In this document: positions 1-64,000 of the stretch, in pieces | How the letters are laid out: every line of letters starts with the position of its first letter | Position numbering within the stretch: the first letter of the stretch is position 1 | Source: Paragordius varius | Taxonomy: Eukaryota > Animalia > Nematomorpha | Assembly (NCBI GenBank): GCA_964247055.1 | Contig: OZ176055.1 | Span: 4,030,001-4,094,000, forward strand | Direction of reading: 5' to 3' | Length of the DNA: 64,000 nucleotides | The notes under the pieces: generated by a model | Seen by the model: only the letters and a program-made list of their open reading frames with translations | What the model was told of the DNA's origin: nothing | Database searches by the model: none | Program-made: the position numbers and the translations under genes

Positions 1-258
1 CCTATTAATATTCTCTTTAAATATATAGATTGTATTCTTGGATAAGTATTGTAGCACTATTTTATTTTATTTTTTACTATGACACATAAAATAACCCTTG
101 ATTTATATTGTTTTATACATAAATTTTGCTTAAAATTTTTTAGTGCGAAATATAATTTCCATTTTTACCTATAGCCCAGGTTTTTTTTTAAACATCTATC
201 AATTTGTCATAATTAGCTTCAATTTTATTATTTTTATTTGTTTGTTTAAAGCTGTCAA

Positions 259-1090
259 ATGAATATTGATGTGTATAGTAATAACCGGTCAGGCCTGGCC
301 AGCCGCGGTTTGGGTGTTGTGGCCAATAATACAAAGAGAATGCAAAGGAATACGGGATGCCTGTATCTTGCTAGTTTAAATGTTGGTTCATTGAAAAGTA
401 AGTTAAATGATATTGTGAGAATAATGAAAGTTAAACATATTGATATTTTGGCATTACAAGAGACTCGTTACCGCGGAAACGGAGCAAGGACTTTGGAAGA
501 GAATTTTCGACTATATTACTCAGGTGAAAGTGGCGGACGAAATGGAGTGGCAATTATCATTAATCCCAAATTGTCCAATCAGGTTAAAGAAGTAAGACGC
601 TATAACAGCCGAATCATGAATTTAGATATTTTGGTAGGTAACGAGGTCATAACAGTATTTATTATATATGCCCCGTAAATAGGTTTACCAAAACAAGAAA
701 AGGAGCAATTACGAGACTCTAGATAAAAAAATAGTCGCTCTCCCTCAGCTCAGAGTCAAGTTTTTATGTGGGGATTTTAATGGTCATCTTGGTTCAAAAA
801 GGGAATCTTTTGAAATATGACACGGGGGACATTCTTATGGAGAAAGAAACGAGGAAGGAATTAATTTGCTCAGATTTGCACAATCTCACAATTTGGCGAT
901 AGCGAACACGTTTTTCGAAAAAAGAGAGAATCATCTAGTAACGTCATCTAGTAACTTTTAAGAGCGGCATAAACAAATCTCAAATAGATTTTATACTTGT
1001 TCCAAGAGACTTATTGAAGCTTGTAATAGATTGTAAGGTCGTGCCAAACTTAGAGGTTAGTTCGCAACATAATTTACTTATTTGTAAATT
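259..1090 (+). pseudogene. APE-type endonuclease domain of the RTE element, disrupted
   Basis: Premature TAA at 676-678 (YAP*, where YAPQ is typical), later frameshifts, and a local duplication tcatctagtaac at ~930-955. Confidence 0.85.
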
Positions 1091-1600
1091 TTTCGTGAAA
1101 GAAAAGTCTAAACAAAGTGGTTTTTATTCAAAGAGATTAAAATGTATTAAGTGGGAGAAATTATCCGAAAAAAGGCAGGCTTTTATAAAAGAAATACGGT
1201 TATCCGAGGATGGTGGGTTAAATGGTGATTGGGATAAAGTAAGTCAGTTAATCAAAAAGGCAGGAACTCTAGTTTGTGGATTAAAAAGCGGAAAATCTCA
1301 AGTATACAGAGAGGCTTGGCTTTACGATGAAAGAATAATATTGATGTCACGAGAAAAAGGTAAGGCTTTTGACAAATGGAGACATACAAGGAATGATGAT
1401 GATAGAGATAAGTATAAAAGTTTAAACAAGGAATTGAAAAAATTAGTCGGCCAGGTTAAGAAAGAAAAAATGAATTTATTTTATGATGAGTTAAATAGTA
1501 AGAAAGGTTTAAACAAAGTGTATAAAGTTGCGCACCAAAGGAATAAACGCAGGATGGATTTGCCAGGTTATGCGACTGCAAAAAAGGAAAAGATGGAAGC

Positions 1601-3189
1601 TTGCTGTGCGAAAATGTAGAAATATTAAAAAGATGTAAAGAGTACTTTGTGAGTTTAGATGAAGGGGTGGGCGAGATATTCTTGCCAAATACAGTTGAAG
1701 CTACTGATAGACCAATAGAAGCAATTACACAAAAGGAAGTAGAATCTAATTTGTTAGAAATGCCAAACAACAAAGCTGTAGGATCGGACGACATAAATAT
1801 AAATTGTTGGAAAGTGCTTGGAAACTCTGGATTAAATTTTTTGGAGCGTGTATTTAATAAAGTTGTTTCAACGTATGAAATCCCGGTTGAATGGAAGGAA
1901 AGTTTAACTGTGCCTTTATTTAAAGGAAAAGATGATATAAATGAATGTAGTAACTATAGAGGGATAAAACTTATGTCGCACACTATGAAATTGTTTGAAA
2001 AAATAATTGAAAAGCGAATCAGGAAAATGATATCTATAGAAGGAAATCAATTTGGTTTCATGCCAGGAAAGTCAACAGTAGATCCTATACATGCGGTTAG
2101 GAGGTTGATTGAAAAACACATTGAAAAAAAGAAAGAATTACACGGGTTTTTGATTGATATAGAGAAGGCGTTTGACAGGATTCCTAGAGAAACTATTTGG
2201 TGGAGTCTCCGTCGTAAAGTGCCAGAAAGTTATATTAAGTTGTTACAAATAATGTACGAATCACACACCTCCAGGATTAAAACTCCACAAGGTTTATCAG
2301 AGCCTTTTCAATAAAGCATGGAGTCTACCAAGGCTCATCACTCAGCCCCTTATTGTTTATAATTTGTATGGACGAGGTAGCCAAGGTTGTTAATGTGAGT
2401 TCAGGATGGTACTTAATGTATGCAGATGACATAATCATCTTGTCTGATTCATTAATTGAATCAAAGCGAACGGTAAACAGATGGGTTGTTATGCTGGATC
2501 AATATGGTCTGAAAGTAAACAAAGCAAAAACCGAACTTATTACTTTTGGGGGTCCACAACATGAAATGGTAGTTGATGATAGTTGGGTTCTGAAGGGTAA
2601 AGAAAGTTGCAAATATCTGGTAGCTATGTCAAGTGCAGATGGTTCGTTGACTGACGATATTAATTTAAGAATAAAGAGCAGCTGGGTAAATTGGAAGAAA
2701 ATTTCGAGCGTATTATGCGATCGAAATATTGATGTTAGAGTGAAAGGTAAGATTTACAGTTCAGTTGTCCAGCCCTCAATGATGTATAATTCACAGACAT
2801 GGGGTGTCAAAAAATCCGAAGAAAGACATTTTAACGTGACTGAAATGAAAATGCTCAGAATGATGTGTGGGGTAACTAGAAAGGACAGAATCGAGAATAG
2901 ATTTATTCGTGGGAGCACAGATATTAAACCAATAGTGGAAAGAATGTCAAAAAATAGGCTACGTTGGTTCGGGCACATTGAAAGGAGAGATTCTAATTAT
3001 ATTGCAAAAATAATAGATGGTTATATAGTTGAGGGAAAACGAGGACGTGGGCGACCTAAAACAAAATGGATAGATACAGTAAAAAGAGAGGTAGCAGAAT
3101 ACGAGCTTAATGCAGAGGACGCCATAGATAGAGTTCTATGGCGAGACAGGTTGTATAACATGACCGCTCTCACGAGTGAAAACATGTAA
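1601..3189 (+). pseudogene. Reverse transcriptase domain of the RTE element, frameshifted
   Basis: RT motifs through DIEKAFD in 1601-2314; a frameshift near 2310 moves QGSSLSPLLF and YADD into the frame of ORF 2353-3189. Confidence 0.9.
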
Positions 3190-4399
3190 TGTAATAATAA
3201 TATTTTTTGTAGCATAAAACGTGAATTATTACGGTTAGAATATCATTAATTTATTGAAATATTCAATAAATTATAACAGTAAATTATCCATAATTAATAT
3301 TAAATCAGCGGATATGTTTAATTTAAAGTTAAACCTCATCTGATTTTTATCAGTACACTGGATATTGTGATGTGCCACATAATAGGCTTGTGTACAAAAA
3401 CTAAGTGCTTTAGATAAATCTGATTATTAAGGTAAATTTTTTACATCTTTTAACCCACATATACAAATTTAAACGTTTTATGAATTTTTTGATTCTACTT
3501 TAAAAAATCCCATTTTAGACGCTTTATTTCCTAAATATCAAAATTTATTGAAACAAAAACTCAAAAATTATTTAGTATTAATATTTATTTGCAAAGTTAT
3601 AGCCATTATGATTCATAAATTTTATAACAAAAATATTAAATTGCCAAGTGCTTAAAATCAGTTTTTTGAGTTTAATTATTTATATGCAACCTGAGCCCCA
3701 ATTGGTTTAATAAAAGTCAGGAGTTACTCTATTCAAAAATACGAAAATTTATAGAACTACATTTTTTTACCCTGAAGCATTATAAAGATAAATCTCATAG
3801 ATAATCTGATTGTGACGGCTGCTTTAGTCAATCTATTAGGCTTAATATGGATTGAAAGAATTCGTAAATTACGTTGAACTCCAACACCTGTTTACTTTCA
3901 CTCACAAATCTTTTTAAAAATCTAAATTTAATTATAATAAATTGACACCACATATACATAATATAAAGGGGTGAGTCATATGTCCTCCTTCAAATATTTT
4001 GTGCAGCACATGAAATATCTGGAAAATTAATAAATAAATATGAAATTATTATATATGGAATAATTCAGCAAAAATTATATAAATTTATTATAATATTTTG
4101 ATTACTACAAGTAATCTTTGTCAAACGTAAAAATAAAATTAAAATATAAACTAAAATTTAAATTATAAAGTATAAATACACTGCTATTTAATCTTTAGTA
4201 ATGTATTCCTTTAAACAATTTCTGAATGAATATATTATTCAAATTTTGGCAAAGAATTAGCAAAAATGGTTGTTTCAATGTTTATGCTTGTTAATCATAT
4301 AAATATTTATTCCATGCCCTATAGACTCACCAAATTTTTTGGCCAAAATGCGGCCCTCGAAGCCATTTGTGTGGTTCACCTCTGTTTTAAATATAACCA

Positions 4400-5250
4400 A
4401 ATGTTTTTTAATATTTATTTTTGTTTTTGAACATATATATAAAAGAAGTATGCAATTATATGAGAATCAACGAAAGATTGTTTTAGGCCTTGATACGCTT
4501 CTAATAAATAAATTTGTGTTGCATAAAAAATCCATACGTTTCGGATTCCGATTAATGTTGAAGGCCTGTTTAAAATTGGGTTCCGACGTTATTACCATCT
4601 ATGTAAGGTAAAAACTTTATTTCTAGTTGTGTGATGCTTGAATATCTAAAGTTTTATTGTTTTTAAACATAAGTTTCAGTTTACAATAGGGAGATTGCTA
4701 AATGGTTTTAATCCCAATACATTAAATTTCGGACAGATTTCTTTTGATATTCAATGGCGTAACAATTTTTAACCAAATCTAATTGAGCGATGACCTTTAT
4801 TAACTACTTATTCTTTTAATTTTTGTGAACACTGTGGCTATTTCTTTAAACTTTCTAATCGTTTTTTGTGGAAATGAATGATACAATAACGGGAGAAGAA
4901 TAATCAATACATTTGTTAAGGAGAGAATGGATATAGGTTTACTTTAAACTGTCTGGGTGATTCATGTTCGTTATCTTTAACACATTTTCTAACTCAACCA
5001 AATGTTTTCATAAATATGGTTTCATTTACTCTTATTGTAAATAATTTGTGAGTTTTTGTTGTCCGTATTTATGGCTATTGATTAGTATATTTAGTTCCCA
5101 ATATCGATTTGTTAATGTTATTTGAGAAGTTAATAGCCAGCTGATTCATTAGTTATTGGGCCTTTTTAGTGAGTTTATAAGATGGATATTTGTTTTGCAT
5201 GCATTTAATTTCAAGTTTAAAATATAAGTTATAAAATTATAATATTGAGA
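4400..5250 (-). mobile_element. Highly degraded hAT transposase remnant (tentative)
   Basis: Minus-strand fragments resemble the hAT CxxH motif (SRYCIIHF, ~4880) and the RW motif region (RW**RRNPILNR, ~4600); many stops. Confidence 0.3.
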
Positions 5251-5498
5251 TGTTGTATGATTTCAAATTATTATTTTAACTTAAAAATTCGTTCTCGTTG
5301 ACAATATTAATATTTCAATTGTTGATTATGGGTGGAATCTAAAAGTAAAAAAATATTAAATACTTTCAATGATATTTTAAAATAAATATAACGCTATATT
5401 TCAAAAATATATGTTTAAAATAAATTTAACTAGGCACTATTAAATTTTATCATAAGACCCTTATTAAAGCTAAGCGTATTGTAGGTAATTATATTACA

Positions 5499-6659
5499 TT
5501 AAAAATGGGAGGAAAATATAGGAGCCAAGCAATTGGAACCCATTATGTCTGGCAGATTATGACTGTTTTCCTGGCCGGGCAATGGACAGATAGGTACGGG
5601 CTCTGTGAAAATTCTACCTCTTCTCCTTCTAATATACGGGAGATCATCGCTTGAATCAGAATTGCCAAAGTAGGAACACTTACATCTGCAATAAATGGTT
5701 TGAAATAATATTATATTGTAAAATAAGTTTATGAGTGTAAAAGATAGGTCTTACTTTGAACACAAGATATTTAGCTTTTTCATTCTTGGCATTGGCGATG
5801 ATTTTCGGGAATCTGCTGACCGAGTTCGCCATACGCACGAACGATAGGACGCCCGTTTCCCGCTAATAACTCTATGGGTGTAATAAGCTGGGAATCGATC
5901 GGCAATCGATTGTCTGACCTCGCTTCTACTGTGGAGACAATTGGTGTCGCTTCTGGTTTCAACATTTTCCAGCATTTCTTGTTTAGCCAATATAGCTGCT
6001 TCTTGCACGATTTTTACTGCAGTGTCTTCAATATCCTCATCATTTATACTAATGGGTTCATTTAGAATGTTCTGATCTTCTACTTTCTCAATTGTTATCT
6101 TTGAAATCGCTTTATTGTGACATACAATACTTAAGTTTATGTTTGCTGTTCTAATTTCCAAAGGTACATCATCAACCATTTCTATTGTCTTGGTGCGTTT
6201 AACGTTTTTCTTTGCTTTGGTTACACGTTTATTGGCAACTTTCTTTACTTTCTTATTCTTTTTAACCATTCCATATTTTGAGCAATAAACTTTAGGAGCT
6301 TTGTTATTACGAAAAGATTGTCGCGCTTCAGGTTTTTTAGATTTGTTTTTGCGAACAATTTTAGTTTTCTGTTTGGGAGTTTTTGCTTTTCTTTTTCTAC
6401 CTTTGGTGGTGGAAACTCTACTATTAGTTTTATTTTTTGACGTTTTTGGTTTTTGTGCACTTATGGGTTTATTCAAACCTTTTTTCTTAACATTTTTGTT
6501 TTGCGATCTCATTTTTCGGTTTTTATGCTCCTTTTTCTTGATAGAAGTTTGTTGGTTTTTTCGTTTAGCCAGTTTAGCCTTTACTTTGGGTGCTTTGGTT
6601 TGCGATAATTTTTGTTTTTTGGTATTAGTTTTTAAAGCGACAGAATATTTGCGTTTCAT
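5499..6659 (-). CDS. Orphan 363-aa protein: very basic K/R-rich N-terminal half, acidic middle, R/S/Cys-containing C-terminus
   Basis: Exons 6659-5755 and 5685-5499; the 69-nt GT-AG intron (5754-5686, phase 2) joins ...LNILCSK to CKCSYFGNSDSSDDLPYIRRRRGRIF...SSHF*. Hand count: 64 K+R and only 2 acidic residues in the first 157 aa. No recognisable globular H1 domain. Confidence 0.7.
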
Positions 6660-8149
6660 TTTTTAATTTTATTTAGCAAGTAATTGTGTAAGTAATGTTA
6701 GACAATCAATTTTAAAATGATTGTTAAACATATATAGTATATAAGATTCTATATGATAATATTTAAATTTAATATATGTTGTAACATCAATAAAACATTG
6801 GGAATATAACAAAATTATTATTAATTGAAAAAAAATAAATTTGACAACAGATAATTAAATAATTAAAACTAAAAAAATTATACATATTTGTCTTAAGTAA
6901 CCAAATTAATTTTAAAGGCTCCGCAAAAAATTTGTAATGTTCTCATCAAAGATATACACATAATTCATAAATAAACGGTCCGACCGAACTATACTTAAAG
7001 CCAAATTTAAAATATACATATATACCTAAGGAAGTTTTTCCAGTCATGTATTATTAGATGAAGCATATTTTAACATTTTGCACAAAAAAAACTGACGAAA
7101 CATATATTTTCTGATGGAAAAATGTATCAGGATTATCATGGTGCCTTTAATTTTGGCCCCGAATGATTTAAGTAAGTTTACACTCTTTTGCTAAGTGCTC
7201 CGTATGAAAAAATGGTAAAATTTGCGGACATTTTTTTAAATAAAATTTTTCGGTTAAAGCTAAATGCTCAAAAAATATCACAAAATATATCATAAACTAC
7301 CTATCAAAACCAAAGCAATATTTTTGAAAAATTTTATTTTTAAGATGTGGACTTCTCCCAAATGTTTTTGCTCCTTTGGGCTAGTTGTTTTAATAAACGC
7401 AAAAATGCCATATTCGCACCATAAAAATCAATATCTGCTAAATCTTGGTATCAAATAAAAAAATGCATACTTTTTATAAAATTTAACTTTTAGCAAAATT
7501 TTGTTGAAGCGTACTACCTACTATTTTAAGGCATGAGGAAACGGTTTGAAAACTTAGTTATTATTATTATTTTATATATGCTGTTAAGTTTAAACACGAA
7601 TATAAAATAATGATAGTTATTTGTTGAAATAATCTGCGATATATTTATACAATTTTTTATAATAAATTTCCGATTATCATATTTATAAAATTCATATAAA
7701 TTACATTTGTAATGCGATCTCTAAAATATTTGGGATGATGATGGAACTACCAAAGGGTTACACAAAAAATTATGGTGACATCAGCTGATCAAATTTGGAT
7801 TTTAGGTAGCCATTTTTGTTATAAAATCATATAAAATAATTCTCCCATCATCAATATTTATAAAATTACCAGCGGGCCCTTTCACACTTCGCTGTGACGT
7901 ATAGTCTCACTGTATTCATAATAATTTGCAATACATAGAGGATAAAAAACATATTATATAAAAAGAATGTGTTTAATTATTCTTTTTAAGAGTTATTGCA
8001 TAGGCTCAAATATTATTTAATCGAAATTGACCATACCTTAAAATAAATATTCAACTATCATTGGATTTATTTTAGGATTTTCGTTTTACGAAATCCTGTT
8101 TAAAAGTTTTATTTTGATATTGTGTTTACTGGGATCAAGGGGTGTAAAA

Positions 8150-9545
8150 AGTAATTTGTGGTTCCACATAAAGAAAAGAATGAAATGTGTTTAACTGAAC
8201 TCGTATGGCTTCTTAAGTTTTTCGAAAATTAGCTCCAAAACCACGCCATTTTTGCATTGCGTCTCAGTTTTAAACCGGTAGACCCCTTCCCATAGACCTA
8301 TATGGAAAAAACGCTAAGTTAAATTCTTTGCCTTTTTAAGGCAAATATTTGGAATCATCTTTTATACCATCGTCTCATGAGTTATTCGAAAAAATACCTT
8401 AACACTAAATAATCGTTATATGATGGCGTATTTTTAGGGCATAAAGGTCCCAAATTAACGACTAATTAAAAAACGGCTGTACTTATTTTTACCTGGTTAA
8501 ATATTTCAAGCTTTTAATCATATGGCTTCATAAATTTTCTGTAAATTAGGTCCAAAACAACGCAATATATGGTGGCCCAGTTTTTGGCGGTTAGCTCCTT
8601 ACCCAGGGTCAGGTATTAAAAATCGTTAATCAAAATTTTTGTCTTTATATGGGAATATCTGGAATTATCATAGATACCATATGTTCCTATTAGTCAGATC
8701 GGTTTTCTGAAATCTGGCTCCAAAGGCATACTGTATCGATATGATGACGCAATTTTACGCGGATAGCCCCCTAACCAGGGACGAAACAAAAAAACTTTTT
8801 GCCATTCGAATAATACCTGGAATCATGATTGACTCCATATGCTCTCATTAGTTTTCAGAAAAATTGCCTCAAAACTGAAAAATCATTCTATGGTGGCGCA
8901 TTTTTCAGGGCGCGAACCGCCTAATTGAGGGTTAATTTTAAAAAACCGCACGACCTAAATTTTTCCCATGTTACGAGTAACATTTTAAGCAGCTATTGAG
9001 CTCATGTGGCCTGATAGGTTTTCTGAAATTTAGCCACAAAGACACGCCATTTCGAGATGACGCGTCAGTTCTTAGCGGGTATCTCCTTCCCCGGCAGCCA
9101 ATAAAAAAACGCTCTATTTTTGCTTTTTACAGGCACTACTTGGATCCTTATTGAATTTTTACGGTCTCATACCTTGGGCGAAAAATAGATTCAAAAAATT
9201 ATTTTTGTGGACTTTGTTTTTTGAAAAAAATGGCATCTTACGGGGGTAGCGGGTAAAAAGAGGGCCTAAATCAAAAAAGTGACTCGACTATGTTCGGCAA
9301 AATCGAAAAAAAAAATTATTGAAATCAAATGGTCCAAGACGTTTTCCAGAAAATTGTCTCAAAGACACGATTTTTGTGGACTTCTGTTTTCAAAAAAACT
9401 GTTTTTTCCACGAGGTAGGCTCGATATAGGAGCCTAATTCAAAAAAGGGCGAAGCTATTGTTGGGGCATTCATTAATTATAATTTTTCGATACTTGGATT
9501 TGAATGGGTCTACCGGTTTTCCGGACACAGATCTTTAAGCCACCA
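8150..9545. repeat. Degenerate tandem array, ~160-bp monomers in alternating A/B (~320-bp) order
   Basis: Related motifs recur at ~8204, 8361, 8521, 8681, 8839, 9003, 9167, 9335 and 9508 (e.g. atggcttc..ttttctgaaatt..tccaaa; tggaatcat..ccatatg.tctcattag). The array is GC-richer than its flanks. Confidence 0.65.
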
Positions 9546-9827
9546 CTTTCCATTTTTATAAATATATAGATTATTATAAAATTTTATCGATTTTACTAAA
9601 TTTTAAGTATAGAGTATTAACAATAAATTCATTTTGAAGGTTAATTCTGTTTTCATAAAAGAAAACACGGTTTAAACCGCAGATACAAAAATTCGACAAT
9701 AATAAGCGAACGCATACATAGGATAATTAATTCATATGGTTCTTTATGATTCCCGAAAATTGCTGCGATGCCAATATCATATTAAAATATTTTTATGAAT
9801 TTTTTCTTCTTCTTTTCATTATATCGA

Positions 9828-12689
<2,862 letters not shown>

Positions 12690-14327
12690 AAAATGTATAT
12701 AAAGGTGTACTTTTAATTAAAAAAATTTAATAGAATACTGAGATTTATATTATTGTTCAATTTGAGCTTTAATCATCTCACCCCAACATATTCCTTGTTA
12801 ACTCTTTAGTTTTTTTGTGTATTTACCTTAAAATATCCATCGCACTCATGTAGGAATATATTGGATATTCTTACGAGTTAAAACTAAAAACATTTTTTTC
12901 TAACTCAAAATAAAATTTAGAATATCCTTTTTATTTAAATATTTTAAATATGAATTATGACCCTAGCTATTCAATTTAAATTCGGCTCTCATAGACCGGA
13001 ATTCTGAAATGTTCGTACATATTAACCTATATCTGCTTATTCATTTTCGTAATATTCAACAGTTGGAATCGAAAATAAAAAATATGTCATACTTTCCAAA
13101 CAAAAATAAAAAACCTGGAATTTTGGTAAGAGTTTTAAAAAAATCAAAGCTTCTTGAAGAATAAAGATTTTAAAGAACAGGGTTGTGTGGACTAGCAATA
13201 ATATATGATTATTACTTAATTATGATATAGCTATCTTATCGCCACTCTAAAAACAGTATTTTTAAAATAACCCAAATTATGTTATTAGACTAAAAGTTTT
13301 TAGGCAAAACAATTGGATTGCTGTTGTGTTGTAAAAAAATTTAAATATTGACTCATACTATTTGTAATTAAAATTTCATGACCTGTGGGTTAGTTTTATC
13401 CCCAGTGCCATCTTAAATATCCTAAAAAATATTTTTGGCATTGGATCAATTAAAAAAATATGCTGTTTTAGCATTTTAGAAAATTTTTGTTCAATGTATT
13501 GTAAAAAAAATTACCATATAAAACTTTTCACCGCCATATTTTCTTTATTATTTTTAATCAAATTTATATTAAAACTTTGGAAAGCTTTCAAATAAATATT
13601 TACCAGCTAATTTTGATTTTATTAATTTTAATAGCAGCTGTTAGCTTCTCTCATGTTTTGAAGCTATCCGATCTAGGGACTCAAGAAGTTAACAAACTAT
13701 AAAAATTATAAGTTTTTTTTGTTAATACAAGTTAGTTTGATAATTTTAACCAAAACAGATCAAAAAGTAGTTTCTTTAATTAGCTCTGCTGTCATCGGGT
13801 ACAAAAAATGAAATAAAGGTTTATTTTGACCTAGAATTCACGCACTACAATTTATACATTTTTTAAGGAATTACAAATATTTGGACTAACATTAAAATTT
13901 ATAAAAATCGAAAAAACATGTGTTATAAATTTTAAGTAATGATGTTTTAAAATTTAAGTATACCTTTAATTGGAATGTGAATAAATGAGATATTTGGAAA
14001 TGTTTTAGACAATATGTCAGTTAAACCCGGTATCCAAATTGCCGTAGCAATATGTTCGATTACATTTGTTTTTGTAGGCATGTGAAGTAGTAAATATACT
14101 GAAAAAAGTTATAGTTTCAAAATTTAAATTAATATAATATTTAAATTAAGTGTGGTTGACTTTGAGCCAAATTTGAGTATACTAAACCCTTGCCAAAAAC
14201 ATTTTAGCGAAGAATAATGATACACGTTATATCAAATTTATTAAATTTTAGCCGTCATTTTTATTTTACAATGATATATTCAAATTGTTTCATCATATGC
14301 CTTTTGGTTAATTATGCCACTAAAACC

Positions 14328-14330
<3 letters not shown>

Positions 14331-14361
<31 letters not shown>
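14331..14361. repeat. (TA)n microsatellite
   Basis: Direct reading. Confidence 0.95.
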
Positions 14362-14365
<4 letters not shown>

Positions 14366-15476
14366 ATATAATATAGAGACATATATATATATTTAATATA
14401 TATATCTACAGATAATTAATAGGAATAAAATATATTTTCAATATTCCGATGCACCAACATTTATAACTTATTCTTTGATATAAGTGAGTGTGAAAAATAA
14501 TAATAAAACAACTTTTTACGGTCATTTAGCAAATTTAAATGTTGTTCGCAGCCGTTTAAAGCTCTCTTTTATTTAATAATAGGTGTAAATGACACCCGAC
14601 AAGATATAGGCAGTATATACTTATCTCAATTAACACGGCGATTGTCCGTTAGGCCTTGTTAATCATAAATTTTTAATTTGCAAAAATCTATGGCAAATTT
14701 TGCGATTTACATAAAATATTAATTTCGTTAAAACTAATTAATAATAATTATTAAAATTGTTGTCTATAAACCGGAGCTTATCTTTTTCAATGATGAGAAA
14801 TAAATGACGATCATAATTTTTACATCAACGAAAAAAATTGGTATTAAAAAATTAATACCTGTTCCGGAAGCATCCATGAGGTGTTCAATTTTAATTATTT
14901 ATTATCATTGATAGGAATGACTTTTAAATTAAATTTACATAAATTTAGAGAATATCAAGCGACTTTTTAAAAAAGATATTCCAAGATTTATCTTTTAAAC
15001 AAAAAAAATATTATTTAAATAAGCTATGAAATATTATTATTATTGGGTTAAAACATTTTTTAGCAAAAATTATTAAATGCTTGTTAATTAAAATCTTTGC
15101 ATTCCACATATCTTTTAAAACACTAATCCACCTTTGTCATAACAACTAAGTCATAAATGGAAAATATAATTATTATCTAACTATCTTTTAATAAAAATAG
15201 TGATTGCCCTTCGAAATTTGTTTTTATGTTTCAAAAGTGTTAACAAAGGCGATTGTTCATGATGTGGATGATAATAAATATTCTACGATCGAATAAATAT
15301 GATGGGGGTTTATAAGATGTTAGATATCATTATTGGCTTTAATTTGTGTAGATAAGCAACTATCAGAATGAAATTTACATTTATGGCTCATTTAGCATAC
15401 TGTAAAAAAAAATTTAGAATCGGCCGTTGTTTTATGAGGTTTATTAATTTTAAAGGATATAAAATGGTTTACGTTT

Positions 15477-15862
15477 ATATACCATTTACAATTCAAATTC
15501 ACCCTTGAGCAATTCAAATTCACCCTCGAATAATTCATATTCACCTTTGAACAATTCAAATTCACCCTAAAAATAAATTGTGTTTTCGGGATAATATAAT
15601 TCATCATTAATATGAAATATATTTTTACGACATAGTTTATTATTTTTTCAGCATTATATTAGTTTTAAACAGAATTTTATATTTAAAAAATATTTAAAAT
15701 AAAGGTAATTTTTAATCTTTAAAAACGCATAATTTATTTTAGGGTGAATTTGAATTGTTTGAGGGAGAATTTGAAAATGGTAAATTTGAATTTTTTAAGG
15801 GTGAATTTGAAAATGGTAAATTTGAATTTTTCAAGGGTGAATTCGAACTGTAAAAGGTATAT
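15477..15862. mobile_element. Foldback-like MITE family B with ~20-bp tandem repeats in both arms
   Basis: TIR ATATACCATTTACA...TGTAAAAGGTATAT; the left arm repeats caattcaaattcaccctt and the right arm repeats its reverse complement. Confidence 0.85.
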
Positions 15863-16267
15863 TTAAAAATGTATTCGGATTTGGCGCTTTGTTCATTTTC
15901 AATAATAACAATTTCCGAAATGCAACACCTAGCAAATACTGATACACAATTAGTCCAAAATGCATATAATTTTTGTCTGAAAATTTTCAATATTTTTGAA
16001 TATAAATATAATATTAATTTGGATCCATAAAAATTTAAACTGACTGGATATAAGGTGGACATACTTTTGAAAATAATAGAAAATAAAAATTGTTTATTTC
16101 TAGGGCTTTGAAGCAGTCTAATCAAAACTCGGGTCTGGCTGGTTAAAACAGCTACCAGATTTTCATACCCAATTTATGTATCATAATTTCTGCAGCAATA
16201 ATGTTATAAAACATATTAGGTGTTGAATTATTGGAATTATTTCAAATATCACTACTACATTACTTTA

Positions 16268-16520
16268 TTATTTATTGATATGTGCTCGGCATTCTTTTAA
16301 TATGAAACCTAAGTCCGCATTGATAGGCCTGTTTGCTATTCTTTGCAGAAATCCATGTGGGATTATTTCTAACAGTTTAAAAGAGGGTCCATTCTTCTAA
16401 TATATCGTTTATATAATTAAAAGTAAATAAAGCTCATAATACGCGATTTAACACTCCGTTCCCTTTAGAGGTAGTTAAATTCAAGAGCCATTTGAAATTC
16501 TTATTAAGCCAAATAATATG
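16268..16520 (-). CDS. Candidate last two exons of an unidentified gene
   Basis: Exons 16520-16443 (HIIWLNKNFKWLLNLTTSKGNGVLNR) and 16396-16268 (KNGPSFKLLEIIPHGFLQRIANRPINADLGFILKECRAHINK*) are joined by a 46-nt phase-0 GT-AG intron. No homology recognised; upstream exons unresolved. Confidence 0.3.
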
Positions 16521-16589
16521 CTTTCTTTAGTCTTTTAGGAACATTACAAAAAATTTTTATCAAACAAATGTAAAAAGTAAAAAAAATCC

Positions 16590-16790
16590 TCATCTCAAAC
16601 TTTTTGTCGCCTGTTTTTTGCTTTAAATTTTTTAAATTGCTAAAAGATGCAAATAAATGTATATTATGGTAAAAAATCTTAATAATTAACTTTAAAAAGC
16701 TTTCAGGTTACATTTTTCCAGCAAAAACCTGATATATTATGATTTTAATATCAGCTGTTCCTTTCACTCGTGTTTTGGAGCTGACCCAAT
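16590..16790. repeat. Dispersed repeat family I
   Basis: Similar to ~13500-13690 and ~43075-43270 (tctcaaactttt.t.g.cgcc...aagcttt...ttaccagc...ttttaat..cagctgtt). Termini not defined. Confidence 0.55.
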
Positions 16791-17743
16791 CTTAGTACTA
16801 GTTACACTGTAAAAATTATAAACTTTTTCTCTAATAGATGAAAACAATGTTTTGTAATTAGATAATAATGAAAATAACTTTCATTACTGTAATTTATTTA
16901 CGAAATTGCCGGAAGATAATACTACCACTAAGGGTAAACTAGAACAAAAAATGGAAAGGTAATAAAGAGTTAAGTATAATTATAATAGAGACATGGTACT
17001 TGCCTGTTTGGCCTAACTGCATAGAGGAAGCTGCATCCTAGATCAGCTATCATGATGACCAGGGTAACGTTTAGGGATTCATTATAATTAATATAAATTA
17101 ATGGACTAAATATTTACCAAATTTTACAAAAAGGATATATATAATATTTTAGCGATGGACCACATTTCAATTTAAATGGTAAAATACCCCATTCTAGCAA
17201 GTAAAAATTAAGCCACTTGGTATATCATATCTATTTTAAATCCAAAGCATCGTTCAATTTATATCGAATAATATTAACCAAATTATATGGACGCAATATA
17301 TTTGTGTTTAGTATCCAAATGCTTACATTTTAATTTATAAATCTAACAAGCATTGATCTTAAAAAACGAATAATTCAATGCTATCAATGATTGCATATGA
17401 TACCTATAATCAGCGATAATGCGTAGTAAAAATATTTAAAAACTTATGTTCTTGTATATATAATTAATGTTCTCCAAAATTAAACGGTATAATTATTATG
17501 TTGTTAATTTAATAAATTTTATGTTAAAAAAAGACAAATTATTTACCTATTTTATTTTACTGAATTTTATAGTATCATAAAAGCAGATAATTATCATGCG
17601 CTCGCTGTTCAAACAACGATGAGCAAAATGCTGATCTGGTTTTGTTTGTTTAGGGATGGTAAAAGCGTGTATAAATAAGGTATAAACAAATTTGAACTTT
17701 CAATATTTCCAATATTTTTTTATTATTGTTTGTTATTACATAA

Positions 17744-20700
17744 ATGGAAATTTGCCCATTTTATAGTCGAATAGGCGCTTGCAGACATGGTGAAACTTGT
17801 ACAAGGCAACATGATAGGCCTGATTATAGTCGAGTATAATTGTAAATTATTTTTTAGACTATTTTGATTACCAATTTATATATAAATCCCAAGCATGCAA
17901 TCCAATCTCAACGAATAAGTAACAATATTTTTAATTTGAGTCGGAAATTTGCCACAAAATACCACAACTGATGAAGAGGAGCAATCATATTTTGATGACT
18001 TTTTTGAAGAAGTTTTTAAGGAATGTTTTGAAAAGGTAATTTTATTTAATATATTTATTGCATCATTATTCTTGGTAATCTATTATAAAATATGATGCGA
18101 ATTGGTTTTAAAACGATCGCTTAATAGGATTTAAAATTGTTATTGGCTAAATGTTTAAAAATTTAATCGAATTAATTGGTTTTAATTGTTTATTAATGTT
18201 TAACTATAACTTTAATCGGTAAGGCTAATTTAGCAAATACATATTTTGTTTTTTTATTGCTATTTAACCACTAACAATATCTGTTACTTGTTAATGAATT
18301 GTATATAATAATGGTATGAACATTTTTGGAGTTATAGATTGCACATGATGCATCATCTACCTATAAATAAATTACAATTTTACAAAATATATTTAGACTT
18401 TCCGCCAGTAGTTGAATATTTAATATGCAATAATATTTTTAGTCATATATTTAACTATTTCTCCTTCACCCAATGAGTATTGTAAATCGCCTTCAGATTA
18501 AACCATAAATAATTTCAATTAATTTTATATGTTTTTCACACTTTGAAGTAATATTCACCAAAAATATTTTAGGGGGCCAAATAAAATCTTTTTTCTGACT
18601 CAATATCCGTACTTCAAACAGGCAAACATGGCATAAAACATGTGTAGATTTTGATACTTTAAGTAAAAATAAATGAATAGCCAAAGCAAGGGTACGGCTT
18701 TGATTACCCTTGCTTTAGTACATCAATGCTGAATTTTATTTTTGATTATTGAACCCCTTACATATTTTACATAATATTTAATTGAAAACAGGCGTAAACA
18801 TGATGAATTTACTATTTTTCTTAAAGTGTTTATCTATCTTTTAATGGGTTCAATATTGTTATGGTGTTTGAATTATATTTTTTTAATTGATTAGTATGGG
18901 GAGATTGATGAAATGAACGTTTGTGGCAACCTTGGAAAACATTTATATGGAAACGTTTTTATAAAAGTAATTTGATGATCGCATTTTACGCATAACCTTG
19001 AACTGTGACTCATGTTTTTCACATAACAGTTATATGATATACCATTTACAGCTCAAATTCACCCTTAAACAATTCATATTCACCCCTGAACAATTCAAAT
19101 TCACCCTCTAACAATTCAAATTCACCCTTGAACAATTCAAATTCACCCTAAAAATAAATTATGTGTTTTCGAACTAATATAACCCATTATTAATGAGAAA
19201 TATATCTTTATGGCATAGTTTATTATTTTTTCAGTCTTATTTAAATTTAAAACAAAATTTTTATTTTTTAAAAATATATAAAAATAATGGGTAATTTTTA
19301 ATCTAAAAACATATTTTATTTGAGGGTGAATTTGAATTGTTTAAGGGTGAATTTGAATTGTTCAAGGGTGAATTTGAATTGTTCAAGGGTGAATTTGAAT
19401 TGTTTAAGGGTGAATTTGAATTGTAAATGGTATATCTTAATGTTTGATTTTTATATTTATGGATATTTAGAAACAAAAATAAGTTTTTAAATCAAACACG
19501 ATATTTTTATTTTAAATTAAATAAACATTTCTCAAATGCGTTTTTAAAACAATTTAGTTTCAAAGAAGTAAATATGCACAAAAAGCCTACCTTGACCTCA
19601 ATAATCGATGGTTTGGAGGAAGGGCTATGAATGTCGAACTTTCTCCTGTCCTTGATTTTTATGGGGCTTGTTGTCCACAATTTGATCGCGGGTATTTTAT
19701 AAGATGTTTACAGTTTTTTTGATTTTGTACAATTTTGTCGTTTGTAGGCATACAATAAAGAAGGGGCTTTTGATTTGATTTAACATTGGCATAACCTAGA
19801 TTATAATGATATTTTAATGAAGGTGGTCTATATACAAAAATTATATTATCCCTTTAAAAACGGTGTCATACTTTATAAATTTTATTATTCTTCTTCTTAT
19901 TCAAATATAGTTGTTTAGTAAATTAAATACGGATAGCTGCGAATCTTGCTAACGGTAAATTTGAATGTTTTTTAACCTAATAATCTTATATTTTATTTGC
20001 ATGGTATTATGTGTAATATTGAAAATTAAATATTTTTTTATTGGTCTTTAGTCAACAAAGAGTAGGGTCAAAGTTTAATATATCAAATCTTGTTTTTATA
20101 AAATAAGATTTCTGTATTAAGTAAATGCAGGAATTAGTTTTTGTGATTAAATTAAATCCACAGAGCAATGTTTTTTAACTTAGAATGATTATTGATATTA
20201 TATGTTGATTTTTTATTATTTTAGGGATTAATTTAATTATTTCTGCCGATAATAATATTTAAAAATCCTTTTTTATCAAAAGACATAAATGCTTATTGTA
20301 CAAAAATAATCCTCGCTAAAAGGCTATCCAGTATATTTATAATAAATTTTATCATTATTATAAAAATCCAAATCATAACACAATTTTTCTATATAATTTT
20401 AAATCAACACCTAGGCAAACATATTATTCATATTTTATAAATAAGAATAAAACGGTGTAAACAAAAGTCTATTTAATGTGTTCTTTATGAAATAGTAGCG
20501 ATATGCTAGGAGGTATGCATTTATTTCTCAATATTCTACATTATATAATGGGCTTTAATACTTTATATAAAATATTTATTATGTTATCGTCCCTTCTTCT
20601 AATATAGCGAATGTCAACGAGGTGATTTTTGTAATTTTATGCATTTAAAACCCATATCAAAAACGCTCGAAAAACGAATCGAACACTATTTGTCAGAGTA

Positions 20701-21470
20701 TGAACGCCAAATTAAACGTGAATATAAACGGTCCAAACATCATAAACACAGTAGTCGATCATCCAGTAGATCTAGTAGTAGGAGTTCTTCAAATTTTTCA
20801 ACTTCTGCCTCAAGTGATAATTCACATTCGAATGACTCTAGAAAAAACCGTACTTCCAAAAAACGCTCACATAAACATCGAAGCCACAGTGGATCCCGTA
20901 ATGCCCCTACGAGACGAACACCAGATTATGGGTGAAAAACTTATTTATTTTTATAACTCGCTGTATTTTTGATAAATGTTTTTACGTTTCAAAGCATTTT
21001 TTCTTTAATTATGATGTATTTACGCCTATACCACTTTGGAAAAGGCGCAAAGTGGATTTAAAATGCATTATTTTTTATTACTAATTTTTTAAGGCAGGAC
21101 TGTAATTTTCTAAAAAAATATTGATATTTTGACATTTTATAATATATATGGTCTTGATCTTTGATTTTATTATTTTTAATGTAAATTTGCCATTTATTGT
21201 GTACTTAGCCATAAAATTGAAACGATCGATATTGAGAAAGAGGATGATATCGATAATAAAATTGGAGATAAAGATAATATGCAAGATTTCATTGAATCGC
21301 AACTTGATAAAATTCCCAATAAAAGTTTGGTTGCCAAAAAAGGAATGCCCACATCCCCGCCAAAACCTAAGAAAATTAAGAGGGACAATGAAAACAAGAA
21401 CAAAGATTTGAGCCAGCAAACGTCCCTAGTTGCTGCCTATTTTCAACAAACAGATTCTGATTCCGAATAA
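17744..21470 (+). CDS. U2AF1: Divergent U2AF small subunit (U2AF35/U2AF1-like), ~345 aa
   Basis: Exons 17744-17833, 17858-17918, 17941-18035, 18895-18966, 19558-19691, 20608-20931, 21209-21470 (1038 nt, phase-consistent). ZnF1 [20 protein letters not shown]; [51 protein letters not shown]; ZnF2 [20 protein letters not shown]; S/R/K/H-rich tail. Orthologue versus paralogue is unresolved. Confidence 0.92.
17834..17857 (+). other. 24-nt spliceosomal intron
   Basis: GTATAATTGTAAATTATTTTTTAG, phase 0; contains an in-frame TAA; it is the only GT-AG solution joining DRPDYSR to [11 protein letters not shown]. Confidence 0.85.
17919..17940 (+). other. 22-nt spliceosomal intron with GAG acceptor
   Basis: GTAACAATATTTTTAATTTGAG, phase 1; removal restores the frame into [17 protein letters not shown]. 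Confidence 0.75.
19037..19435. mobile_element. Foldback-like MITE family B, young copy (in U2AF35-like intron 4)
   Basis: Perfect terminal ATATACCATTTACA/TGTAAATGGTATAT; 4-5 copies of the ~20-bp unit per arm. Confidence 0.88.
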
Positions 21471-22399
21471 ATTTTGACATAAACTCTGAAACGCGACTTT
21501 TTAAATGATTAAAATATTGAATGCATATACATCATTATTTATATGGCATATAGTAACGTTATCACTTAATATATCATTTTTCTAGTCTGATAATGGGTAA
21601 GGGTCCTATTTGCACATTTAATTTATTATATTTATGGCTAAATAAATTTATTTGTACATGTATGTAATATCTTGTATTGTAGTGTATCCCCTAAACTCTT
21701 GTAAAATAGTGAACTTCCTAATAAATAAAATTTCTCGGCCGGTATGGTATACCTTATAGGATGATCAAATATAGCTGTTTTGTTAGCAGAAGATGTAAAC
21801 CCTTACTGTAGCATACGTTGCATTGCAATTTAAACCCTCTACCTTTATCTTTATGATGTTCTAGGAGAAATTAGTTAAAGGGAAACTTTATCTTCGTCGC
21901 CGGCTAAAGCTAATATTCCTGCGGGAGAGTACTAGATTATTTACGTTTAAGAAGTAAGATTTTCAAAATGTAACTGATTTTTAGTGCCTTATAAAAAGGA
22001 AAGTAATATTTTTAGAAATTATTTTTTTATGTAGGCGTAATATGAGCTAGTTATAAAATAATGCCGAGATTGCGCGATAATTTGAAATATATGCTAAATT
22101 TTAGTCTCAACTAATGTTTTTCATAATTTTGTAGAAAATTTATTTTTTAGAATTTTTGTTGTAGTGTACTTCATACTTTCTTAAGGCAGGGAAATGATAT
22201 AAAAACGCTTTAAAATATTATCAAAACACTTTTTCTATGTTCGATGTATTTAAAGGGTCTGCTTGAAATTTTTGGGGATTTTTCGCAAAAATTCACAATT
22301 TATATTTATAAATTGATGACGAACAAATATTTTTTATAAAAATTCTGAGGTGATAGAAATATTTAGCAACATTGAGTTAGCTTCAAATTTTGCTTAATA

Positions 22400-22770
22400 A
22401 TAAATCCTATGAATAAAGTATGCATATATTTAACATTTTTGCGCGATCTCGGCATTTTGCTTTTATTTTATGAAGCCTTTTTTAGAAGATTAAAAAAATT
22501 TGGGACTTTCGGCGCGCTGATGCAAAAATTAAAATTTAATATTATTATGCTTTTATATTTAGTTTATGATATATTTTGGTGATGTTTTTTAGAAAGAAGC
22601 ATTTAGCTCTCAACAAAAAAAATCTTTAAAAAATGTGCACAAATTCCGCTATTTTCTGATGCACTCGCCTGCGTAAATAACTTTCTTATAATAAGTGCCA
22701 TAAGGATCTAAACCAAAAGTACCAAGAAAATCTTGATACATTTTTTTATGAAAAATGTACACCGTGTCCC
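22400..22770. repeat. Dispersed repeat family G, probably a DNA-transposon remnant
   Basis: tttgggactttcggcgcgctgatgcaaaaatt and its flanks match ~33130-33400 in inverted orientation; a related motif occurs at ~7130-7240. Confidence 0.45.
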
Positions 22771-23530
22771 TAAAAATATTCTGATCTATATATCCGATAG
22801 GAAAATACATCAGGATTATCATTGTTGGTTTTGGTCCTTACGAGTAAATATGACTTTTTCGGGATTTTATATCCCACAATTAAAAATTTGATCAACTTAA
22901 AAAGTATTTTAGGTATTAAGCCGAATTATTTTTCTCTCAAACTTTTTCGCCATCATTTTTTCCTAAAACTTTTAACATTTCATTACTTTTTCACCTTTTT
23001 GTCCTCTCTTACCTTTTGGGATAGTTTAATACTCAATTTGTTAATGAAACTACCTATTGTTATTTTTGTATTTACTTTTCTTACTCTTGCTATAACTTAT
23101 CGAATATTTAAGATGGGAAAGCATGAAAAATCTACTCTGTCAATTCCGCATTAAGCTTAGTTAAAATTGAATTTCAATTAAATATTATATGTATTAAAAA
23201 AAACTTATTTTTTATAGTTTTGTGATTTCTAGAGTTTGAGATTGTGACAGCTACAAAACAAGATCGCAACAAACAGTTGATATTAAAATCGAAATATATA
23301 AAGTTTTTGCTTAACACTTCGATTCAAAATGGGGTATCTAAATACCCGAGACTAAATTTAAGTTAGGATTTTTAAAAAACTATTGTAATTCAAATTTATG
23401 CTTCTATCTCAATAAAAATTATATAAATATGCCAAAATATCTAAATAAAATTTTGTTTGAAAAAAAATTTCCATGTTAAACTACTTCGACGCCATTATTT
23501 TATAAACTTTTTGCAAAATATTGTCTTCAT

Positions 23531-24117
23531 TTAACACTTCGTTTTAAATTGGGGTATCTAAATACCCCAGACTAATGAGTTAGGATTTTTAAAAAATACT
23601 GAAGTAAACGGTCCCAATTTAAATTTATGCTTCTATGCTAATAAAAATTATATAAATATGCCAAAATATCTAAATAAAATTTTGTTTTGAAAAAAAAGTT
23701 CGATGTCAAACTACTTCGACGCCATTTTTATTTTACAAAATGTTTGGAAAATATCGTCTTCATTTAATTTTAAGGGTAAAATTAAAGCTAATTTTATATT
23801 TAAATTACATCTAACATTGATAGAAATAAAAAAAACTGTTTATTTTGTATTTTTTTTTAAATTTTACCATTGCACGCATGTCAGGTTGACTTAATTTTTA
23901 CCTTTCGGTTTTAGCTTAAAAAATGTAATAACAAGTATTGTTGAATAAATTTTTTTATATATTTCGGTTTATTAATGTTATATAAGTGCAAGTATTTGCC
24001 ATGGTTTCGATTCCTTCCATATTCTTTGAAGAATTTAATTTTAAACAGGCCTGGGGTATTTAACTACCCCAATTTGAATCGAAGGATTAAAATGAATGTG
24101 TTCTCTTCAAGTGTTAA
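23531..24117 (+). mobile_element. piggyBac-like MITE family A, nested copy, same orientation
   Basis: Complete ~580-bp copy bounded by TTAA at an internal cat-TTAA-ttttaaggg site of the outer copy. Confidence 0.88.
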
Positions 24118-24311
24118 TTTTAAGGGTAATAAAGCTAATTTTTTAAATTAAATTACATTTGACATTGATAGAAAAAGCGGCTTCTTTTGTAAAATTTTCA
24201 ATTATTGCACACATGTCACGTTCAATTTTTACCTTTCGGTTTTAGCTTAAAATAAGTAATCTCAAGTATTTATAAATAATTTTTTTATATATTTCGGTTT
24301 ATCAATGTTGT

Positions 24312-24896
24312 TTAACACTTGGATACAACACATTCATTTTAGTCCTTCGATTTAAATTGGGGTAGTTAAATACCCCAGGCCTGTTTAAAATTAAATTCTT
24401 TTAAAAATGTGGAAGGAATCGAAATTATGGCAAAATCTTGCACTTTTATAACATTAATAACCGAAATATATAAAAAAATTTACTCAAAAATACTTAATAT
24501 TACTTATTTTAAGCTAAAACCGAAAGGTAAAACTTTAGTCAACGTGACATGTGTGCAATGGTAAAATTAAAATAAGACTAAATAAACCGCTGTTTCTATT
24601 TCTATCAATGTTAGATGTGATTTAATAAAAAAACTAGCTTTAATTTTACACTTAAAATCAAATGAAGACGATATTTTGCAAAAATTTTGTAAAATCAAAA
24701 TGGCGTCGAAGTAGTTTGACATGAAACTTTTTTTTCAAAACAAAATTTTATTTAGATATTTTGGCATATTTATATAATTTTTATTAGCATAGAAGCATAA
24801 ATTTAAATTGGGACCGTTTCCTTCAGTAGTTTTTCAAAAATCCTAAATCAAATTTAGTATGGGGTATTTAGATACCCCAATTTGAATCGACGTTAA
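24312..24896 (-). mobile_element. piggyBac-like MITE family A, nested copy, inverted
   Basis: Complete reverse-complement copy bounded by TTAA; ~70 bp of the host copy is missing at the left junction. Confidence 0.85.
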
Positions 24897-26079
24897 ACAG
24901 GCCTGGGTTATTTAACTACTCCAATTTGAATCGTAGGACTAAAATGAATGTATTGTATCCAAGTGTTAATACAGCCTGAAAGCTGGATGTTATTTGCAAT
25001 TTCTAACCATATACATTTATTTGTATGCATTAGAGTTTTAAAAAATTAGGGTAAAAAATGGAGGGAAAAGGTTTAAGGTGAGTGTTTTTTTTAATTTTAA
25101 ATTTTATTGAAAAATATTGTGTTAAATGCTAATAAAAAGCTAAAAAAGCATATTTTTAGATTTAAAATAGGTTACTTGATATTAAAATTACAAATCGCTG
25201 TGGGATAAAGCTTTTCCAAATAATTTAGTGTTAATCATAAATACAACAGGCAAATAAATATGTTTAAATTAAATATAAATATTAAATTTAGAAAGCTTAC
25301 AAATTTCAATTTACTATTTAATTTTTTGTATTGATCCATTTAAATATCAACTTTTTGATCGTGTTTTAGAGCTATCTGAATTTGGGCTCTACAAGTCAAA
25401 AACTGCGATTAAGTTTATCTAATACAGGAGAAAAGGGTATGATAAATTTGTAAGTCAAACTTTCAAAACAGTTGTTTGTTTGGTATGGGGTAAAAAACTT
25501 TAAAATCACATCGCGTACAAGACAATGACCAGATACTTATATTATGGATAAGGTGACCAGACGTCCCGCTTTTGGCGGGACAGTCCCGCTTTTTCACACT
25601 TTGTCCCGCGTCCCGCTACGTTTTTAAAATGTCCCGCTTTTTCACGATTATATAAAAAAAATTTTTTTTAAATTTTTTATCATTAAATATCTTTAATCTA
25701 TTCAATATTAAATTAAAATTTTTTATTTTTAAATTAAAAATATTTATTTTTTTCGAATTTATATCATATGATTATACATGCTTCCTACTACTACTGTCAT
25801 CATTATCAAAAAGCCAAGTTATACCACAAATCTCTAGATTAAAAGACAAAATACCACAAATCGGCACCTTACAAGTTTATTCCAGAAAATTAAGGTAATA
25901 TAATATTTATTATACTATTATTTTAGTTTTATTACTACCCAACATTATTAAAAAGCCAAATTAATACCACAAATCGGTAGCTTAAAAGACAAATTGATAC
26001 CACAAATCGGTACCTTACACGTTTATTCCAGAAAATTAAGGTAATATAATATTTATTATACTAATAGTAGTTTATAAAT

Positions 26080-27822
26080 ATGAGCACAAAAAGAGGTTGT
26101 AAATTCAACGATGAATTAATCAAAGATTTTCCTTTTATCAAAAAAACGAAGAATGAATCATCTGTTAAATGTCTTATATGCGAGGGGGAATTCACCTTAG
26201 CACATGGCGACAAGCATGATATTACAAAGCATATGGAAACATAGAAACATAAAAAATGTTTAGATATGGCGGCATCATCTTACAAAAGGAGCGATTTTTT
26301 TCAAAAAACCGCTTTTGGAGAGGAAGAAAAGAATTTGGCACTAGCTGAGGGCGTGTTATCTTTTCACGCCGTTAATCACAATCATTCCTTTAGATCTATG
26401 GACTGTACCTCACAGGTTATTTGCACGTTATTCCATAAAAAATTTACATGTGCCCGTACAAAGGCTGAAGCCATTGTGTGCAATGTCCTTTCGTCACGAG
26501 CATTTTCTGAAATACAAAAAGATTTGCTAAAAATTAATTTCTTATCCCTATACTCTGATGCATCAAATCACCATGAAACAAAATTATTTCCCACTTTAAT
26601 AAAATATTTTGATTCAGAAACCGGAGTAAAAATTAAAATTTTAGATTTAATTTTTCTACCTTGTGAAAATTCCGAAAGAATATTTACTTTAATAATGCAT
26701 ATTTTAGAAAAAAATAATTTAAAAGACAAAATCGCATATTGCGCTGACAACACCATACCAACTTTGGTGGAAAAGCAATGAGGGGAACAAAAAATATTTT
26801 TTATAAATTAACAGATAATCTTAATCAAAACATTATTGGCGTTGGGTGTGACACGCATATAATACACAACGCTATTAAAACAGCTGCTGATTTGTTACCC
26901 CTAGATGTGGAAAATTCATATTTTTATATATACACGGTACGTGTTGAAACGCTTAAAGAATTTTGTGAAAATGCAGAAGTTCAATATCAAAAATGCTTGG
27001 ATATTGTTAAACTCGTTGGTTAGCTTTTATGCAAGCTATCGAAAGAATTTTAAAAATGTATGATCCTTTAAAATCTTTTTTTTATCACAGGACAATGTCC
27101 TACAACTTTAAAAAAGTTTTTTGAAAGTGATTCTTCAAAAATATGGTAATTCTTACATAATCAAGCTTCTTCCTTTCAAAATGTTATTAAATTTATAGAA
27201 GGTGACAACATTTCGACAATCGAAGTAGCCAATGAAGTTAGTAACCTAAAATTCCAATGTCAAGAACGGTTAGAAAATAATTTTATACCATTAACCATCC
27301 GCAATATAATAAATAATTTAGAAAAAGGCTTAATAAATCGCCAAGATATCCTGTACCTATAAAAATGTTTTATACAAACTGTAAAGATTATTTGGAAGAC
27401 TGGACGACGCAATTCAATGAAATTGATCACTTCATTGGATAACATTAATATCAGAATTTAATTGGTGCGATGTTCAAAAATCATTTGATTATATCTGCTC
27501 CCAAAAATTCTCAATACGTAATCTTTCAGAAAATGATCTTTTTTCTGAAGTATCATTAGTTAAAAGATATATTAATAATGAAAAACTTAAATTATGAACA
27601 AAAGAAAAATATACAGTAGAAAAGAAATGGTTGGAAATATTTCATCATTTTGAAGCCAACTATATTACATACAATAATATTTTAAAAACTGTGGGATTCG
27701 CACTATCTTTACCTGGAACCAACGCTGCTACTGAGCGCGTTTTTTCCACAGTAAATCAGGTGTGGACATCGGAAAAATCAAATCTAAATGTTGAAACTTT
27801 AAAGGCCGTTTTATCTGTCTAA
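26080..27822 (+). pseudogene. hAT transposase pseudogene
   Basis: ATG at 26080; BED-type zinc finger CLICEGEF..HDITKHMET*KH with a nonsense codon; LYSDAS (first catalytic D); CDTH (CxxH); C-terminal dimerisation motif LSLPGTNAATERVFS; several stops and frameshifts. Confidence 0.92.
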
Positions 27823-27949
27823 TATAATTTGACAAACTCCAGTGAAGACTTCTACAATATTTAAAATGATGACAATCTGCTAAAACGCATTCACACAAAA
27901 AATATACCAAAGAATAAAATATTTTCTTATATTTATAAAGTTTTTATGT

Positions 27950-28790
27950 TAAAAAATAAACAAAATTACTTAAAATAGTGTATAATCTTCATAATTTGTC
28001 AAATTATATTTGAACACATAAAATGGCTTTTATTCAACATTTAAATTTGATTCCGTGCCTTACTTAATTTACTGTGAAACGCGTTCAATAGCAGTGGTTT
28101 AGGTAAAGATAATGCAAATTCTACATTAAAATATTGTATGGAACATAATTTGTTTAAAAATGATTATTTTAACCATTTCTATCCTATGTATTTTTTTCTG
28201 TTGTCCATAGTATAAGTTTTCATTCAATATATTTATTTAATAATGAGACTTCATAAAAAAGTGTCATTGTGCACCGTCTTGTCTTCCAAAAAATCGTTTC
28301 TGTTTGTATAAAACATTTTTATATTCTGGCTATTCATTGAGCCTTGTTTTTCTGGATGCTTTATAATATTGCGATTAGGTAATGGTATAAGATTATTTTC
28401 TAACTTTTTTGACTTGGAATTTTGACCTTTGTCCTGTGATAAAAAATATGATTCTAGGAGATCACATTTTTATAAATATTTCAATCGCTGGCAAAAGAGC
28501 TAACCAACAGTTCTACAATATCCAAGCATTTTAACATCCATATTTTCTACATCCAGGGGTATCAAATCAGTAGCTGTTTGAATAGTGTTGTGTATCTGCC
28601 AATAATGTTTTGATTAAGATTATTCGCTAAATTGTAAAAAATATTTTTGTACCGCTTCTTGCATCACCCAGCGCACTTTATGATGATTTCGTTTTTATTA
28701 TTTTTTCTAGAATATTACAATCACTTCACCCTTTGTTCGTGCACATGTAAATTTATTGAATAAGGTACAAACAACCTGAAGGTACAAATT
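27950..28790 (-). pseudogene. Inverted, internally deleted, diverged second copy of the same hAT transposase
   Basis: Reverse-complement matches to 26400-27880, including an exact 26-nt match (26815-26840 vs 28598-28623) and further blocks at ~26991/28515, ~27077/28430 and ~27704/28101. Confidence 0.85.
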
Positions 28791-28795
28791 TTTTT

Positions 28796-29362
28796 ATATA
28801 CCATTTGCACCTTCCTTGAACTTCAAGTTGGTCCTTGAACAATTCAAGTTGGTCCTTGAACATTTCAAGTTGGTCCTTAAACACTTCAAGTTGGTCCTTT
28901 GACTTTTTAGTTTTGTTTTTAATTTTTATCAATCAAATCGTAATTAATTCATCTATTTTATTGTTTTTAACCTATTTTCTATTATTTAATATAAATTTTA
29001 AATCGATATCAAATTTTAATCTTTGAGAAACCGTATATCTTTATTAATTTCTTTAAATAATTTCGTATATTTTTAAGACTTTAACACGAAATGAAAAAAT
29101 ATATAAGTTTTATGGGTTGTTAATTATTTTCATCAAAAACATTTAAAAGTTAATAATTTTATTCAATTGAAAATAGTTTGAAACAAAAAAGTGGTTTTTT
29201 AATAAAATTTTTTATTTTTAAATGAATAAATATATTATAAATGAAGAAAATAGGTTAATAATAAAAAAATAAATGCAAAAATTATGGTTAAATCAAAATT
29301 TATAAATTTTAAGGACCAACTTGAAGTGTTCAAGGACACTCTTGAAGTGCAAATGGTATATT
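28796..29362. mobile_element. Foldback-like MITE family B2, nested in the hAT element
   Basis: TIR TATACCATTTGCAC/GTGCAAATGGTATA; 21-bp unit ttcaagttggtccttgaac(a) repeated in the arms. Confidence 0.82.
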
Positions 29363-29632
29363 TATAATGTATTTGTGTTAAAAATAAATAAATATTAGAA
29401 TAAATTTTTTGTATAAAAATTTTTGGCTGTACCCCCCAATGACCCCCCCCCCTTCTCAGATTTGTCCCGCTTTTTTCCTCAAAAAATCTGGTCACCTTAA
29501 TTATGGAGAAACTTTGGTTCTAATAAGAAATGACCTGATACTTATATTATGGATGAACATGTGGGCAAAATATAAACATGTATGAACATTTATAGAAATA
29601 AATCATTTTTTCTGTCATTACTGTCTAATGTT

Positions 29633-30190
29633 TTAAGCACTTCGATTCGAATTGGGATGTCTAAATACTCTCAGGTAATATTTAGGTTGATAATTATAAA
29701 AAACTACTGAAAGATCCAATTAAAATTTATGCTTCTATCCTAATAAAAATTATATAAATAACCGAATTATTTAAATAAAATTTAATTTTGAAAAAAGGTT
29801 CTATATCCAACTAGTTTGACGCCATTTCTCTTTTGCAACAACTTTGCAAAATATCGTGTTTTTTAAAGCCAAAATTAATATTAATTTTTCATTTAAATCA
29901 CATCTAACATTGATCGACATAAAAACGGGGTTATTTAGCTTAATGCATATTGTCATGTTTACTAAGTTTTTACCTTGCGGTTTTATCATAAAGTAAATAA
30001 TATCAAGTATTTTTATGGAACTTTTTTTTATATATATTGGTTCATTAATGTGATATAAGTGCAAATTTTTGCCATGGTTTAAATTTATTCCATATTTTTT
30101 GAATTATTTAATTTTAAACAGGCCTAGGTTATCCAACTGCCCTAATTGGAATCGAAGGACAGAAAAGAATGTGTTGAATCCAAGTGTTAA
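29633..30190 (+). mobile_element. piggyBac-like MITE family A, diverged copy
   Basis: TTAAgCACTTCGATTCG...CAAGTG-TTAA; collinear with the 33960 copy. Confidence 0.82.
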
Positions 30191-30424
30191 ATTGGAATTT
30201 TAGCGTTAGAAGACAACACACGCTATTCTTCTGAAATGTTGTATAAAATGGCCTCAAAGTAGTTAGATATGGAGTTTAAAAATAAATTTTTGCTTTACCT
30301 TTTTATTATTTATAGAATTTTAAATTGAACTCTTAACTATATTAAATGCAGTCAAGTTACACCAATATAAATCGAATACTTAACAGCTATATTAGTGGGT
30401 GAATAAATTTATAAATCCTCCCTT

Positions 30425-31478
30425 ATGTCATTTTGCTTCAATAAGGGTTAAATTTAATTTATATTTTAGGGAAGGACAAAATAACTTTTTTAGCCAAAGA
30501 AGACTTTGAGAAACTACCAAACTTAGACGAAAGAACACAAAAAGCACTTTTTGAAGATGACGATGAGCCAAAAGGTTTGTTTTTTTGTTATTACCAATCA
30601 CACTGATTTATATAGATGGATGGGTGTATTGCTGCAATCGAGGTCGACTTTTTGCAATATTATATTAAGTTTATAAATTTCTGAACCTAAGTTCAAAGCT
30701 TCTTTAAATCAATCGAAATAAGTCTCTTTTAGTTTTTGCCAATGTTTAATCACTTTTAATTTTTTTTCATTATGGACTGAAGAAATCTTATTCATTTCTA
30801 GTCTTTTTTTGGCATAGTAATGATTCAATTCGTTTAAATTTTTTTATTCTAGGTTTAATTGCAAGCGATGGAAGCATAAATTGGAGCTGTCCATGTTTAG
30901 GAAATATGGCTGTGGGACCATGTGCCCAAGAATTTCGTTCGGCTTTTACCTGTTTTCACGATTCTAATGCCGAACCAAAGGGCTCAGATTGCTTAGAAAA
31001 ATTTTCCTCGATGCAAAATTGCTTTATTAAATATCCAGAACTTTATGGAGACATCGAGGAAAAGGGTGATCAGATTGGCAAAATCGATATGAACGAGGAA
31101 AATACCATTAATACAAAAAGTGAAAATAAAACTAATTCTAAATTGAATAATGAATCTCCACCAAAAAATCCAGAAATAAATAATACCAAATTAACACCTG
31201 AAACCACAAAAATATCCGGTATTTATATCTTTTAAACTGATTTTTGATTACTATTTATTATAACAATTTGAATAATAATTGTTGAGTTGTTTACGTATTA
31301 TATATTTATATTTTTCGATACAAACATATATTTTATTTTAGAAACTGAAAATCCAGAGCCTCTAAATGCCGCAAATATGGAAAACATTCGAAAATTTCAT
31401 CCTAAAACAAAAGAGGATCCCGTTCCACCACATGATTCAATCGATCGTTTTGCACCTAAAATATCGCTGTTTTGGTGA
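30425..31478 (+). CDS. CHCHD4: Mitochondrial intermembrane-space oxidoreductase Mia40, ~209 aa
   Basis: Exons 30425-30446, 30470-30574, 30853-31218, 31342-31478. [20 protein letters not shown] matches the animal N-terminus MSYCRQEGKDRIIF; [17 protein letters not shown] (CPC) and twin CX9C motifs. The last exon is less certain. Confidence 0.93.
30447..30469 (+). other. 23-nt spliceosomal intron
   Basis: GTTAAATTTAATTTATATTTTAG, phase 1; retention gives an immediate TAA after MSFCFNKG. Confidence 0.85.
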
Positions 31479-31703
31479 TTATAAAACAAACTTCACTTTA
31501 AATTTGTACAATTCTAGACAATTATGGTGCATAATATATATATTTTTTTATGACAATTTTATACTTTTATATCATCAATTAGTCAATCAATCATTCACCC
31601 TTATTTTTAATATTGTGATTATTTTATTTCTATCTCAAATGATGATACCTCATTTAATTTGAAACTCATAAAAATTAACTCGTTTATATGTGTATATATA
31701 CAT

Positions 31704-32621
31704 TTATAAATCATGGTTTTTATACAAATTAGAATTTGCATCAAAAAAAATTCCTTTAATTAAATCAATGTGGAGACATAAATAAGGTATGTGGTCGTTT
31801 GTGGTTGGATTTATACCATTTAAATTTGTTTGGAAATCAGATATTTCATAAAAATCAAATGTTTTATCTTTACCACTTCCTCGTTCTTTAGCTAATTCAC
31901 CCGTAGTTATGGATTGGAAATATTTTTGATCTAAATCAGTTTGTTTGACTAGTAAGCTTCCTTTCTTATACATTTGTCGTTCGTTATTGTAATTGCGACG
32001 AAATTGTGAGAAAAGTATTTCATTTTTATCATTAGATAGCGTCCCTTCCAAACGTTTTTGAGCTTGAGACAAAGATAAACCACCATCTTGAACCAAAGCC
32101 CAAAATACGGTATTATACAAATTATTAACATGACAATCTACCTGTCTCCATCTCAAATAATCCCATAAAATACGTGTATTAGGATATGCTATGATACGAC
32201 TATCAAAAACAGGTAAAACTTTCAAAGCTTTAGTTTTAAAGAAATGACCCCAAAAATAGGTATAAGCGGATGTAAAAAGACTGCAGACATGGGAGGCAAG
32301 TTTGCAAGCTCTCCGATTAACATAATCTGTGTCACGCGCAAACACAAAACTATATTCATCGCTTTGACCATAGGCACAAATAATATCGGTAAAGGTTTTC
32401 ATTACGTTGTATGCACAAAAATTCATTAATTCAAGGGCTTTTTCATCGTTAGGTTTTTGGAATTCGTGTAAATCAGTAAATTTATGGAAGCTTTTGCCAT
32501 CAATGCGACACACTATGTAACAAGCAGGGAGAATCGTATCAGATAATTCAAATGATTTTACATAATCGTATTTCTTATTCGCAAATGATAAATTTTTTCC
32601 TATTTTGGCCGTTTGATTCAT
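31704..32621 (-). CDS. THG1L: tRNA(His) guanylyltransferase Thg1, 305 aa, intronless
   Basis: KYDYVKSFE, RIDGKSFHKF (first catalytic D), YGQSDEYSFVF (second D), FDSR, WRQVDCHVNNLYNT, KNEILFSQF. Confidence 0.96.
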   Translation of the reverse strand: MNQTAKIGKNLSFANKKYDYVKSFELSDTILPACYIVCRIDGKSFHKFTDLHEFQKPNDEKALELMNFCAYNVMKTFTDIICAYGQSDEYSFVFARDTDYVNRRACKLASHVCSLFTSAYTYFWGHFFKTKALKVLPVFDSRIIAYPNTRILWDYLRWRQVDCHVNNLYNTVFWALVQDGGLSLSQAQKRLEGTLSNDKNEILFSQFRRNYNNERQMYKKGSLLVKQTDLDQKYFQSITTGELAKERGSGKDKTFDFYEISDFQTNLNGINPTTNDHIPYLCLHIDLIKGIFFDANSNLYKNHDL

Positions 32622-33959
32622 GGTGATTTCGTAAGTGAGCTAATCTCAGATTTAATAATTTCGGTCCAATTTTCAATATCACCAATTTCCTATTATTATA
32701 TCCATAATGTAAACTTTAAGGGATTGGTTAAATATATTTATTGATTGCATATATTTTTTGGAAAGCTCATTAAATACATCAATTTGAAAATTCATTTTTT
32801 TACATAGGTTATCAATGCTTTTTTGTTTATTATACAGAATCAAAACACTAAAATGTATTTTATGGTTACTCTGAATTTACTTCATCCACAAGATTTTTTA
32901 CGATGTTTTGAGAATCCTTAATTATATCTGATCTTTTGTCTGTAAATATTAATTTTTTAAACCTTTTTCTGTTTGTGATATGTTTCTTATAAAATTATTA
33001 ATCATTTTAATTAAAGCATTTTAAAAACTTAATTTAAAGAGGTTAGCAATCTGTTCAATTTACAGTTATTATTATCGGCAATTAGACAGTGTTTGCAAGA
33101 TAAAATATATGTGTATATTTACTTTTTCGGAAATATTTATAAGGATCATGGTGCTTTTTGGTTCTTAGAAGGATTCACAAAGTTTTTTAAACTTTTGGAA
33201 ACTTATACATACGATAAAATGGCAAAATTTGCGCATTTGCTAAAAAAAATTTTTTTGTGAAGGCTTAATGCTTGATTCCAAAAAATATCGCTAAAATAAA
33301 TACACATAAAAAGCAAAATATTTTTTTTAGAAAATATTAATTTTTAGATGCGCGCTCTGAAAGTCCCAAATATTTTCGTCTATTTAAAATGGGATGAGTC
33401 TCTGACTCAAAACTTTTTCACTCCCAGAAGAATAGAAAAAAATGGATATTTTGTTTAGATATTAAATTTAAGGCAAAATTTGATGAAGAGGTTATGGTAT
33501 TTTGAAGCATCATGGTAATGGTATATGATGCTTAGGATCATATGAAAACATTTTTTTATATAATTCAATGATACTCATCCTTTCTACACCTCAAATGTTC
33601 GATTGCTTCAAATTTATGTAAATTTTTAAATTATTTTAATATAAATTATAAGGAGGAATTTTTTAATTAAGATTCTGAGATTATAAAAATATTCAGCATT
33701 TTGAATCATTTCATTTTCCATCATATCTCAAAATAGTATAAAATATCTTTTTTGATAATCGATTACATTTTGGGTGAATTTTGTACCACATAACTAAAAC
33801 CTCTGACTGTTGTTTGTAATATTTTTTTGAATAAAATTTAGTTATTGAACAATGTATCATGGATTAGATAAAAAAGCCCCGTTTTCCATTTTCTGATTAT
33901 CAGAGCTTAAAAGTCTCCAAAGCCCACTTGATACAAACAGCTGATAAATGGAATTATAT

Positions 33960-34544
33960 TTAACACTTCGATTCAAATTGGGGTATCTAAATACCCCAGA
34001 CTAAATTTAAATTAAAATTTTTAAAAAACTACTGAAGGAAACGGCCCCAATTTAAATTTATGCTTCTATCCTGATAAATATTATATAAATATGCCAAAAT
34101 ATCTTGATAAAATTTTGTTTTGAAAAAAAAGTTCCATCTAAAACTACTTCGACGCCATTTTTATTTTAAAAATTTTGAAAAATATCATGTTCATTTAATT
34201 TTAAGGGTAAAACTAAAGCTTACATCTTATATAAATTACATCTAACATTGTTTGAAATAGAAAAAGCGGTTTATTTTGTATTATTTTTTAATTTTACAAT
34301 TTGACACATGTCACGTTGACTAAATTTTTACCTTTCAGTTTTAGCTCAAAATAAGTAATATCAAGTATTTTTGAATTAAATTTTTTATATATCTAGGTTT
34401 ATTGTTATATAAGTGCAAAATTTTGCCATAGTTTAGATTGCTTCCATACTTTTTAAAGTATTTGATTTTAAACAGGCCTGGGGTATTTAACTACCCCAAT
34501 TTGAATCGAAGGACTAAAATGAATGTGTTGTATCCAAGTGTTAA
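33960..34544 (+). mobile_element. piggyBac-like MITE family A, intact reference copy (577 bp between TTAA)
   Basis: TTAA TSD at both ends; subterminal inverted repeat cttcgattcaaattggggta/taccccaatttgaatcgaag placed asymmetrically. Confidence 0.9.
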
Positions 34545-34747
34545 AGTTCAGTAAAAGTTAATTTAAAACTTTATTAGGTTTATTAACCATAATATGCATT
34601 CGACTGTTAAATTAGCTATATGTAAACAATTCCACATGGGTTTAAAAAAAATTTGGGATGATAATTTCTTATTTTTTAAATCAAATTAAGGGCTAAAAAA
34701 TCAAACTTGACTCAATAGTTTTAATAAGCCGTAAATATTGGAATTTA

Positions 34748-35778
34748 CAGTGGGGTATCAAGGGGAGTAAGGGGGTTGCCTCTGGAGCCGTTATTTGGGG
34801 GCGCTTATTAATTATAAACAATGCAAAAATAATAACAACTTTCATGTAGGCGTTCCCTTAAATGTGCAAATTTATTTTTTTGTTAAAAATACTTCTTTAT
34901 AACGCATTCGTTCATTCTTTTATTGCCTTTAACCGAACTATTATATTATGGAACGTTACCTTGCCTCCTATTTTTATAATTAATTTATATATCCATTGCA
35001 TTTTTATTTAAATCTATTTAATTTCAAATCAAAACACAAATTTATTTTCAATTGTATTTTTTAAAACTTAATGCATCAGATATCAATACCTAAACTCAGC
35101 GATACCCCAAATAGGAAACGAACCAGGAAGAGAATAAAATAAAATGAGAATGACAATATTTAACGAAAAAAAATTCTGACCATAACATCGAAAAAAGTGT
35201 ATACGACACAAACACCGGGTTATTGATTCTAAATAGGATGAGGAAAAAATACACCATTAGTAATTCCAAGCGCTAAACTTAGGGATTAAAATGAAACTTT
35301 TTAAAATGTACTAATAATAATATTCCCATAATATTCTAACACAGAAATGATTATTCGTGGATATCTAGATTTAAAAATAAATGCGATCTCTTTAAAACTG
35401 CCCCAATCTTGGTTTTTTCGACGGGTCGATAAGAAAGAAGGATTTGAAGTTGAGAGGACTTGGCTTTTAGGTTCACCAAAAAACAGATCTGCGCATGGCT
35501 TTTGTTGCCCACTTTTTGATAGATTTTTTTCCCATCATCTTTCATAACTACGCATGGTTTTAATGAATGGGGGGGGGGGGGGAGATAAATTGATCCATAA
35601 TGAAAATAGCCCCTATCTTCTAAAAGCCCTTATTACTTGGAGAGAGCAGAAGGAAGATTGATAATTAAAACTAAATGTTCATCTCTAAAAGCTCACATAC
35701 GATTAGAAAATTATCGATATTATTGAATTCAGTAGAATATTTACGTGTATGTATTTGAATATGAATAAATTCATATTA

Positions 35779-35823
<45 letters not shown>

Positions 35824-35972
35824 AAATGGGTGTATGTGTACAAGCCGGTCTTATCTATGGTGTTAGGTTGCGACGTTTGAATTTTTTTAAAAAATGTTTT
35901 ATTAGATTTCCAAAATAGGAGGGATGCCATAAGAGTTTAATCCCCTGGGCTCAAATGCTCGGTACGCCACTA
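34748..35972 (+). mobile_element. Internally deleted hAT-like element carrying a TTF-type zinc-finger remnant
   Basis: Imperfect termini cagtggggtatc/ggtacgccacta; ORF 35347-35547 WFFRR..ERTWLLGSPK..FCCPLF resembles the N-terminal TTF zinc finger of ZMYM1-like hAT transposases. TSD not found. Confidence 0.55.
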
Positions 35973-36540
35973 ATTTTCAATGGTATTGTAAAAAAACAAC
36001 AAGGTATTGAAGTGATAATCAAAATTAAAATGCTGAAAATCTTTGGAATAATCGAATTTAATTAAAATATCTTTTAATCTTAAATGTTTTTATATAGTTT
36101 CGACCAATTTAAAATATTATAACATACGCTTCGACAAAAGTTTATTTTGAGGAATAACGGTCTTCAAAAATAACTTATTTTGATTTTTAGCTATAAAGAT
36201 TTGCTGAAAATGAATCTCTTTATTTTACAATAAATTTTTTTATAAAGTCCCATTTCGGATACCTTAATTCAAATTATAAAATTGCAATTTCTAGTAATAA
36301 ATTTTTTTCGGCTTGAAATCGTTGGATTGTTCCAAAATAATCTCTGTAATTTGCGCTAATTTGACTAATTTCCGATATGGCTCAATAAGGAAAGTTAAAA
36401 TTGTAACTTAAATGACTCGTAATTCCCGAAATCAAAAGTCCCTTAAGAATCATGATGCATTTTTCGTTATAATATTTCATCTAATATTTTTTATTGGGAG
36501 CTAAATTATTTTTTAAGTTTTAGCTTATGTGAAAAACAAT

Positions 36541-36795
36541 AATTATACGGACAAAACGTTAAAATATAAAGACAAACTTTTTTTCCAAAAGACAACCATA
36601 CTTTTTAAACTTCATTTTTGTAATTATAACTCATTGTTTCAAATTGCATATTATAGAATTGAAATCTATATTGATGACACAATAAATTATATATTTTAAT
36701 TGTAATTATAAAATTTATATGACAAGTTTAAAAAAGTATGGTAGTCTTTTAAAAAAATATTTGTCTTTATATTTTAACGTTTTGTATGTATAATT
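36541..36795. mobile_element. Palindromic MITE family E
   Basis: Long TIR AATTATACGGACAAAACG...CGTTTTGTATGTATAATT; same family at 54428-55379 and a partial copy at ~38310. Confidence 0.78.
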
Positions 36796-38770
36796 TTAGT
36801 TTTTAATCTATGTTAACATATATTTGTTCGTTAATAATCAGTTTTTATTTTTAATATGGCTCGGACTACTCTCCTTTTGTCTAATAAGATAAAACATTTT
36901 ATAATGCCAGATTTAGTTTATATTTTTATAACTTTAGAAATTATTGCAGATTACAAACCAAATAAAAAAATAGAAGGCCATTTGATTCTATCATCGGCCC
37001 TTTTTAATTTTATCTAATGTTTAATAAAAGGGTAATTTGATTTTAAGTACAAAAATACAAAACTGCTCTTTAATATTAATTCACATTATTTTCCTAAGAC
37101 AAATATATCAGTTTTTTGAATCAAAACCTATCATAACAAAAGGGTCGATCTACCACAAAGCGGATTAGATTTTTTATATTGTTTCTTAACTATAAGATAT
37201 TTGTAAAAGTATGATCGCCAAAAGGTAGTGTCTTATATTTATCTAGTAGTAGTTTTATGACTGAAAAATAACATTTGCGAATTTGTAAAAGGAATAATTC
37301 CTAGATTATAAATATAAATTAATGATTTATTAATCAAAATAATAATGATAATAAGAAATATTATACAAAGCCTGTTTAAAGAGCGTGCTTTATGAGAGAC
37401 CCTTAATATAAAATTAATGAAAAAATGTAATTCAATTTAGTATGTGAGTCACATATGATACATATATTAAAAAAGCGTCATCCTTTACAAAAAATTTTTT
37501 AATAAAAGTTAGTAAATTAAAAATGTTTTGACGTATGTATATATTTACTTCGAAATATTAACAAGTATAAAAAAAATGAAATTGAAATAATTAGAAATAC
37601 GACTGTTTATATTTAACAACGCGCCCATTAACGTTTTTTTTTCGAAGACCATAACAGAAGGTTTATTTGTCCCTGTATCAAGCTCTATCCTATGTGTTGC
37701 TATCATAAGTGGAAACTGATGGAAAATTTAATAATATACGAAGTTTCCATATCAAAAGCCGCAACATTTATATATCTCAGTAAATTATTGTGTGTCAAAT
37801 TTTGGGGTCTTGTTTTTAACTTTTAATTCATTTATTTAGAAAATTAAAGTATGAGCTTTCAGAATTCAACACATTGATACTCTAACCGTGTCCCAGTGGC
37901 CACATCCGGCTCTAAAGTGCTGGCTCTGAATCATTAATAAAATATTTGAAATACTTATTTGGATAAATATCTGCAAATGTGTCAAACAGCTATGAAATAT
38001 TATTAGTATTATGGTCCTTTATTGGTGAATATTACACTGATTTATATTGGAAGGGTAAACCCTATATAAAATTAAAAATGGCCAAACAGCTGATCTTCAA
38101 TATATTAGCTTTAATTTTCAAATGGGATATAGCGCTAAAATCTATATGCCATATTTTATTTAAGTATTAGGAAATGTTAAAACACCCTATTATTTTTTTT
38201 AAACAAAAAGCGTTCTGGAGTTCTAAATTTTTAACATTAAAATTAGTATAAAAGCTTTGGTGAAAATATATAACAGGTTAAGGTGTTTTACAGTAAAAGT
38301 TCAAGTTATAAGGACAAAACGAAATATAAAGGGAATGTTTTTTTAAAAAAAACCATACTTTTTTAAACCTTAATTTATCATATATAAATAATATAATTAC
38401 AATCGTAAAATACATAATTGATTGTGTTACCAATTTTTGTTTAAATTTTATACTTTTCCTTTTAAAACAATAAGCTATATTTAATAAAAGCAACATTAAT
38501 AAGTATGTTCTAGAAAAAAATTGTCTTCATATTATTACTTTTTCTTACTGTAGTTCAGTTTTTGTAAAATCAGAGATGTTAGCTGTGTCTGAGGAAATCA
38601 TATTAAATTGATTAACTATTACATATTTTCTGCAGAAGTATAAATTTTGATTAAATTATATGAATAATTTAAACTCCCATTTAAGTGATTTTCGAAAAAT
38701 ACCAATTTGTTTTGCAATGCTTTTAATTGTAAAAACATCATCATTCTAATTCGTCGCCTTTTTTTATTAT

Positions 38771-39317
38771 TTAACACTTCGATTTAAATTGGAAAAACTA
38801 GTCTCAGGCCTTATTTAAATTGATATAAATAAAAACTACTGAAGGAGACCTAATTTAAATTTATGCTTCTATCCTAATAATAATTATATAAATATGCCAA
38901 AATATTAAAAATATAATTTTGAAAAAAAGCCCCATATCAGTCTGATTCGAAGCCATTTTATTTTACAACCTTTTTGCGGAATTTGCTAACGCTAAATTTA
39001 GGTTAATTTTTTAAATCATATTTAAAATTAATATAAACAGAAAAGTGGTTTATTTTGCAATAATTTTATATTTAACTAATGCATACATGTCATATTAGCT
39101 TAATTTTTACCTTCGGGTTTATCCATAAAATAAATTTTAGGGTTTTTTTGTACAACATTTTTTATATTTCGGTTCGATATTATATAAAGGCAAACTTTTG
39201 AAATGGTTCTATTTGCTCCATATTTATGAAATATTTGATTTTACACAGGCGGGGTTTACGAGGGAACCCAATTTGAATTGAAGGATTGAAATGAATGTCT
39301 TGTATTAAAGTGTTTAA
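38771..39317 (+). mobile_element. piggyBac-like MITE family A, older copy
   Basis: TTAACACTTCGAT start, collinear interior, degenerate right end. Confidence 0.78.
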
Positions 39318-39344
39318 TCGTTAATAGTTTAACAGGCTATCACT

Positions 39345-40420
39345 CAAAAATATTTTTATTTTTCAAGAGCTAGTTTATGACCAGCGTATTCATTTGCCGT
39401 AAAATTTTTATTTGTTTACCTAGTTTTTGAAATATTGAGAGACAATCGAAATCGGGCAAAAAGTGAAAATTAAGGATAATTCAAAAAATAATGATAAAAG
39501 TTGAGATAATATGGTTGAATATCATTTGGGGAGTTTTCTATATATAAATAGCTTAAAATCATATAAATAAGGTTTCTATAAAATCTCAGTTCAAAAATGG
39601 CTTTTTCTTTTAACACACTTAAAAGTCAAAAAGATTTTTATGAAACTATATAAAAATATTTTCTATATTTACTAGCTAAACTCACTATTAAAATCTTATA
39701 ATTCATATCTTATTGGATAAAACTTCTATATCAAAATAAAACAAAAGAATATTTTTTTATTTTTCATTTTTTTGTCATCTGGTTTATGAGTGTTTAAAAA
39801 ATTTATACTGCTTTATTTTTGAATCTTACATGAGTGGGGGTTATAAAGTATATAATTTATGCAAAAAAGTTCTAAAAATGGAAAATCAACTAAATATCCG
39901 TACATATTTCAGTTAAAATATTAAATTGAGTTAAACAAATTTGTTAGAGGGATTTGAACGGATTGTTGGTTGATATTTAATTACTTTTATATCCTATTTT
40001 GCATAAAATATATATTTTTTAACTCCCATTTATGTAAGATTCCAAAATAAAATAGTATAGTTTTTTATACACTCATAAACCAGTTGAAAAAATGAAATAA
40101 ATAAAAAACAATATATTTTAGTTTTATTTTGATATAGTTTTTTACTAAATAAAATATGATAAAAAGAAAAACGCCATCTTTTGTACAGAGATTTATAGAA
40201 ACCCTATTTATATGAAGCTACTTATCCATAGAAAATATCCCCAAAATGATAATCAACTATAATATATCTTTTATCCTTATTTTTTGAATTATCTTTAATT
40301 ATCCTTAATTTTCACTTTTTGCCCGATTTTGATTTTCTCTTCTTATTTCAAAAACTAGGTGGTCAACCATTGCGGCAAATTCAATCGTCATAAGCTATCT
40401 CATAAAAAAATTTTTTTTTA
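39345..40420. mobile_element. ~1.1-kb imperfect palindrome (foldback element)
   Basis: Arms of ~500 bp are reverse complements, e.g. aaatcgggcaaaaagtgaaaattaaggataatt (~39450) vs aattatccttaattttcactttttgcccgattt (~40300). Confidence 0.8.
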
Positions 40421-43400
40421 AAAAAAATTAACCCTCTTTTTTGAACCAGTGTATTATAGTAAATGATAAGTTATGGAGGTATTCTAATTATAGATTTTAG
40501 AAGTTACAATATAAATATCAGCTTTTATATGTAGAAAAATGATACAAATTACAACTTATAAATTTAAATCCTGGGTACAAACACCCATAATGTCATCATG
40601 TGCAAAATCAAAGACAAACGATAATGATTTAATTGAGTAATTATTTTGTAAAATCTCTGATTTCGCAAAATTGGCGGCATGCATTATTTTTAAGAATGAC
40701 TATGCTATAATTTATGAGTTTAAATTGAAATTTTTCTTACCCAATTATTTGTGAAATTTTGTTATTATTAATAATAAACTGAGAAATTTCTTAATATCCT
40801 AATACAATAATGATTAATTTAAAATTTGTCATGATAGGTGACATTAATTATCTAAATATATTATAAAGAGTAAAAACTTATTTAAATCCATTATTTTCAT
40901 TGCAATATGACCACCATCAAAAAATATAAATAAAAATATCTCAGTAATAAATCATAAGGGGTAGAGAGTGTATATATCAGAATGCTCTTATATTCCAAGA
41001 TTTTAAAATGATTTATATTTATGATTTATTATGACTTAATATAAAAATGGTGACATTATTTTTGAATAAATAATTTATTGTAGTTTTTTACTTCACCTGG
41101 CTGGTTTTTATGTGATAAGAATTTTTTTAAGTTAACATTTTCTAAAAACACAATAACAAAAAAGTCAATGTTATTATCATTATCATATTAACGTTAAATA
41201 AAAAAATTTAAATAATATTTGGCTAGTTAATAAAAAATGCAAAATGTGACAACATAGAAATCGTTCTTTTTTTATTCCACACTCTTTATAAGTTAGTGGT
41301 TGGTCATATTCATATTTTTTCAAAATAAAAATAGAGCTTTTATAAATATATATACATGTACAACTCATACATTAATATAGTAAACGCATGTTTTAACACA
41401 AAAATCGATAAGGATCTCTTTTTACTTATCCCATTTATTATAAACCTGAAAAACTAATAAAAAATGAATGTTAGAATACTTTATTATCCTTTACTTTCAA
41501 GTTATGAAAGTGCTATCATAAATTTTCTCTTCCGATGCAACTAACTGTATTAAGAAACAGCGCTGACAAAATTTCCTTTTAATTAGTTTCCGAAAAAATG
41601 CCGAGTTTCCTTCTTATCTTTGATGAAAACCCGCAACAGAACACAAACACAGACTTTAACACTTGTTGACTTTCTCAAACATATGCTTTTGTCACAAAAA
41701 AATTTCGATGATATTTTTATTTTTGGTAAAATATTCTAAAATTAATCTTGTTTTTTGTTGCCCCTAATCACCCTATTTACTAATAAACATAAATCAAAAG
41801 TGTGCCCACGTATAAATTAGTTCCGCTTTTATTGATTTTTTCTATATTTGAATAAAAACTGACTACTTTGGATTTATCTTGGTTTTAATAAGAATTCTAA
41901 TCATATTAAATATAGGTGATTAATTTTTTGAGGACATTATTATCTTTGCAAATTAATTGAAATTAAATTAAAATGTGGCTTTATATCTGTTAAATGTATC
42001 ATATAAATTGGTTTACGTTATAGCCGGTTATCTAAAAGCTAAAATTTTAAAAGTTTTTTACTGTCCTCTAGTGAGAACGTTCCGAATTCAATGTTCTTTT
42101 TAATATAAAATTATATTCCAGGATCAATAAACAGAGTATAGAAATATAGCTCCTTTTTTCTTTTTAATTTAATTTTAATTTAATATTCTTATATACACAG
42201 CTTCTAAATTGATATATACAGCTGGACTAGTTCAAATTCGCTTTTTAATTAGATATTCTGTGTGATATTTTATGCGGCCGAAAAATTTATATAATGGACG
42301 AGTTGTGAAGAAAAGATTTTCACTAAATATTTATAAGGCAAAAATATTTTGCATTCTGGTTTGTTTTCAAGAGAACGAAACGTAATGAAATGGAATGGAT
42401 TCTAAAGTATTGGTCCTATTGGAACTGTCATATATTTATTTGTTTTATTTCTGAGATTTTTCGCTTATTATTACAACGCTTCATACCAATATTAATGGTG
42501 GTATTAACATTATTCATAAATATGGTCATGATATAATTCTTAAACCATAAATTCCTTTCATTTGCAAATAACGTAATAAAAATTAGAAAATAAGTTTTTT
42601 CTAAAAAAAATAATTAAATCTATTTTTATAATTTTTTTTGGATATATGCTATCTATAATCCATCCATTCCCCTGAAAAATTCATTCGAAAGTAAAATAAC
42701 TTTATTTAAATGTGTGTTTTCAATTCAACTTATCTGGTTATTCTCCACATGCCAACTGCTAATATATTATAAAATATTTTATACGAGGTCAGTTGCCCGG
42801 AATAAAATTTTTTCGGGTTAAAGTTGAAAAGTTTATGTTTTAAGAAAAGCTTATGGTACTATTGTTTTTAATCAAATAATCTGATTTCTTCATTTCTTTT
42901 TACCTTTATTTTTGATACTATGTTAATACTTTAATTGATTTATAATAAAATATAATATTTTCACTTTATGACCTTTTGGGGTAGTTTGATACCGGCCATT
43001 TAAAATTGAGGTATCTTAAAAATATTTTGGGTGTATACCAATTTTTTTTATAAAAAATGTAAAATGTAAAAAGTCATCATCTTCTCAAACTTTTCTGCCG
43101 CCCTTTTTCCTTTATTTTATTTTCATAAATTGTGTATAAAAAAGGCAAATAAAAGTATATATGACTGAAAATATAAATTAATTAACTTTGTAAGCTTTAT
43201 AGACACAATTTACCAGCATATTTTTGATATTTATCGATTTTAATGTGAGCTGTTCTATCTTGTTTTCGAATCTGAATTCGGCACTATAAAAGTTAAAAAC
43301 TGTGAAAATTCAATTTTGTTATCAAAGGGAAGTTTTGATAAATTGATTTTAATAACTCTATAAACAATTTGTTTATTATACTCAGTGTAGAATACAACCT

Positions 43401-44872
43401 TAAAGTTATACCTTACAAAGAAGATAATCTACAGTTAAAATAAAATCAATTTTGAAATATTTTTAACTGCGATTCCTATTCTAAGGGTTTCAAAAAGACT
43501 TAAAATCCGTTAAAATTGATAAGTTATTATTCACAGAAATGTTGACAATAAAATAGCTAAGATTTTATAGTTAATGTTATATATACATATTTGGTTTTTA
43601 CGGATTTTTCTGAGATATATCTATGATTTATTCTGCCACTTGCCAATAACATATCAAAAATTTAATCATATTTATAGAAATTCTTAAATTTATTATTTAA
43701 ATTATATTACTCGCTATAATATTTAGTTGGTCTAACCTTCTTATTTCCCAGTTACTGAGAGTTAATATTCACATAAAATTATTTTGTCGCGTTTATGTGT
43801 GACATCATTTAGAAACAGCTAACTTTTTAAATAAATTTTATGTGAAGGTCATCATCATTCATTTATCACAAAATTAATAAATTATATTTTGGATAAATTA
43901 AATCCCATATAACTACCATATATTTCTGTCTGTTTTTGTATTTCGTATATAAAAACTTAATGTAATATTTTTCTTTCAACCTATATTATATTGTAAAATT
44001 AGGGATACTACCAAATATGAATATTAAATAGTTTGTTTTATCTAATAATTATGTTAATAATTACATTATAGTTTGAGAGTAAAGTAAATCTATTTTTAAA
44101 GCAAATATTGGAAGAAGCGCAGCATCTTATAACTTTTATTTATTCTGATTTTTATCTTTTTTAGTTCCGTAAGATATAAATATTTCATATTTTTGAAAAA
44201 TATCCAAAAAAATATTTTTCAAAGTGAAGATATATGCAAAAATCAATAATACATTGTTATACACTATATGTAGTATATATATTATCAGATAAAAAATCAA
44301 ATGTTTTAGCCATATTAACAGATAGTGACCATAATGATCGATATGTTAAACACATCCTCTTTTATTAATTAAAAGATTTTAAATTTTTATAGTTTGGTTA
44401 ATGTTATATCCTTAATGTGATTGATAAATATAAAACAAAACCCTGTCTGGTTTATAATAGTGCACTTCACAACAAGTTTCTCTACTAGATAGTTTTTAAT
44501 TAAGGATAAATTTGGCCACATAAATAATAACCCTGTTAAAAAATCAAAAGTCTGGTTTTCCGTTTTCCAGCTTGCATAATTATATGAAAATTTTAAAATG
44601 ATATTTTAATATATGTTTATGATTCAAAAATTAATTAATCTTGAGTATCTCAAGAATCATATATAAGCAACAAGATGGTTCAATTGTATCCGTGCTTTTC
44701 CCTAAATTTAATTAAATTTATTTAAAAAATTAAAAATATATAGAATAAATTTATTGGAAGATAGGTATAAACAAGTTAAAACCTTTATTTAAATTAAACT
44801 TGTATAAAAATATATTTATTCGTAGTGAATATAAAGATGGCGTTTTTTAGCAGGTCATTATATTTAAGTAAA

Positions 44873-45283
44873 AAACTTCGATTCTAATTGGGGTGTAGGA
44901 ATGCCCCAGACAATATTTAAATTGATATTTTTAAATAACTGCTGAAAGAAACTCCAATTGAAATTTATGCTTCTATCTAACTAAATATTATATAAACAAA
45001 CCACAATATCTAAATTAAATTTAGTTTTGGAAAAAAATTTCGTATCAAACTACTTGACGCCATTTTCATTTTGCAAAATTTTTTCAAAATATCGTGTTAA
45101 TTTGATTCATGCCTAAGGTTTACTTTTTGATTAAAATCACATTTAACATTGTTATAAAAAAGAGTGGTATATTTTGCAATATTTTTATATCTAGCCATTT
45201 TTGATATTTAATTTTAAACAAGCCTTGGGATAACCAATTTGAATCGAAGGACTAAAATGAATGTGTTATATCCAAGTGTTTAA
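44873..45283 (+). mobile_element. piggyBac-like MITE family A, internally deleted copy
   Basis: Left and right ends are recognisable; ~170 bp shorter than the reference copy. Confidence 0.75.
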
Positions 45284-47460
45284 AGTAAAAAGATATCACA
45301 ATTTTTAAATTTTGAGACAATATCTTAAAAGAGAAATATCCATGTTTCACATTAACACTTGAGAAATATGGAATTATAGCCTAAAAAGATGGATTAGGTG
45401 TTTTGTCTGTTTTCAGCTATAATAGCATCTCTATTTTGTTTAATTTAATTTTTTTAATATAAAACACTTCCAACACGAATAACGCGGGCCTCATCTCTGG
45501 AACAAAAAAGCTATTCGGCCGCATTTGGAAAATGGGCATTAAACAAATATTTTAGTAGATAGACCTAAGTCTGTAAAAGAACTATTTATTTTAACACTAT
45601 TTTGCTTTTGATCAAATTTGTTAAAAAAATTTCTATTACATTTCGTAAAATTTTGTATATATGATTTCTTCCGAGCCGCATTGATATTATGGATTGGCAT
45701 GTTGAAAACCCCTGTTCTAAAATAATCTCTTCTTTCGGTTTTTATACCTGATTATAACTTTTTTAAAACTTTTATATATTATAAATACTTATATGTTTGG
45801 TAAAAAACCCAAATAAACCAAATGTAATCTTAAATAGCACGCGTATGCAATATTTCTTTTAACTTTGCACGGCCTTATTGCATTTAGTTTTGTTAAGACA
45901 AGAAACTAAGAAGTTACAAATTACAAAATTAAATGTGCATAACTTTCAAATTTATTAGTCACATACAAGCCATCTTAAAAAACAACAAATTATAGTAATG
46001 AAAAATTTTTTCACACGAGAGATTTTAAATATATTTTAAATAAAATTACTTCTTTCATATTTTGTCGAAATGATTTTAACAAAAAGGGTTTTCTCAGTTT
46101 AAAATAAGTAATTAAAGGTTTCATCGCTAGAAATTTTAAAGCGTAAAGATGGATAGTATCTTAAGGTTCTGATTTCAGGGATTTTAGGTTTTCTTAAATG
46201 TCAAAATATTCATCCCATTATATTATTTATTTAATCCGTTTTTCAATTTCGGCACATTTTATCAACCGATTCTTATTTAATCAACCCAAGTTCGTGGCTT
46301 ATAGCCATAATATTTGTTTAAATTCTTTTTTACTTAATTCATAATTTATATTATCAGTTTTAATTAGTTAGTATATTACAGTTAAGAATGAAATACATAG
46401 TATCAGTAATTAAAACATAAATTGACTTCATCGACGCTCATCTTCTAAAATTTACCAATCACGTGACTGAATTTTTTTTTTACAGCATTATTTCTTGTCG
46501 GTGCCCCCCCCCCCCCCCATCTTGCATCGCTATTTAGTCAAAATAAAAAATTTCTGAGCAATAAGCTGGTGATAAAACAGAGGTAAAGGAAAATATTTTA
46601 AATTATAACAAAATTATAAATCAAAATGTCTTCTTGACTATTTCTGGTGACTTATTCTATATACCTTTTAATTTGTCATACGTTTATAATTGAAATTATT
46701 GCAATATTAAAGCGCTCAGACAAATATTAGTATATAATATTATAGGGCAACTTTCTTAAAAATGGGGTATTAAGCTCGGCACATTTTTAAATGAATGAAT
46801 ATCAATTAATGTAGTTAAATGGTCCTAGATGAATATAGAAAAATCCTTCAGAGCCCACATTTTGTATGTTTGCTAACTATATAAATGTAGCGACATAATA
46901 TGAAAATGTCTTCCTGTTTTGCAGAAAAATACTTTACTTTTTTTGCACGGGGTAAGGCGGATGAGTAAATTTAAAGAAGAAAAACAATTTTGATAAATAT
47001 CATTGATTTTGAAATGGCCTTTACACGTTCCCCTTTGGTATGCGACCCCTGCCCTCTTTTGCGCACGCTAGAGGCGATTTAGAGCCAGAAATTAAAAAAT
47101 TATTTACCTCGATCTCCAACACTTATTTGGATTTATTTTTTAAAAAAATTAATATCTGTCAATCGTTACAATGCTATATCTATTTTAATAACCATATCCA
47201 CTATTATGATATAATAATAATATTTAATCCATCATTTTTTGATCCAAAAAATAATCAATTATTTATTTGATGTGAGATGTAAGGTGGAATTAAGTAATGC
47301 CATATATTTTTCGCCAAAACCTATTTATGGAAAAAAATATCATATTTTTACAAATCTTTTAAATTGCATCCAAAAATATCCGTATAAAAATGAATCTGTT
47401 CCTAAGTTTTGAATTAATTAGATAAAAAAATTTAAAAAATAGCAATGTAAATTATAAAAT

Positions 47461-47590
47461 TGGCGTGATGGTATACTAGGTAGGGCGCCGGACTCTTATA
47501 CTACGTGCCAGAGTTTGAACCCCGAAACTACGCAATATCATCACCGTCATTCCTGGGCAGGCGAGTGTTACCTTTATAAGTCCGGATACA
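47461..47590 (+). mobile_element. tRNA-derived SINE (degenerate)
   Basis: A-box-like TGGTATACTAGG and B-box-like GAGTTTGAACCC at tRNA spacing, followed by a non-tRNA body containing tgggcaggcgagtgtta, which recurs at ~60885. Confidence 0.6.
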
Positions 47591-50500
47591 ATTTAAATCC
47601 TTGGCTTTTTAAAAAAAGGAAAAAAGTTATTCTAAACTGTATATATAATGTAAATAAAATCGTATGAGAAATCGAAGAATTGACAAAAAAATTATCAATC
47701 GTCTAATTTTTTAATATATTAATTACTAGGAAATAAGAAATATATAGATACAGCGCATCCGATTAGAACCATTTATCGACTTTTCTATAGTTAACCAAAA
47801 TAGATAATTCACAATATATTAGCAACAATATTGAAACCTAAGGGCCTTTAATATTATAATTAGAATTGTTAATCAAAACGATGATTGTTAGAACTGATTT
47901 TTTTATGCGATCCCTAAACTAACTCAAAATATTTGGCCTATTTGAACACAAAACATTTTACATACATATACAATTCCATTGTTTAAGGCATTCAACACCT
48001 CAAAGTTTAAATCAAAATTAATTTTATAAATCTATAATTAATTTTTTTAACTTGCACCATTTGGTTGATTTTGGGCTGTAGTATTCTTCTTTATATATGT
48101 TTTTCCCAAATTTAAAAATACTGCGACAAAAGAAAGAAACATCTAAGCATGACTATATTATCTAATATACGAGTACTTGAAATAAGGGTTACTTAATTTA
48201 AAATAAAATTGACTTATAAATTATAAAGCCAAATAGAAGAAACATTTTATCCATCACATTGAAAAGATCTGGGCTTTATTTCTGCTATTCTCTTATTGAA
48301 GGCCATGTTTTTTAAATTTCTGATTACGCTGGTTACAACAATTAAGTTTCTCTGTGCTATAGCATTTATCCATAAACTGCGTTTGACAATGAAATTTTTA
48401 GAAAATCAATGAATTATATTTTTGATAAAATTTTGAGACCATTACTAGCGTTATATATAACAAAATAAACTATTTGCGAGTCATTCAAGTGGAACACCGC
48501 CTAAGTAATAAATCTTCAATTTTATATTGGTTAAAATCTAGAGTCGAATAAGTGTATCTCTTAATTGTATCAACAGCAAAGAAAGCGTTTTATACCTTTA
48601 AAAGTTTTATAGGATTTTCGCAAGCAAAATGGTTTACTGTTATTATTAATTTGATTATATTAATATTAATTTACCTGGAAATTATTTTTAAAACATGTCT
48701 AAAATTCTAAAAAAAATATATATTATATATTATATTATTTTAATACACATATTTTAGAAGTCTGATTTGCCATACTATACCTTAGCATTAGAGTTTAAAA
48801 ATTCTTAATTATAGCGGTTGAATTATATTAAAATTTATTCATAATTTGATTGCTCCCATAGTAGAACTATTTCAAAATGAATATGACCTTGAGTAGAATT
48901 TTCTGCCATTTTAATTATTATTATTGCTATCATTATTTTGATGATGATAATACACTGTAGAATTGTGCAATTAATTTTTAACTATATAATCAAAATGACA
49001 AAAATATTTACAAACTGCACAAAACTGGTCCGCATAAATGTTTCTTTTGTGCGAAAAAAAGTAAATTTAAATGATGATATTAAAGAAAAAAAAAGAAGAC
49101 AGTTTCCCATAGACTAAAATCTATTTTCACAAGGCAAAATAAACTTTGATGATTATTTCATAATACCCCAATAAAACAGTTTTCCATCATTTTTTATCAA
49201 TTAAAGATTCTTACAAAAGGACAAAAATTACCCATATATAATTGGTTGCGGATTTTATTTCATAACTTATCTTTTATTTCTTGACATTTTCTATCCTATA
49301 TTACAATTAGTAAATTTTTATAAATCTTTTCAAAGGCTGATCTTTAGCAAAAACATACTGTTAGTTATCGTCTGCTATTTATTCTTACATCTGATGTAAA
49401 GTAATATTATTTTGAGTATCACGTTCAAAATCAAGCAAAGTCCAAATTTGACATATTAAATCTTACATGTGCTTAAAACATACCTCCGCATTCTAAAATA
49501 TGATATCAATCTAGCACACGGATTTTGAATAAAACTGGTTATAAATTCCAATATAGGTATGACATTTTAACATATAATTAGGATTGTTATTTGTTATTTT
49601 TTTAAGGTTTTTTTCTTTTCTCAATGTTTTATTTTTTTCTTCGTGATTATGTCCAATACTCGTAACGATATATATTTGTGATATTTTTAGAAATTTTAAA
49701 TCGATCTTTTCCCCGATATATCTACAAATATTAATAATTTGTAGGATCCATTAAATATTTTTTAGTGTCATAAATTAATTTTTTATTTGATTTAAGTCAA
49801 ATAAATACGTTATTAAAAAGCAATCTGTCAAAACAAGGTGACAATTAAAAAATCTTGCCAATTAAAATTAATTTTATTATTAGAAGTACGGACTCTGCTT
49901 GCTCATTTATTATTATTAATATATATCCCAAAGATAAGTTATCTATTTAAGGTTATTTACTTTCTGGATCAAGTATCTATCTATACAAACATGATTAGAA
50001 TTTCATTCATATTTCCGTTGGATTAATTTGTATAGATACAATAACAATATAAATATAATATTTTATCTATATATGTAAAATTATAACAACAGTAAAATGT
50101 AAAACATAAATCATAGAAAAATGATTTATTTAAGGAAATAGCCTTTAACAAGTACAAATAGAATCTTAAAATGGATGAGTATATATCGAATGTGAGAAAG
50201 GGATTATATATTTGATGATTTTCTTCTCATTCTCGTGTTTTTTACAATCTTTCTTAGCGAGAAATGATTATTAAAAAACATAAAACATGCACACAATCTT
50301 TTAGCAAAGCCATCTTTTTTATAAATTGTGGTAAGATACCAAACAAAAGTTATTTTTTACCAGTATTTTCCGTTAGTTTTTATTATAATAGTATCATAAT
50401 TTGTTTTAAACCTAAATAAAATTGTGAGGACATGACACTTACAGAAGGCGATTATCCCAAAAATGGTATTGTTCCTTAATATATAATCTCTTTAAATATA

Positions 50501-51791
50501 ATCATACTACTGTTTTTTGTTCAAAAAACTTGCCAATGTAAAATTTGCTTGGTTGTTACTTACATTATAAAATGGAAATTTTTACAAATCCTTTAAAGTA
50601 TTATAACTATCTATGGCTTTAAATTTTAAAATAGAATAATAAATTTTTATTTGGTCACCAACCTGAATCCCTATGGGATTACGATTGAAAGGTCTAACTA
50701 ACATTTCATTCTATTAATAACTAATATATCATATACATCTAGCCACATAATATAGAGATGAAATATTTAAAATGGGAAAAAAATAAGGTCCAAATAAAAA
50801 ATATATGGTTAAAAGTTTTATTAAGCAAAAATTTACGTCCTAAAACCATTGAATTTAGTTTATGTTGTATTTTATTATGGATTCTAAAAAAGTAAATGAT
50901 TTTTGGATTGCGGAATTTTAAGATATGGTTGGAAATGACAATTTAATGGAAGAAATGCTTTAATTCATGTTTTGATAATACTCAGGTGAAAATAATGAAT
51001 ATAAAATTTATAAAAGATTGATTTTTATTATATAGATTAGCGTCAAAGTAGCCCCAAATAAGTTACAAATGTATTTTTTTCTATCAAAGATAATACGATT
51101 TTTTAAAATGTGGATTGTTATTAAAAATATAAACAGTTCAAGATACATCATAAATAAAATGTAAAATTGTTATAGTTTAACTAAATCATAAATTTGAAAA
51201 GTACATAGTTTTTATATTTTTTTGAAAAGTTCAGCACTAACTTTTTACCAAAAACGGCACGAAATCGTGCTCTCATAGTATATATATAGATAACTGAATA
51301 CTATTAAATAAATAACCAATTATGTTTGCAAAAACTGATAAAAAATATTTTTTTAAAAAAATTTAAAAGTTAATATTTTAATTATTTAGCTCCTATGCAA
51401 TAATGCCTAAAACGTACTCAAAAATAATTAATTAATATTAATGTTCCCTTTTTGGCATAGCATCTCTTAATATTTCTTGTGATATACCGCATAAATTTTC
51501 ACACTGAATATAATTATGTATATTAAAGACGAAGATCAAAGAATCAAGATAAGTAAGTCACCTTAAATTATTAAAATTAATTAAAAATATTTTTGAGATC
51601 TTACAAAACCATATAAAGATAAAAAGTCCAATTTTTTTGCAAAACCATTTTAAATTATGATTTAGGATTAAACCAAGCCTTAGCCAATTTTGAGATAAAT
51701 ACAGATTTGCCAAGTAATAAAAATAAAAAATAAGCCTTAATTTACGATTTAGGTATAAATATAATATTACATTTGATTTTACCTCTTAATC

Positions 51792-51794
<3 letters not shown>

Positions 51795-51827
<33 letters not shown>
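51795..51827. repeat. (TA)n microsatellite
   Basis: Direct reading. Confidence 0.95.
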
Positions 51828-51828
<1 letters not shown>

Positions 51829-54427
51829 CTTCTTATTTTCCCAATATATACCACAAACTAAACATTAATTTATTGGTCCACAATAAATTATATCTTTCAT
51901 GAAAAAGAGTTATCGTTGAACGCAGAAAAAGTTTTTTAATCAAATTATTGGTTGCGTTTATTTCGTTTTTTTGGACGATTTTTTTGTCATTCTCTGGATA
52001 GGCAACATACACCACTTGAAAGACCTATATTTATATAAGCGTTTTCATATAATAATATACATTATTAATATGAATTTTAGCAATAAAGTAATAATTGAAA
52101 ATGAAACATTAATCTATTTAGCGAAAAAAAACTTACTCTATGTTGTTGGAATATTAATTTTGGCCTCTATTCAGAACGGACCCCATCGTATAAATTGTGT
52201 GTTGACATTATAATAAAGAGGAGACATAATTTAACACAAATAATATAATATTATTTCTCTACGAATACGTAGGAACACTGGTCCAAATTAGTTTTTGTCA
52301 TATATTAAGTATGATAAATGTGCTTTTTCGTAAGCATAAAGATTATAAATAAATTATTAATAATTTTAATTTGAGCCTTTGCTATCATTTTCTAGCATAT
52401 AAATCATTAGAATTTGAGTGTATATAAATCATTTGTTTTTAAAAATAGAAAAATTTATAATTAATTGTTTCAAAGTCTAATAAAAATTAACTTATCTACA
52501 ATTGGTTGCAAAAAAATGTATATTAAATAAAGGCCTTAAAACTACTACCTCAAAAAATGAAAACCAGGTGGTTTTCTTAAATAGTTACAGATGACTCAAA
52601 GGCAAATGGTTCTGAAATCGGTTTATAAGTTTATAACCGCTTCCTTATTTAAATGTATGAAAATTTTATCCGTGATTTTACTAATTATTTTAATGGTAAC
52701 TTCACAACTATTTAACTTTTTTAAAGGTAAGAATTCATACTTGATCATATCAATTTGAGTTTTATGTCTCTTCGCCACAGAAAACACCATTTTAATCAAT
52801 ACAGTTTCTTTAGTGTATCATAAATAATTGACTTAAATGTCATGCTTTTCAAAATATACTATTTATAGTTTAAATGCACCCTAAAATATTATGCGTTTTC
52901 TAAGATTAAAAATTACCTTTATTTTGTAATATTTTTAAAATATAAAATTCTGTTTAAAACCAATATAATGCTGAAAAAATTATAAACTATGTCGTATAAA
53001 TATATTTCATATTAATGATGAGTTGAAAACAAATAATTTGAATTGAATTTTTCAAGGGTGAATTTAAATTATAAATGGTATGGTTATAAGGGAAATTTTG
53101 CTAATAAGAGTAAAGAGAGCTATTATTGTCCATTTGAGTATTTTAATTGGGTTTTAATACCACCTTAACAAATTACTGTGCATATCAAAAATTTTGAAAA
53201 TATATACCAATAGAAATCTCTATTCTATACTTTGGAGTTTAACAATGATTTATATTTAAAAAAAATCTAGATTTAATAAGTATGGTTGTGTATTAGAAAA
53301 AAAAATATATTTTTTAGTTTTTTTGTATAAAAATAAGTTTTTTCAGATATTATTTTGTAAAATATATTTTGCGTAGAATTTAACCAAATTATACGTGTTT
53401 GTTGGGTAATGCGCATCCACAGCCGAAGTTATAAAAAATATTTCACGCATCTCTATATAAAAATTATATAGAAGTTGTCGAATTTAAAAAGTAGAATTAA
53501 GCCGAGAGTTGTATATGTGCATTCATTACATAGAAAAATAAGATTATAATATGATGCAAAAAATTTTTTTAGTTCTACGCATTAGCTTAAATTTAAAATA
53601 TTGAAATAGAATAAGTTATCAAAATTTCTGCTCGAATTGGGAAAATATAATTAAATGACACAAACTCAATTGTAATCTTCGCATCATATAATAATATGAA
53701 TTACTAAAAGAAAATTTGATACATGTGTAAAAAATTGTTAAACTCCCTAAAAATTATATCATTGTCAATTTTCTAATTTGTTTGAATTTTAAAGGGCAGA
53801 GCGAAATAGCAAGTAGTCTCTGTGTTAGCTATTAATATGGATTATATTTTGGAGTAATGGAAGTTTCCACTACATGTTCTTATATTTACTTGCAATTCAT
53901 GATTTGTAAAATTAAGAATGCGCGTAGAAATTAAGACTGCAATTCAAAACTGTTTAACCAGGCCAACTTCAATATAAATTATTAAAATGCTTAAAAGCTG
54001 GTGAGAACATACTAAATTTAAGTTTATAACCTATATAAATTGAATATATTTAGATAAATTTTGGGGTTGAGAAAAACAGTTCCACAAACTGTTTCAGCGC
54101 CTTTTTTAAATTGTTGGAAAAATATTGGGTTTTATCCTTAATTAAATATAGTGATCAATTATTAGGACGGAAATAGAGAAAAAAAGGTTAAGACATTTTT
54201 ATTTTAAATGCGCTCATTTGTTGTAGTCTGAGCTTTGCCTTTGGATAGACATATATATCACATGAATGAAATCATTTTTAACAAATAATTCTATGTTAAA
54301 GAAGTGAAAATTCAATAAATTTCATGTTTCCGTTTAATTTTAAATGGCTTAAAGTCTCCAACGACTCCAAATTGTATCGAAGGACAAGTGAGCATGATTT
54401 GTTAGGTGTTAAGTAACGTCCATATTC

Positions 54428-55379
54428 AAATTATACGGACAAAACGCAAAATTATAAAGACAAATATTTTTTGCTAAAAGACAACCATACTTTTTTGTCT
54501 AGATTTTTTTAATATCATTTATTACAACTGTAAATTATGAAATGATATATATTGGTAACTAGGGTTGTGCATTTGATTGCTTTTTCAAAAAAGTCCGGTC
54601 AGACCCAGTCAGACCATGGTCATGACCACGGTCATGACCAATTTTTATTTAAGTATATATCATGCGAGATTGGATTGTAAAGATAATGTTCGTACGACAC
54701 TAGCGTTTCACTACTAATATCATGTTTTTTCTTAAAAGTTTATCATACATTTTTTAATATTTATTATTTACAAATATTTTCAATCCAACCAAGAATTTTG
54801 TTTTCAAATTTTGCCACATGTTTGTGGCCTTTTGAATCTTCAAATACATAACTTTTATACTGGATATTTCAAATTAAATTTTACCTAGTTTATTTTATAC
54901 TTTCTCTCATCAATTAATTTATAAAATATAAGATGTTTTCTCATTTGGTTATGGAATAATTGCATGTTTTGCAAAGTGCTGGATTGTTTTGTTTTTCGAA
55001 ATAACTGGATATGCTTAAATGCTAATGTTTTAACGATGCGTGTTTAACAATTTTATATTTTTAAATATTTAAATAATTGATTTATATTTTAAAAAATATA
55101 TTAAAAACACTGAAATCTTACTATTTCTCTTCCAAAAAAAATTTATCAGCAATTTTCAAAAAATCTCTGAAATGACCATGGTCAAAAAATAAATAGTCAC
55201 TGACATGGTCATGACCTGGTCGATTGACCAGGTCATGACTTGGTCAGCACAACCCTATTGGTAACACAATCAATTATCTACAATTTTACTTAAAGAATTT
55301 ATATAGAAATAAAGGTTTAAAAAAGTAGGGTTGCCTTTTGAAAAAAAATATTTGTCATTAGATTTTGTCCGTATAATTT
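54428..55379. mobile_element. MITE family E copy interrupted by a hAT MITE
   Basis: AAATTATACGGACAAAA...TTTTGTCCGTATAATTT termini. Confidence 0.8.
54560..55257. mobile_element. hAT-type MITE, 698 bp
   Basis: 11-bp TIR TAGGGTTGTGC/GCACAACCCTA; exact 8-bp TSD TTGGTAAC; subterminal palindromic GGTCATGACC motifs at both ends. Confidence 0.92.
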
Positions 55380-57963
55380 CAATTTTTCTGTAAGTACAAA
55401 AAACATTATAGAGTTATTTATTATCAAATACCAAATTTTTCGAAATCCAACATGATTTATTTTTGGGAAAAAATTTATCGATTGTGGAAGTTTGAAAATT
55501 TATTTTAGGTCATTATTGATTTTTTCTTTTTTTCATTTATTTTAATTTTTCGAAACGCACCATATATCATTTAAATGTAAATTTTTGATGACTATTTTTT
55601 AGCAAAATTTATTATATAATCCATTTTTGAAAACAGTTGTGAACTAATCTTCTTATTTTCCTCCATATTTTGACATTGATTTTAATAGATTTTAGTTTTA
55701 CGATATAATATTTTATTAAAAACCTTACAAACAAAATAATATTTGTAAAAAATATTTATTAACAAAAAAATTTTTTTTATTAAAAAATTCACATTTTAAA
55801 GAGATAATAAGTTTTAAAAAAGTTTACTGTTAAAAATTATTTTATTAATTAAAAAAGGACATATTTATAATTTTAATTTTTGTTAATTTATGCACAAAAC
55901 CAAAATTAACATTATTTTAATTAATTTTTTACAATATATACATAAATAAATAACATAAAGTAGAGTCATTCTAAAATGACTTTTAAATTTATTCAGGTAA
56001 AAAATCAAAACAATATATATATACATATACAAATATTATATTAAAAAGTGGACAACAATTCAAATATATAAAATGTATTAATATAAAGAAAGCAATATTG
56101 ATAAACTATTAATTGAATAAATAATATTTTTTTGATTTAATTTTTTCTTTATAAATAAACATGCTGGTTAAAATTAATATAATATGCATTGTTTGGCAAC
56201 AAAAAGTTATTGTAAAAATTAAGTTAATTATAAAATTTAAATCTTGAATAAAAATTTTTGTTATATGATTTTCCCATTTATTTAAATTTGCTCAAAATGT
56301 GGATTTCTCTAATATATTCAGGAAGTTTTAAGGTATAATATCAAAATTATCCTTGCTAATCTTTCAATAGTTATATTTGATTTTCCTTATATATATTTTT
56401 ATCAAAGTACCTTGAAATTTATATATATCGGAATCGGATTTAACTCATTATAATCTTAATCATATCAGATAAGGCACACTTTATCACAACATCCATTTTT
56501 ATTAATTTTTATTTTTTTAAGTTTTAGACTTATTGAATTCATATTAAGTTTTTCGGTACAATAATTTTTCGATCCCCATATACTATAAATGATTAAATGT
56601 AACAATTATGATATTATTAATTTTTTAATCATTATCACTTCCAGTTAAATCATAAATTTAATTCCTGAAAGTATTTAGTATAATATTTATCAAATTTAAT
56701 ATTAATAATCAATTTTTTCGCCAAATATTAATTAATATTATGAACCAATTTAAATATATTTATATATTTCAACATACAGAAAATTGTAATAAAAGAATAA
56801 TTTTGAAAAAAAACATAATATTTTTTGACACATCAAGACGATGATGTTATTATTTCGGTTCAAAGAATTTAAATTTTAATTTCACATAAATCTATATTAT
56901 TGTCGTCTTAAAGAGGTCTTAAGGAGTGTTGCTTTTATATTTAAATTATATATTTTTTAAAAAGACGCCTTGTCATATATACTGTAAAATAATTTCTTTA
57001 CTGGTATTTCATTCAGCGCAGAACGGCAAACAAGGTCAATCTTTATCTCACTTATTTTAATTTTCTAATAAAATCTTCAAAGGAAAACGCAAAAATGCCA
57101 TCATCACCTCGATATTGCTATATAAATGAGAATACTTTTTTTGAGATTATAAAGAAATTTTTTTAATTTTTTAAAAAATGTCAAACTCATATACGATATA
57201 AAATAATTCGCTATGTCATGTCGTAAATCTATAATTTTTTGTATTTTGAAAATAACTTTTTTTTGCTGGTATACTTTTTTGTTAATTTATTTTTCATCAT
57301 CATAATTCTAATCTTTTATAATTAACACAAATAACATTGTAGTGACAGATTTATAAAAAATGATTATAAACTATAACTCTATCTACTCGCGAGGTTAAAA
57401 ACTCTCAGTTAAGAAAAAAAAGTTAAAAACTTACATGTACTATTAACTGTGTAATTAATTTTCTTTTATTGCCTTTTATAACTTGTTGAAGATTTATTTC
57501 TTTATATTTTTTTAATTACCAATTTTTTCATACAAAGAAAATTATCACTTTTGTCATTTTTGTCACCGATTTTTTTAATAATTAATACTAACACAACATG
57601 AAAAATTATTAATTATACACACAGTTTTAGATTCTCTACAATAATGTTCATATTTGTTCAAATTTTAATTACATAGATAAATTAAATTGTTGAAAGAATT
57701 CAGCGACCTAATATTATAAAAAGTTATGGTATAGGTATAAATTTATTTTCTGATTTTATTATATTCTGTTTTTAGCTTGTGAGAATTAACGTTATGAAAA
57801 CAAGCGAAACTCTCAACAAACCATGTAATTACACAAATAATTCGAATCATATTACATTGCTAATACTTACATTCACATTTCTAAACATACTTATCTCTAC
57901 ACCAAAATTATCTTATAAAGAATTTATATAGAAATTCAGTTTACTTTTTCATTTTTTACGGGC

Positions 57964-60900
57964 ATGAAACAAATGTTTGGATCATATTTGTTAGTTCTAT
58001 TAACTCTGACCAATATAAAATGTGCAAAAATGGTTTCACAATCAGTACGTCCCCCCTTTTCCGATAATTTTAACACGTATTACGAGAATGATGATTCAAC
58101 CTTAGTCGATCCTGAGGAGATTGAGGAAAATTCCAATATTTTAACCCAACTATCAGAATACATCATACCTTTTTTTCCTTCTACTCGAAAATTACATGAA
58201 CTGAATAACATAAAACACCAACACAAATCGGTTATATCAGAAAATATTATTCCTATAACAGGATCATGGGGAGATCATGTGAACCTTCCTTGTCCAGCAC
58301 TTCATTCCTATTTGGAGTTTCGAGGTTTTATAACAACTCCACCTACAAATAACTATTTGAAAAACGATAATGCGGCAAAAAATAAAACTTTCCTATCAAA
58401 AATTCGTAAACGACATAGCGCTAATCGCCGAATGCGTAATAAATGGTATTCATCTATGACACGCACAAAGGTAGATACTGATAATATTGTTACGAAATGG
58501 TATAAGGTCGAACATGAGGGCATGAGATATAATCAAAATGCACCTAAAAATCAAGATTCGGCAATGAAAATAAATGCAAATAATAGCATTTTAAGTCCAA
58601 TATATATTGTTTTAATACCGTATGTGCCCCATGTAAGGCCTGATTATGCGGTAAGAACAACGTTTAATGCCCAAACGTCAGAACTCAAAATATCTAATCT
58701 CACTTTCAACGATGAGGGATATTTTGTTTGTAAGGTAAACACTACTTATTAGATTTTATCATTTTTACCTGTAAACATTAGTAAATTTTTATTTTTATAT
58801 TATAATATAATTATTATCTGTTTAAATTCCATTTATACATTTTTAGTAAATCTACATACATTATGGTAACTCTCATTTTTTCCATTATACAATACTTTGT
58901 AAATTTTAATAAATAGATACAATTTACTTGTAATTTGATACAAGTCCGGCCTACTTATTAATATTTGTGATATTAAAAAATAACAATAAATTTATTACAT
59001 AATGATAATCATAAAATAGAGTAAATATATATTAAAAAATGATGATTGATATCACACAATGGATCTGGAAACAGAATCTGTTTTTAATTGGCCCCATTTT
59101 TATCAATAAAATAAGAGTATTCTTATTATCATTTTATAATTAAATTAATTATGAAAAATACTAATATCATTCTTACATAATTAATGATGATTTTAAAATT
59201 GGATTTAGATATTATTTTTAGATAATTTAATTTATTTTTATATTAAATTAAGGCGAACTATTTAATTTTAGATAAGAAGCGATAACATTATTATAATTAA
59301 TTCTCCTTTAATATTTTATTAATTTTTTTTGCAATAGATTGTGTATTTGAAAAAACCGGCCGAAACAAAAGGCTATACAAGTTTCGTTAACCTGCAAATC
59401 CAAGGTGAGAAATTGCATTAATTTTTTGTGTCATATTGAACAATTTGTCGTTTTTTGGGTCTTTAAATTCAAATATTTTTCAATAAGCCGGTGAGCTTGA
59501 TTATGTGGAATGGTTTTGCACATAACATATTATTTGTTTGAATATATTTTCACAAAATTTAAAATTGGACAGTTTTCCACTCTAGATACATTTAATATGC
59601 TAATCAATTCACCAAATATGACTAATTAATACAGAAAACATAGATTGGAAATGATTTAATGAATATGGTTCATTATTAAAATGTAAAAATGAGTTTAAAC
59701 TCACTGAACAAATTTGGGTCCTTAAAAAGTCATACTGATGCCGAGAATGTATGATTAAAAAATAAGCCCGTGTATAGGATCGTTATATGCTGATATTTAT
59801 GGAAATTCGCGATTTACCCTTAAAGAAAACATACTTATGACAATATCAATGCTGATTAATAGGGAAGTTGATAAATTAATACATACATTGAAAATTGAAT
59901 TACCACGAGTGCATCGTGTGATATTATTTAACGCAAAAATAAATTATATTAATACTGATTTACTTTATAATTTAAATTATATTTATAGCCAAACCAAAAA
60001 TCTTGGTATCTCATAGTAATACTGATTTTTTTGATTCCACCAAACCTGATCACGATAGAGAAACAAATGCATTTTCCACTTCATCCCAAATCTATGCCAA
60101 TTTGGGAGGGCGAATTGATATTAATTGCACCGCCGTGGGTATACCTGAACCTCAAATTTCTTGGACACGCACTATAAAAAATCTCCAAGTCGGTTTAAAT
60201 CCTACAAGTTTAGAAAATTCTCTTGATCCAGCTTTTGCTCAACCCAATGATTATCAGCAACCATCGTCCACATCTAATTTTGGAAATACAGTTCGATTAA
60301 AACGGCGCCAATTAAATGTTCCAAGGCAATACTCACATAATTATTGGATGGCAGCTAATAATATATATGTTGGTAAGCTGAAATCAGCAAAATCTATAAT
60401 GTCCATTCCTCTGGTAACTTTGGCTCATAGGAATGTCGTATACACCTGTTTGGCCAAAAATGATCAAGGAACTGCTACTCACTCATATGAAATAACGATC
60501 TCAGGTAATATTTTTATAATTTAAAATATTCTTGAATAACCCATCTAATAATCTAAGCTTATTAACTTAAATATAGCCTTTTTACGGAAATATCAAAAAT
60601 TTAAAACATTTTTTTTGGATAATTTGTCAATGCATTCCCACCCATTTAACGATATTAGTTATATATAAGTAATGAGTTATCAAATATAACTTTTGAAGAT
60701 ATTGCCTGAATTATTGATTTTTTATGCAATTTAAATTTTTGAGATATAATAATAGGAAAAAACATTAGAATATTACTAATAATAATACTTTATTATTTTC
60801 TACCATATAAAATAGCCTCCTAATATTAAAAAGTAAGGACTTTAAATATACTCTTGGAGCTATAAGGCGGTTTTAACACTCGTCTGCCCATGGCTCATTA

Positions 60901-61448
60901 ATCACGGGAGAGTGGTTTCAGATTGGCATCAAACCATCAGCTATCCTATTTTTTTTTATTTTATAATTTCGAATACTTCTCTATTAAAAATTTTGAATTA
61001 TAATGGCTTATACCTATAAAAAATAGAACTTTTAATCACAGCTTCTTTAATTTTTATTGGTTAATAAACCTCTATAAAGTTCGCATATGTTTTTTAGATT
61101 TATAATTAATCTTTTTCCTTAAAATGTATAAAAAAAATATACCATAAAAACCTTGAGATAATTTTTAATTAAAATTAATGTCCATAATTTCCGTACCGCA
61201 AAATAGCTTTTTTCATAAATTTTTTATGAGTTTTTTAGTAAATCTCTCTGGTGTGTACCATATATAATTATCTTCCAATTAAATATGAGGATTAATTAAG
61301 CTTGTAATTGAAGAATACCTATGATGGAAAAACTGAAAAATTTTGTGAATACAATAATTATTTATGAGGTTATAACAATATTATTAATTTATTCAATTTT
61401 AACATTAATTTTTTGAAGAAATTTGATCATTGCGCTTTTGAAATTGGT

Positions 61449-61513
<65 letters not shown>

Positions 61514-62267
61514 GGCTTAGAACCGGTTTAAAAAAGTGGAACCGGAACTGGGTCGGTTCCTTAACAAGTGGAACCGGAACCGCGTTGGTTTCTTGAAATT
61601 TTTTCGGTTCCGGAACCGGTTCTTTACATATAAAACCGGTTCCATTTTCGGTTACTAACTTTTAATTAAATGATTTTCTTACAAAATTATTATAATAATA
61701 ATAAACCAAAATATTAACAATTATAAATAAAACGATTTATTATAAATTTCCAAATGTAGAGTGAAAAAAATTTATTGTAGAATAATAAAACAAATTATAT
61801 AAAAATAGGAAAATGTATAACTACAAAGGTATATTGTGAGTGTTAAATTAAGTACGGCATCTAAAAAATTTTTTTAACTTTAATTATTGCACCAAGCAAT
61901 TCGCTGGTCAAACTACTTCTCAGGTCTGAAAATAGAAAATTAAGGCTTAAACTCCTTTCAACGTAGACCTATATATGTACAAAAATATGTATTATAAATA
62001 AACTTGAGTTAAGACTATAAGTTTAGTTAGAACAGCCGAATCGCCCAAAATTCAGAGAATATCGCTAATATAATATTAGGGGCATAGTTTTAGGTTTGAA
62101 GTATGTAATATGTACTGGCACAATCAAATTTAAATAATAAAATATAATTTTTATAATAAAAATCCTATGGAGACCAGTATTTAAGGAGGTGGAACCGGGC
62201 TGGTTCCAACTCAATGGAACCGGTTCTTGTTAAAATCCAAGGAACCGGGTTCTGGTTCCAAGCCCAG

Positions 62268-62299
<32 letters not shown>

Positions 62300-63762
62300 G
62301 TCTGTTATATTTTGGAACCCTTTATAAGCGGGAATTTTAAAGTATAAATCAATAGAAAATAAAGAAAAAAAATTATTTAAAAAAGACCTTTCACACAGTG
62401 ACGTATAATATAATGATATCAAACCTCATATGTCCTGTTAAAACTATTTAATCCAAACTTTTAGAATCACCTAAAATAGTTCTGCCACCTCAAAATTTAA
62501 CAACTCTTGAGGGACTTGCAGCAAGATTCGATTGCGGTGCTCAGGCATTTCCATCCAACGTTACACATACCTGGCTTAAAGGTAAACCATTTTTTTAAAA
62601 AGGATAAGGATTGTGGGAACGTAACATATTACCAATAATTTATTCCCTTATTTAGACGGGTCCCTCTTGTCACAAAAAACGGATTTTGGTTCTCGAATAA
62701 TTTATCATGCCATGACAGGGGCAATGACCATTAATCCCACTTTTAAAAGCGATAATGGCCAATATAGCTGTGTGGTGGAAAACGGAGTTAATCCGAAAGC
62801 TCAAGCTTCCGCCTATTTGGATATACAATGTATGGCTAGAAAAAAAATATTCTCTTTTTTTGAAAAAAAAACAATTAATAAATTTTTCCTAATAGATCCT
62901 GCCAGTATAAACGACAAGGCTCTAAAAACGAAGCAGTATCTCCCTCAGGGATTGTTTGGTGCAATTCAATGTCCTGTGCTATCAAACCCTAATTTGGAAT
63001 TTGTTATTTGGACGAAAAATGGAAAAACTATTGATTCCTCATTAGAAACCATCTTAGCAAAAACCGATGAAAATAATAATAATGGCAATTATAGAACATC
63101 CACTCTTTTGCCAGAATTTAAGTGATCTTGCAAACCCTTAAAATATTTTTTAAGTTTTTGTAATATAAGTTTCCGTTCTCTGCTTAATAATACTTGAAAA
63201 TTACATTTCATTGCAATCTATGTTGTGAGAATGTTTGTCATTAAAATGGCTATAGGAATTATAAGTCTATATAACGTACCCTCAAAACTAATAATTAAAT
63301 ATATTCAAAGTGATTAAATATCCATTACTTGTTTTATTAATAATTGCCAAATAACATATTCAGAATAATGTTGTGTTTAAAGTTATTTTTTCACTTTTTC
63401 TTGCTATATATGGTATCTGGAAATACTTAATTATAAACTGGCATTAGTTATTCTCATCTTTTGTAAAACCCGAAAAATCGGGAGTCTAAAAATATAACAT
63501 TTATATATTTTGTTTAGTAATTTGATTCATCAAATCGAACCCTCCAATAATGTTGATATTGTACCAAGCGAAACCAATAATGATAATATTAATACATTAA
63601 CTTTGCAAAAAAATATTTCAGAGCCATATCGAATCGCAAGGAATGGCTCACTTTTTATATTTCAAGTCGATCGCAAAATTCACGAAGCTGTATACACCTG
63701 CACGCCATACAACAAAATAGGCACAAACGGTCCATCCGCCCCAATCCACGTTTATGTAAAAG
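57964..63762 (+). CDS. IGSF9: Turtle/IgSF9-like immunoglobulin-superfamily cell-surface protein, 5' part (continues beyond the window)
   Basis: Exons 57964-58734, 59338-59404, 59989-60504, 62465-62581, 62656-62829, 62896-63121, 63518-63762 (phase-consistent). Signal peptide plus four Ig domains; PIYI..YVPH..LKISNL...DEGYFVCK, PPQNLTTLEG..FDCGAQAFPSNVTHTW and AYLDIQYPA..QYLPQGLFGAIQC..SNP....VIWTKNG are typical of Turtle/IgSF9. Confidence 0.8.
60865..60945 (-). mobile_element. Partial SINE copy (intronic)
   Basis: Minus-strand tgggcagacgagtgtta matches the 47461 element at 16 of 17 nt. Confidence 0.4.
61457..61510. repeat. (TA)n microsatellite flanking a MITE; a second tract lies at 62268-62290
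   Basis: Direct reading. Confidence 0.95.
61511..62267. mobile_element. MITE inserted in a (TA)n tract (hAT-like termini)
   Basis: 14-bp imperfect TIR CAGGGCTTAGAACC/GGTTCCAAGCCCAG; clustered GGAACCGG/CCGGTTCC subterminal motifs; (TA)n on both sides. Confidence 0.85.
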
Positions 63763-64000
63763 GTATTTTAAACACGCAAAACTAATAATTCCAGCTTGTA
63801 CATATATAAATAAGATAATGATTTTTAAGTGCTTCTAAAGTTAAATCTAAAAAAAATATTGGCGCAATCATTTTTTATATCTTAAAATCTGAATTTTATT
63901 CTCATCACCCTATTAGATCCACCCATAATTATTAGAAGGCCAAACAAACAATATATAGTTGCGGCTGGGCAATCTTTGACAATACCATGTTCCTTCGGTG

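Follow-up and report, generated by a model that had tools for sequence, protein, structure and literature searches.

Probable spliceosomal introns of 22 to 24 nt at the 5' ends of two genes in a repeat-rich, nematomorph-like genome

Ultra-short introns in described systems

A survey of 51 animal genomes published in 2026 met with introns of less than 30 nt in no animals except myxobolid cnidarians and Dicyema, and tied them to genome reduction (PMC13644364). The ultra-short class is the dominant one in myxobolid myxozoans and Dicyema japonicum (median 22–27 nt), and myxozoan genomes are compact (about 20–200 Mb; PMC13644364). An earlier note on this DNA had named only dicyemids among animals with such introns; dicyemids stay on the list, to which myxobolid cnidarians are to be added (PMC13644364). 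In flatworms, whose genomes reach about 680 Mb, micro-introns (peaks 37 and 90 nt) gather at the 5' ends of genes, with 3-kb introns alongside (PMC6530080); the two-size architecture described in the earlier note is therefore not new. Ciliate introns (Paramecium about 25 nt, Stentor 15–16 nt) are removed by a conserved spliceosome, and in these unicellular organisms short introns are essentially the sole class (cited in PMC5014332 and PMC13644364).

The stretch of DNA analysed here (64 kb; the window) contained eight supported introns, of which three were micro-introns of 22–24 nt and the other five measured 278–916 nt. The micro-introns resembled those of myxobolids and D. japonicum in GT..AG ends, a length of about 22–27 nt and conserved positions between conserved exons, and further in a minimal 5' motif, an A-run before AG and a parasitic host (PMC13644364). 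They differed from them in being a minority within the window rather than the dominant class, in lying at gene 5' ends with long introns in the same genes, and in belonging to a repeat-rich ecdysozoan genome. Clustering of micro-introns near the TSS, kb-scale introns and large genomes are points of likeness with flatworms (Opisthorchis, Clonorchis, Schistosoma, Echinococcus, Macrostomum; PMC6530080), which differ in phylum and in the size of their short class (peaks at about 37 and 90 nt). The ciliates share the size range.

The U2AF35-like and Mia40 genes

All gene features described below lie on the + strand. Exon 1 of the U2AF35-like gene (17744..17833) started with ATG and encoded zinc finger 1 (PDB match to S. 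pombe U2AF23 residues 18-43, E=2.8e-8). A TAA stood in frame immediately 5' of this ATG, and therefore the 15 conserved N-terminal residues usual in canonical U2AF35 were missing. Micro-intron 1 (17834..17857; 24 nt, GT..AG, phase 0) was followed by exon 2 (17858..17918; 61 nt), the counterpart of a 64/67-nt exon in fish and of a 64-nt exon in Gordionus; a PDB search with 20 residues of exon 2 alone gave no match. Micro-intron 2 (17919..17940; 22 nt, GT..AG, phase 1) preceded exon 3 (17941..18035). Intron 3 (18036..18894; 859 nt, phase 0) matched the place of a 118-nt Gordionus intron (between K and YGE), and exon 4 (18895..18966; 72 nt) was as long as its Gordionus equivalent. Intron 4 (18967..19557; 591 nt, phase 0) consisted mostly of a foldback element (19033-19439) with 127-nt arms made of 21-nt units, which was extremely abundant in the DNA runs. 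Exon 5 (19558..19691; 134 nt, as in fish and Gordionus) encoded the end of the UHM domain, intron 5 (19692..20607; 916 nt, phase 2) had a position and phase common to fish and Gordionus, and exon 6 (20608..20937) encoded zinc finger 2 (Pfam zf-CCCH) and a Ser/Arg-rich tail, ending with TGA at 20935-20937. Exon lengths and phases common to orthologues upheld the introns of 859, 591 and 916 nt of the earlier note. Its fourth long intron, of 277 nt (20932-21208), and the putative further exon with an open frame (21209-21470) were without homology support, and the TGA lies directly at the proposed donor.

Residues 4-175 of the spliced U2AF35-like protein aligned without a break with full-length U2AF35 proteins (54-58% identity). 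All exons were open, the U2AF35 domain set was present (zinc finger 1, UHM, zinc finger 2, Ser/Arg-rich tail), and the zinc-finger Cys and His residues were intact. In the U2AF35 tree the window gene grouped with a divergent Gordionus paralogue (CAK9301805), apart from all canonical proteins, and orthology to canonical U2AF35 was not found; judged by its sequence, the gene is a fast-evolving paralogue. The N-terminal truncation and an ACCPQ motif, in which Pro replaces Arg of ACCRQ before the second zinc finger, were common to the window protein and the Gordionus paralogue. Thr occupied what we take to be the place of Ser34 of human U2AF35. This fast-evolving paralogue was itself split by two micro-introns.

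Exon 1 of the Mia40 gene (30425..30446) comprised 22 nt (MSFCFNK plus 1 nt), as does the first coding exon of Mia40 in the amphipod Hyalella azteca. It was followed by micro-intron 3 (30447..30469; 23 nt, GT..AG, phase 1), by exon 2 (30470..30574), by intron 2 (30575..30852; 278 nt, phase 1), one codon off Hyalella intron 2, and by exon 3 (30853..31235), which ended with TAA. The spliced N-terminus lined up with MSFCKQE/GKDKIIF of Hyalella. The hallmarks of Mia40/CHCHD4, a CPC motif and a twin CX9C, were intact in exon 3, and the database matches carry PF06747. Arthropod proteins were the best Mia40 matches; protein-database searches with Mia40 and Thg1 returned nothing above about 77% identity and no protein of the same species, and the databases had no record of the window's own Thg1.

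The micro-introns thus occupied the first two intron places in the U2AF35-like gene and the first in the Mia40 gene, and all later introns were long. Read without splicing, the U2AF35-like frame ran into R-V-stop right after 17833 and the Mia40 frame into K-G-stop right after 30446; removal of the micro-introns gave single frames collinear with U2AF35 and Mia40 orthologues. The three GT-AG introns of 24, 22 and 23 nt in the earlier note were exact in coordinates and size, and are needed to rebuild both proteins. Each had a G+C of 9-18% and visible A- and T-runs, and with n=3 statements on the branch site and 5' site are anecdotal. A window-wide scan joining open frames across GT(N)AG of 19-30 nt gave 287 matches compared with 268-430 for control dinucleotide pairs; it did not discriminate and was therefore not used as evidence. 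A 23/27-nt candidate intron (58726-58752) where the Ig exon ends was discarded, because that exon more probably runs up to a normal donor that opens a long intron.

The description of the window as holding few genes amid transposons was roughly right: there were about six genes in the 64 kb, among them an intronless Thg1 and an Ig-domain gene, together with the foldback element and a LINE reverse transcriptase (1014-3189). Pfam gave only a weak DUF2659 match at 26.3-28.8 kb, and an Rfam search of the window found no RNA family.

Intron positions, Gordionus and a second sample

Each of the three micro-introns had an ordinary intron of orthologous genes as its counterpart in position and phase. 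Micro-intron 1 coincided in both with the fish U2AF1 intron after Q44 and with a 43-nt intron of Gordionus U2AF35; micro-intron 2 agreed in phase and homologous position with a fish intron (119-1856 nt) and a Gordionus intron (174 nt); and micro-intron 3 was identical in both to the 141-nt intron 1 of Hyalella Mia40, exactly at the point where a Panulirus Mia40 isoform has an insertion. The introns of the U2AF35-like gene were common to canonical Gordionus U2AF35 in position and phase in 5 of 5 cases, and to fish U2AF1 in 4 of 5, both micro-introns included.

The canonical U2AF35 of Gordionus montsenyensis (Gordionus sp. m RMFG-2023) resembled the window gene in passing from short 5' to long 3' introns (43, 43, 174, 118, 1232, 694 and 579 nt), although its short introns of 43 nt were about twice as long as those of the window and it is canonical, whereas the window gene belongs to the divergent-paralogue group. 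Window and Gordionus were sisters in the Thg1 tree (support 97/97) and in the U2AF35-paralogue tree (support 97/97); both trees join long branches, and long-branch attraction is therefore possible. Identity of window proteins to Gordionus proteins was 46-58%, and G+C was 26.6% in the window compared with 26.4-26.9% in Gordionus. No neighbours of Thg1 were common to the window and the Gordionus locus. The searchable literature contained no paper linking hairworm genera with intron size or reporting introns of less than 30 nt in Nematomorpha, and the word intron is absent from the Gordionus genome paper.

DNA contigs of a second sample of the same labelled organism (runs X4/X5) covered 17606-18057, unspliced, and allowed a comparison at the U2AF35-like locus only. 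Both micro-introns of this gene were present with GT..AG kept in each. Micro-intron 1 was 25 nt long in the second sample (4 substitutions and a 1-nt insertion), and micro-intron 2 had G>T at 17938 with AG retained. Exon differences between samples were synonymous in the spliced frame in 7 of 7 cases (chance expectation about 19%, P about 1e-5), three of them, in exon 3, only in the frame created by removing 22 nt. The 46 nt of micro-intron contained 6 differences, as many as the 246 nt of exon (Fisher p=0.005). The comparison shows purifying selection on the spliced U2AF35-like reading frame, and fast change, including a length difference, inside micro-intron 1.

No RNA read or contig of either gene was found in the runs, which were compared at the U2AF35-like locus; the RNA-labelled X10/X12 contained only a 55-nt piece of a close homologue, 85% alike. 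This mRNA-like homologue contig ran on unbroken where micro-intron 2 and the 859-nt intron interrupt the U2AF35-like gene. Excision of the micro-introns from RNA is something we infer from DNA sequence.

Interpretation and meaning for hairworm genomes

The three segments are very probably genuine U2-type GT-AG introns, derived from ancestral bilaterian introns, that shrank to 22–24 nt in a nematomorph-like lineage. Each stands first or second among the introns of its gene; towards the 3' end both transcripts keep long introns, at least one of them inflated by a transposon. The ordinary spliceosome would presumably take out the micro-introns by intron definition, with a minimal 5' site (GTA/GTT), a candidate branch site in the internal A-run 6-13 nt before AG, and a short T-run ahead of AG; the factors performing excision are likewise presumed.

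It is very improbable that both genes are dead, as pseudogenes or defunct copies, and that the GT..AG segments are chance insertions. The divergence of the U2AF35-like copy, its missing N-terminus and the lack of a transcript in the runs would suit decay, but the exon differences between samples were all synonymous, the exons are open with zinc-finger residues and CPC/CX9C intact, and the segments occupy ancestral intron positions and phases. An assembly or sequencing artefact, to which very AT-rich, low-complexity sequence is prone, is hardly credible at all, as the contigs of the other sample hold both U2AF micro-introns with substitutions of their own and a 25-nt allele, and an artefact would not be expected to fall just where introns are conserved and to have GT..AG ends as well. 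The synonymous exon differences and the kept GT..AG of the second sample therefore speak against both assembly error and pseudogene decay, two of the explanations that the earlier note had named for a lack of spliced reads at these junctions. Excision was not observed, so the excising agent is one that we infer, and the DNA runs came from unspecified tissue, which leaves a very small probability to removal or bypass outside the spliceosome (somatic programmed DNA elimination, ribosomal bypassing or a non-spliceosomal RNA cut). The GT..AG ends, the homologous spliceosomal introns of ordinary kind in orthologues and the way in which the sizes grade into the 43-nt Gordionus introns argue against this, as does the absence from the micro-intron edges of TA-type or repeat boundaries like those of eliminated DNA.

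The two remaining alternatives accept the introns as real, and each is unlikely, though less so than the foregoing. The host could belong to a group already known for such introns (flatworm, dicyemid, myxozoan), with nothing new in the observation; the modest identity to Gordionus and the long branches in both trees would allow for this, but the sister relationship in Thg1 and in a derived U2AF35 paralogue with shared truncation and ACCPQ, the matching G+C and the arthropod best matches of Mia40 speak against it. The other alternative, with a similarly low probability, is a specialised hairworm recognition of introns too short for simultaneous assembly of standard U1 and U2, with the U2AF35 paralogue, which is devoid of the N-terminal helix, as a part and with two size classes using partly different 3'-splice-site factors.

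The claim of sub-30-nt spliceosomal introns beside long ones in a non-compact animal genome is supported by indirect evidence of several independent kinds. The size class is known from myxobolids and Dicyema and the architecture from flatworms; the combination with a large, repeat-rich genome would be new.

Gene finders are often run with a minimum intron length so high that micro-introns are under-called (PMC6530080), and such a setting would break micro-intron genes. Both public models of the divergent Gordionus U2AF35 paralogue are visibly broken, one gene model spanning 160 kb, and short introns may be the cause. If RNA confirms the micro-introns, low hairworm BUSCO scores (71.6% in the Gordionus genome paper), and claims of gene loss resting on them, would merit re-checking with a lower intron limit. 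Hairworms would then be the third animal lineage with introns of less than 30 nt, an ecdysozoan one, and the first with a large, repeat-rich genome. As these transcripts also contain transposon-filled introns of hundreds of bases, extreme intron shortening would be decoupled from compaction of the genome, and a natural comparison inside single genes would be available for asking how short an intron the animal spliceosome can handle and why.

Structure and products of the genes

The G+C content of the window was 26.6%. The U2AF35-like gene started at the ATG at 17744 on the plus strand and comprised exons 17744-17833, 17858-17918, 17941-18035, 18895-18966, 19558-19691 and 20608-20937, separated by introns of 24, 22, 859, 591 and 916 nt in that order, all GT..AG. 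The Mia40 gene, on the same strand, started at the ATG at 30425, and its three exons (30425-30446, 30470-30574 and 30853-31235) were separated by introns of 23 and 278 nt. Re-reading of the sequence showed the coordinates and sizes that the earlier note had given for the three micro-introns (17834-17857, 17919-17940 and 30447-30469) to be exact, and the spliced products matched both of the proteins it had named. The introns of 859, 591 and 916 nt that it had described were borne out, with positions and phases as in the canonical U2AF35 of Gordionus; a putative further intron of 277 nt leading to an extra exon at 21209-21470 had an open frame in its favor, but lacked homology and met a TGA stop at the proposed donor.

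Read unspliced, each of the two genes reached a stop at most two codons past its first donor. Exon 1 of the U2AF35-like gene matched S. pombe U2AF23 at zinc finger 1 (E=2.8e-8), and residues 4-175 of the spliced protein aligned in one continuous stretch with full-length U2AF35 from many phyla (54-58% identity). The Mia40 product contained a CPC motif and two CX9C motifs, its large exon as a query matched Mia40/CHCHD4 proteins only, and its N-terminus, joined over the 23-nt segment, aligned without gaps with Hyalella MSFCKQE/GKDKIIF.

A foldback at 19033-19439 (127-nt arms, 91% complementary, with 21-nt tandem units and a 153-nt loop) accounted for the greater part of the 591-nt intron. With a word depth of up to 1.8e7 in DNA runs, it ranks among the genome's most abundant repeats; the 591-nt intron, at least, is inflated by a mobile element. 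Large Ig-domain exons (V-set/I-set) at 57964-63125 were separated by introns of 1-2 kb, in a gene extending past the window end, and the exon ends inspected there showed no micro-intron.

Intron positions and relationship to Gordionus

Intron positions and phases were obtained by mapping the exons of annotated orthologues onto their genomic loci. Two fish U2AF1 genes had a phase-0 intron after Q44 and the next intron, in phase 1, after an exon of 64 or 67 nt; the 24-nt and 22-nt segments had the same positions and phases, with an exon of 61 nt between them. The canonical U2AF35 of Gordionus sp. m RMFG-2023 (L005:2001-5558; introns of 43, 43, 174, 118, 1232, 694 and 579 nt) had all five intron positions and phases of the window gene, including the ..K|YGE.. 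intron absent in fish U2AF1, and exons of 72 and 134 nt had the same lengths in both genes. In Mia40 of Hyalella azteca, a 22-nt first coding exon was followed by a 141-nt phase-1 intron, placed identically to the 23-nt segment, and a Panulirus isoform had an insertion at this point. By these comparisons, the micro-introns occupy ancestral intron positions.

The canonical Gordionus gene had a gradient from short 5' to long 3' introns as in the window, its short class being about twice as long. The second Mia40 intron (30575-30852) was in phase 1 in the window and in Hyalella (L001:1242-2029), one codon further 3' in the window; intron sliding or an alignment shift may account for the offset.

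Gordionus has two U2AF35 genes, one canonical (P0445) and one divergent (CAK9301805, XP_065321134). The window protein and the divergent paralogue had both lost 15 N-terminal residues, started with M-(D/E)-x-CPFY and had ACCPQ for ACCRQ, which in the window protein stands before zinc finger 2. They grouped together versus 19 canonical proteins (97/97), and Thg1 (tRNA-His guanylyltransferase) of the window grouped with that of Gordionus (97/97; site-heterogeneous tree, 25 proteins), both trees joining long branches and identities to Gordionus being just 46-58%. Judged from its sequence relationships, the U2AF35-like gene is a fast-evolving paralogue also present in Gordionus and not the canonical splicing factor, of which a copy should be present elsewhere in this genome. 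The window protein had Thr aligned with the Ser of fish U2AF1 CSRLH, which we take to correspond to human Ser34.

Thg1 was complete and intronless on the minus strand (31707-32621; one exon of 305 codons). It ran convergently to Mia40, approximately 470 nt from the Mia40 stop. The homologous region of Gordionus fell within one large open frame (L004:9779-11236), and the neighbors of Thg1 differed between the two. The G+C content of Gordionus (26.4-26.9%) matched that of the window. Taken together, the window very probably belongs to a hairworm with only a distant relationship to Gordionus montsenyensis. Both public annotations of the divergent Gordionus paralogue (P0061, P0063, P0328) were broken: the RefSeq model started at an internal Met and ran into the intron after the 134-nt exon, and the submitters' model spanned 160 kb without zinc finger 2.

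Variation between samples and RNA runs

Contigs from two DNA runs with the organism label of the window genome and from a different sample (X4, X5) covered 17606-18057 without gaps at approximately 96% identity. They carried both U2AF micro-introns, so the segments are present in DNA and assembly error was ruled out as their source. Micro-intron 1 had four substitutions and was lengthened by a 1-nt insertion to an allele of 25 nt with GT..AG kept; micro-intron 2 differed by one change (TTTGAG to TTTTAG). All seven differences listed in exons 1-4 were at third positions and synonymous in the spliced frame (P ~1e-5, as 19% of possible changes are synonymous); the three in exon 3 were synonymous only in the frame made by removing 22 nt. 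Differences were denser in the micro-introns (6/46 nt) than in exons 1-3 (6/246 nt; Fisher p=0.005). This is the pattern of a coding gene under purifying selection, interrupted by unconstrained spacers, and it argues against the U2AF35-like gene being a pseudogene.

No transcript of the window U2AF35-like gene was found in the runs searched. Two runs (X10, X12) that are labelled as RNA and bear the species label of the genome runs each yielded one contig, matching only 17969-18023 (55 nt) at 85%. The two flanks of the contig translated to ..QIIENAPKISDEEE.. and ..IEREYGQIQE.., which are U2AF35-like and identify the contig as mRNA of a close homologue. This mRNA was continuous where the window gene has micro-intron 2 and the 859-nt intron, and supports the reading frame without proving splicing of the window gene. 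Either more than one species goes under this label, or a further paralogue exists. In a variable segment, the mRNA was closer to the divergent Gordionus paralogue.

Intron size classes and splicing

The system of two intron sizes that the earlier note had put forward was seen in the window but is not new; in flatworms with large genomes, micro-introns (peaks at 37 and 90 nt) are established at the 5' ends of genes, alongside introns of kb scale (PMC6530080). The only published animal introns below 30 nt are those of myxobolids and Dicyema (PMC13644364). No paper on hairworm intron size was found in the literature searched, and the Gordionus genome paper nowhere mentions introns.

Each of the three micro-introns started with GTA or GTT, and its AG was preceded by a T-run and by an A-run, the latter at a distance of 6-13 nt. 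Myxobolids and Dicyema, in which U2 snRNA and U2AF are conserved, have reduced signals resembling these (PMC13644364). In the simplest account, the ordinary spliceosome would remove the micro-introns by intron definition; some special mode of splicing may exist. Gordionus has 43-nt introns at these sites, which suggests, in a comparison made across paralogues, that the micro-introns would represent a 5' class of short introns that has shrunk progressively and not a new kind of element.

Follow-up and report, generated by a model that had tools for sequence, protein, structure and literature searches.

A gene of the horsehair worm Paragordius varius encodes a U2AF35-type protein altered where this splicing factor reads the bases around the 3' splice-site AG, which raises the question of whether it is a specialised paralogue or a retuned AG reader serving the whole lineage, the two readings left open by the original prediction. 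Few splicing proteins are as conserved as U2AF35, whose core is ~80% identical from cnidarians to vertebrates and whose residues S34, R156 and Q157 are familiar chiefly through cancer mutations that redirect the choice of 3' splice site. Of the two readings, the specialised paralogue is supported, and the lineage-wide retuned reader appears unlikely given that the horsehair worm Gordionus carries canonical and divergent copies side by side. Overall, our comparisons make it probable, if short of strongly so, that the gene is a functional, fast-evolving hairworm paralogue of the U2AF small subunit (U2AF35/U2AF1) that coexists with the canonical copy.

Within the window (the whole stretch of 64,000 nt that was analysed), the gene occupies 17744-20935 on the + strand, and its six exons make up a coding sequence of 780 nt for a protein of 259 aa, with a CCCH finger, a UHM with the RWF motif, a second CCCH finger and a Ser/Arg/Lys-rich tail in that order. 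The features of the locus, with the evidence on which each was placed, are as follows.

17670-17675, + strand: TATAAA motif, 74 nt 5' of the start codon, a candidate core promoter (direct reading)
17741-17743, + strand: in-frame TAA abutting the start codon (direct reading, translation)
17744-17833, + strand: exon 1, start codon and CCCH zinc finger 1, MEIC...CTRQH (translation, phmmer, Pfam)
17834-17857, + strand: intron 1, 24 nt, GT..AG (tblastn with Gordionus proteins, gene model)
17858-17918, + strand: exon 2, 61 nt (translation, tblastn)
17919-17940, + strand: intron 2, 22 nt, GT..AG, with a GAG acceptor (gene model)
17941-18035, + strand: exon 3, UHM acidic helix A, a 16-residue acidic stretch (translation, alignment, tblastn)
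18036-18894, + strand: intron 3, 859 nt, GT..AG (gene model)
18895-18966, + strand: exon 4, UHM RNP2-like strand, 24 residues (translation, tblastn)
18967-19557, + strand: intron 4, 591 nt, GT..AG (gene model)
19558-19691, + strand: exon 5, UHM RWF (19606-19614) and the first half of zinc finger 2, ACCPQF (translation, phmmer)
19692-20607, + strand: intron 5, 916 nt, GT..AG, phase 2 in a Gly codon (gene model)
20608-20935, + strand: exon 6, the rest of zinc finger 2, LKPIS, the 83-aa tail and the TGA stop at 20933-20935 (translation)

Several lines of evidence support this model. All five introns have GT..AG borders, and identical exon blocks were recovered independently by tblastn with two Gordionus proteins as queries against the sequence outside positions 19252-19291 of intron 4. 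Removal of intron 1 is obligatory because stop codons lie inside its 24 nt, and that of intron 2 because 22 nt is not divisible by 3. The reading frame is uninterrupted over the six exons with all ten splice sites intact, and GC content is 43% over the first two codon positions versus 25% at the third and 23-24% in the long introns, a contrast typical of coding constraint. The interval between the TATAAA motif, which could possibly function as the core promoter, and the start codon at 17744 is free of ATG by direct reading.

Membership in the U2AF35 family is indicated by all three domains. Finger 1 has the spacing C-x8-C-x5-C-x3-H (C4, C13, C19 and H23) and a Pfam zf-CCCH score of 32.2 bits; in phmmer comparisons with S. 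pombe U2AF23, exon 1 matched at E=2.8e-8, with the finger aligned to U2AF23 residues 18-43, and exon 5 at E=6e-8. Finger 2 (C-x7-C-x5-C-x3-H) begins with CCPQF and keeps the ECQRG.FCNFMH block. The hallmarks of a UHM are an RXF motif, an acidic helix A and degenerate RNP motifs (PMC5113200), and the P. varius protein shows NNRWF at residues 121-125 (X being Trp) together with the acidic helix; chain 1JMT, the UHM of human U2AF35, aligns with it. Despite ~45% divergence, none of the eight zinc ligands has been lost, and the AG-contact residues and the RWF are likewise retained, which bears out the earlier statement that the CCCH ligands and the RWF are intact. The best PDB matches by phmmer were U2AF23 and U2AF35 chains, and identity to canonical animal U2AF35 is 52-58% over ~170 residues of the core. 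ZRSR2/Urp of the minor spliceosome is built on the same finger-UHM-finger plan and likewise reads the AG of the 3' splice site, but an identity with it was rejected, as the PDB matches were to U2AF23/U2AF35 only and the 52-58% stands against ~38% between Urp and U2AF35 (PMC5113200). The top match of a representative-sequence search was likewise set aside; it was a translated tandem repeat rather than a relative. A word-index protein search with the 40 finger-2 residues of exon 6 yielded no candidate, under a length filter that screens out full-length relatives of a single exon.

Compared with canonical U2AF35 (human; S. pombe U2AF23, PDB 4YH8 and 7C06-7C08; Gordionus), the domain order, ligand spacing, RWF, acidic helix A and AG contacts are the same, whereas the P. 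varius copy lacks the N-terminal segment of 15-17 residues, has Thr for S34, Thr for R32 and Pro for R156 in addition to ~27 changes at 93 otherwise conserved positions, and evolves several times faster. Its tail is Ser/Lys/His-rich where the canonical one is RS/Gly-rich: the 83 aa include 25 Ser, 13 Arg, 8 Lys and 8 His, with six RS and five SR dipeptides, and the Gly tract is absent.

The N-terminal loss had been suspected from the start at MEIC, and it holds up. Exactly 17 residues stand before finger 1 in 116 of 133 family sequences; in the P. varius copy only three precede the first Cys, and the canonical segment with E12 and K15 is absent. Canonical Gordionus exon 1 encodes exactly the 15 residues that are missing. 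The nearest upstream AG lies at 17678-17679, and 17680-17765 is devoid of AG (none for 65 nt before the start), while the first downstream AG, at 17766-17767, would delete the first zinc ligand if it were used as acceptor. The in-frame TAA together with this AG-free stretch rules out an N-terminal extension via a normal acceptor, so that the sequence leaves no way for an upstream exon to contribute the canonical N-terminus, barring a non-AG acceptor. When the 17.7 kb upstream (+ strand) were scanned with BLOSUM scoring for the canonical segment, scores stayed at noise level.

What the missing and altered residues would do can be read from crystal structures of U2AF23 with RNA, in which (human numbering) F20, C27 and R28 contact -2A; C155, R165, C169, N170 and F171 contact -1G; E12 and K15 of the N-terminal segment touch the RNA backbone; Arg156 stacks on +1G and bonds +2U; and two RNA-contact patches govern preference at -3 and +1 (PMC7505975). 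By alignment, F20, C27, R28, H29, C33, R35, C155, R165, C169, N170 and F171 are retained in the P. varius copy. The AG contacts themselves are thus kept, whereas the residues altered or missing are those that contact -3, +1/+2 and the RNA backbone. As originally read, the S34 equivalent is Thr (finger 1 ends in CTRQH, codon ACA at 17801-17803, with alignments to U2AF23 and human U2AF35 in agreement), and the R156 equivalent is Pro with Q157 retained (CCPQF, codon CCA at 19675-19677, with phmmer alignments in agreement). Both R32 and S34 being changed to Thr, the -3 pocket is altered; S34T itself is conservative because the hydroxyl is kept. R156P, as judged from the alignment, takes away the arginine that stacks on +1G, and our literature search found no data on this substitution. 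The cancer U2AF1 variants S34F/Y, Q157P/R and R156H affect the same two RNA-contact patches, but the P. varius changes are germline, fixed and in a duplicate gene, and Q157 is unchanged. The description of S34 and R156/Q157 as cancer hotspots was accurate for S34 and Q157, which are named in papers, but R156H is a rarer recurrent mutation.

Among the fetched U2AF35 family members over which residues were counted, these substitutions proved uncommon rather than widespread. Of 142 sequences, 138 carry Ser at position 34 and none carries Thr; Ala occurs solely in a divergent Gordionus copy and Cys solely in two Adineta sequences. Arg occupies position 156 in 245 of 253 sequences, and Pro is found solely in the same Gordionus copy.

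Gordionus sp. m RMFG-2023, the sole annotated horsehair-worm genome in databases, provides the key comparison. Its canonical U2AF35 (CAK9303470.1 / XP_065321852.1) lies on a 31.75-Mb chromosome, and its divergent copy (XP_065321134.1; CAK9301804.1/CAK9301805.1), recorded as 'splicing factor U2AF 35 kDa subunit-like', on a separate chromosome of 34.6 Mb in assembly GCA_954871325.2. A protein search with the canonical Gordionus query found no hairworm U2AF35 proteins beyond Gordionus. Like the P. varius copy, the divergent Gordionus copy has a truncated start (MDCPFY, two residues before finger 1, versus MEIC), and the two have in common the derived states S19P, R32T, E97D, V110Y, E120S and R156P and an NPKH motif. 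Position 34 is non-Ser in both, being Ala in Gordionus and Thr in P. varius, a difference that would fit relaxed constraint as well as a defined new specificity. Of 93 columns conserved in canonical animals, P. varius differs at 27 and the divergent Gordionus copy at 21; 15 of these columns are common to both (Fisher p=4.6e-6), with an identical new residue at 5. The models of the divergent Gordionus gene, one of which spans 160 kb, end or are mis-joined within finger 2, and the comparison covers the part before the C-terminal half. Taken together, these features suggest that the divergent Gordionus gene is probably the orthologue of the P. varius copy and shares a common origin with it.

Intron positions point to how the copy arose. 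P. varius introns 1-5 correspond in position and phase to canonical Gordionus introns 2-6: intron 1 matches intron 2 (24 vs 43 nt), intron 2, in phase 1 in an Ile codon, matches intron 3 (22 vs 174 nt), and intron 5, in phase 2 in the Gly codon of finger 2, matches intron 6. Because all five match in both respects, the gene is not a retrocopy, and the candidate of a processed retrocopy or pseudogene was dropped on the additional grounds of the intact frame and the codon-position GC contrast. An origin by DNA-level duplication in the horsehair-worm lineage is most likely, and P. varius itself presumably has a canonical U2AF35 as well.

Could the two divergent genes instead stem from independent duplications and resemble each other only as long branches? 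They are just 57% identical, which is no more than the identity of either to canonical proteins. In our trees they fall on one branch with 99-100% support, although both sequences are long-branched, as the tool warns, so that long-branch attraction may contribute to the grouping, and a topology uniting all three hairworm sequences was not rejected (p-AU 0.535). Convergence would nevertheless have to account for an exon 1 lost in both, for five positions with an identical derived residue and for changed sites that overlap strongly, and we regard it as very improbable. It is also quite improbable that the P. varius copy is the sole reader of 3' splice sites after loss of the canonical gene: Gordionus retains a fully canonical copy beside its divergent one, the derived characters common to both divergent copies date the duplication to before the split of the two lineages, and loss of the canonical gene would be unusual for a protein otherwise ~80% conserved across animals.

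The further alternative that the gene is a relaxed, redundant duplicate drifting to loss without a distinct function draws on the branches of the divergent copies, which are several times longer than canonical ones, on the differing residues at position 34, and on expression, as sampled words of the transcript were absent from three RNA data sets of small size. Drift, however, is hard to reconcile with an intact six-exon frame and ten intact splice sites, with zinc ligands, AG contacts and RWF kept at such divergence, with GC content specific to codon position, or with Pro156 and other derived residues kept in two lineages, and we give this alternative little credence. The functional paralogue that coexists with canonical U2AF35 is the reading that we prefer. 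From the sequence we infer that it would be expressed, would bind U2AF65 and would have a changed specificity.

In this paralogue, the parts for sitting on U2AF65 and reading the AG appear to be kept (the UHM with its RWF and acidic helix, the two fingers complete in their ligands, and the -2A/-1G contacts), and those that would read the flanks appear lost or changed (the N-terminal 15-residue exon, the -3 pocket through R32T and S34T, and the +1/+2 Arg through R156P). Its role would most likely be that of an alternative small subunit of U2AF for which AG remains a requirement, with lower or different selectivity at -3/+1, and its action may be confined to a given stage, tissue or intron class. 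Second small-subunit genes beside the canonical one have arisen elsewhere, as in mammalian U2AF26 (U2AF1L4) and other lineage-specific duplicates, which are regarded as providing alternative or regulated recognition of 3' splice sites; U2AF26 itself retains the N-terminus as well as S34 and R156. In our trees, U2AF26-named sequences fall apart from the P. varius copy, indicating independent duplications. A naturally fixed, apparently functional duplicate changed at flank-reading positions amounts to a natural experiment; with every AG-reading residue in place, it would suggest that the flank contacts are dispensable for AG recognition. The gene family has remained effectively undescribed because the public Gordionus annotations are truncated or mis-joined.

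The intron class that comes to mind is that of very short introns. Three obligatory micro-introns were read in the window, of 24 and 22 nt in the U2AF35-like gene and of 23 nt in Mia40, and there is little space in introns of 21-27 nt for a branch site plus a pyrimidine tract. The divergent protein might thus be a dedicated second subunit that reads the 3' ends of such introns, demanding AG and dropping the -3, +1 and backbone contacts. The changed residues are indeed the flank-reading ones, the gene sits in a genome with obligatory micro-introns, and one of these ends in GAG, whose G is the single base at -3 that is rejected even by the promiscuous S34F/Y mutants of the canonical protein (PMC7505975). 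The link is nonetheless one of co-occurrence only, three micro-introns are too few for statistics, and the literature yielded no intron statistics for hairworm genomes. The canonical Gordionus introns that match the two micro-introns of the gene are 43 and 174 nt long, and the long introns of the P. varius gene likewise lack a +1G, a feature explained by the AT-rich background. We therefore consider a dedicated micro-intron factor unlikely; if true, animal micro-intron splicing would depend on a duplicated, retuned core factor, and the P. varius copy, from a lineage that splices introns of 22-27 nt, is in any case a concrete candidate for testing how animal spliceosomes handle very short introns. 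A ciliate-type code, suggested by the micro-introns and the TGA stop, was rejected, as the window contains animal genes, introns are on the kb scale and TAA/TAG do not occur in frame.

Some minor observations concern the surroundings of the gene. Outside positions 19252-19291, the window has no repeats in common with the 15.5-kb Gordionus locus. Intron 4 of the P. varius gene houses a foldback element with 21-nt tandem terminal repeats, and the window further contains, besides Mia40, a THG1 ORF. The GC content of the window is ~26%, and that of the Gordionus genome is reported as 26.93%.

The U2AF35-like gene lies in AT-rich animal DNA (GC of ~26% for the window), together with the features listed below.

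17744-20935, plus strand: U2AF35-like gene with six exons and GT..AG introns (780-nt ORF, 259 codons, TGA stop)
12208-12223, 15489-15757, and 19040-19425 (the last in intron 4 of the U2AF35-like gene): foldback-type element with arms of tandem 21-nt repeats, core CAATTCAAATTCACCC
30447-30469 (region 30425-30575): micro-intron of Mia40/CHCHD4, 23 nt, GT..AG, phase 1 in a Gly codon
30906-31232: Mia40 CHCH domain, downstream of the 23-nt intron
31704-32621, minus strand: THG1 (tRNA-His guanylyltransferase), an uninterrupted 305-codon ORF with both Pfam domains
259-3189, plus strand: non-LTR retrotransposon with endonuclease and reverse transcriptase, split into several ORFs

The exon blocks of the U2AF35-like gene were recovered independently of the gene model by tblastn with two Gordionus proteins as queries, with 19252-19291 (in intron 4) left out of the input. 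Its introns measure, in order, 24, 22, 859, 591, and 916 nt; the first two must be removed to make the protein, since the 24-nt one has stop codons inside it and the 22-nt one has a length not divisible by three. The product consists of a CCCH finger, a UHM (NNRWF plus acidic helix), a second CCCH finger, and a Ser/Arg/Lys/His-rich tail of 83 residues, and among solved structures it best matches S. pombe U2AF23 and human U2AF35. The original prediction of a start at MEIC, with the usual N-terminus missing, was upheld: an in-frame TAA lies directly 5' of the start ATG (17744), no AG dinucleotide occurs within 17680-17765, and use of the next AG (17766-17767) as acceptor would remove the first zinc ligand, so a normally spliced upstream exon cannot extend the frame. 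In the 17.7 kb 5' of the gene, nothing above noise matched the canonical N-terminal segment.

Alignment to U2AF23 and human U2AF35 bore out the predicted substitutions, and all zinc ligands were found to be retained, as was RWF. Finger 1 ends in CTRQH, with a Thr codon (17801-17803) aligned to Ser34, and finger 2 starts with CCPQF, with a Pro codon (19675-19677) aligned to pombe Arg150, equivalent to human Arg156, while the Q157 equivalent is still Gln. Both S34 and R156/Q157 had been described as cancer hotspots; this holds for S34 and Q157, the hotspots named in papers, with R156H as a rarer recurrent change. The same substitutions proved not to be common in relatives. Among family members retrieved (150 found by HMMER in the full library with exon 5 as query, and more added by two word-index searches), position 34 was Ser in 138/142 and Thr in none, the exceptions being Ala in a divergent Gordionus gene and Cys in two Adineta (bdelloid rotifers); position 156 was Arg in 245/253, with Pro only in the divergent Gordionus gene; and exactly 17 residues preceded finger 1 in 116 of 133 sequences. 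The Adineta Cys34 (CCRVH in P0245 from Adineta vaga and P0250 from Adineta ricciae) is a further natural variant at this hotspot position. The top match of the exon-5 search in the representative library, the 1524-aa P0001, was rejected as a U2AF relative, being a translated 52-residue tandem repeat with a chance "CCPKY".

The comparison genome (Gordionus sp. m RMFG-2023, GCA_954871325.2) carries two kinds of U2AF35. The canonical gene (P0154/P0268), on the 31.75-Mb chromosome, has a standard N-terminus, CSRIH, and CCRQY. The divergent gene (models P0008, P0267, and P0006; CAK9301805.1, CAK9301804.1, and XP_065321134.1), on the 34.6-Mb chromosome, starts with MDCPFY and thus also misses the N-terminal segment; its finger 1 ends in CARAH and its finger 2 starts with CCPQY. 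Its public models are broken, with one spanning 160 kb with a spurious last exon and one partial; the NCBI model begins at an internal Met, and all of them miss the second half of zinc finger 2. The original prediction had offered either a specialised paralogue or a lineage-wide retuned AG reader. Since canonical and divergent copies stand side by side in Gordionus, hairworms appear to own a divergent AG reader in addition to a normal one, which favors the paralogue and makes a sole retuned reader unlikely; we infer that the window's own genome also has a canonical copy.

Kinship with the divergent Gordionus copy was supported in several ways. Maximum-likelihood trees paired the two proteins with 99–100% support, which we treat with care as both are long branches. 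Across 22 canonical animal proteins, 93 alignment columns are conserved at ≥90%. Of these, 27 have changed in the window protein and 21 in the divergent Gordionus copy; 15 columns changed in both vs ~6 expected (Fisher p=4.6e-6), five of them to the identical new residue (S19P, E97D, V110Y, E120S, and R156P). Both also have Thr in place of basic residue 32 and an NPKH motif, and both have lost the first exon. A tree constrained to hold all three hairworm sequences in one clade did no worse than the unconstrained one (p-AU 0.535), which would fit a duplication inside the hairworm lineage followed by a speed-up of one copy. In position and phase, the five introns of the window gene match canonical Gordionus introns 2-6 (gene in locus L001, 6001-9558), which rules out a retrocopy, and the 15 missing residues are exactly, and only, those encoded by canonical exon 1; the gene therefore most likely arose as a duplicate from genomic DNA that lost exon 1 afterwards. 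Overall, the sequence comparisons support its assignment as a probable U2AF35-type paralogue of a known family.

Indirect evidence favors a functional gene. The ORF is intact, all ten splice sites are good, and zinc ligands and AG-contact residues are all retained despite ~45% divergence from any relative. Codon GC is 43% at positions 1 and 2 and 25% at position 3, the latter matching the long introns (23–24% GC), and Pro156, among other derived residues, is conserved across the two lineages. Sampled sequence words were absent from candidate RNA runs that share the species label, a weak indication at most.

RNA contacts in U2AF23-RNA crystal structures (human numbering; PMC7505975) and their state in the window protein
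-2A: F20, C27, R28; all kept
-1G: C155, R165, C169, N170, F171; all kept
-3U: H29, C33, S34, R35, R32 backbone; H29, C33, R35 kept, S34 is Thr
+1G stacking and +2U bond: R156; Pro
RNA backbone: E12, K15; absent

Judged by these residues, the AG-reading part is preserved and the flank-reading parts are altered, and the UHM features for U2AF65 binding (PMC5113200) are preserved. The window protein may thus act as an alternative U2AF small subunit that would still require AG, with preferences at -3 and +1 that are relaxed or shifted. R32 is Thr in both members of the divergent pair. Position 34 varies between them (Thr in the window, Ala in Gordionus) while Pro156 is fixed, which suggests a relaxed -3 contact and a change at 156 that is old and has been kept.

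The window holds three obligatory micro-introns, those of 24 and 22 nt in the U2AF35-like gene and the 23-nt intron of Mia40, which must be removed to link the start-codon exon with the conserved N-terminal segment. The acceptor of the 22-nt intron (17919-17940) is GAG, and G is the sole -3 base rejected even by promiscuous S34F/Y mutants of canonical U2AF35 (PMC7505975). Absence of +1G is shared by the long introns of the gene and is explained by the AT-rich background. In the canonical Gordionus gene, the first two introns measure 43 nt each; its intron 2 is at the site of the 24-nt intron of the window gene, and its intron 3 (174 nt) at that of the 22-nt one. A link between the divergent U2AF35 and micro-introns is suggested by their co-occurrence, and we consider it improbable.

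THG1 and Mia40 are arranged tail to tail, and Ig-domain exons are also present in the window. The foldback-type element has 4–5 repeat copies per arm in opposite orientation, and its repeat core has 14 matches in the window vs 0.01 expected; beyond the copy inside intron 4, another lies ~2 kb upstream of the U2AF35-like gene.

Follow-up and report, generated by a model that had tools for sequence, protein, structure and literature searches.

Overall architecture of the locus

The window, by which we mean the whole 64-kb stretch of DNA analyzed here (~26% GC), contains on its plus strand a gene spanning positions 17744-20935, which consists of six exons and, once spliced, encodes a U2AF small-subunit protein of 259 codons. 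Exon A (17744-17833; 90 nt) carries the ATG and the first CCCH zinc finger, and an in-frame TAA (17741-17743) lies immediately 5' of this ATG. Exon A is followed by a putative micro-intron of only 24 nt (micro-intron 1; 17834-17857; phase 0, GTATAA..TTTTAG, 12.5% GC), by exon B (17858-17918; 61 nt, phase 0 to 1), which encodes the first β-strand of the UHM domain, and by a second putative micro-intron of 22 nt (micro-intron 2; 17919-17940; phase 1, GTAACA..TTTGAG, 18% GC). Exon C (17941-18035; 95 nt, phase 1 to 0) encodes helix A of the UHM domain. The remaining part of the gene contains intron 3 (18036-18894; 859 nt, phase 0), exon D (18895-18966; 72 nt), intron 4 (18967-19557; 591 nt, phase 0), which follows GNVFIK, and exon E (19558-19691; 134 nt, ending in phase 2), in which the UHM domain ends and the second zinc finger begins. 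Intron 5 (19692-20607; 916 nt, phase 2) then separates exon E from exon F (20608-20935), which encodes the rest of zinc finger 2 and a Ser/Arg-rich tail and ends with a TGA stop codon at 20933-20935. Introns 3 and 5 are at conserved positions.

As evident from this arrangement, the gene combines introns of two sizes: introns 1 and 2 measure 24 and 22 nt, while the three downstream introns have stayed at 0.6-0.9 kb. All five introns nevertheless have the same GTA..AG termini. The GC contents of the two micro-introns are far below those of the exons, which range from 28 to 41%. Direct reading of the sequence thus confirmed the original prediction of a 24-nt phase-0 intron and a 22-nt phase-1 intron around a 61-nt exon, of a phase-0 intron following GNVFIK, and of a 134-nt exon with a phase-2 end.

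Introns 3 and 5 were found to be essentially single-copy (intron 3) or unique (intron 5) in the genome, so transposon insertions offer no obvious explanation of their size, and transposable element content as the source of these long introns was rejected. The window also holds non-LTR retrotransposon open reading frames and Ig-domain exons, and tRNA and Rfam searches of the window returned no match.

Family assignment of the encoded protein

Homology searches were made exon by exon, and the joined protein was used only in local alignments, scoring and the tree. Exon A matched the CCCH zinc finger family (Pfam PF00642, zf-CCCH) with an E-value of 9.4e-8 and 32.2 bits; the finger 1 pattern C-x8-C-x5-C-x3-H is present, and its zinc ligands align to those of the family. 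Exon B aligned to U2AF1 proteins, and its best partner was P0008 from Gordionus, which is described below. Exon E matched solved chains, namely S. pombe U2AF23 (PDB, E=6e-8) and the human U2AF35 UHM. Upon joint alignment, we found that the RRM-like UHM domain of the window protein has kept the tryptophan of the NNRWF motif. Zinc finger 2 is split by intron 5, and the part encoded by exon F scored 20.3 bits against a Pfam cut-off of 20.5; in the joint alignment, however, the complete C..C..C..H pattern of this finger aligns with the family. The translation of exon F has consecutive S/R repeats as well as stretches rich in K and R, which form the Ser/Arg-rich C-terminal tail.

The N-terminal region was different. 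The N-terminal helix MAEYLASIFGTEKDK, which is encoded by exon 1 in the family, had no such motif in the 3.2 kb upstream of exon A. Taken together, the in-frame stop codon before the ATG, the absence of MAEYLASIFGTEKDK upstream and the same organization in a Gordionus orthologue argue that this gene is a divergent paralogue and not the canonical U2AF1. The gene had originally been taken for U2AF1; its membership of the U2AF small-subunit family stood, as judged by the fingers, the UHM domain and the tail, whereas its identity with the canonical gene did not, because the N-terminal helix is lacking. The sequence features indicate that the window gene is a divergent, fast-evolving U2AF1 paralogue without the N-terminal helix.

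Reading frame and choice of splice sites

In the genomic sequence, the 24-nt segment holds an in-frame TAA as its second codon, and the 22-nt segment breaks the reading frame. When both segments are removed, 259 stop-free codons result, for which the chance expectation at this base composition is ~5e-9 to 7e-11. We infer that both segments are removed from the RNA.

Splice patterns were enumerated in 17744-18035, allowing up to two GT-AG segments, each 15-120 nt long, and 25 stop-free solutions were found, including one that uses an alternative acceptor at 17976. The open frame is therefore not unique, and it is homology that selects the combination of the 24- and 22-nt segments. In particular, the model with introns of 24 and 22 nt gave an alignment score of 231 against the orthologue P0008, compared with 205 for a 24- and a 37-nt intron, 196 for a 24- and a 58-nt intron (acceptor 17976), 163 for a 60- and a 22-nt intron, and 145 for a single 112-nt intron (17829-17940). 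The same model was also the top-scoring one against the millipede and Hydractinia proteins described below. Moreover, the distance from TIL to FDD is 37 residues in both its product and P0008, and the two proteins have the DEEEQ motif in common, which a 58-nt second intron would remove. The orthologous protein thus favors the acceptor of the 22-nt intron over that of the 58-nt intron, and the doubt about the acceptor at 17976 that accompanied the original prediction is answered by homology in favor of the shorter intron.

A different splicing of this region, whether through the acceptor at 17976 (58 nt), through a donor at 17940 joined to the same acceptor (37 nt) or through the single 112-nt intron that drops exon B, nevertheless has some points in its favor, since all three patterns keep the frame open. 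The 22-nt intron ends with GAG, and G is the least favored base at position -3 of 3' splice sites; the competing AG at 17975-17976 has an A, not a G, at this position. Against the canonical protein of Gordionus, the combination of 24 and 37 nt was also slightly ahead of that of 24 and 22 nt (222 vs 217). On the other hand, the three patterns scored lower against P0008 and also against the millipede and Hydractinia proteins, they remove either DEEE, a motif that P0008 also has, or β-strand 1 of the UHM domain, and they give up an intron site that is shared with a 447-nt intron of the canonical gene. We therefore consider such patterns unlikely and retain the 24- and 22-nt introns.

A canonical U2AF1 gene in the same genome

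A whole-genome search with exon E revealed a second locus on the same contig, 3.1 Mb away (G000:C6 ~936030-945375, minus strand), which is a canonical U2AF1 gene and carries the N-terminal MAEYLASIFGTEKDK exon. Its exons measure 44, 149, 95, 72, 134, 96 and 76 nt, and its introns 389, 447, 956, 806, 5152 and 1005 nt. The 149-nt exon corresponds to the usual 88-nt exon fused to a 61-nt segment; the canonical copy is therefore without an intron after TFSQ. Its phase-1 intron of 447 nt is separated from the TFSQ point by 61 nt and from the next intron by 95 nt, exactly as in the window gene. Since this phase-1 site is common to both paralogues, the 22-nt segment stands where the paralogue has an ordinary intron.

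Intron positions in other animals

Intron positions were mapped by an exact protein-to-genome walk on the loci of two named U2AF1 proteins, followed by a joint MAFFT alignment. In the millipede Chamberlinius hualienensis (P0214, locus L010), the introns lie at coding positions 44 (phase 2), 132 (0), 199 (1), 282 (0), 354 (0) and 488 (2), of which 132 follows TFSQ, 282 precedes YGE and 354 follows GNVYVK. Its exons include sizes of 67, 83, 72 and 134 nt, and all of these but the 83-nt size would match exons of the human U2AF1 gene. In the cnidarian Hydractinia symbiolongicarpus (P0319, locus L012), introns were found at 44 (2), 132 (0), 202 (1), 282 (0) and 488 (2), together with four others; there is no intron after GNVYVK, and the phase-1 intron lies 70 nt past the phase-0 site after TFSQ. 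As in the millipede, the intron at 282 precedes YGE, and the one at 488 closes an exon of the 134-nt type. We also observed that a copepod U2AF1 gene has lost all introns but one, and that several other representative U2AF1 proteins led to intronless metagenome or genome loci, which were useless for intron mapping.

All five intron sites of the window gene were found to be shared with the millipede and mostly also with the cnidarian. The 24-nt intron is identical in alignment column and phase (0) to the intron at 132 of both species, where the introns measure 78 nt in the millipede and 115 nt in Hydractinia and where the canonical copy of the same genome has none. The 22-nt intron agrees in phase (1) with the introns at 199 (60 nt, millipede) and 202 (570 nt, Hydractinia) and shares a variable loop with them; it is 4-5 columns (~2-3 codons) away from them in an indel-rich stretch, so that its exact column relative to these two species is uncertain, as it depends on the placement of gaps in the loop. 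Introns 3 and 5 match 282 (0) and 488 (2) of both outgroup species in columns and phases, and intron 4 coincides with 354 (0) of the millipede. The prediction that alignment with orthologues would place both micro-introns at shared positions was thus borne out, to the nucleotide for the 24-nt intron and at the level of phase and loop for the 22-nt intron.

Because both micro-introns are at the sites of ordinary introns in the millipede and the cnidarian, they are very probably ancient introns that have shrunk. The other reading is that the segments are real introns that were gained recently at proto-splice sites. In favor of this reading, TFSQ is not followed by an intron in the canonical paralogue of the same genome, and alignment with the outgroups does not resolve the phase-1 site to the codon. 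The phase-0 site, however, is identical in column and phase in the millipede and the cnidarian; that is, it is ancestral and was vacated in the canonical paralogue. A loss followed by a regain at the same nucleotide is less economical than retention in the window copy with one loss in the canonical copy, which is the parsimonious reading, and the phase-1 site is common to the canonical paralogue. We consider recent gain highly improbable. The original claim of ancient shrunken introns as opposed to new insertions is accordingly supported by the sites and phases of the outgroups and by the canonical 447-nt intron, with the qualification that the canonical copy has no phase-0 intron. As the introns of the window gene are otherwise inherited, the duplication that gave rise to this gene would have been DNA-based.

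Orthologue in Gordionus and phylogeny

Among representative proteins, identity to exon E was at most 68% and that of full-length matches at most 62%. The best and contiguous match to exons A and B among these proteins was P0008 (CAK9301805.1), which, like its sister P0006 (XP_065321134.1), comes from the horsehair worm Gordionus sp. m RMFG-2023. Like the window protein, P0008 has the zinc finger at its very N-terminus, and the two proteins have the derived motifs CPFY, HLYGNV and ACCPQ in common. The annotated range of the Gordionus gene for this orthologue is 160 kb. The Gordionus genome paper gives a GC content of 26.9% and never mentions introns.

A maximum-likelihood tree grouped the window protein with P0008 with a support of 99/97, and the canonical copy of the same genome with the canonical Gordionus protein P0273 with a support of 98/91. 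Both divergent sequences have long terminal branches (2.4 and 1.2), so that long-branch attraction may have contributed to their grouping. A protein search seeded with P0008 revealed no further member of the divergent group beyond this genome and Gordionus. Both U2AF1 copies have their closest relatives among Gordionus proteins, which led us to reject a myxozoan origin of the genome. As judged by these sequences, the paralogue predates the split of this animal from Gordionus, and a nematomorph-like nature of the genome is thereby supported. Having been kept since before that split, the paralogue would have to be expressed as an intact frame.

These data bear on whether the window copy is a decaying duplicate, in which case the two segments would be unspliced, intron-like debris of a pseudogene. 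The very fast evolution of the copy (end branch 2.4) and the loss of the N-terminal helix would fit such decay, and no RNA or protein record was found. In particular, none of the five runs listed as containing the stretch is recorded as RNA, five small runs listed as "RNA?" share almost none of its sequence words, and the protein collections searched contained no product from the same species. Apart from the two segments, however, the 259 AT-rich codons contain neither a stop codon nor a frameshift. The zinc ligands are all in place, as is the NNRWF motif, and the junctions are GTA..AG at conserved positions in 5/5 cases. The orthologue persists in Gordionus with the same derived features. A pseudogene is hence very unlikely, and we regard the window copy as a functional paralogue.

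A third putative micro-intron in the window and quality of the assembly

We also found a third putative micro-intron in the window, 12.5 kb away: the first intron of a Mia40 gene would have to be a GT-AG segment of 23 nt (30447-30469). It has the same build as the pair in the U2AF1 paralogue, and the intron after it is an ordinary one of ~280 nt.

The 24- and 22-nt segments could in principle be spurious insertions from sequencing or assembly. Such insertions, however, would not begin with GTA, end with AG and occupy conserved intron sites, and a third such segment is present in a different gene, that for Mia40. In addition, five DNA runs from two studies contain much of the stretch, and the assembly consists of 44 contigs for 110.6 Mb. 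We consider an artefact extremely improbable.

Interpretation and proposed mechanism

The 24- and 22-nt segments are thus, in all likelihood, constitutively removed spliceosomal introns of a functional, lineage-specific paralogue, which would have shrunk from introns older than the split of cnidarians and bilaterians. Such introns would be recognized across the intron by the major spliceosome. Their 5' site would be reduced to GTA, the branch point would be an A located ~11-13 nt before the 3' end, a short run of five or six T would lie upstream of the 3' end, and the first downstream AG would serve as the acceptor.

Two tiny introns and three ordinary ones are present in one gene, and the corresponding sites of the paralogue hold a 447-nt intron or none; this suggests that shrinkage can act intron by intron. 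Here, shrinkage affected the two 5'-most introns and would not reflect whole-genome compaction.

Finger 2 of the window protein has ACCPQ in place of ACCRQ, and this change is also present in the Gordionus orthologue. The residue changes next to Cys 3 of finger 1 and within finger 2 would fall on the positions of the human specificity hotspots. A conceivable but improbable extension is that the paralogue is a lineage-specific 3'-splice-site factor that evolved together with the introns of horsehair worms as these shrank and that its own micro-introns create an autoregulatory loop. On the co-evolution reading, horsehair-worm introns would have almost no polypyrimidine tract and could end with GAG; on the autoregulation reading, expression of the paralogue would depend on machinery that splices its own two micro-introns.

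Comparison with known systems

We compared the window gene with canonical metazoan U2AF1 genes and found the intron phases (0, 1, 0, (0), 2) and the exons of 72 and 134 nt to be alike. Unlike those genes, the window gene is without exon 1 and its phase-2 intron, and the two exons that precede intron 3 measure 61 and 95 nt, compared with 67 and 83 nt in the millipede. Mammalian U2AF26 (U2AF1L4) is a lineage-specific U2AF1 paralogue, a DNA-level duplicate that keeps the parental introns. The window paralogue resembles it in its apparent origin by DNA-level duplication and in its parental introns; it differs in its independent origin, the loss of the N-terminal helix, its much faster evolution and its having been found only in this genome and in Gordionus.

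Exon B is the homologue of the exon that is duplicated in vertebrate U2AF1. A vertebrate-like tandem pair of exons 3 and Ab is absent here, as a single exon copy is present between the 24- and 22-nt introns, and introns of this size leave no room for a second copy. The mutually exclusive exon 3/Ab pair arose by a duplication that is described as a vertebrate feature (PMC5224494, PMC6821156). The original statement that this switch is impossible here is consequently true but trivial, the duplication being a vertebrate feature in the first place (PMC5224494).

With respect to size, the two introns are reminiscent of those of certain protists. Tiny introns are found in Paramecium (~25 nt), Stentor (15-16 nt) and the nucleomorphs of chlorarachniophytes. 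The introns described here are in the same size class and would likewise rely on GT, AG and a positioned A. Ciliates and nucleomorphs, however, are protist systems with almost only tiny introns, whereas two size scales are present here in one animal gene.

Introns shorter than ~30 nt were long thought to be absent from animals. None of the papers searched describes ultra-short introns for Nematomorpha. Hadjez et al. (Mol Biol Evol 2026; PMC13644364), who also cite the tiny ciliate introns, found animal introns of <30 nt only in myxobolids and Dicyema among 51 genomes, with a 5' signal of GTa, A residues that are only weakly conserved and next to no polypyrimidine tract. The window introns are similar to those of myxobolids and Dicyema japonicum in that they are GT-AG introns of the 22-27 nt class at conserved positions between conserved exons, with a 5' GTa (GTATAA and GTAACA), a short or absent polypyrimidine tract and A residues upstream of the AG. 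The differences are as follows: the host is a bilaterian that is nearest to a horsehair worm, a lineage that is unnamed in that report; the window gene mixes tiny introns with those of 0.6-0.9 kb; and the myxobolid introns were shown in Iso-Seq reads (PMC13644364), whereas the window introns are predicted from DNA sequence. Gene prediction programs that accept no intron shorter than 30-40 nt will break up the window gene and similar ones. The pair of micro-introns represents what looks like a third animal lineage, a nematomorph-like bilaterian, with introns of <30 nt; compared with the myxobolid and Dicyema cases, its distinctive value is that it offers both a within-gene and a within-genome control and that the host gene itself encodes a divergent 3'-splice-site factor.

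Divergent U2AF1 paralogue and its probable tiny introns

The U2AF1-like gene of the window (17744-20935, plus strand) and the Gordionus proteins CAK9301805.1 and XP_065321134.1 form a divergent U2AF1 paralogue group, which was found only in the P. varius genome and in Gordionus. The N-terminal helix is missing from this group. In finger 1, the residue that follows the third Cys is T in the window protein, A in the Gordionus paralogue and S in the canonical proteins, and finger 2 of the divergent paralogue reads ACCPQ, whereas the canonical proteins have ACCRQ. The 22-nt intron of the window gene (17919-17940) ends in GAG; that is, it carries G at position -3, a 3' splice-site context that is disfavoured in most animals. 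The divergent paralogue may be linked to unusual 3' splice sites.

A further tiny intron is predicted in the Mia40/CHCHD4 gene of the window (30425-30900, start at 30425), where the conserved N-terminus requires removal of a 23-nt GT-AG phase-1 intron (30447-30469). As in the U2AF1-like gene, the tiny intron is the first in its gene; the second Mia40/CHCHD4 intron is approximately 280 nt long.

Other features of the window

Short tandem repeats occupy approximately 19000-19450 in intron 4 of the U2AF1-like gene, and matching repeats lie upstream of the gene on the opposite strand (15739-16125); upon translation, both give repeated SNSPL-like peptides. At 259-3189 (plus strand), consecutive endonuclease- and reverse-transcriptase-like ORFs, split over several frames, represent a non-LTR retrotransposon. 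A single-exon ORF of 305 aa (31704-32621, minus strand), which on reading its sequence we find to resemble a tRNA-His guanylyltransferase (THG1), is an intron-free gene with multi-intron neighbours.

Other U2AF1 and U2AF1-like genes

The canonical U2AF1 gene of the genome (loci L003 and L004; G000:C6:936030-945375, minus strand) shares a contig with the window, at a distance of 3.1 Mb. It contains seven coding exons (44, 149, 95, 72, 134, 96 and 76 nt), with intron lengths of 389-5152 nt; no micro-intron was present in this gene, and the ancestral phase-0 intron after TFSQ has been lost from it. Several U2AF1-like genes from other assemblies and metagenome contigs were without introns (loci L009 and L005-L008), and U2AF1 of the copepod Eurytemora carolleeae (L011) kept a single intron of 1102 nt, located in the tail.

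Follow-up and report, generated by a model that had tools for sequence, protein, structure and literature searches.

The first coding intron of the Mia40/CHCHD4 gene of the hairworm Paragordius varius appears to be only 23 nt long. The window analysed here is a 64-kb stretch of the genome, to which all positions refer, and the interval lies at 30447-30469 on the + strand. On the evidence of its sequence and its position, we consider it highly probable that this interval is a genuine U2-type GT-AG spliceosomal intron, reduced in length from the ancestral first intron of bilaterian Mia40. Its removal would join a 22-nt start exon, which encodes the first beta-strand (MSFCFNK) and provides the sole start codon that can be used, to the rest of the coding region. 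The predicted product is a Mia40 that begins with the metazoan hairpin motif and continues into the CPC and twin-CX9C oxidoreductase core.

Identity and layout of the Mia40 gene

The identity of the gene was indicated by exon 3 (30853-31218, + strand), which encodes the catalytic core. In this exon, the redox-active CPC motif (INWSCPCLG) lies directly before the CHCH fold, the twin CX9C motifs are present, and the core is followed by an Asn/Lys-rich tail. Exon 3 matched the CHCH family (PF06747) at 1.9e-6, with 28.3 bits against a cut-off of 27.2, and residues 46-117 of human MIA40 (2k3j) were aligned to it at 5.3e-26. Arthropod Mia40 proteins matched it at about 1e-27 in a word search, and their identity in the core reached 74%. 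When the protein collection was searched in this way for proteins of 67-212 aa, only arthropod-like Mia40s were obtained, and no transcript-derived or annotated product of this species was among them. Also, no hairworm was present among the best 120 of 1,849 matches in a Mia40 profile search. By sequence, the gene at 30425-31478 is clearly recognizable as an intact Mia40/CHCHD4 of the metazoan type. This agreed with the preliminary description, which had named the gene as Mia40 and regarded a pseudogene as unlikely; the CPC motif, the twin CX9C motifs, the Pfam CHCH match and the match to human MIA40 were all intact.

The spliced model consists of four exons on the + strand and predicts a protein of 209 aa. 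Exon 1 (30425-30446; 22 nt) contains the codons for MSFCFNK and the first base of Gly8, and exon 2 (30470-30574; 105 nt), which is in phase 1 at both ends, encodes the second beta-strand and the helix-turn of the AIF-interaction motif. Intron 2 (30575-30852; 278 nt) is of the GT..AG type and lies in phase 1 within the Gly codon before L-I-x-x-D-G-S-I-N-W. After exon 3, a putative and lineage-specific intron 3 (31219-31341; 123 nt, GT..AG, 15% GC) precedes a putative exon 4 (31342-31478), which would add a C-terminal extension of 45 codons and a TGA.

If intron 3 is retained, the protein ends 8 codons past exon 3 (...SGI) and has about 170 aa. The putative exon 4 is an open frame of 45 codons in DNA of 26% GC, and its own GC content is 38% against 15% in the preceding intron. 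It gave no significant match in a local BLAST against the homologues, and intron 3 was unsupported by them, with three coding exons each in the orthologues of Hyalella, Anneissia and Centruroides. We have provisionally treated exon 4 as the C-terminal exon. The Asn/Lys-rich tail (31062-31478), with this possible extra exon, is unusually long, as the predicted 209 aa compare with 130-160 aa for Mia40 in other animals.

The start exon and the N-terminal hairpin

The ATG of the gene is located at 30425-30427, and an in-frame stop codon (30404-30406) lies 21 nt upstream. Still further upstream, near 30386, there is a TTAACAG acceptor, which may be a site for a spliced leader. When the frame is read without splicing, it gives MSFCFNKG, a total of 8 codons, and then reaches a TAA at 30449-30451 within the interval, which is in phase 1 and has a GC content of 9%. 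Removal of the 23 nt gives a junction codon G/GG (Gly) at 30446/30470 and puts exon 2 in frame. The preliminary description had reported these coordinates, the length of 23 nt, the junction and the stop after 8 codons, and all of them were reproduced by our reading and translation of the sequence.

Exon 2 has no ATG. Its frame is open upstream only to 30445, where it is closed by a TAA (30442-30444), and the first Met downstream of the exon 2 start comes after the CPC motif. For these reasons, a start exon upstream of exon 2 is required. The pattern M-S-[FY]-C (ATGTCNTWYTGY) had a single match, at 30425, when the 64-kb window was searched on both strands, while 0.29 matches were expected over the 128,000 positions. 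This match sits 45 nt upstream of exon 2; a GT follows after exactly 22 nt, and the 23-nt interval ends with AG. The chance of a match on the right strand no more than 60 nt upstream of exon 2 is roughly 1e-4, before a GT, an AG and the phase are required. Chance is a poor explanation for an MSFC start next to exon 2.

The comparison with homologous proteins gave the same register. In a local BLAST, the exon-2 peptide aligned from residue 9 of every best homologue, and 71 of the 161 homologues fetched began with MS[YF]CxxxGKD. The spliced model has 8 residues before K9, in register with the metazoan motif MS[YF]C...GKDxIIF, and because of these two observations it reproduces both the motif and its exact length. 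The exon-2 peptide, which is short, gave no match against the PDB sequences. A short soluble N-terminus with the hairpin motif, and not a fungal transmembrane presequence, is obtained only once the 23 nt are removed. It had been claimed earlier that an intron is needed to build the N-terminal segment, and this was borne out, as removal of the 23-nt GT-AG interval joins the sole available start codon to exon 2.

It could be supposed that another first exon, located farther upstream, is joined to exon 2 and that the adjacent MSFC mini-ORF is unused. Such an arrangement has some precedent, as the MSYC start has given way to other N-termini in lepidopteran Mia40s, and the sequencing runs that contain the locus are DNA only. 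We nevertheless regard it as very improbable. No second MS[FY]C match exists in the 128 kb, and this one is separated from exon 2 by exactly one GT-AG interval, with phase and register both correct; the position of the micro-intron is the ancestral one, as described below. In addition, the 4 kb upstream consist of high-copy repeat DNA, with a depth of about 1e6 in comparison with less than 1e3 over the gene.

The function of this N-terminal segment has been studied in human CHCHD4, in which a beta-hairpin made of the first 20 residues pairs with AIF (PMC11832770). In the human protein, I12, I13, F14 and V15 make the hydrophobic contact with AIF, and H20 anchors the turn that follows (PMC11832770). 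In the Paragordius model, I12 and F14 are kept and L15 stands in place of V15, while I13 is changed to Thr and H20 to Phe. The start codon and the first strand come from exon 1; the contact strand (I12, T13, F14, L15) and F20 come from exon 2. The preliminary description had called the product of the short first exon and its junction the AIF-binding segment. The role of the human N-terminus is published (PMC11832770), and the intron is indeed needed to build the segment. Most of the contact residues are on exon 2 and not on exon 1. By analogy with the human protein, the N-terminus may bind AIF in Paragordius as well; the H20F change calls for caution on this point.

Position and sequence variation of the 23-nt interval

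Three annotated Mia40 orthologues were mapped onto their own genomic DNA, namely those of Hyalella azteca (an amphipod), Anneissia japonica (a crinoid, a deuterostome) and Centruroides vittatus (a scorpion). In Hyalella, the first coding exon has 22 nt and is followed by a phase-1 intron of 141 nt before G8-K9-D10. The first coding exon of Anneissia also has 22 nt, with a phase-1 intron of 1,132 nt, and that of Centruroides has 22 nt when counted from the Met of MSYC, with a phase-1 intron of 7,528 nt. The second intron of Anneissia and Centruroides is at the same site as in Paragordius, in phase 1 within the Gly codon before L-I-x-x-D-G-x-I-N-W, and that of Hyalella lies one codon upstream of it. 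A comparison of exon 1 length across metazoan CHCHD4 genes had been suggested earlier, and its outcome, 22 nt and a phase-1 intron in all three species, was in favour of the intron. The preliminary description gave 22 nt for the first coding exon of human CHCHD4 as well, which agrees with these three animals.

Judged by phase and alignment, the 23-nt interval is at the ancestral bilaterian intron site. Neither a random insertion nor a chance ORF accounts for this position. The exon structure behind the AIF-interaction hairpin would then be shared by arthropods, the Paragordius genome and a deuterostome, the crinoid Anneissia. Compared with metazoan CHCHD4/MIA40 (2K3J; PMC11832770), the Paragordius gene shares the CPC and twin CX9C motifs, the MSxC...GKDxIxF hairpin of identical length, the 22-nt first coding exon and the common positions of introns 1 and 2. 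It differs in the replacement of H20 by Phe and of I13 by Thr, in the long Asn/Lys-rich tail, and in the length of intron 1, which is 23 nt compared with 141 to 7,528 nt in the three orthologues.

Public sequencing runs were aligned over 26200-32000. Five of them contain the locus, and all five are DNA and carry the unspliced form; five runs with the same species label, labelled as possibly RNA, contained next to none of the words of the locus. A contig of the first run (X1, record 2) covers 30254-30484 and shows 0 differences across the micro-intron. A contig of the second run (X2, record 10) shows 30452 A>T; it covers 30254-30490 with 0 gaps, and the length of 23 nt is kept in it. A more divergent contig (X3) carries 30452 A>T together with 30467 T>C, and the latter change gives TTTCAG. 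Both haplotype variants leave the GT and the AG intact.

It might be asked whether an error of assembly or sequencing has created the 23 nt; nothing was found that favours this. The site is covered by contigs from four runs, two samples and two studies, one of these contigs with 0 differences, and variants are seen in the other haplotypes. We give this reading hardly any probability, and the independent DNA runs refute it in practice.

Among the differences listed, two fall in the 23-nt interval and one in the 127 nt of exons 1 and 2 (30494 C>A, Ala to Asp). The direction of this difference is the one expected of an intron, although the numbers are too small for significance. Over the whole span, the exons hold 3 of the 20 differences listed and make up 37% of the length.

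These data bear on the reading of the gene as a pseudogene, or as a gene with a decaying 5' end, in which the 23 nt would be a frame-breaking insertion. It is true that the unspliced frame is broken after 8 codons, that the H20 anchor is replaced and that the tail is unusually long. Against this, all of the catalytic motifs and the frames of exons 2 and 3 are intact, and the exons hold a smaller part of the differences listed than of the length. A random insertion would not be expected to have a GT, an AG and the exact ancestral phase-1 site, and introns of this kind are also indispensable in other conserved genes of the window. Decay of the gene is very unlikely in our opinion.

Some other features of the runs were also observed. 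By its summed contig depth, the region 26200-30270 (about 4 kb, adjoining Mia40 on its upstream side) consists of high-copy repeats, and many alternative joints were found in it (e.g., 27925>29357 and 28778>29357), which suggest nested or polymorphic transposon copies. Run X5, labelled "organism B", gave short contigs over 30534-31779 with a depth of 2-11, and its records 29 and 30 were identical to the locus. Carry-over, an infected-host sample or mislabelling fits these contigs better than a related species does.

Probable splicing of very short introns in Paragordius, and very short introns in other animals

The 5' site of the micro-intron, AAG/GTTAAA, is weak, with T at +3 and A at +5, and resembles those of the longer introns of the gene (GTTTGT and GTATTT). 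The 3' end is T-rich, with the acceptor TTTTAG/G. A possible branch site, TTAAT (YURAY-like), lies about 10 nt from the 5' end and 12 nt from the 3' end, and such a motif has little discriminating power at 9% GC. In an intron of 23 nt, the distance of about 10 nt from the 5' site to any branch point is less than the need assumed for standard metazoan spliceosomes. We presume that the intron would be recognized by intron definition, through the weak AT-rich 5' site, the central TTAAT-like branch site and the nematode-like TTTTAG acceptor.

Spliceosomal introns shorter than 30 nt are known in ciliates, nucleomorphs, microsporidia, Dicyema and myxobolids. The introns of Paramecium have about 25 nt and those of Stentor 15-16 nt, and tiny introns are also found in the Bigelowiella nucleomorph. 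The introns of the ciliates and of the Bigelowiella nucleomorph resemble the Paragordius interval in size, AT-richness and GT-AG ends, and in that retention can be detected, either through a stop codon in frame or because the length is not divisible by 3. They differ in that those organisms are unicellular and nearly all of their introns are tiny, while the micro-intron of Paragordius occurs among much longer animal introns.

The resemblance in size extends to the internal eliminated sequences (IES) of Paramecium, and spliceosomal excision is itself deduced here. Excision at the DNA level, as in ciliate IES, or an endonuclease/ligase pathway like that of XBP1 could be imagined on this ground. 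Against it stand the canonical GT-AG ends, the run rich in T before the AG and the orthology of the site to spliceosomal introns of other animals, and no joined form 30446/30470 was present among the DNA contigs listed. The probability of a non-spliceosomal route is very low, even lower in our judgement than that of the alternative first exon or of the pseudogene.

Ultra-short spliceosomal introns have been described in the myxobolid Myxozoa and in Dicyema japonicum (PMC13644364, in which Lu et al. 2019 are cited). In a 2026 survey, the myxobolid Myxozoa and Dicyema are the only animals named with introns of less than 30 nt (PMC13644364). The spliceosomes of both handle introns of 22-27 nt with canonical components (PMC13644364), and because these animals splice such introns, splicing of 23 nt is feasible in animals. 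The Paragordius interval is similar to those of the myxobolid Myxozoa and Dicyema japonicum (PMC13644364) in its GT-AG ends, its length within 22-27 nt, its weak splice-site motifs and its occurrence in a parasitic animal lineage. It would presumably share with them canonical U2-dependent splicing, which is deduced here from DNA. It is different in that it belongs to an ecdysozoan lineage, which is not named among the carriers (PMC13644364), and in that it stands beside introns of 278 and 123 nt in one gene of a repeat-rich genome.

A U2AF1-like gene was found in the same window at 17744-18035 on the + strand. Its first exon encodes a CCCH zinc finger (Pfam 9.4e-8). Next come two GT-AG intervals, of 24 nt (17834-17857) and 22 nt (17919-17940), with an exon of 61 nt between them. 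The conserved protein is in frame only when both the 24-nt and the 22-nt intervals are removed.

By this criterion of reading frame, introns of less than 30 nt are predicted to recur in more than one gene of the genome, with 23 nt in Mia40 and 24 and 22 nt in the U2AF1-like gene. A window-wide scan of ORF continuity, in which GT..AG intervals that bridge ORFs were collected by a criterion too loose for the outcome to weigh against short introns, gave no length peak at 22-24 nt. We think it likely, with somewhat less confidence than for the Mia40 intron itself, that this lineage has shrunk ancestral introns to a discrete class of 21-30 nt, which occurs beside introns hundreds to thousands of bases long in a genome rich in repeats.

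The gene next to Mia40 encodes THG1 (tRNA-His guanylyltransferase; 31704-32621, - strand). It is a single exon of 305 aa, transcribed towards Mia40, and about 225 nt separate the stop codons of the two genes. In BLAST, its best match was Gordionus sp. m RMFG-2023, with 46% identity over 94% of the query. A "Muted" (BLOC1S5-like) domain is included in the RefSeq model of Gordionus THG1 (L005:10001-27014, isoform X1, 478 aa), which extends over 17 kb, overlaps with a gene for an M18 peptidase on the opposite strand and looks like a merged gene model. By this synteny route to the orthologue of the nearest annotated relative, no Mia40 was found in the Gordionus THG1 locus and its 10-kb flanks. The GC content of this Gordionus locus is 26.4%, and that around the Paragordius locus is about 26%. 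A Mia40 gene without introns was observed on an 11-kb contig of GCA_025491035.1 (L004:1026-1466), which is unlike the three-exon structure in the other animals checked.

In the searchable literature nothing was found on intron sizes in Nematomorpha, and the hairworm genome papers in it are silent on introns. If our reading is true, Paragordius would represent a third independent origin of introns of less than 30 nt in animals, and the first in Ecdysozoa. A 23-nt intron at the ancestral position of an essential gene would be a clean natural test of the spliceosomal intron minimum in a bilaterian.

The finding would also have consequences for genome annotation in this group. Gene predictors and spliced aligners may overlook a start exon of 22 nt when an intron of 23 nt comes next, and genes like Mia40 might then be called truncated or missing. 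If true in general, gene finders and aligners with minimum-intron settings could lose start exons, and this might inflate the gene losses reported in the group. The Gordionus genome has a BUSCO score of 71.6% and a GC content of 26.9%. We suggest that the loss of micro-introns in annotation may bear on the claims of massive gene loss and on the low BUSCO scores of hairworms.
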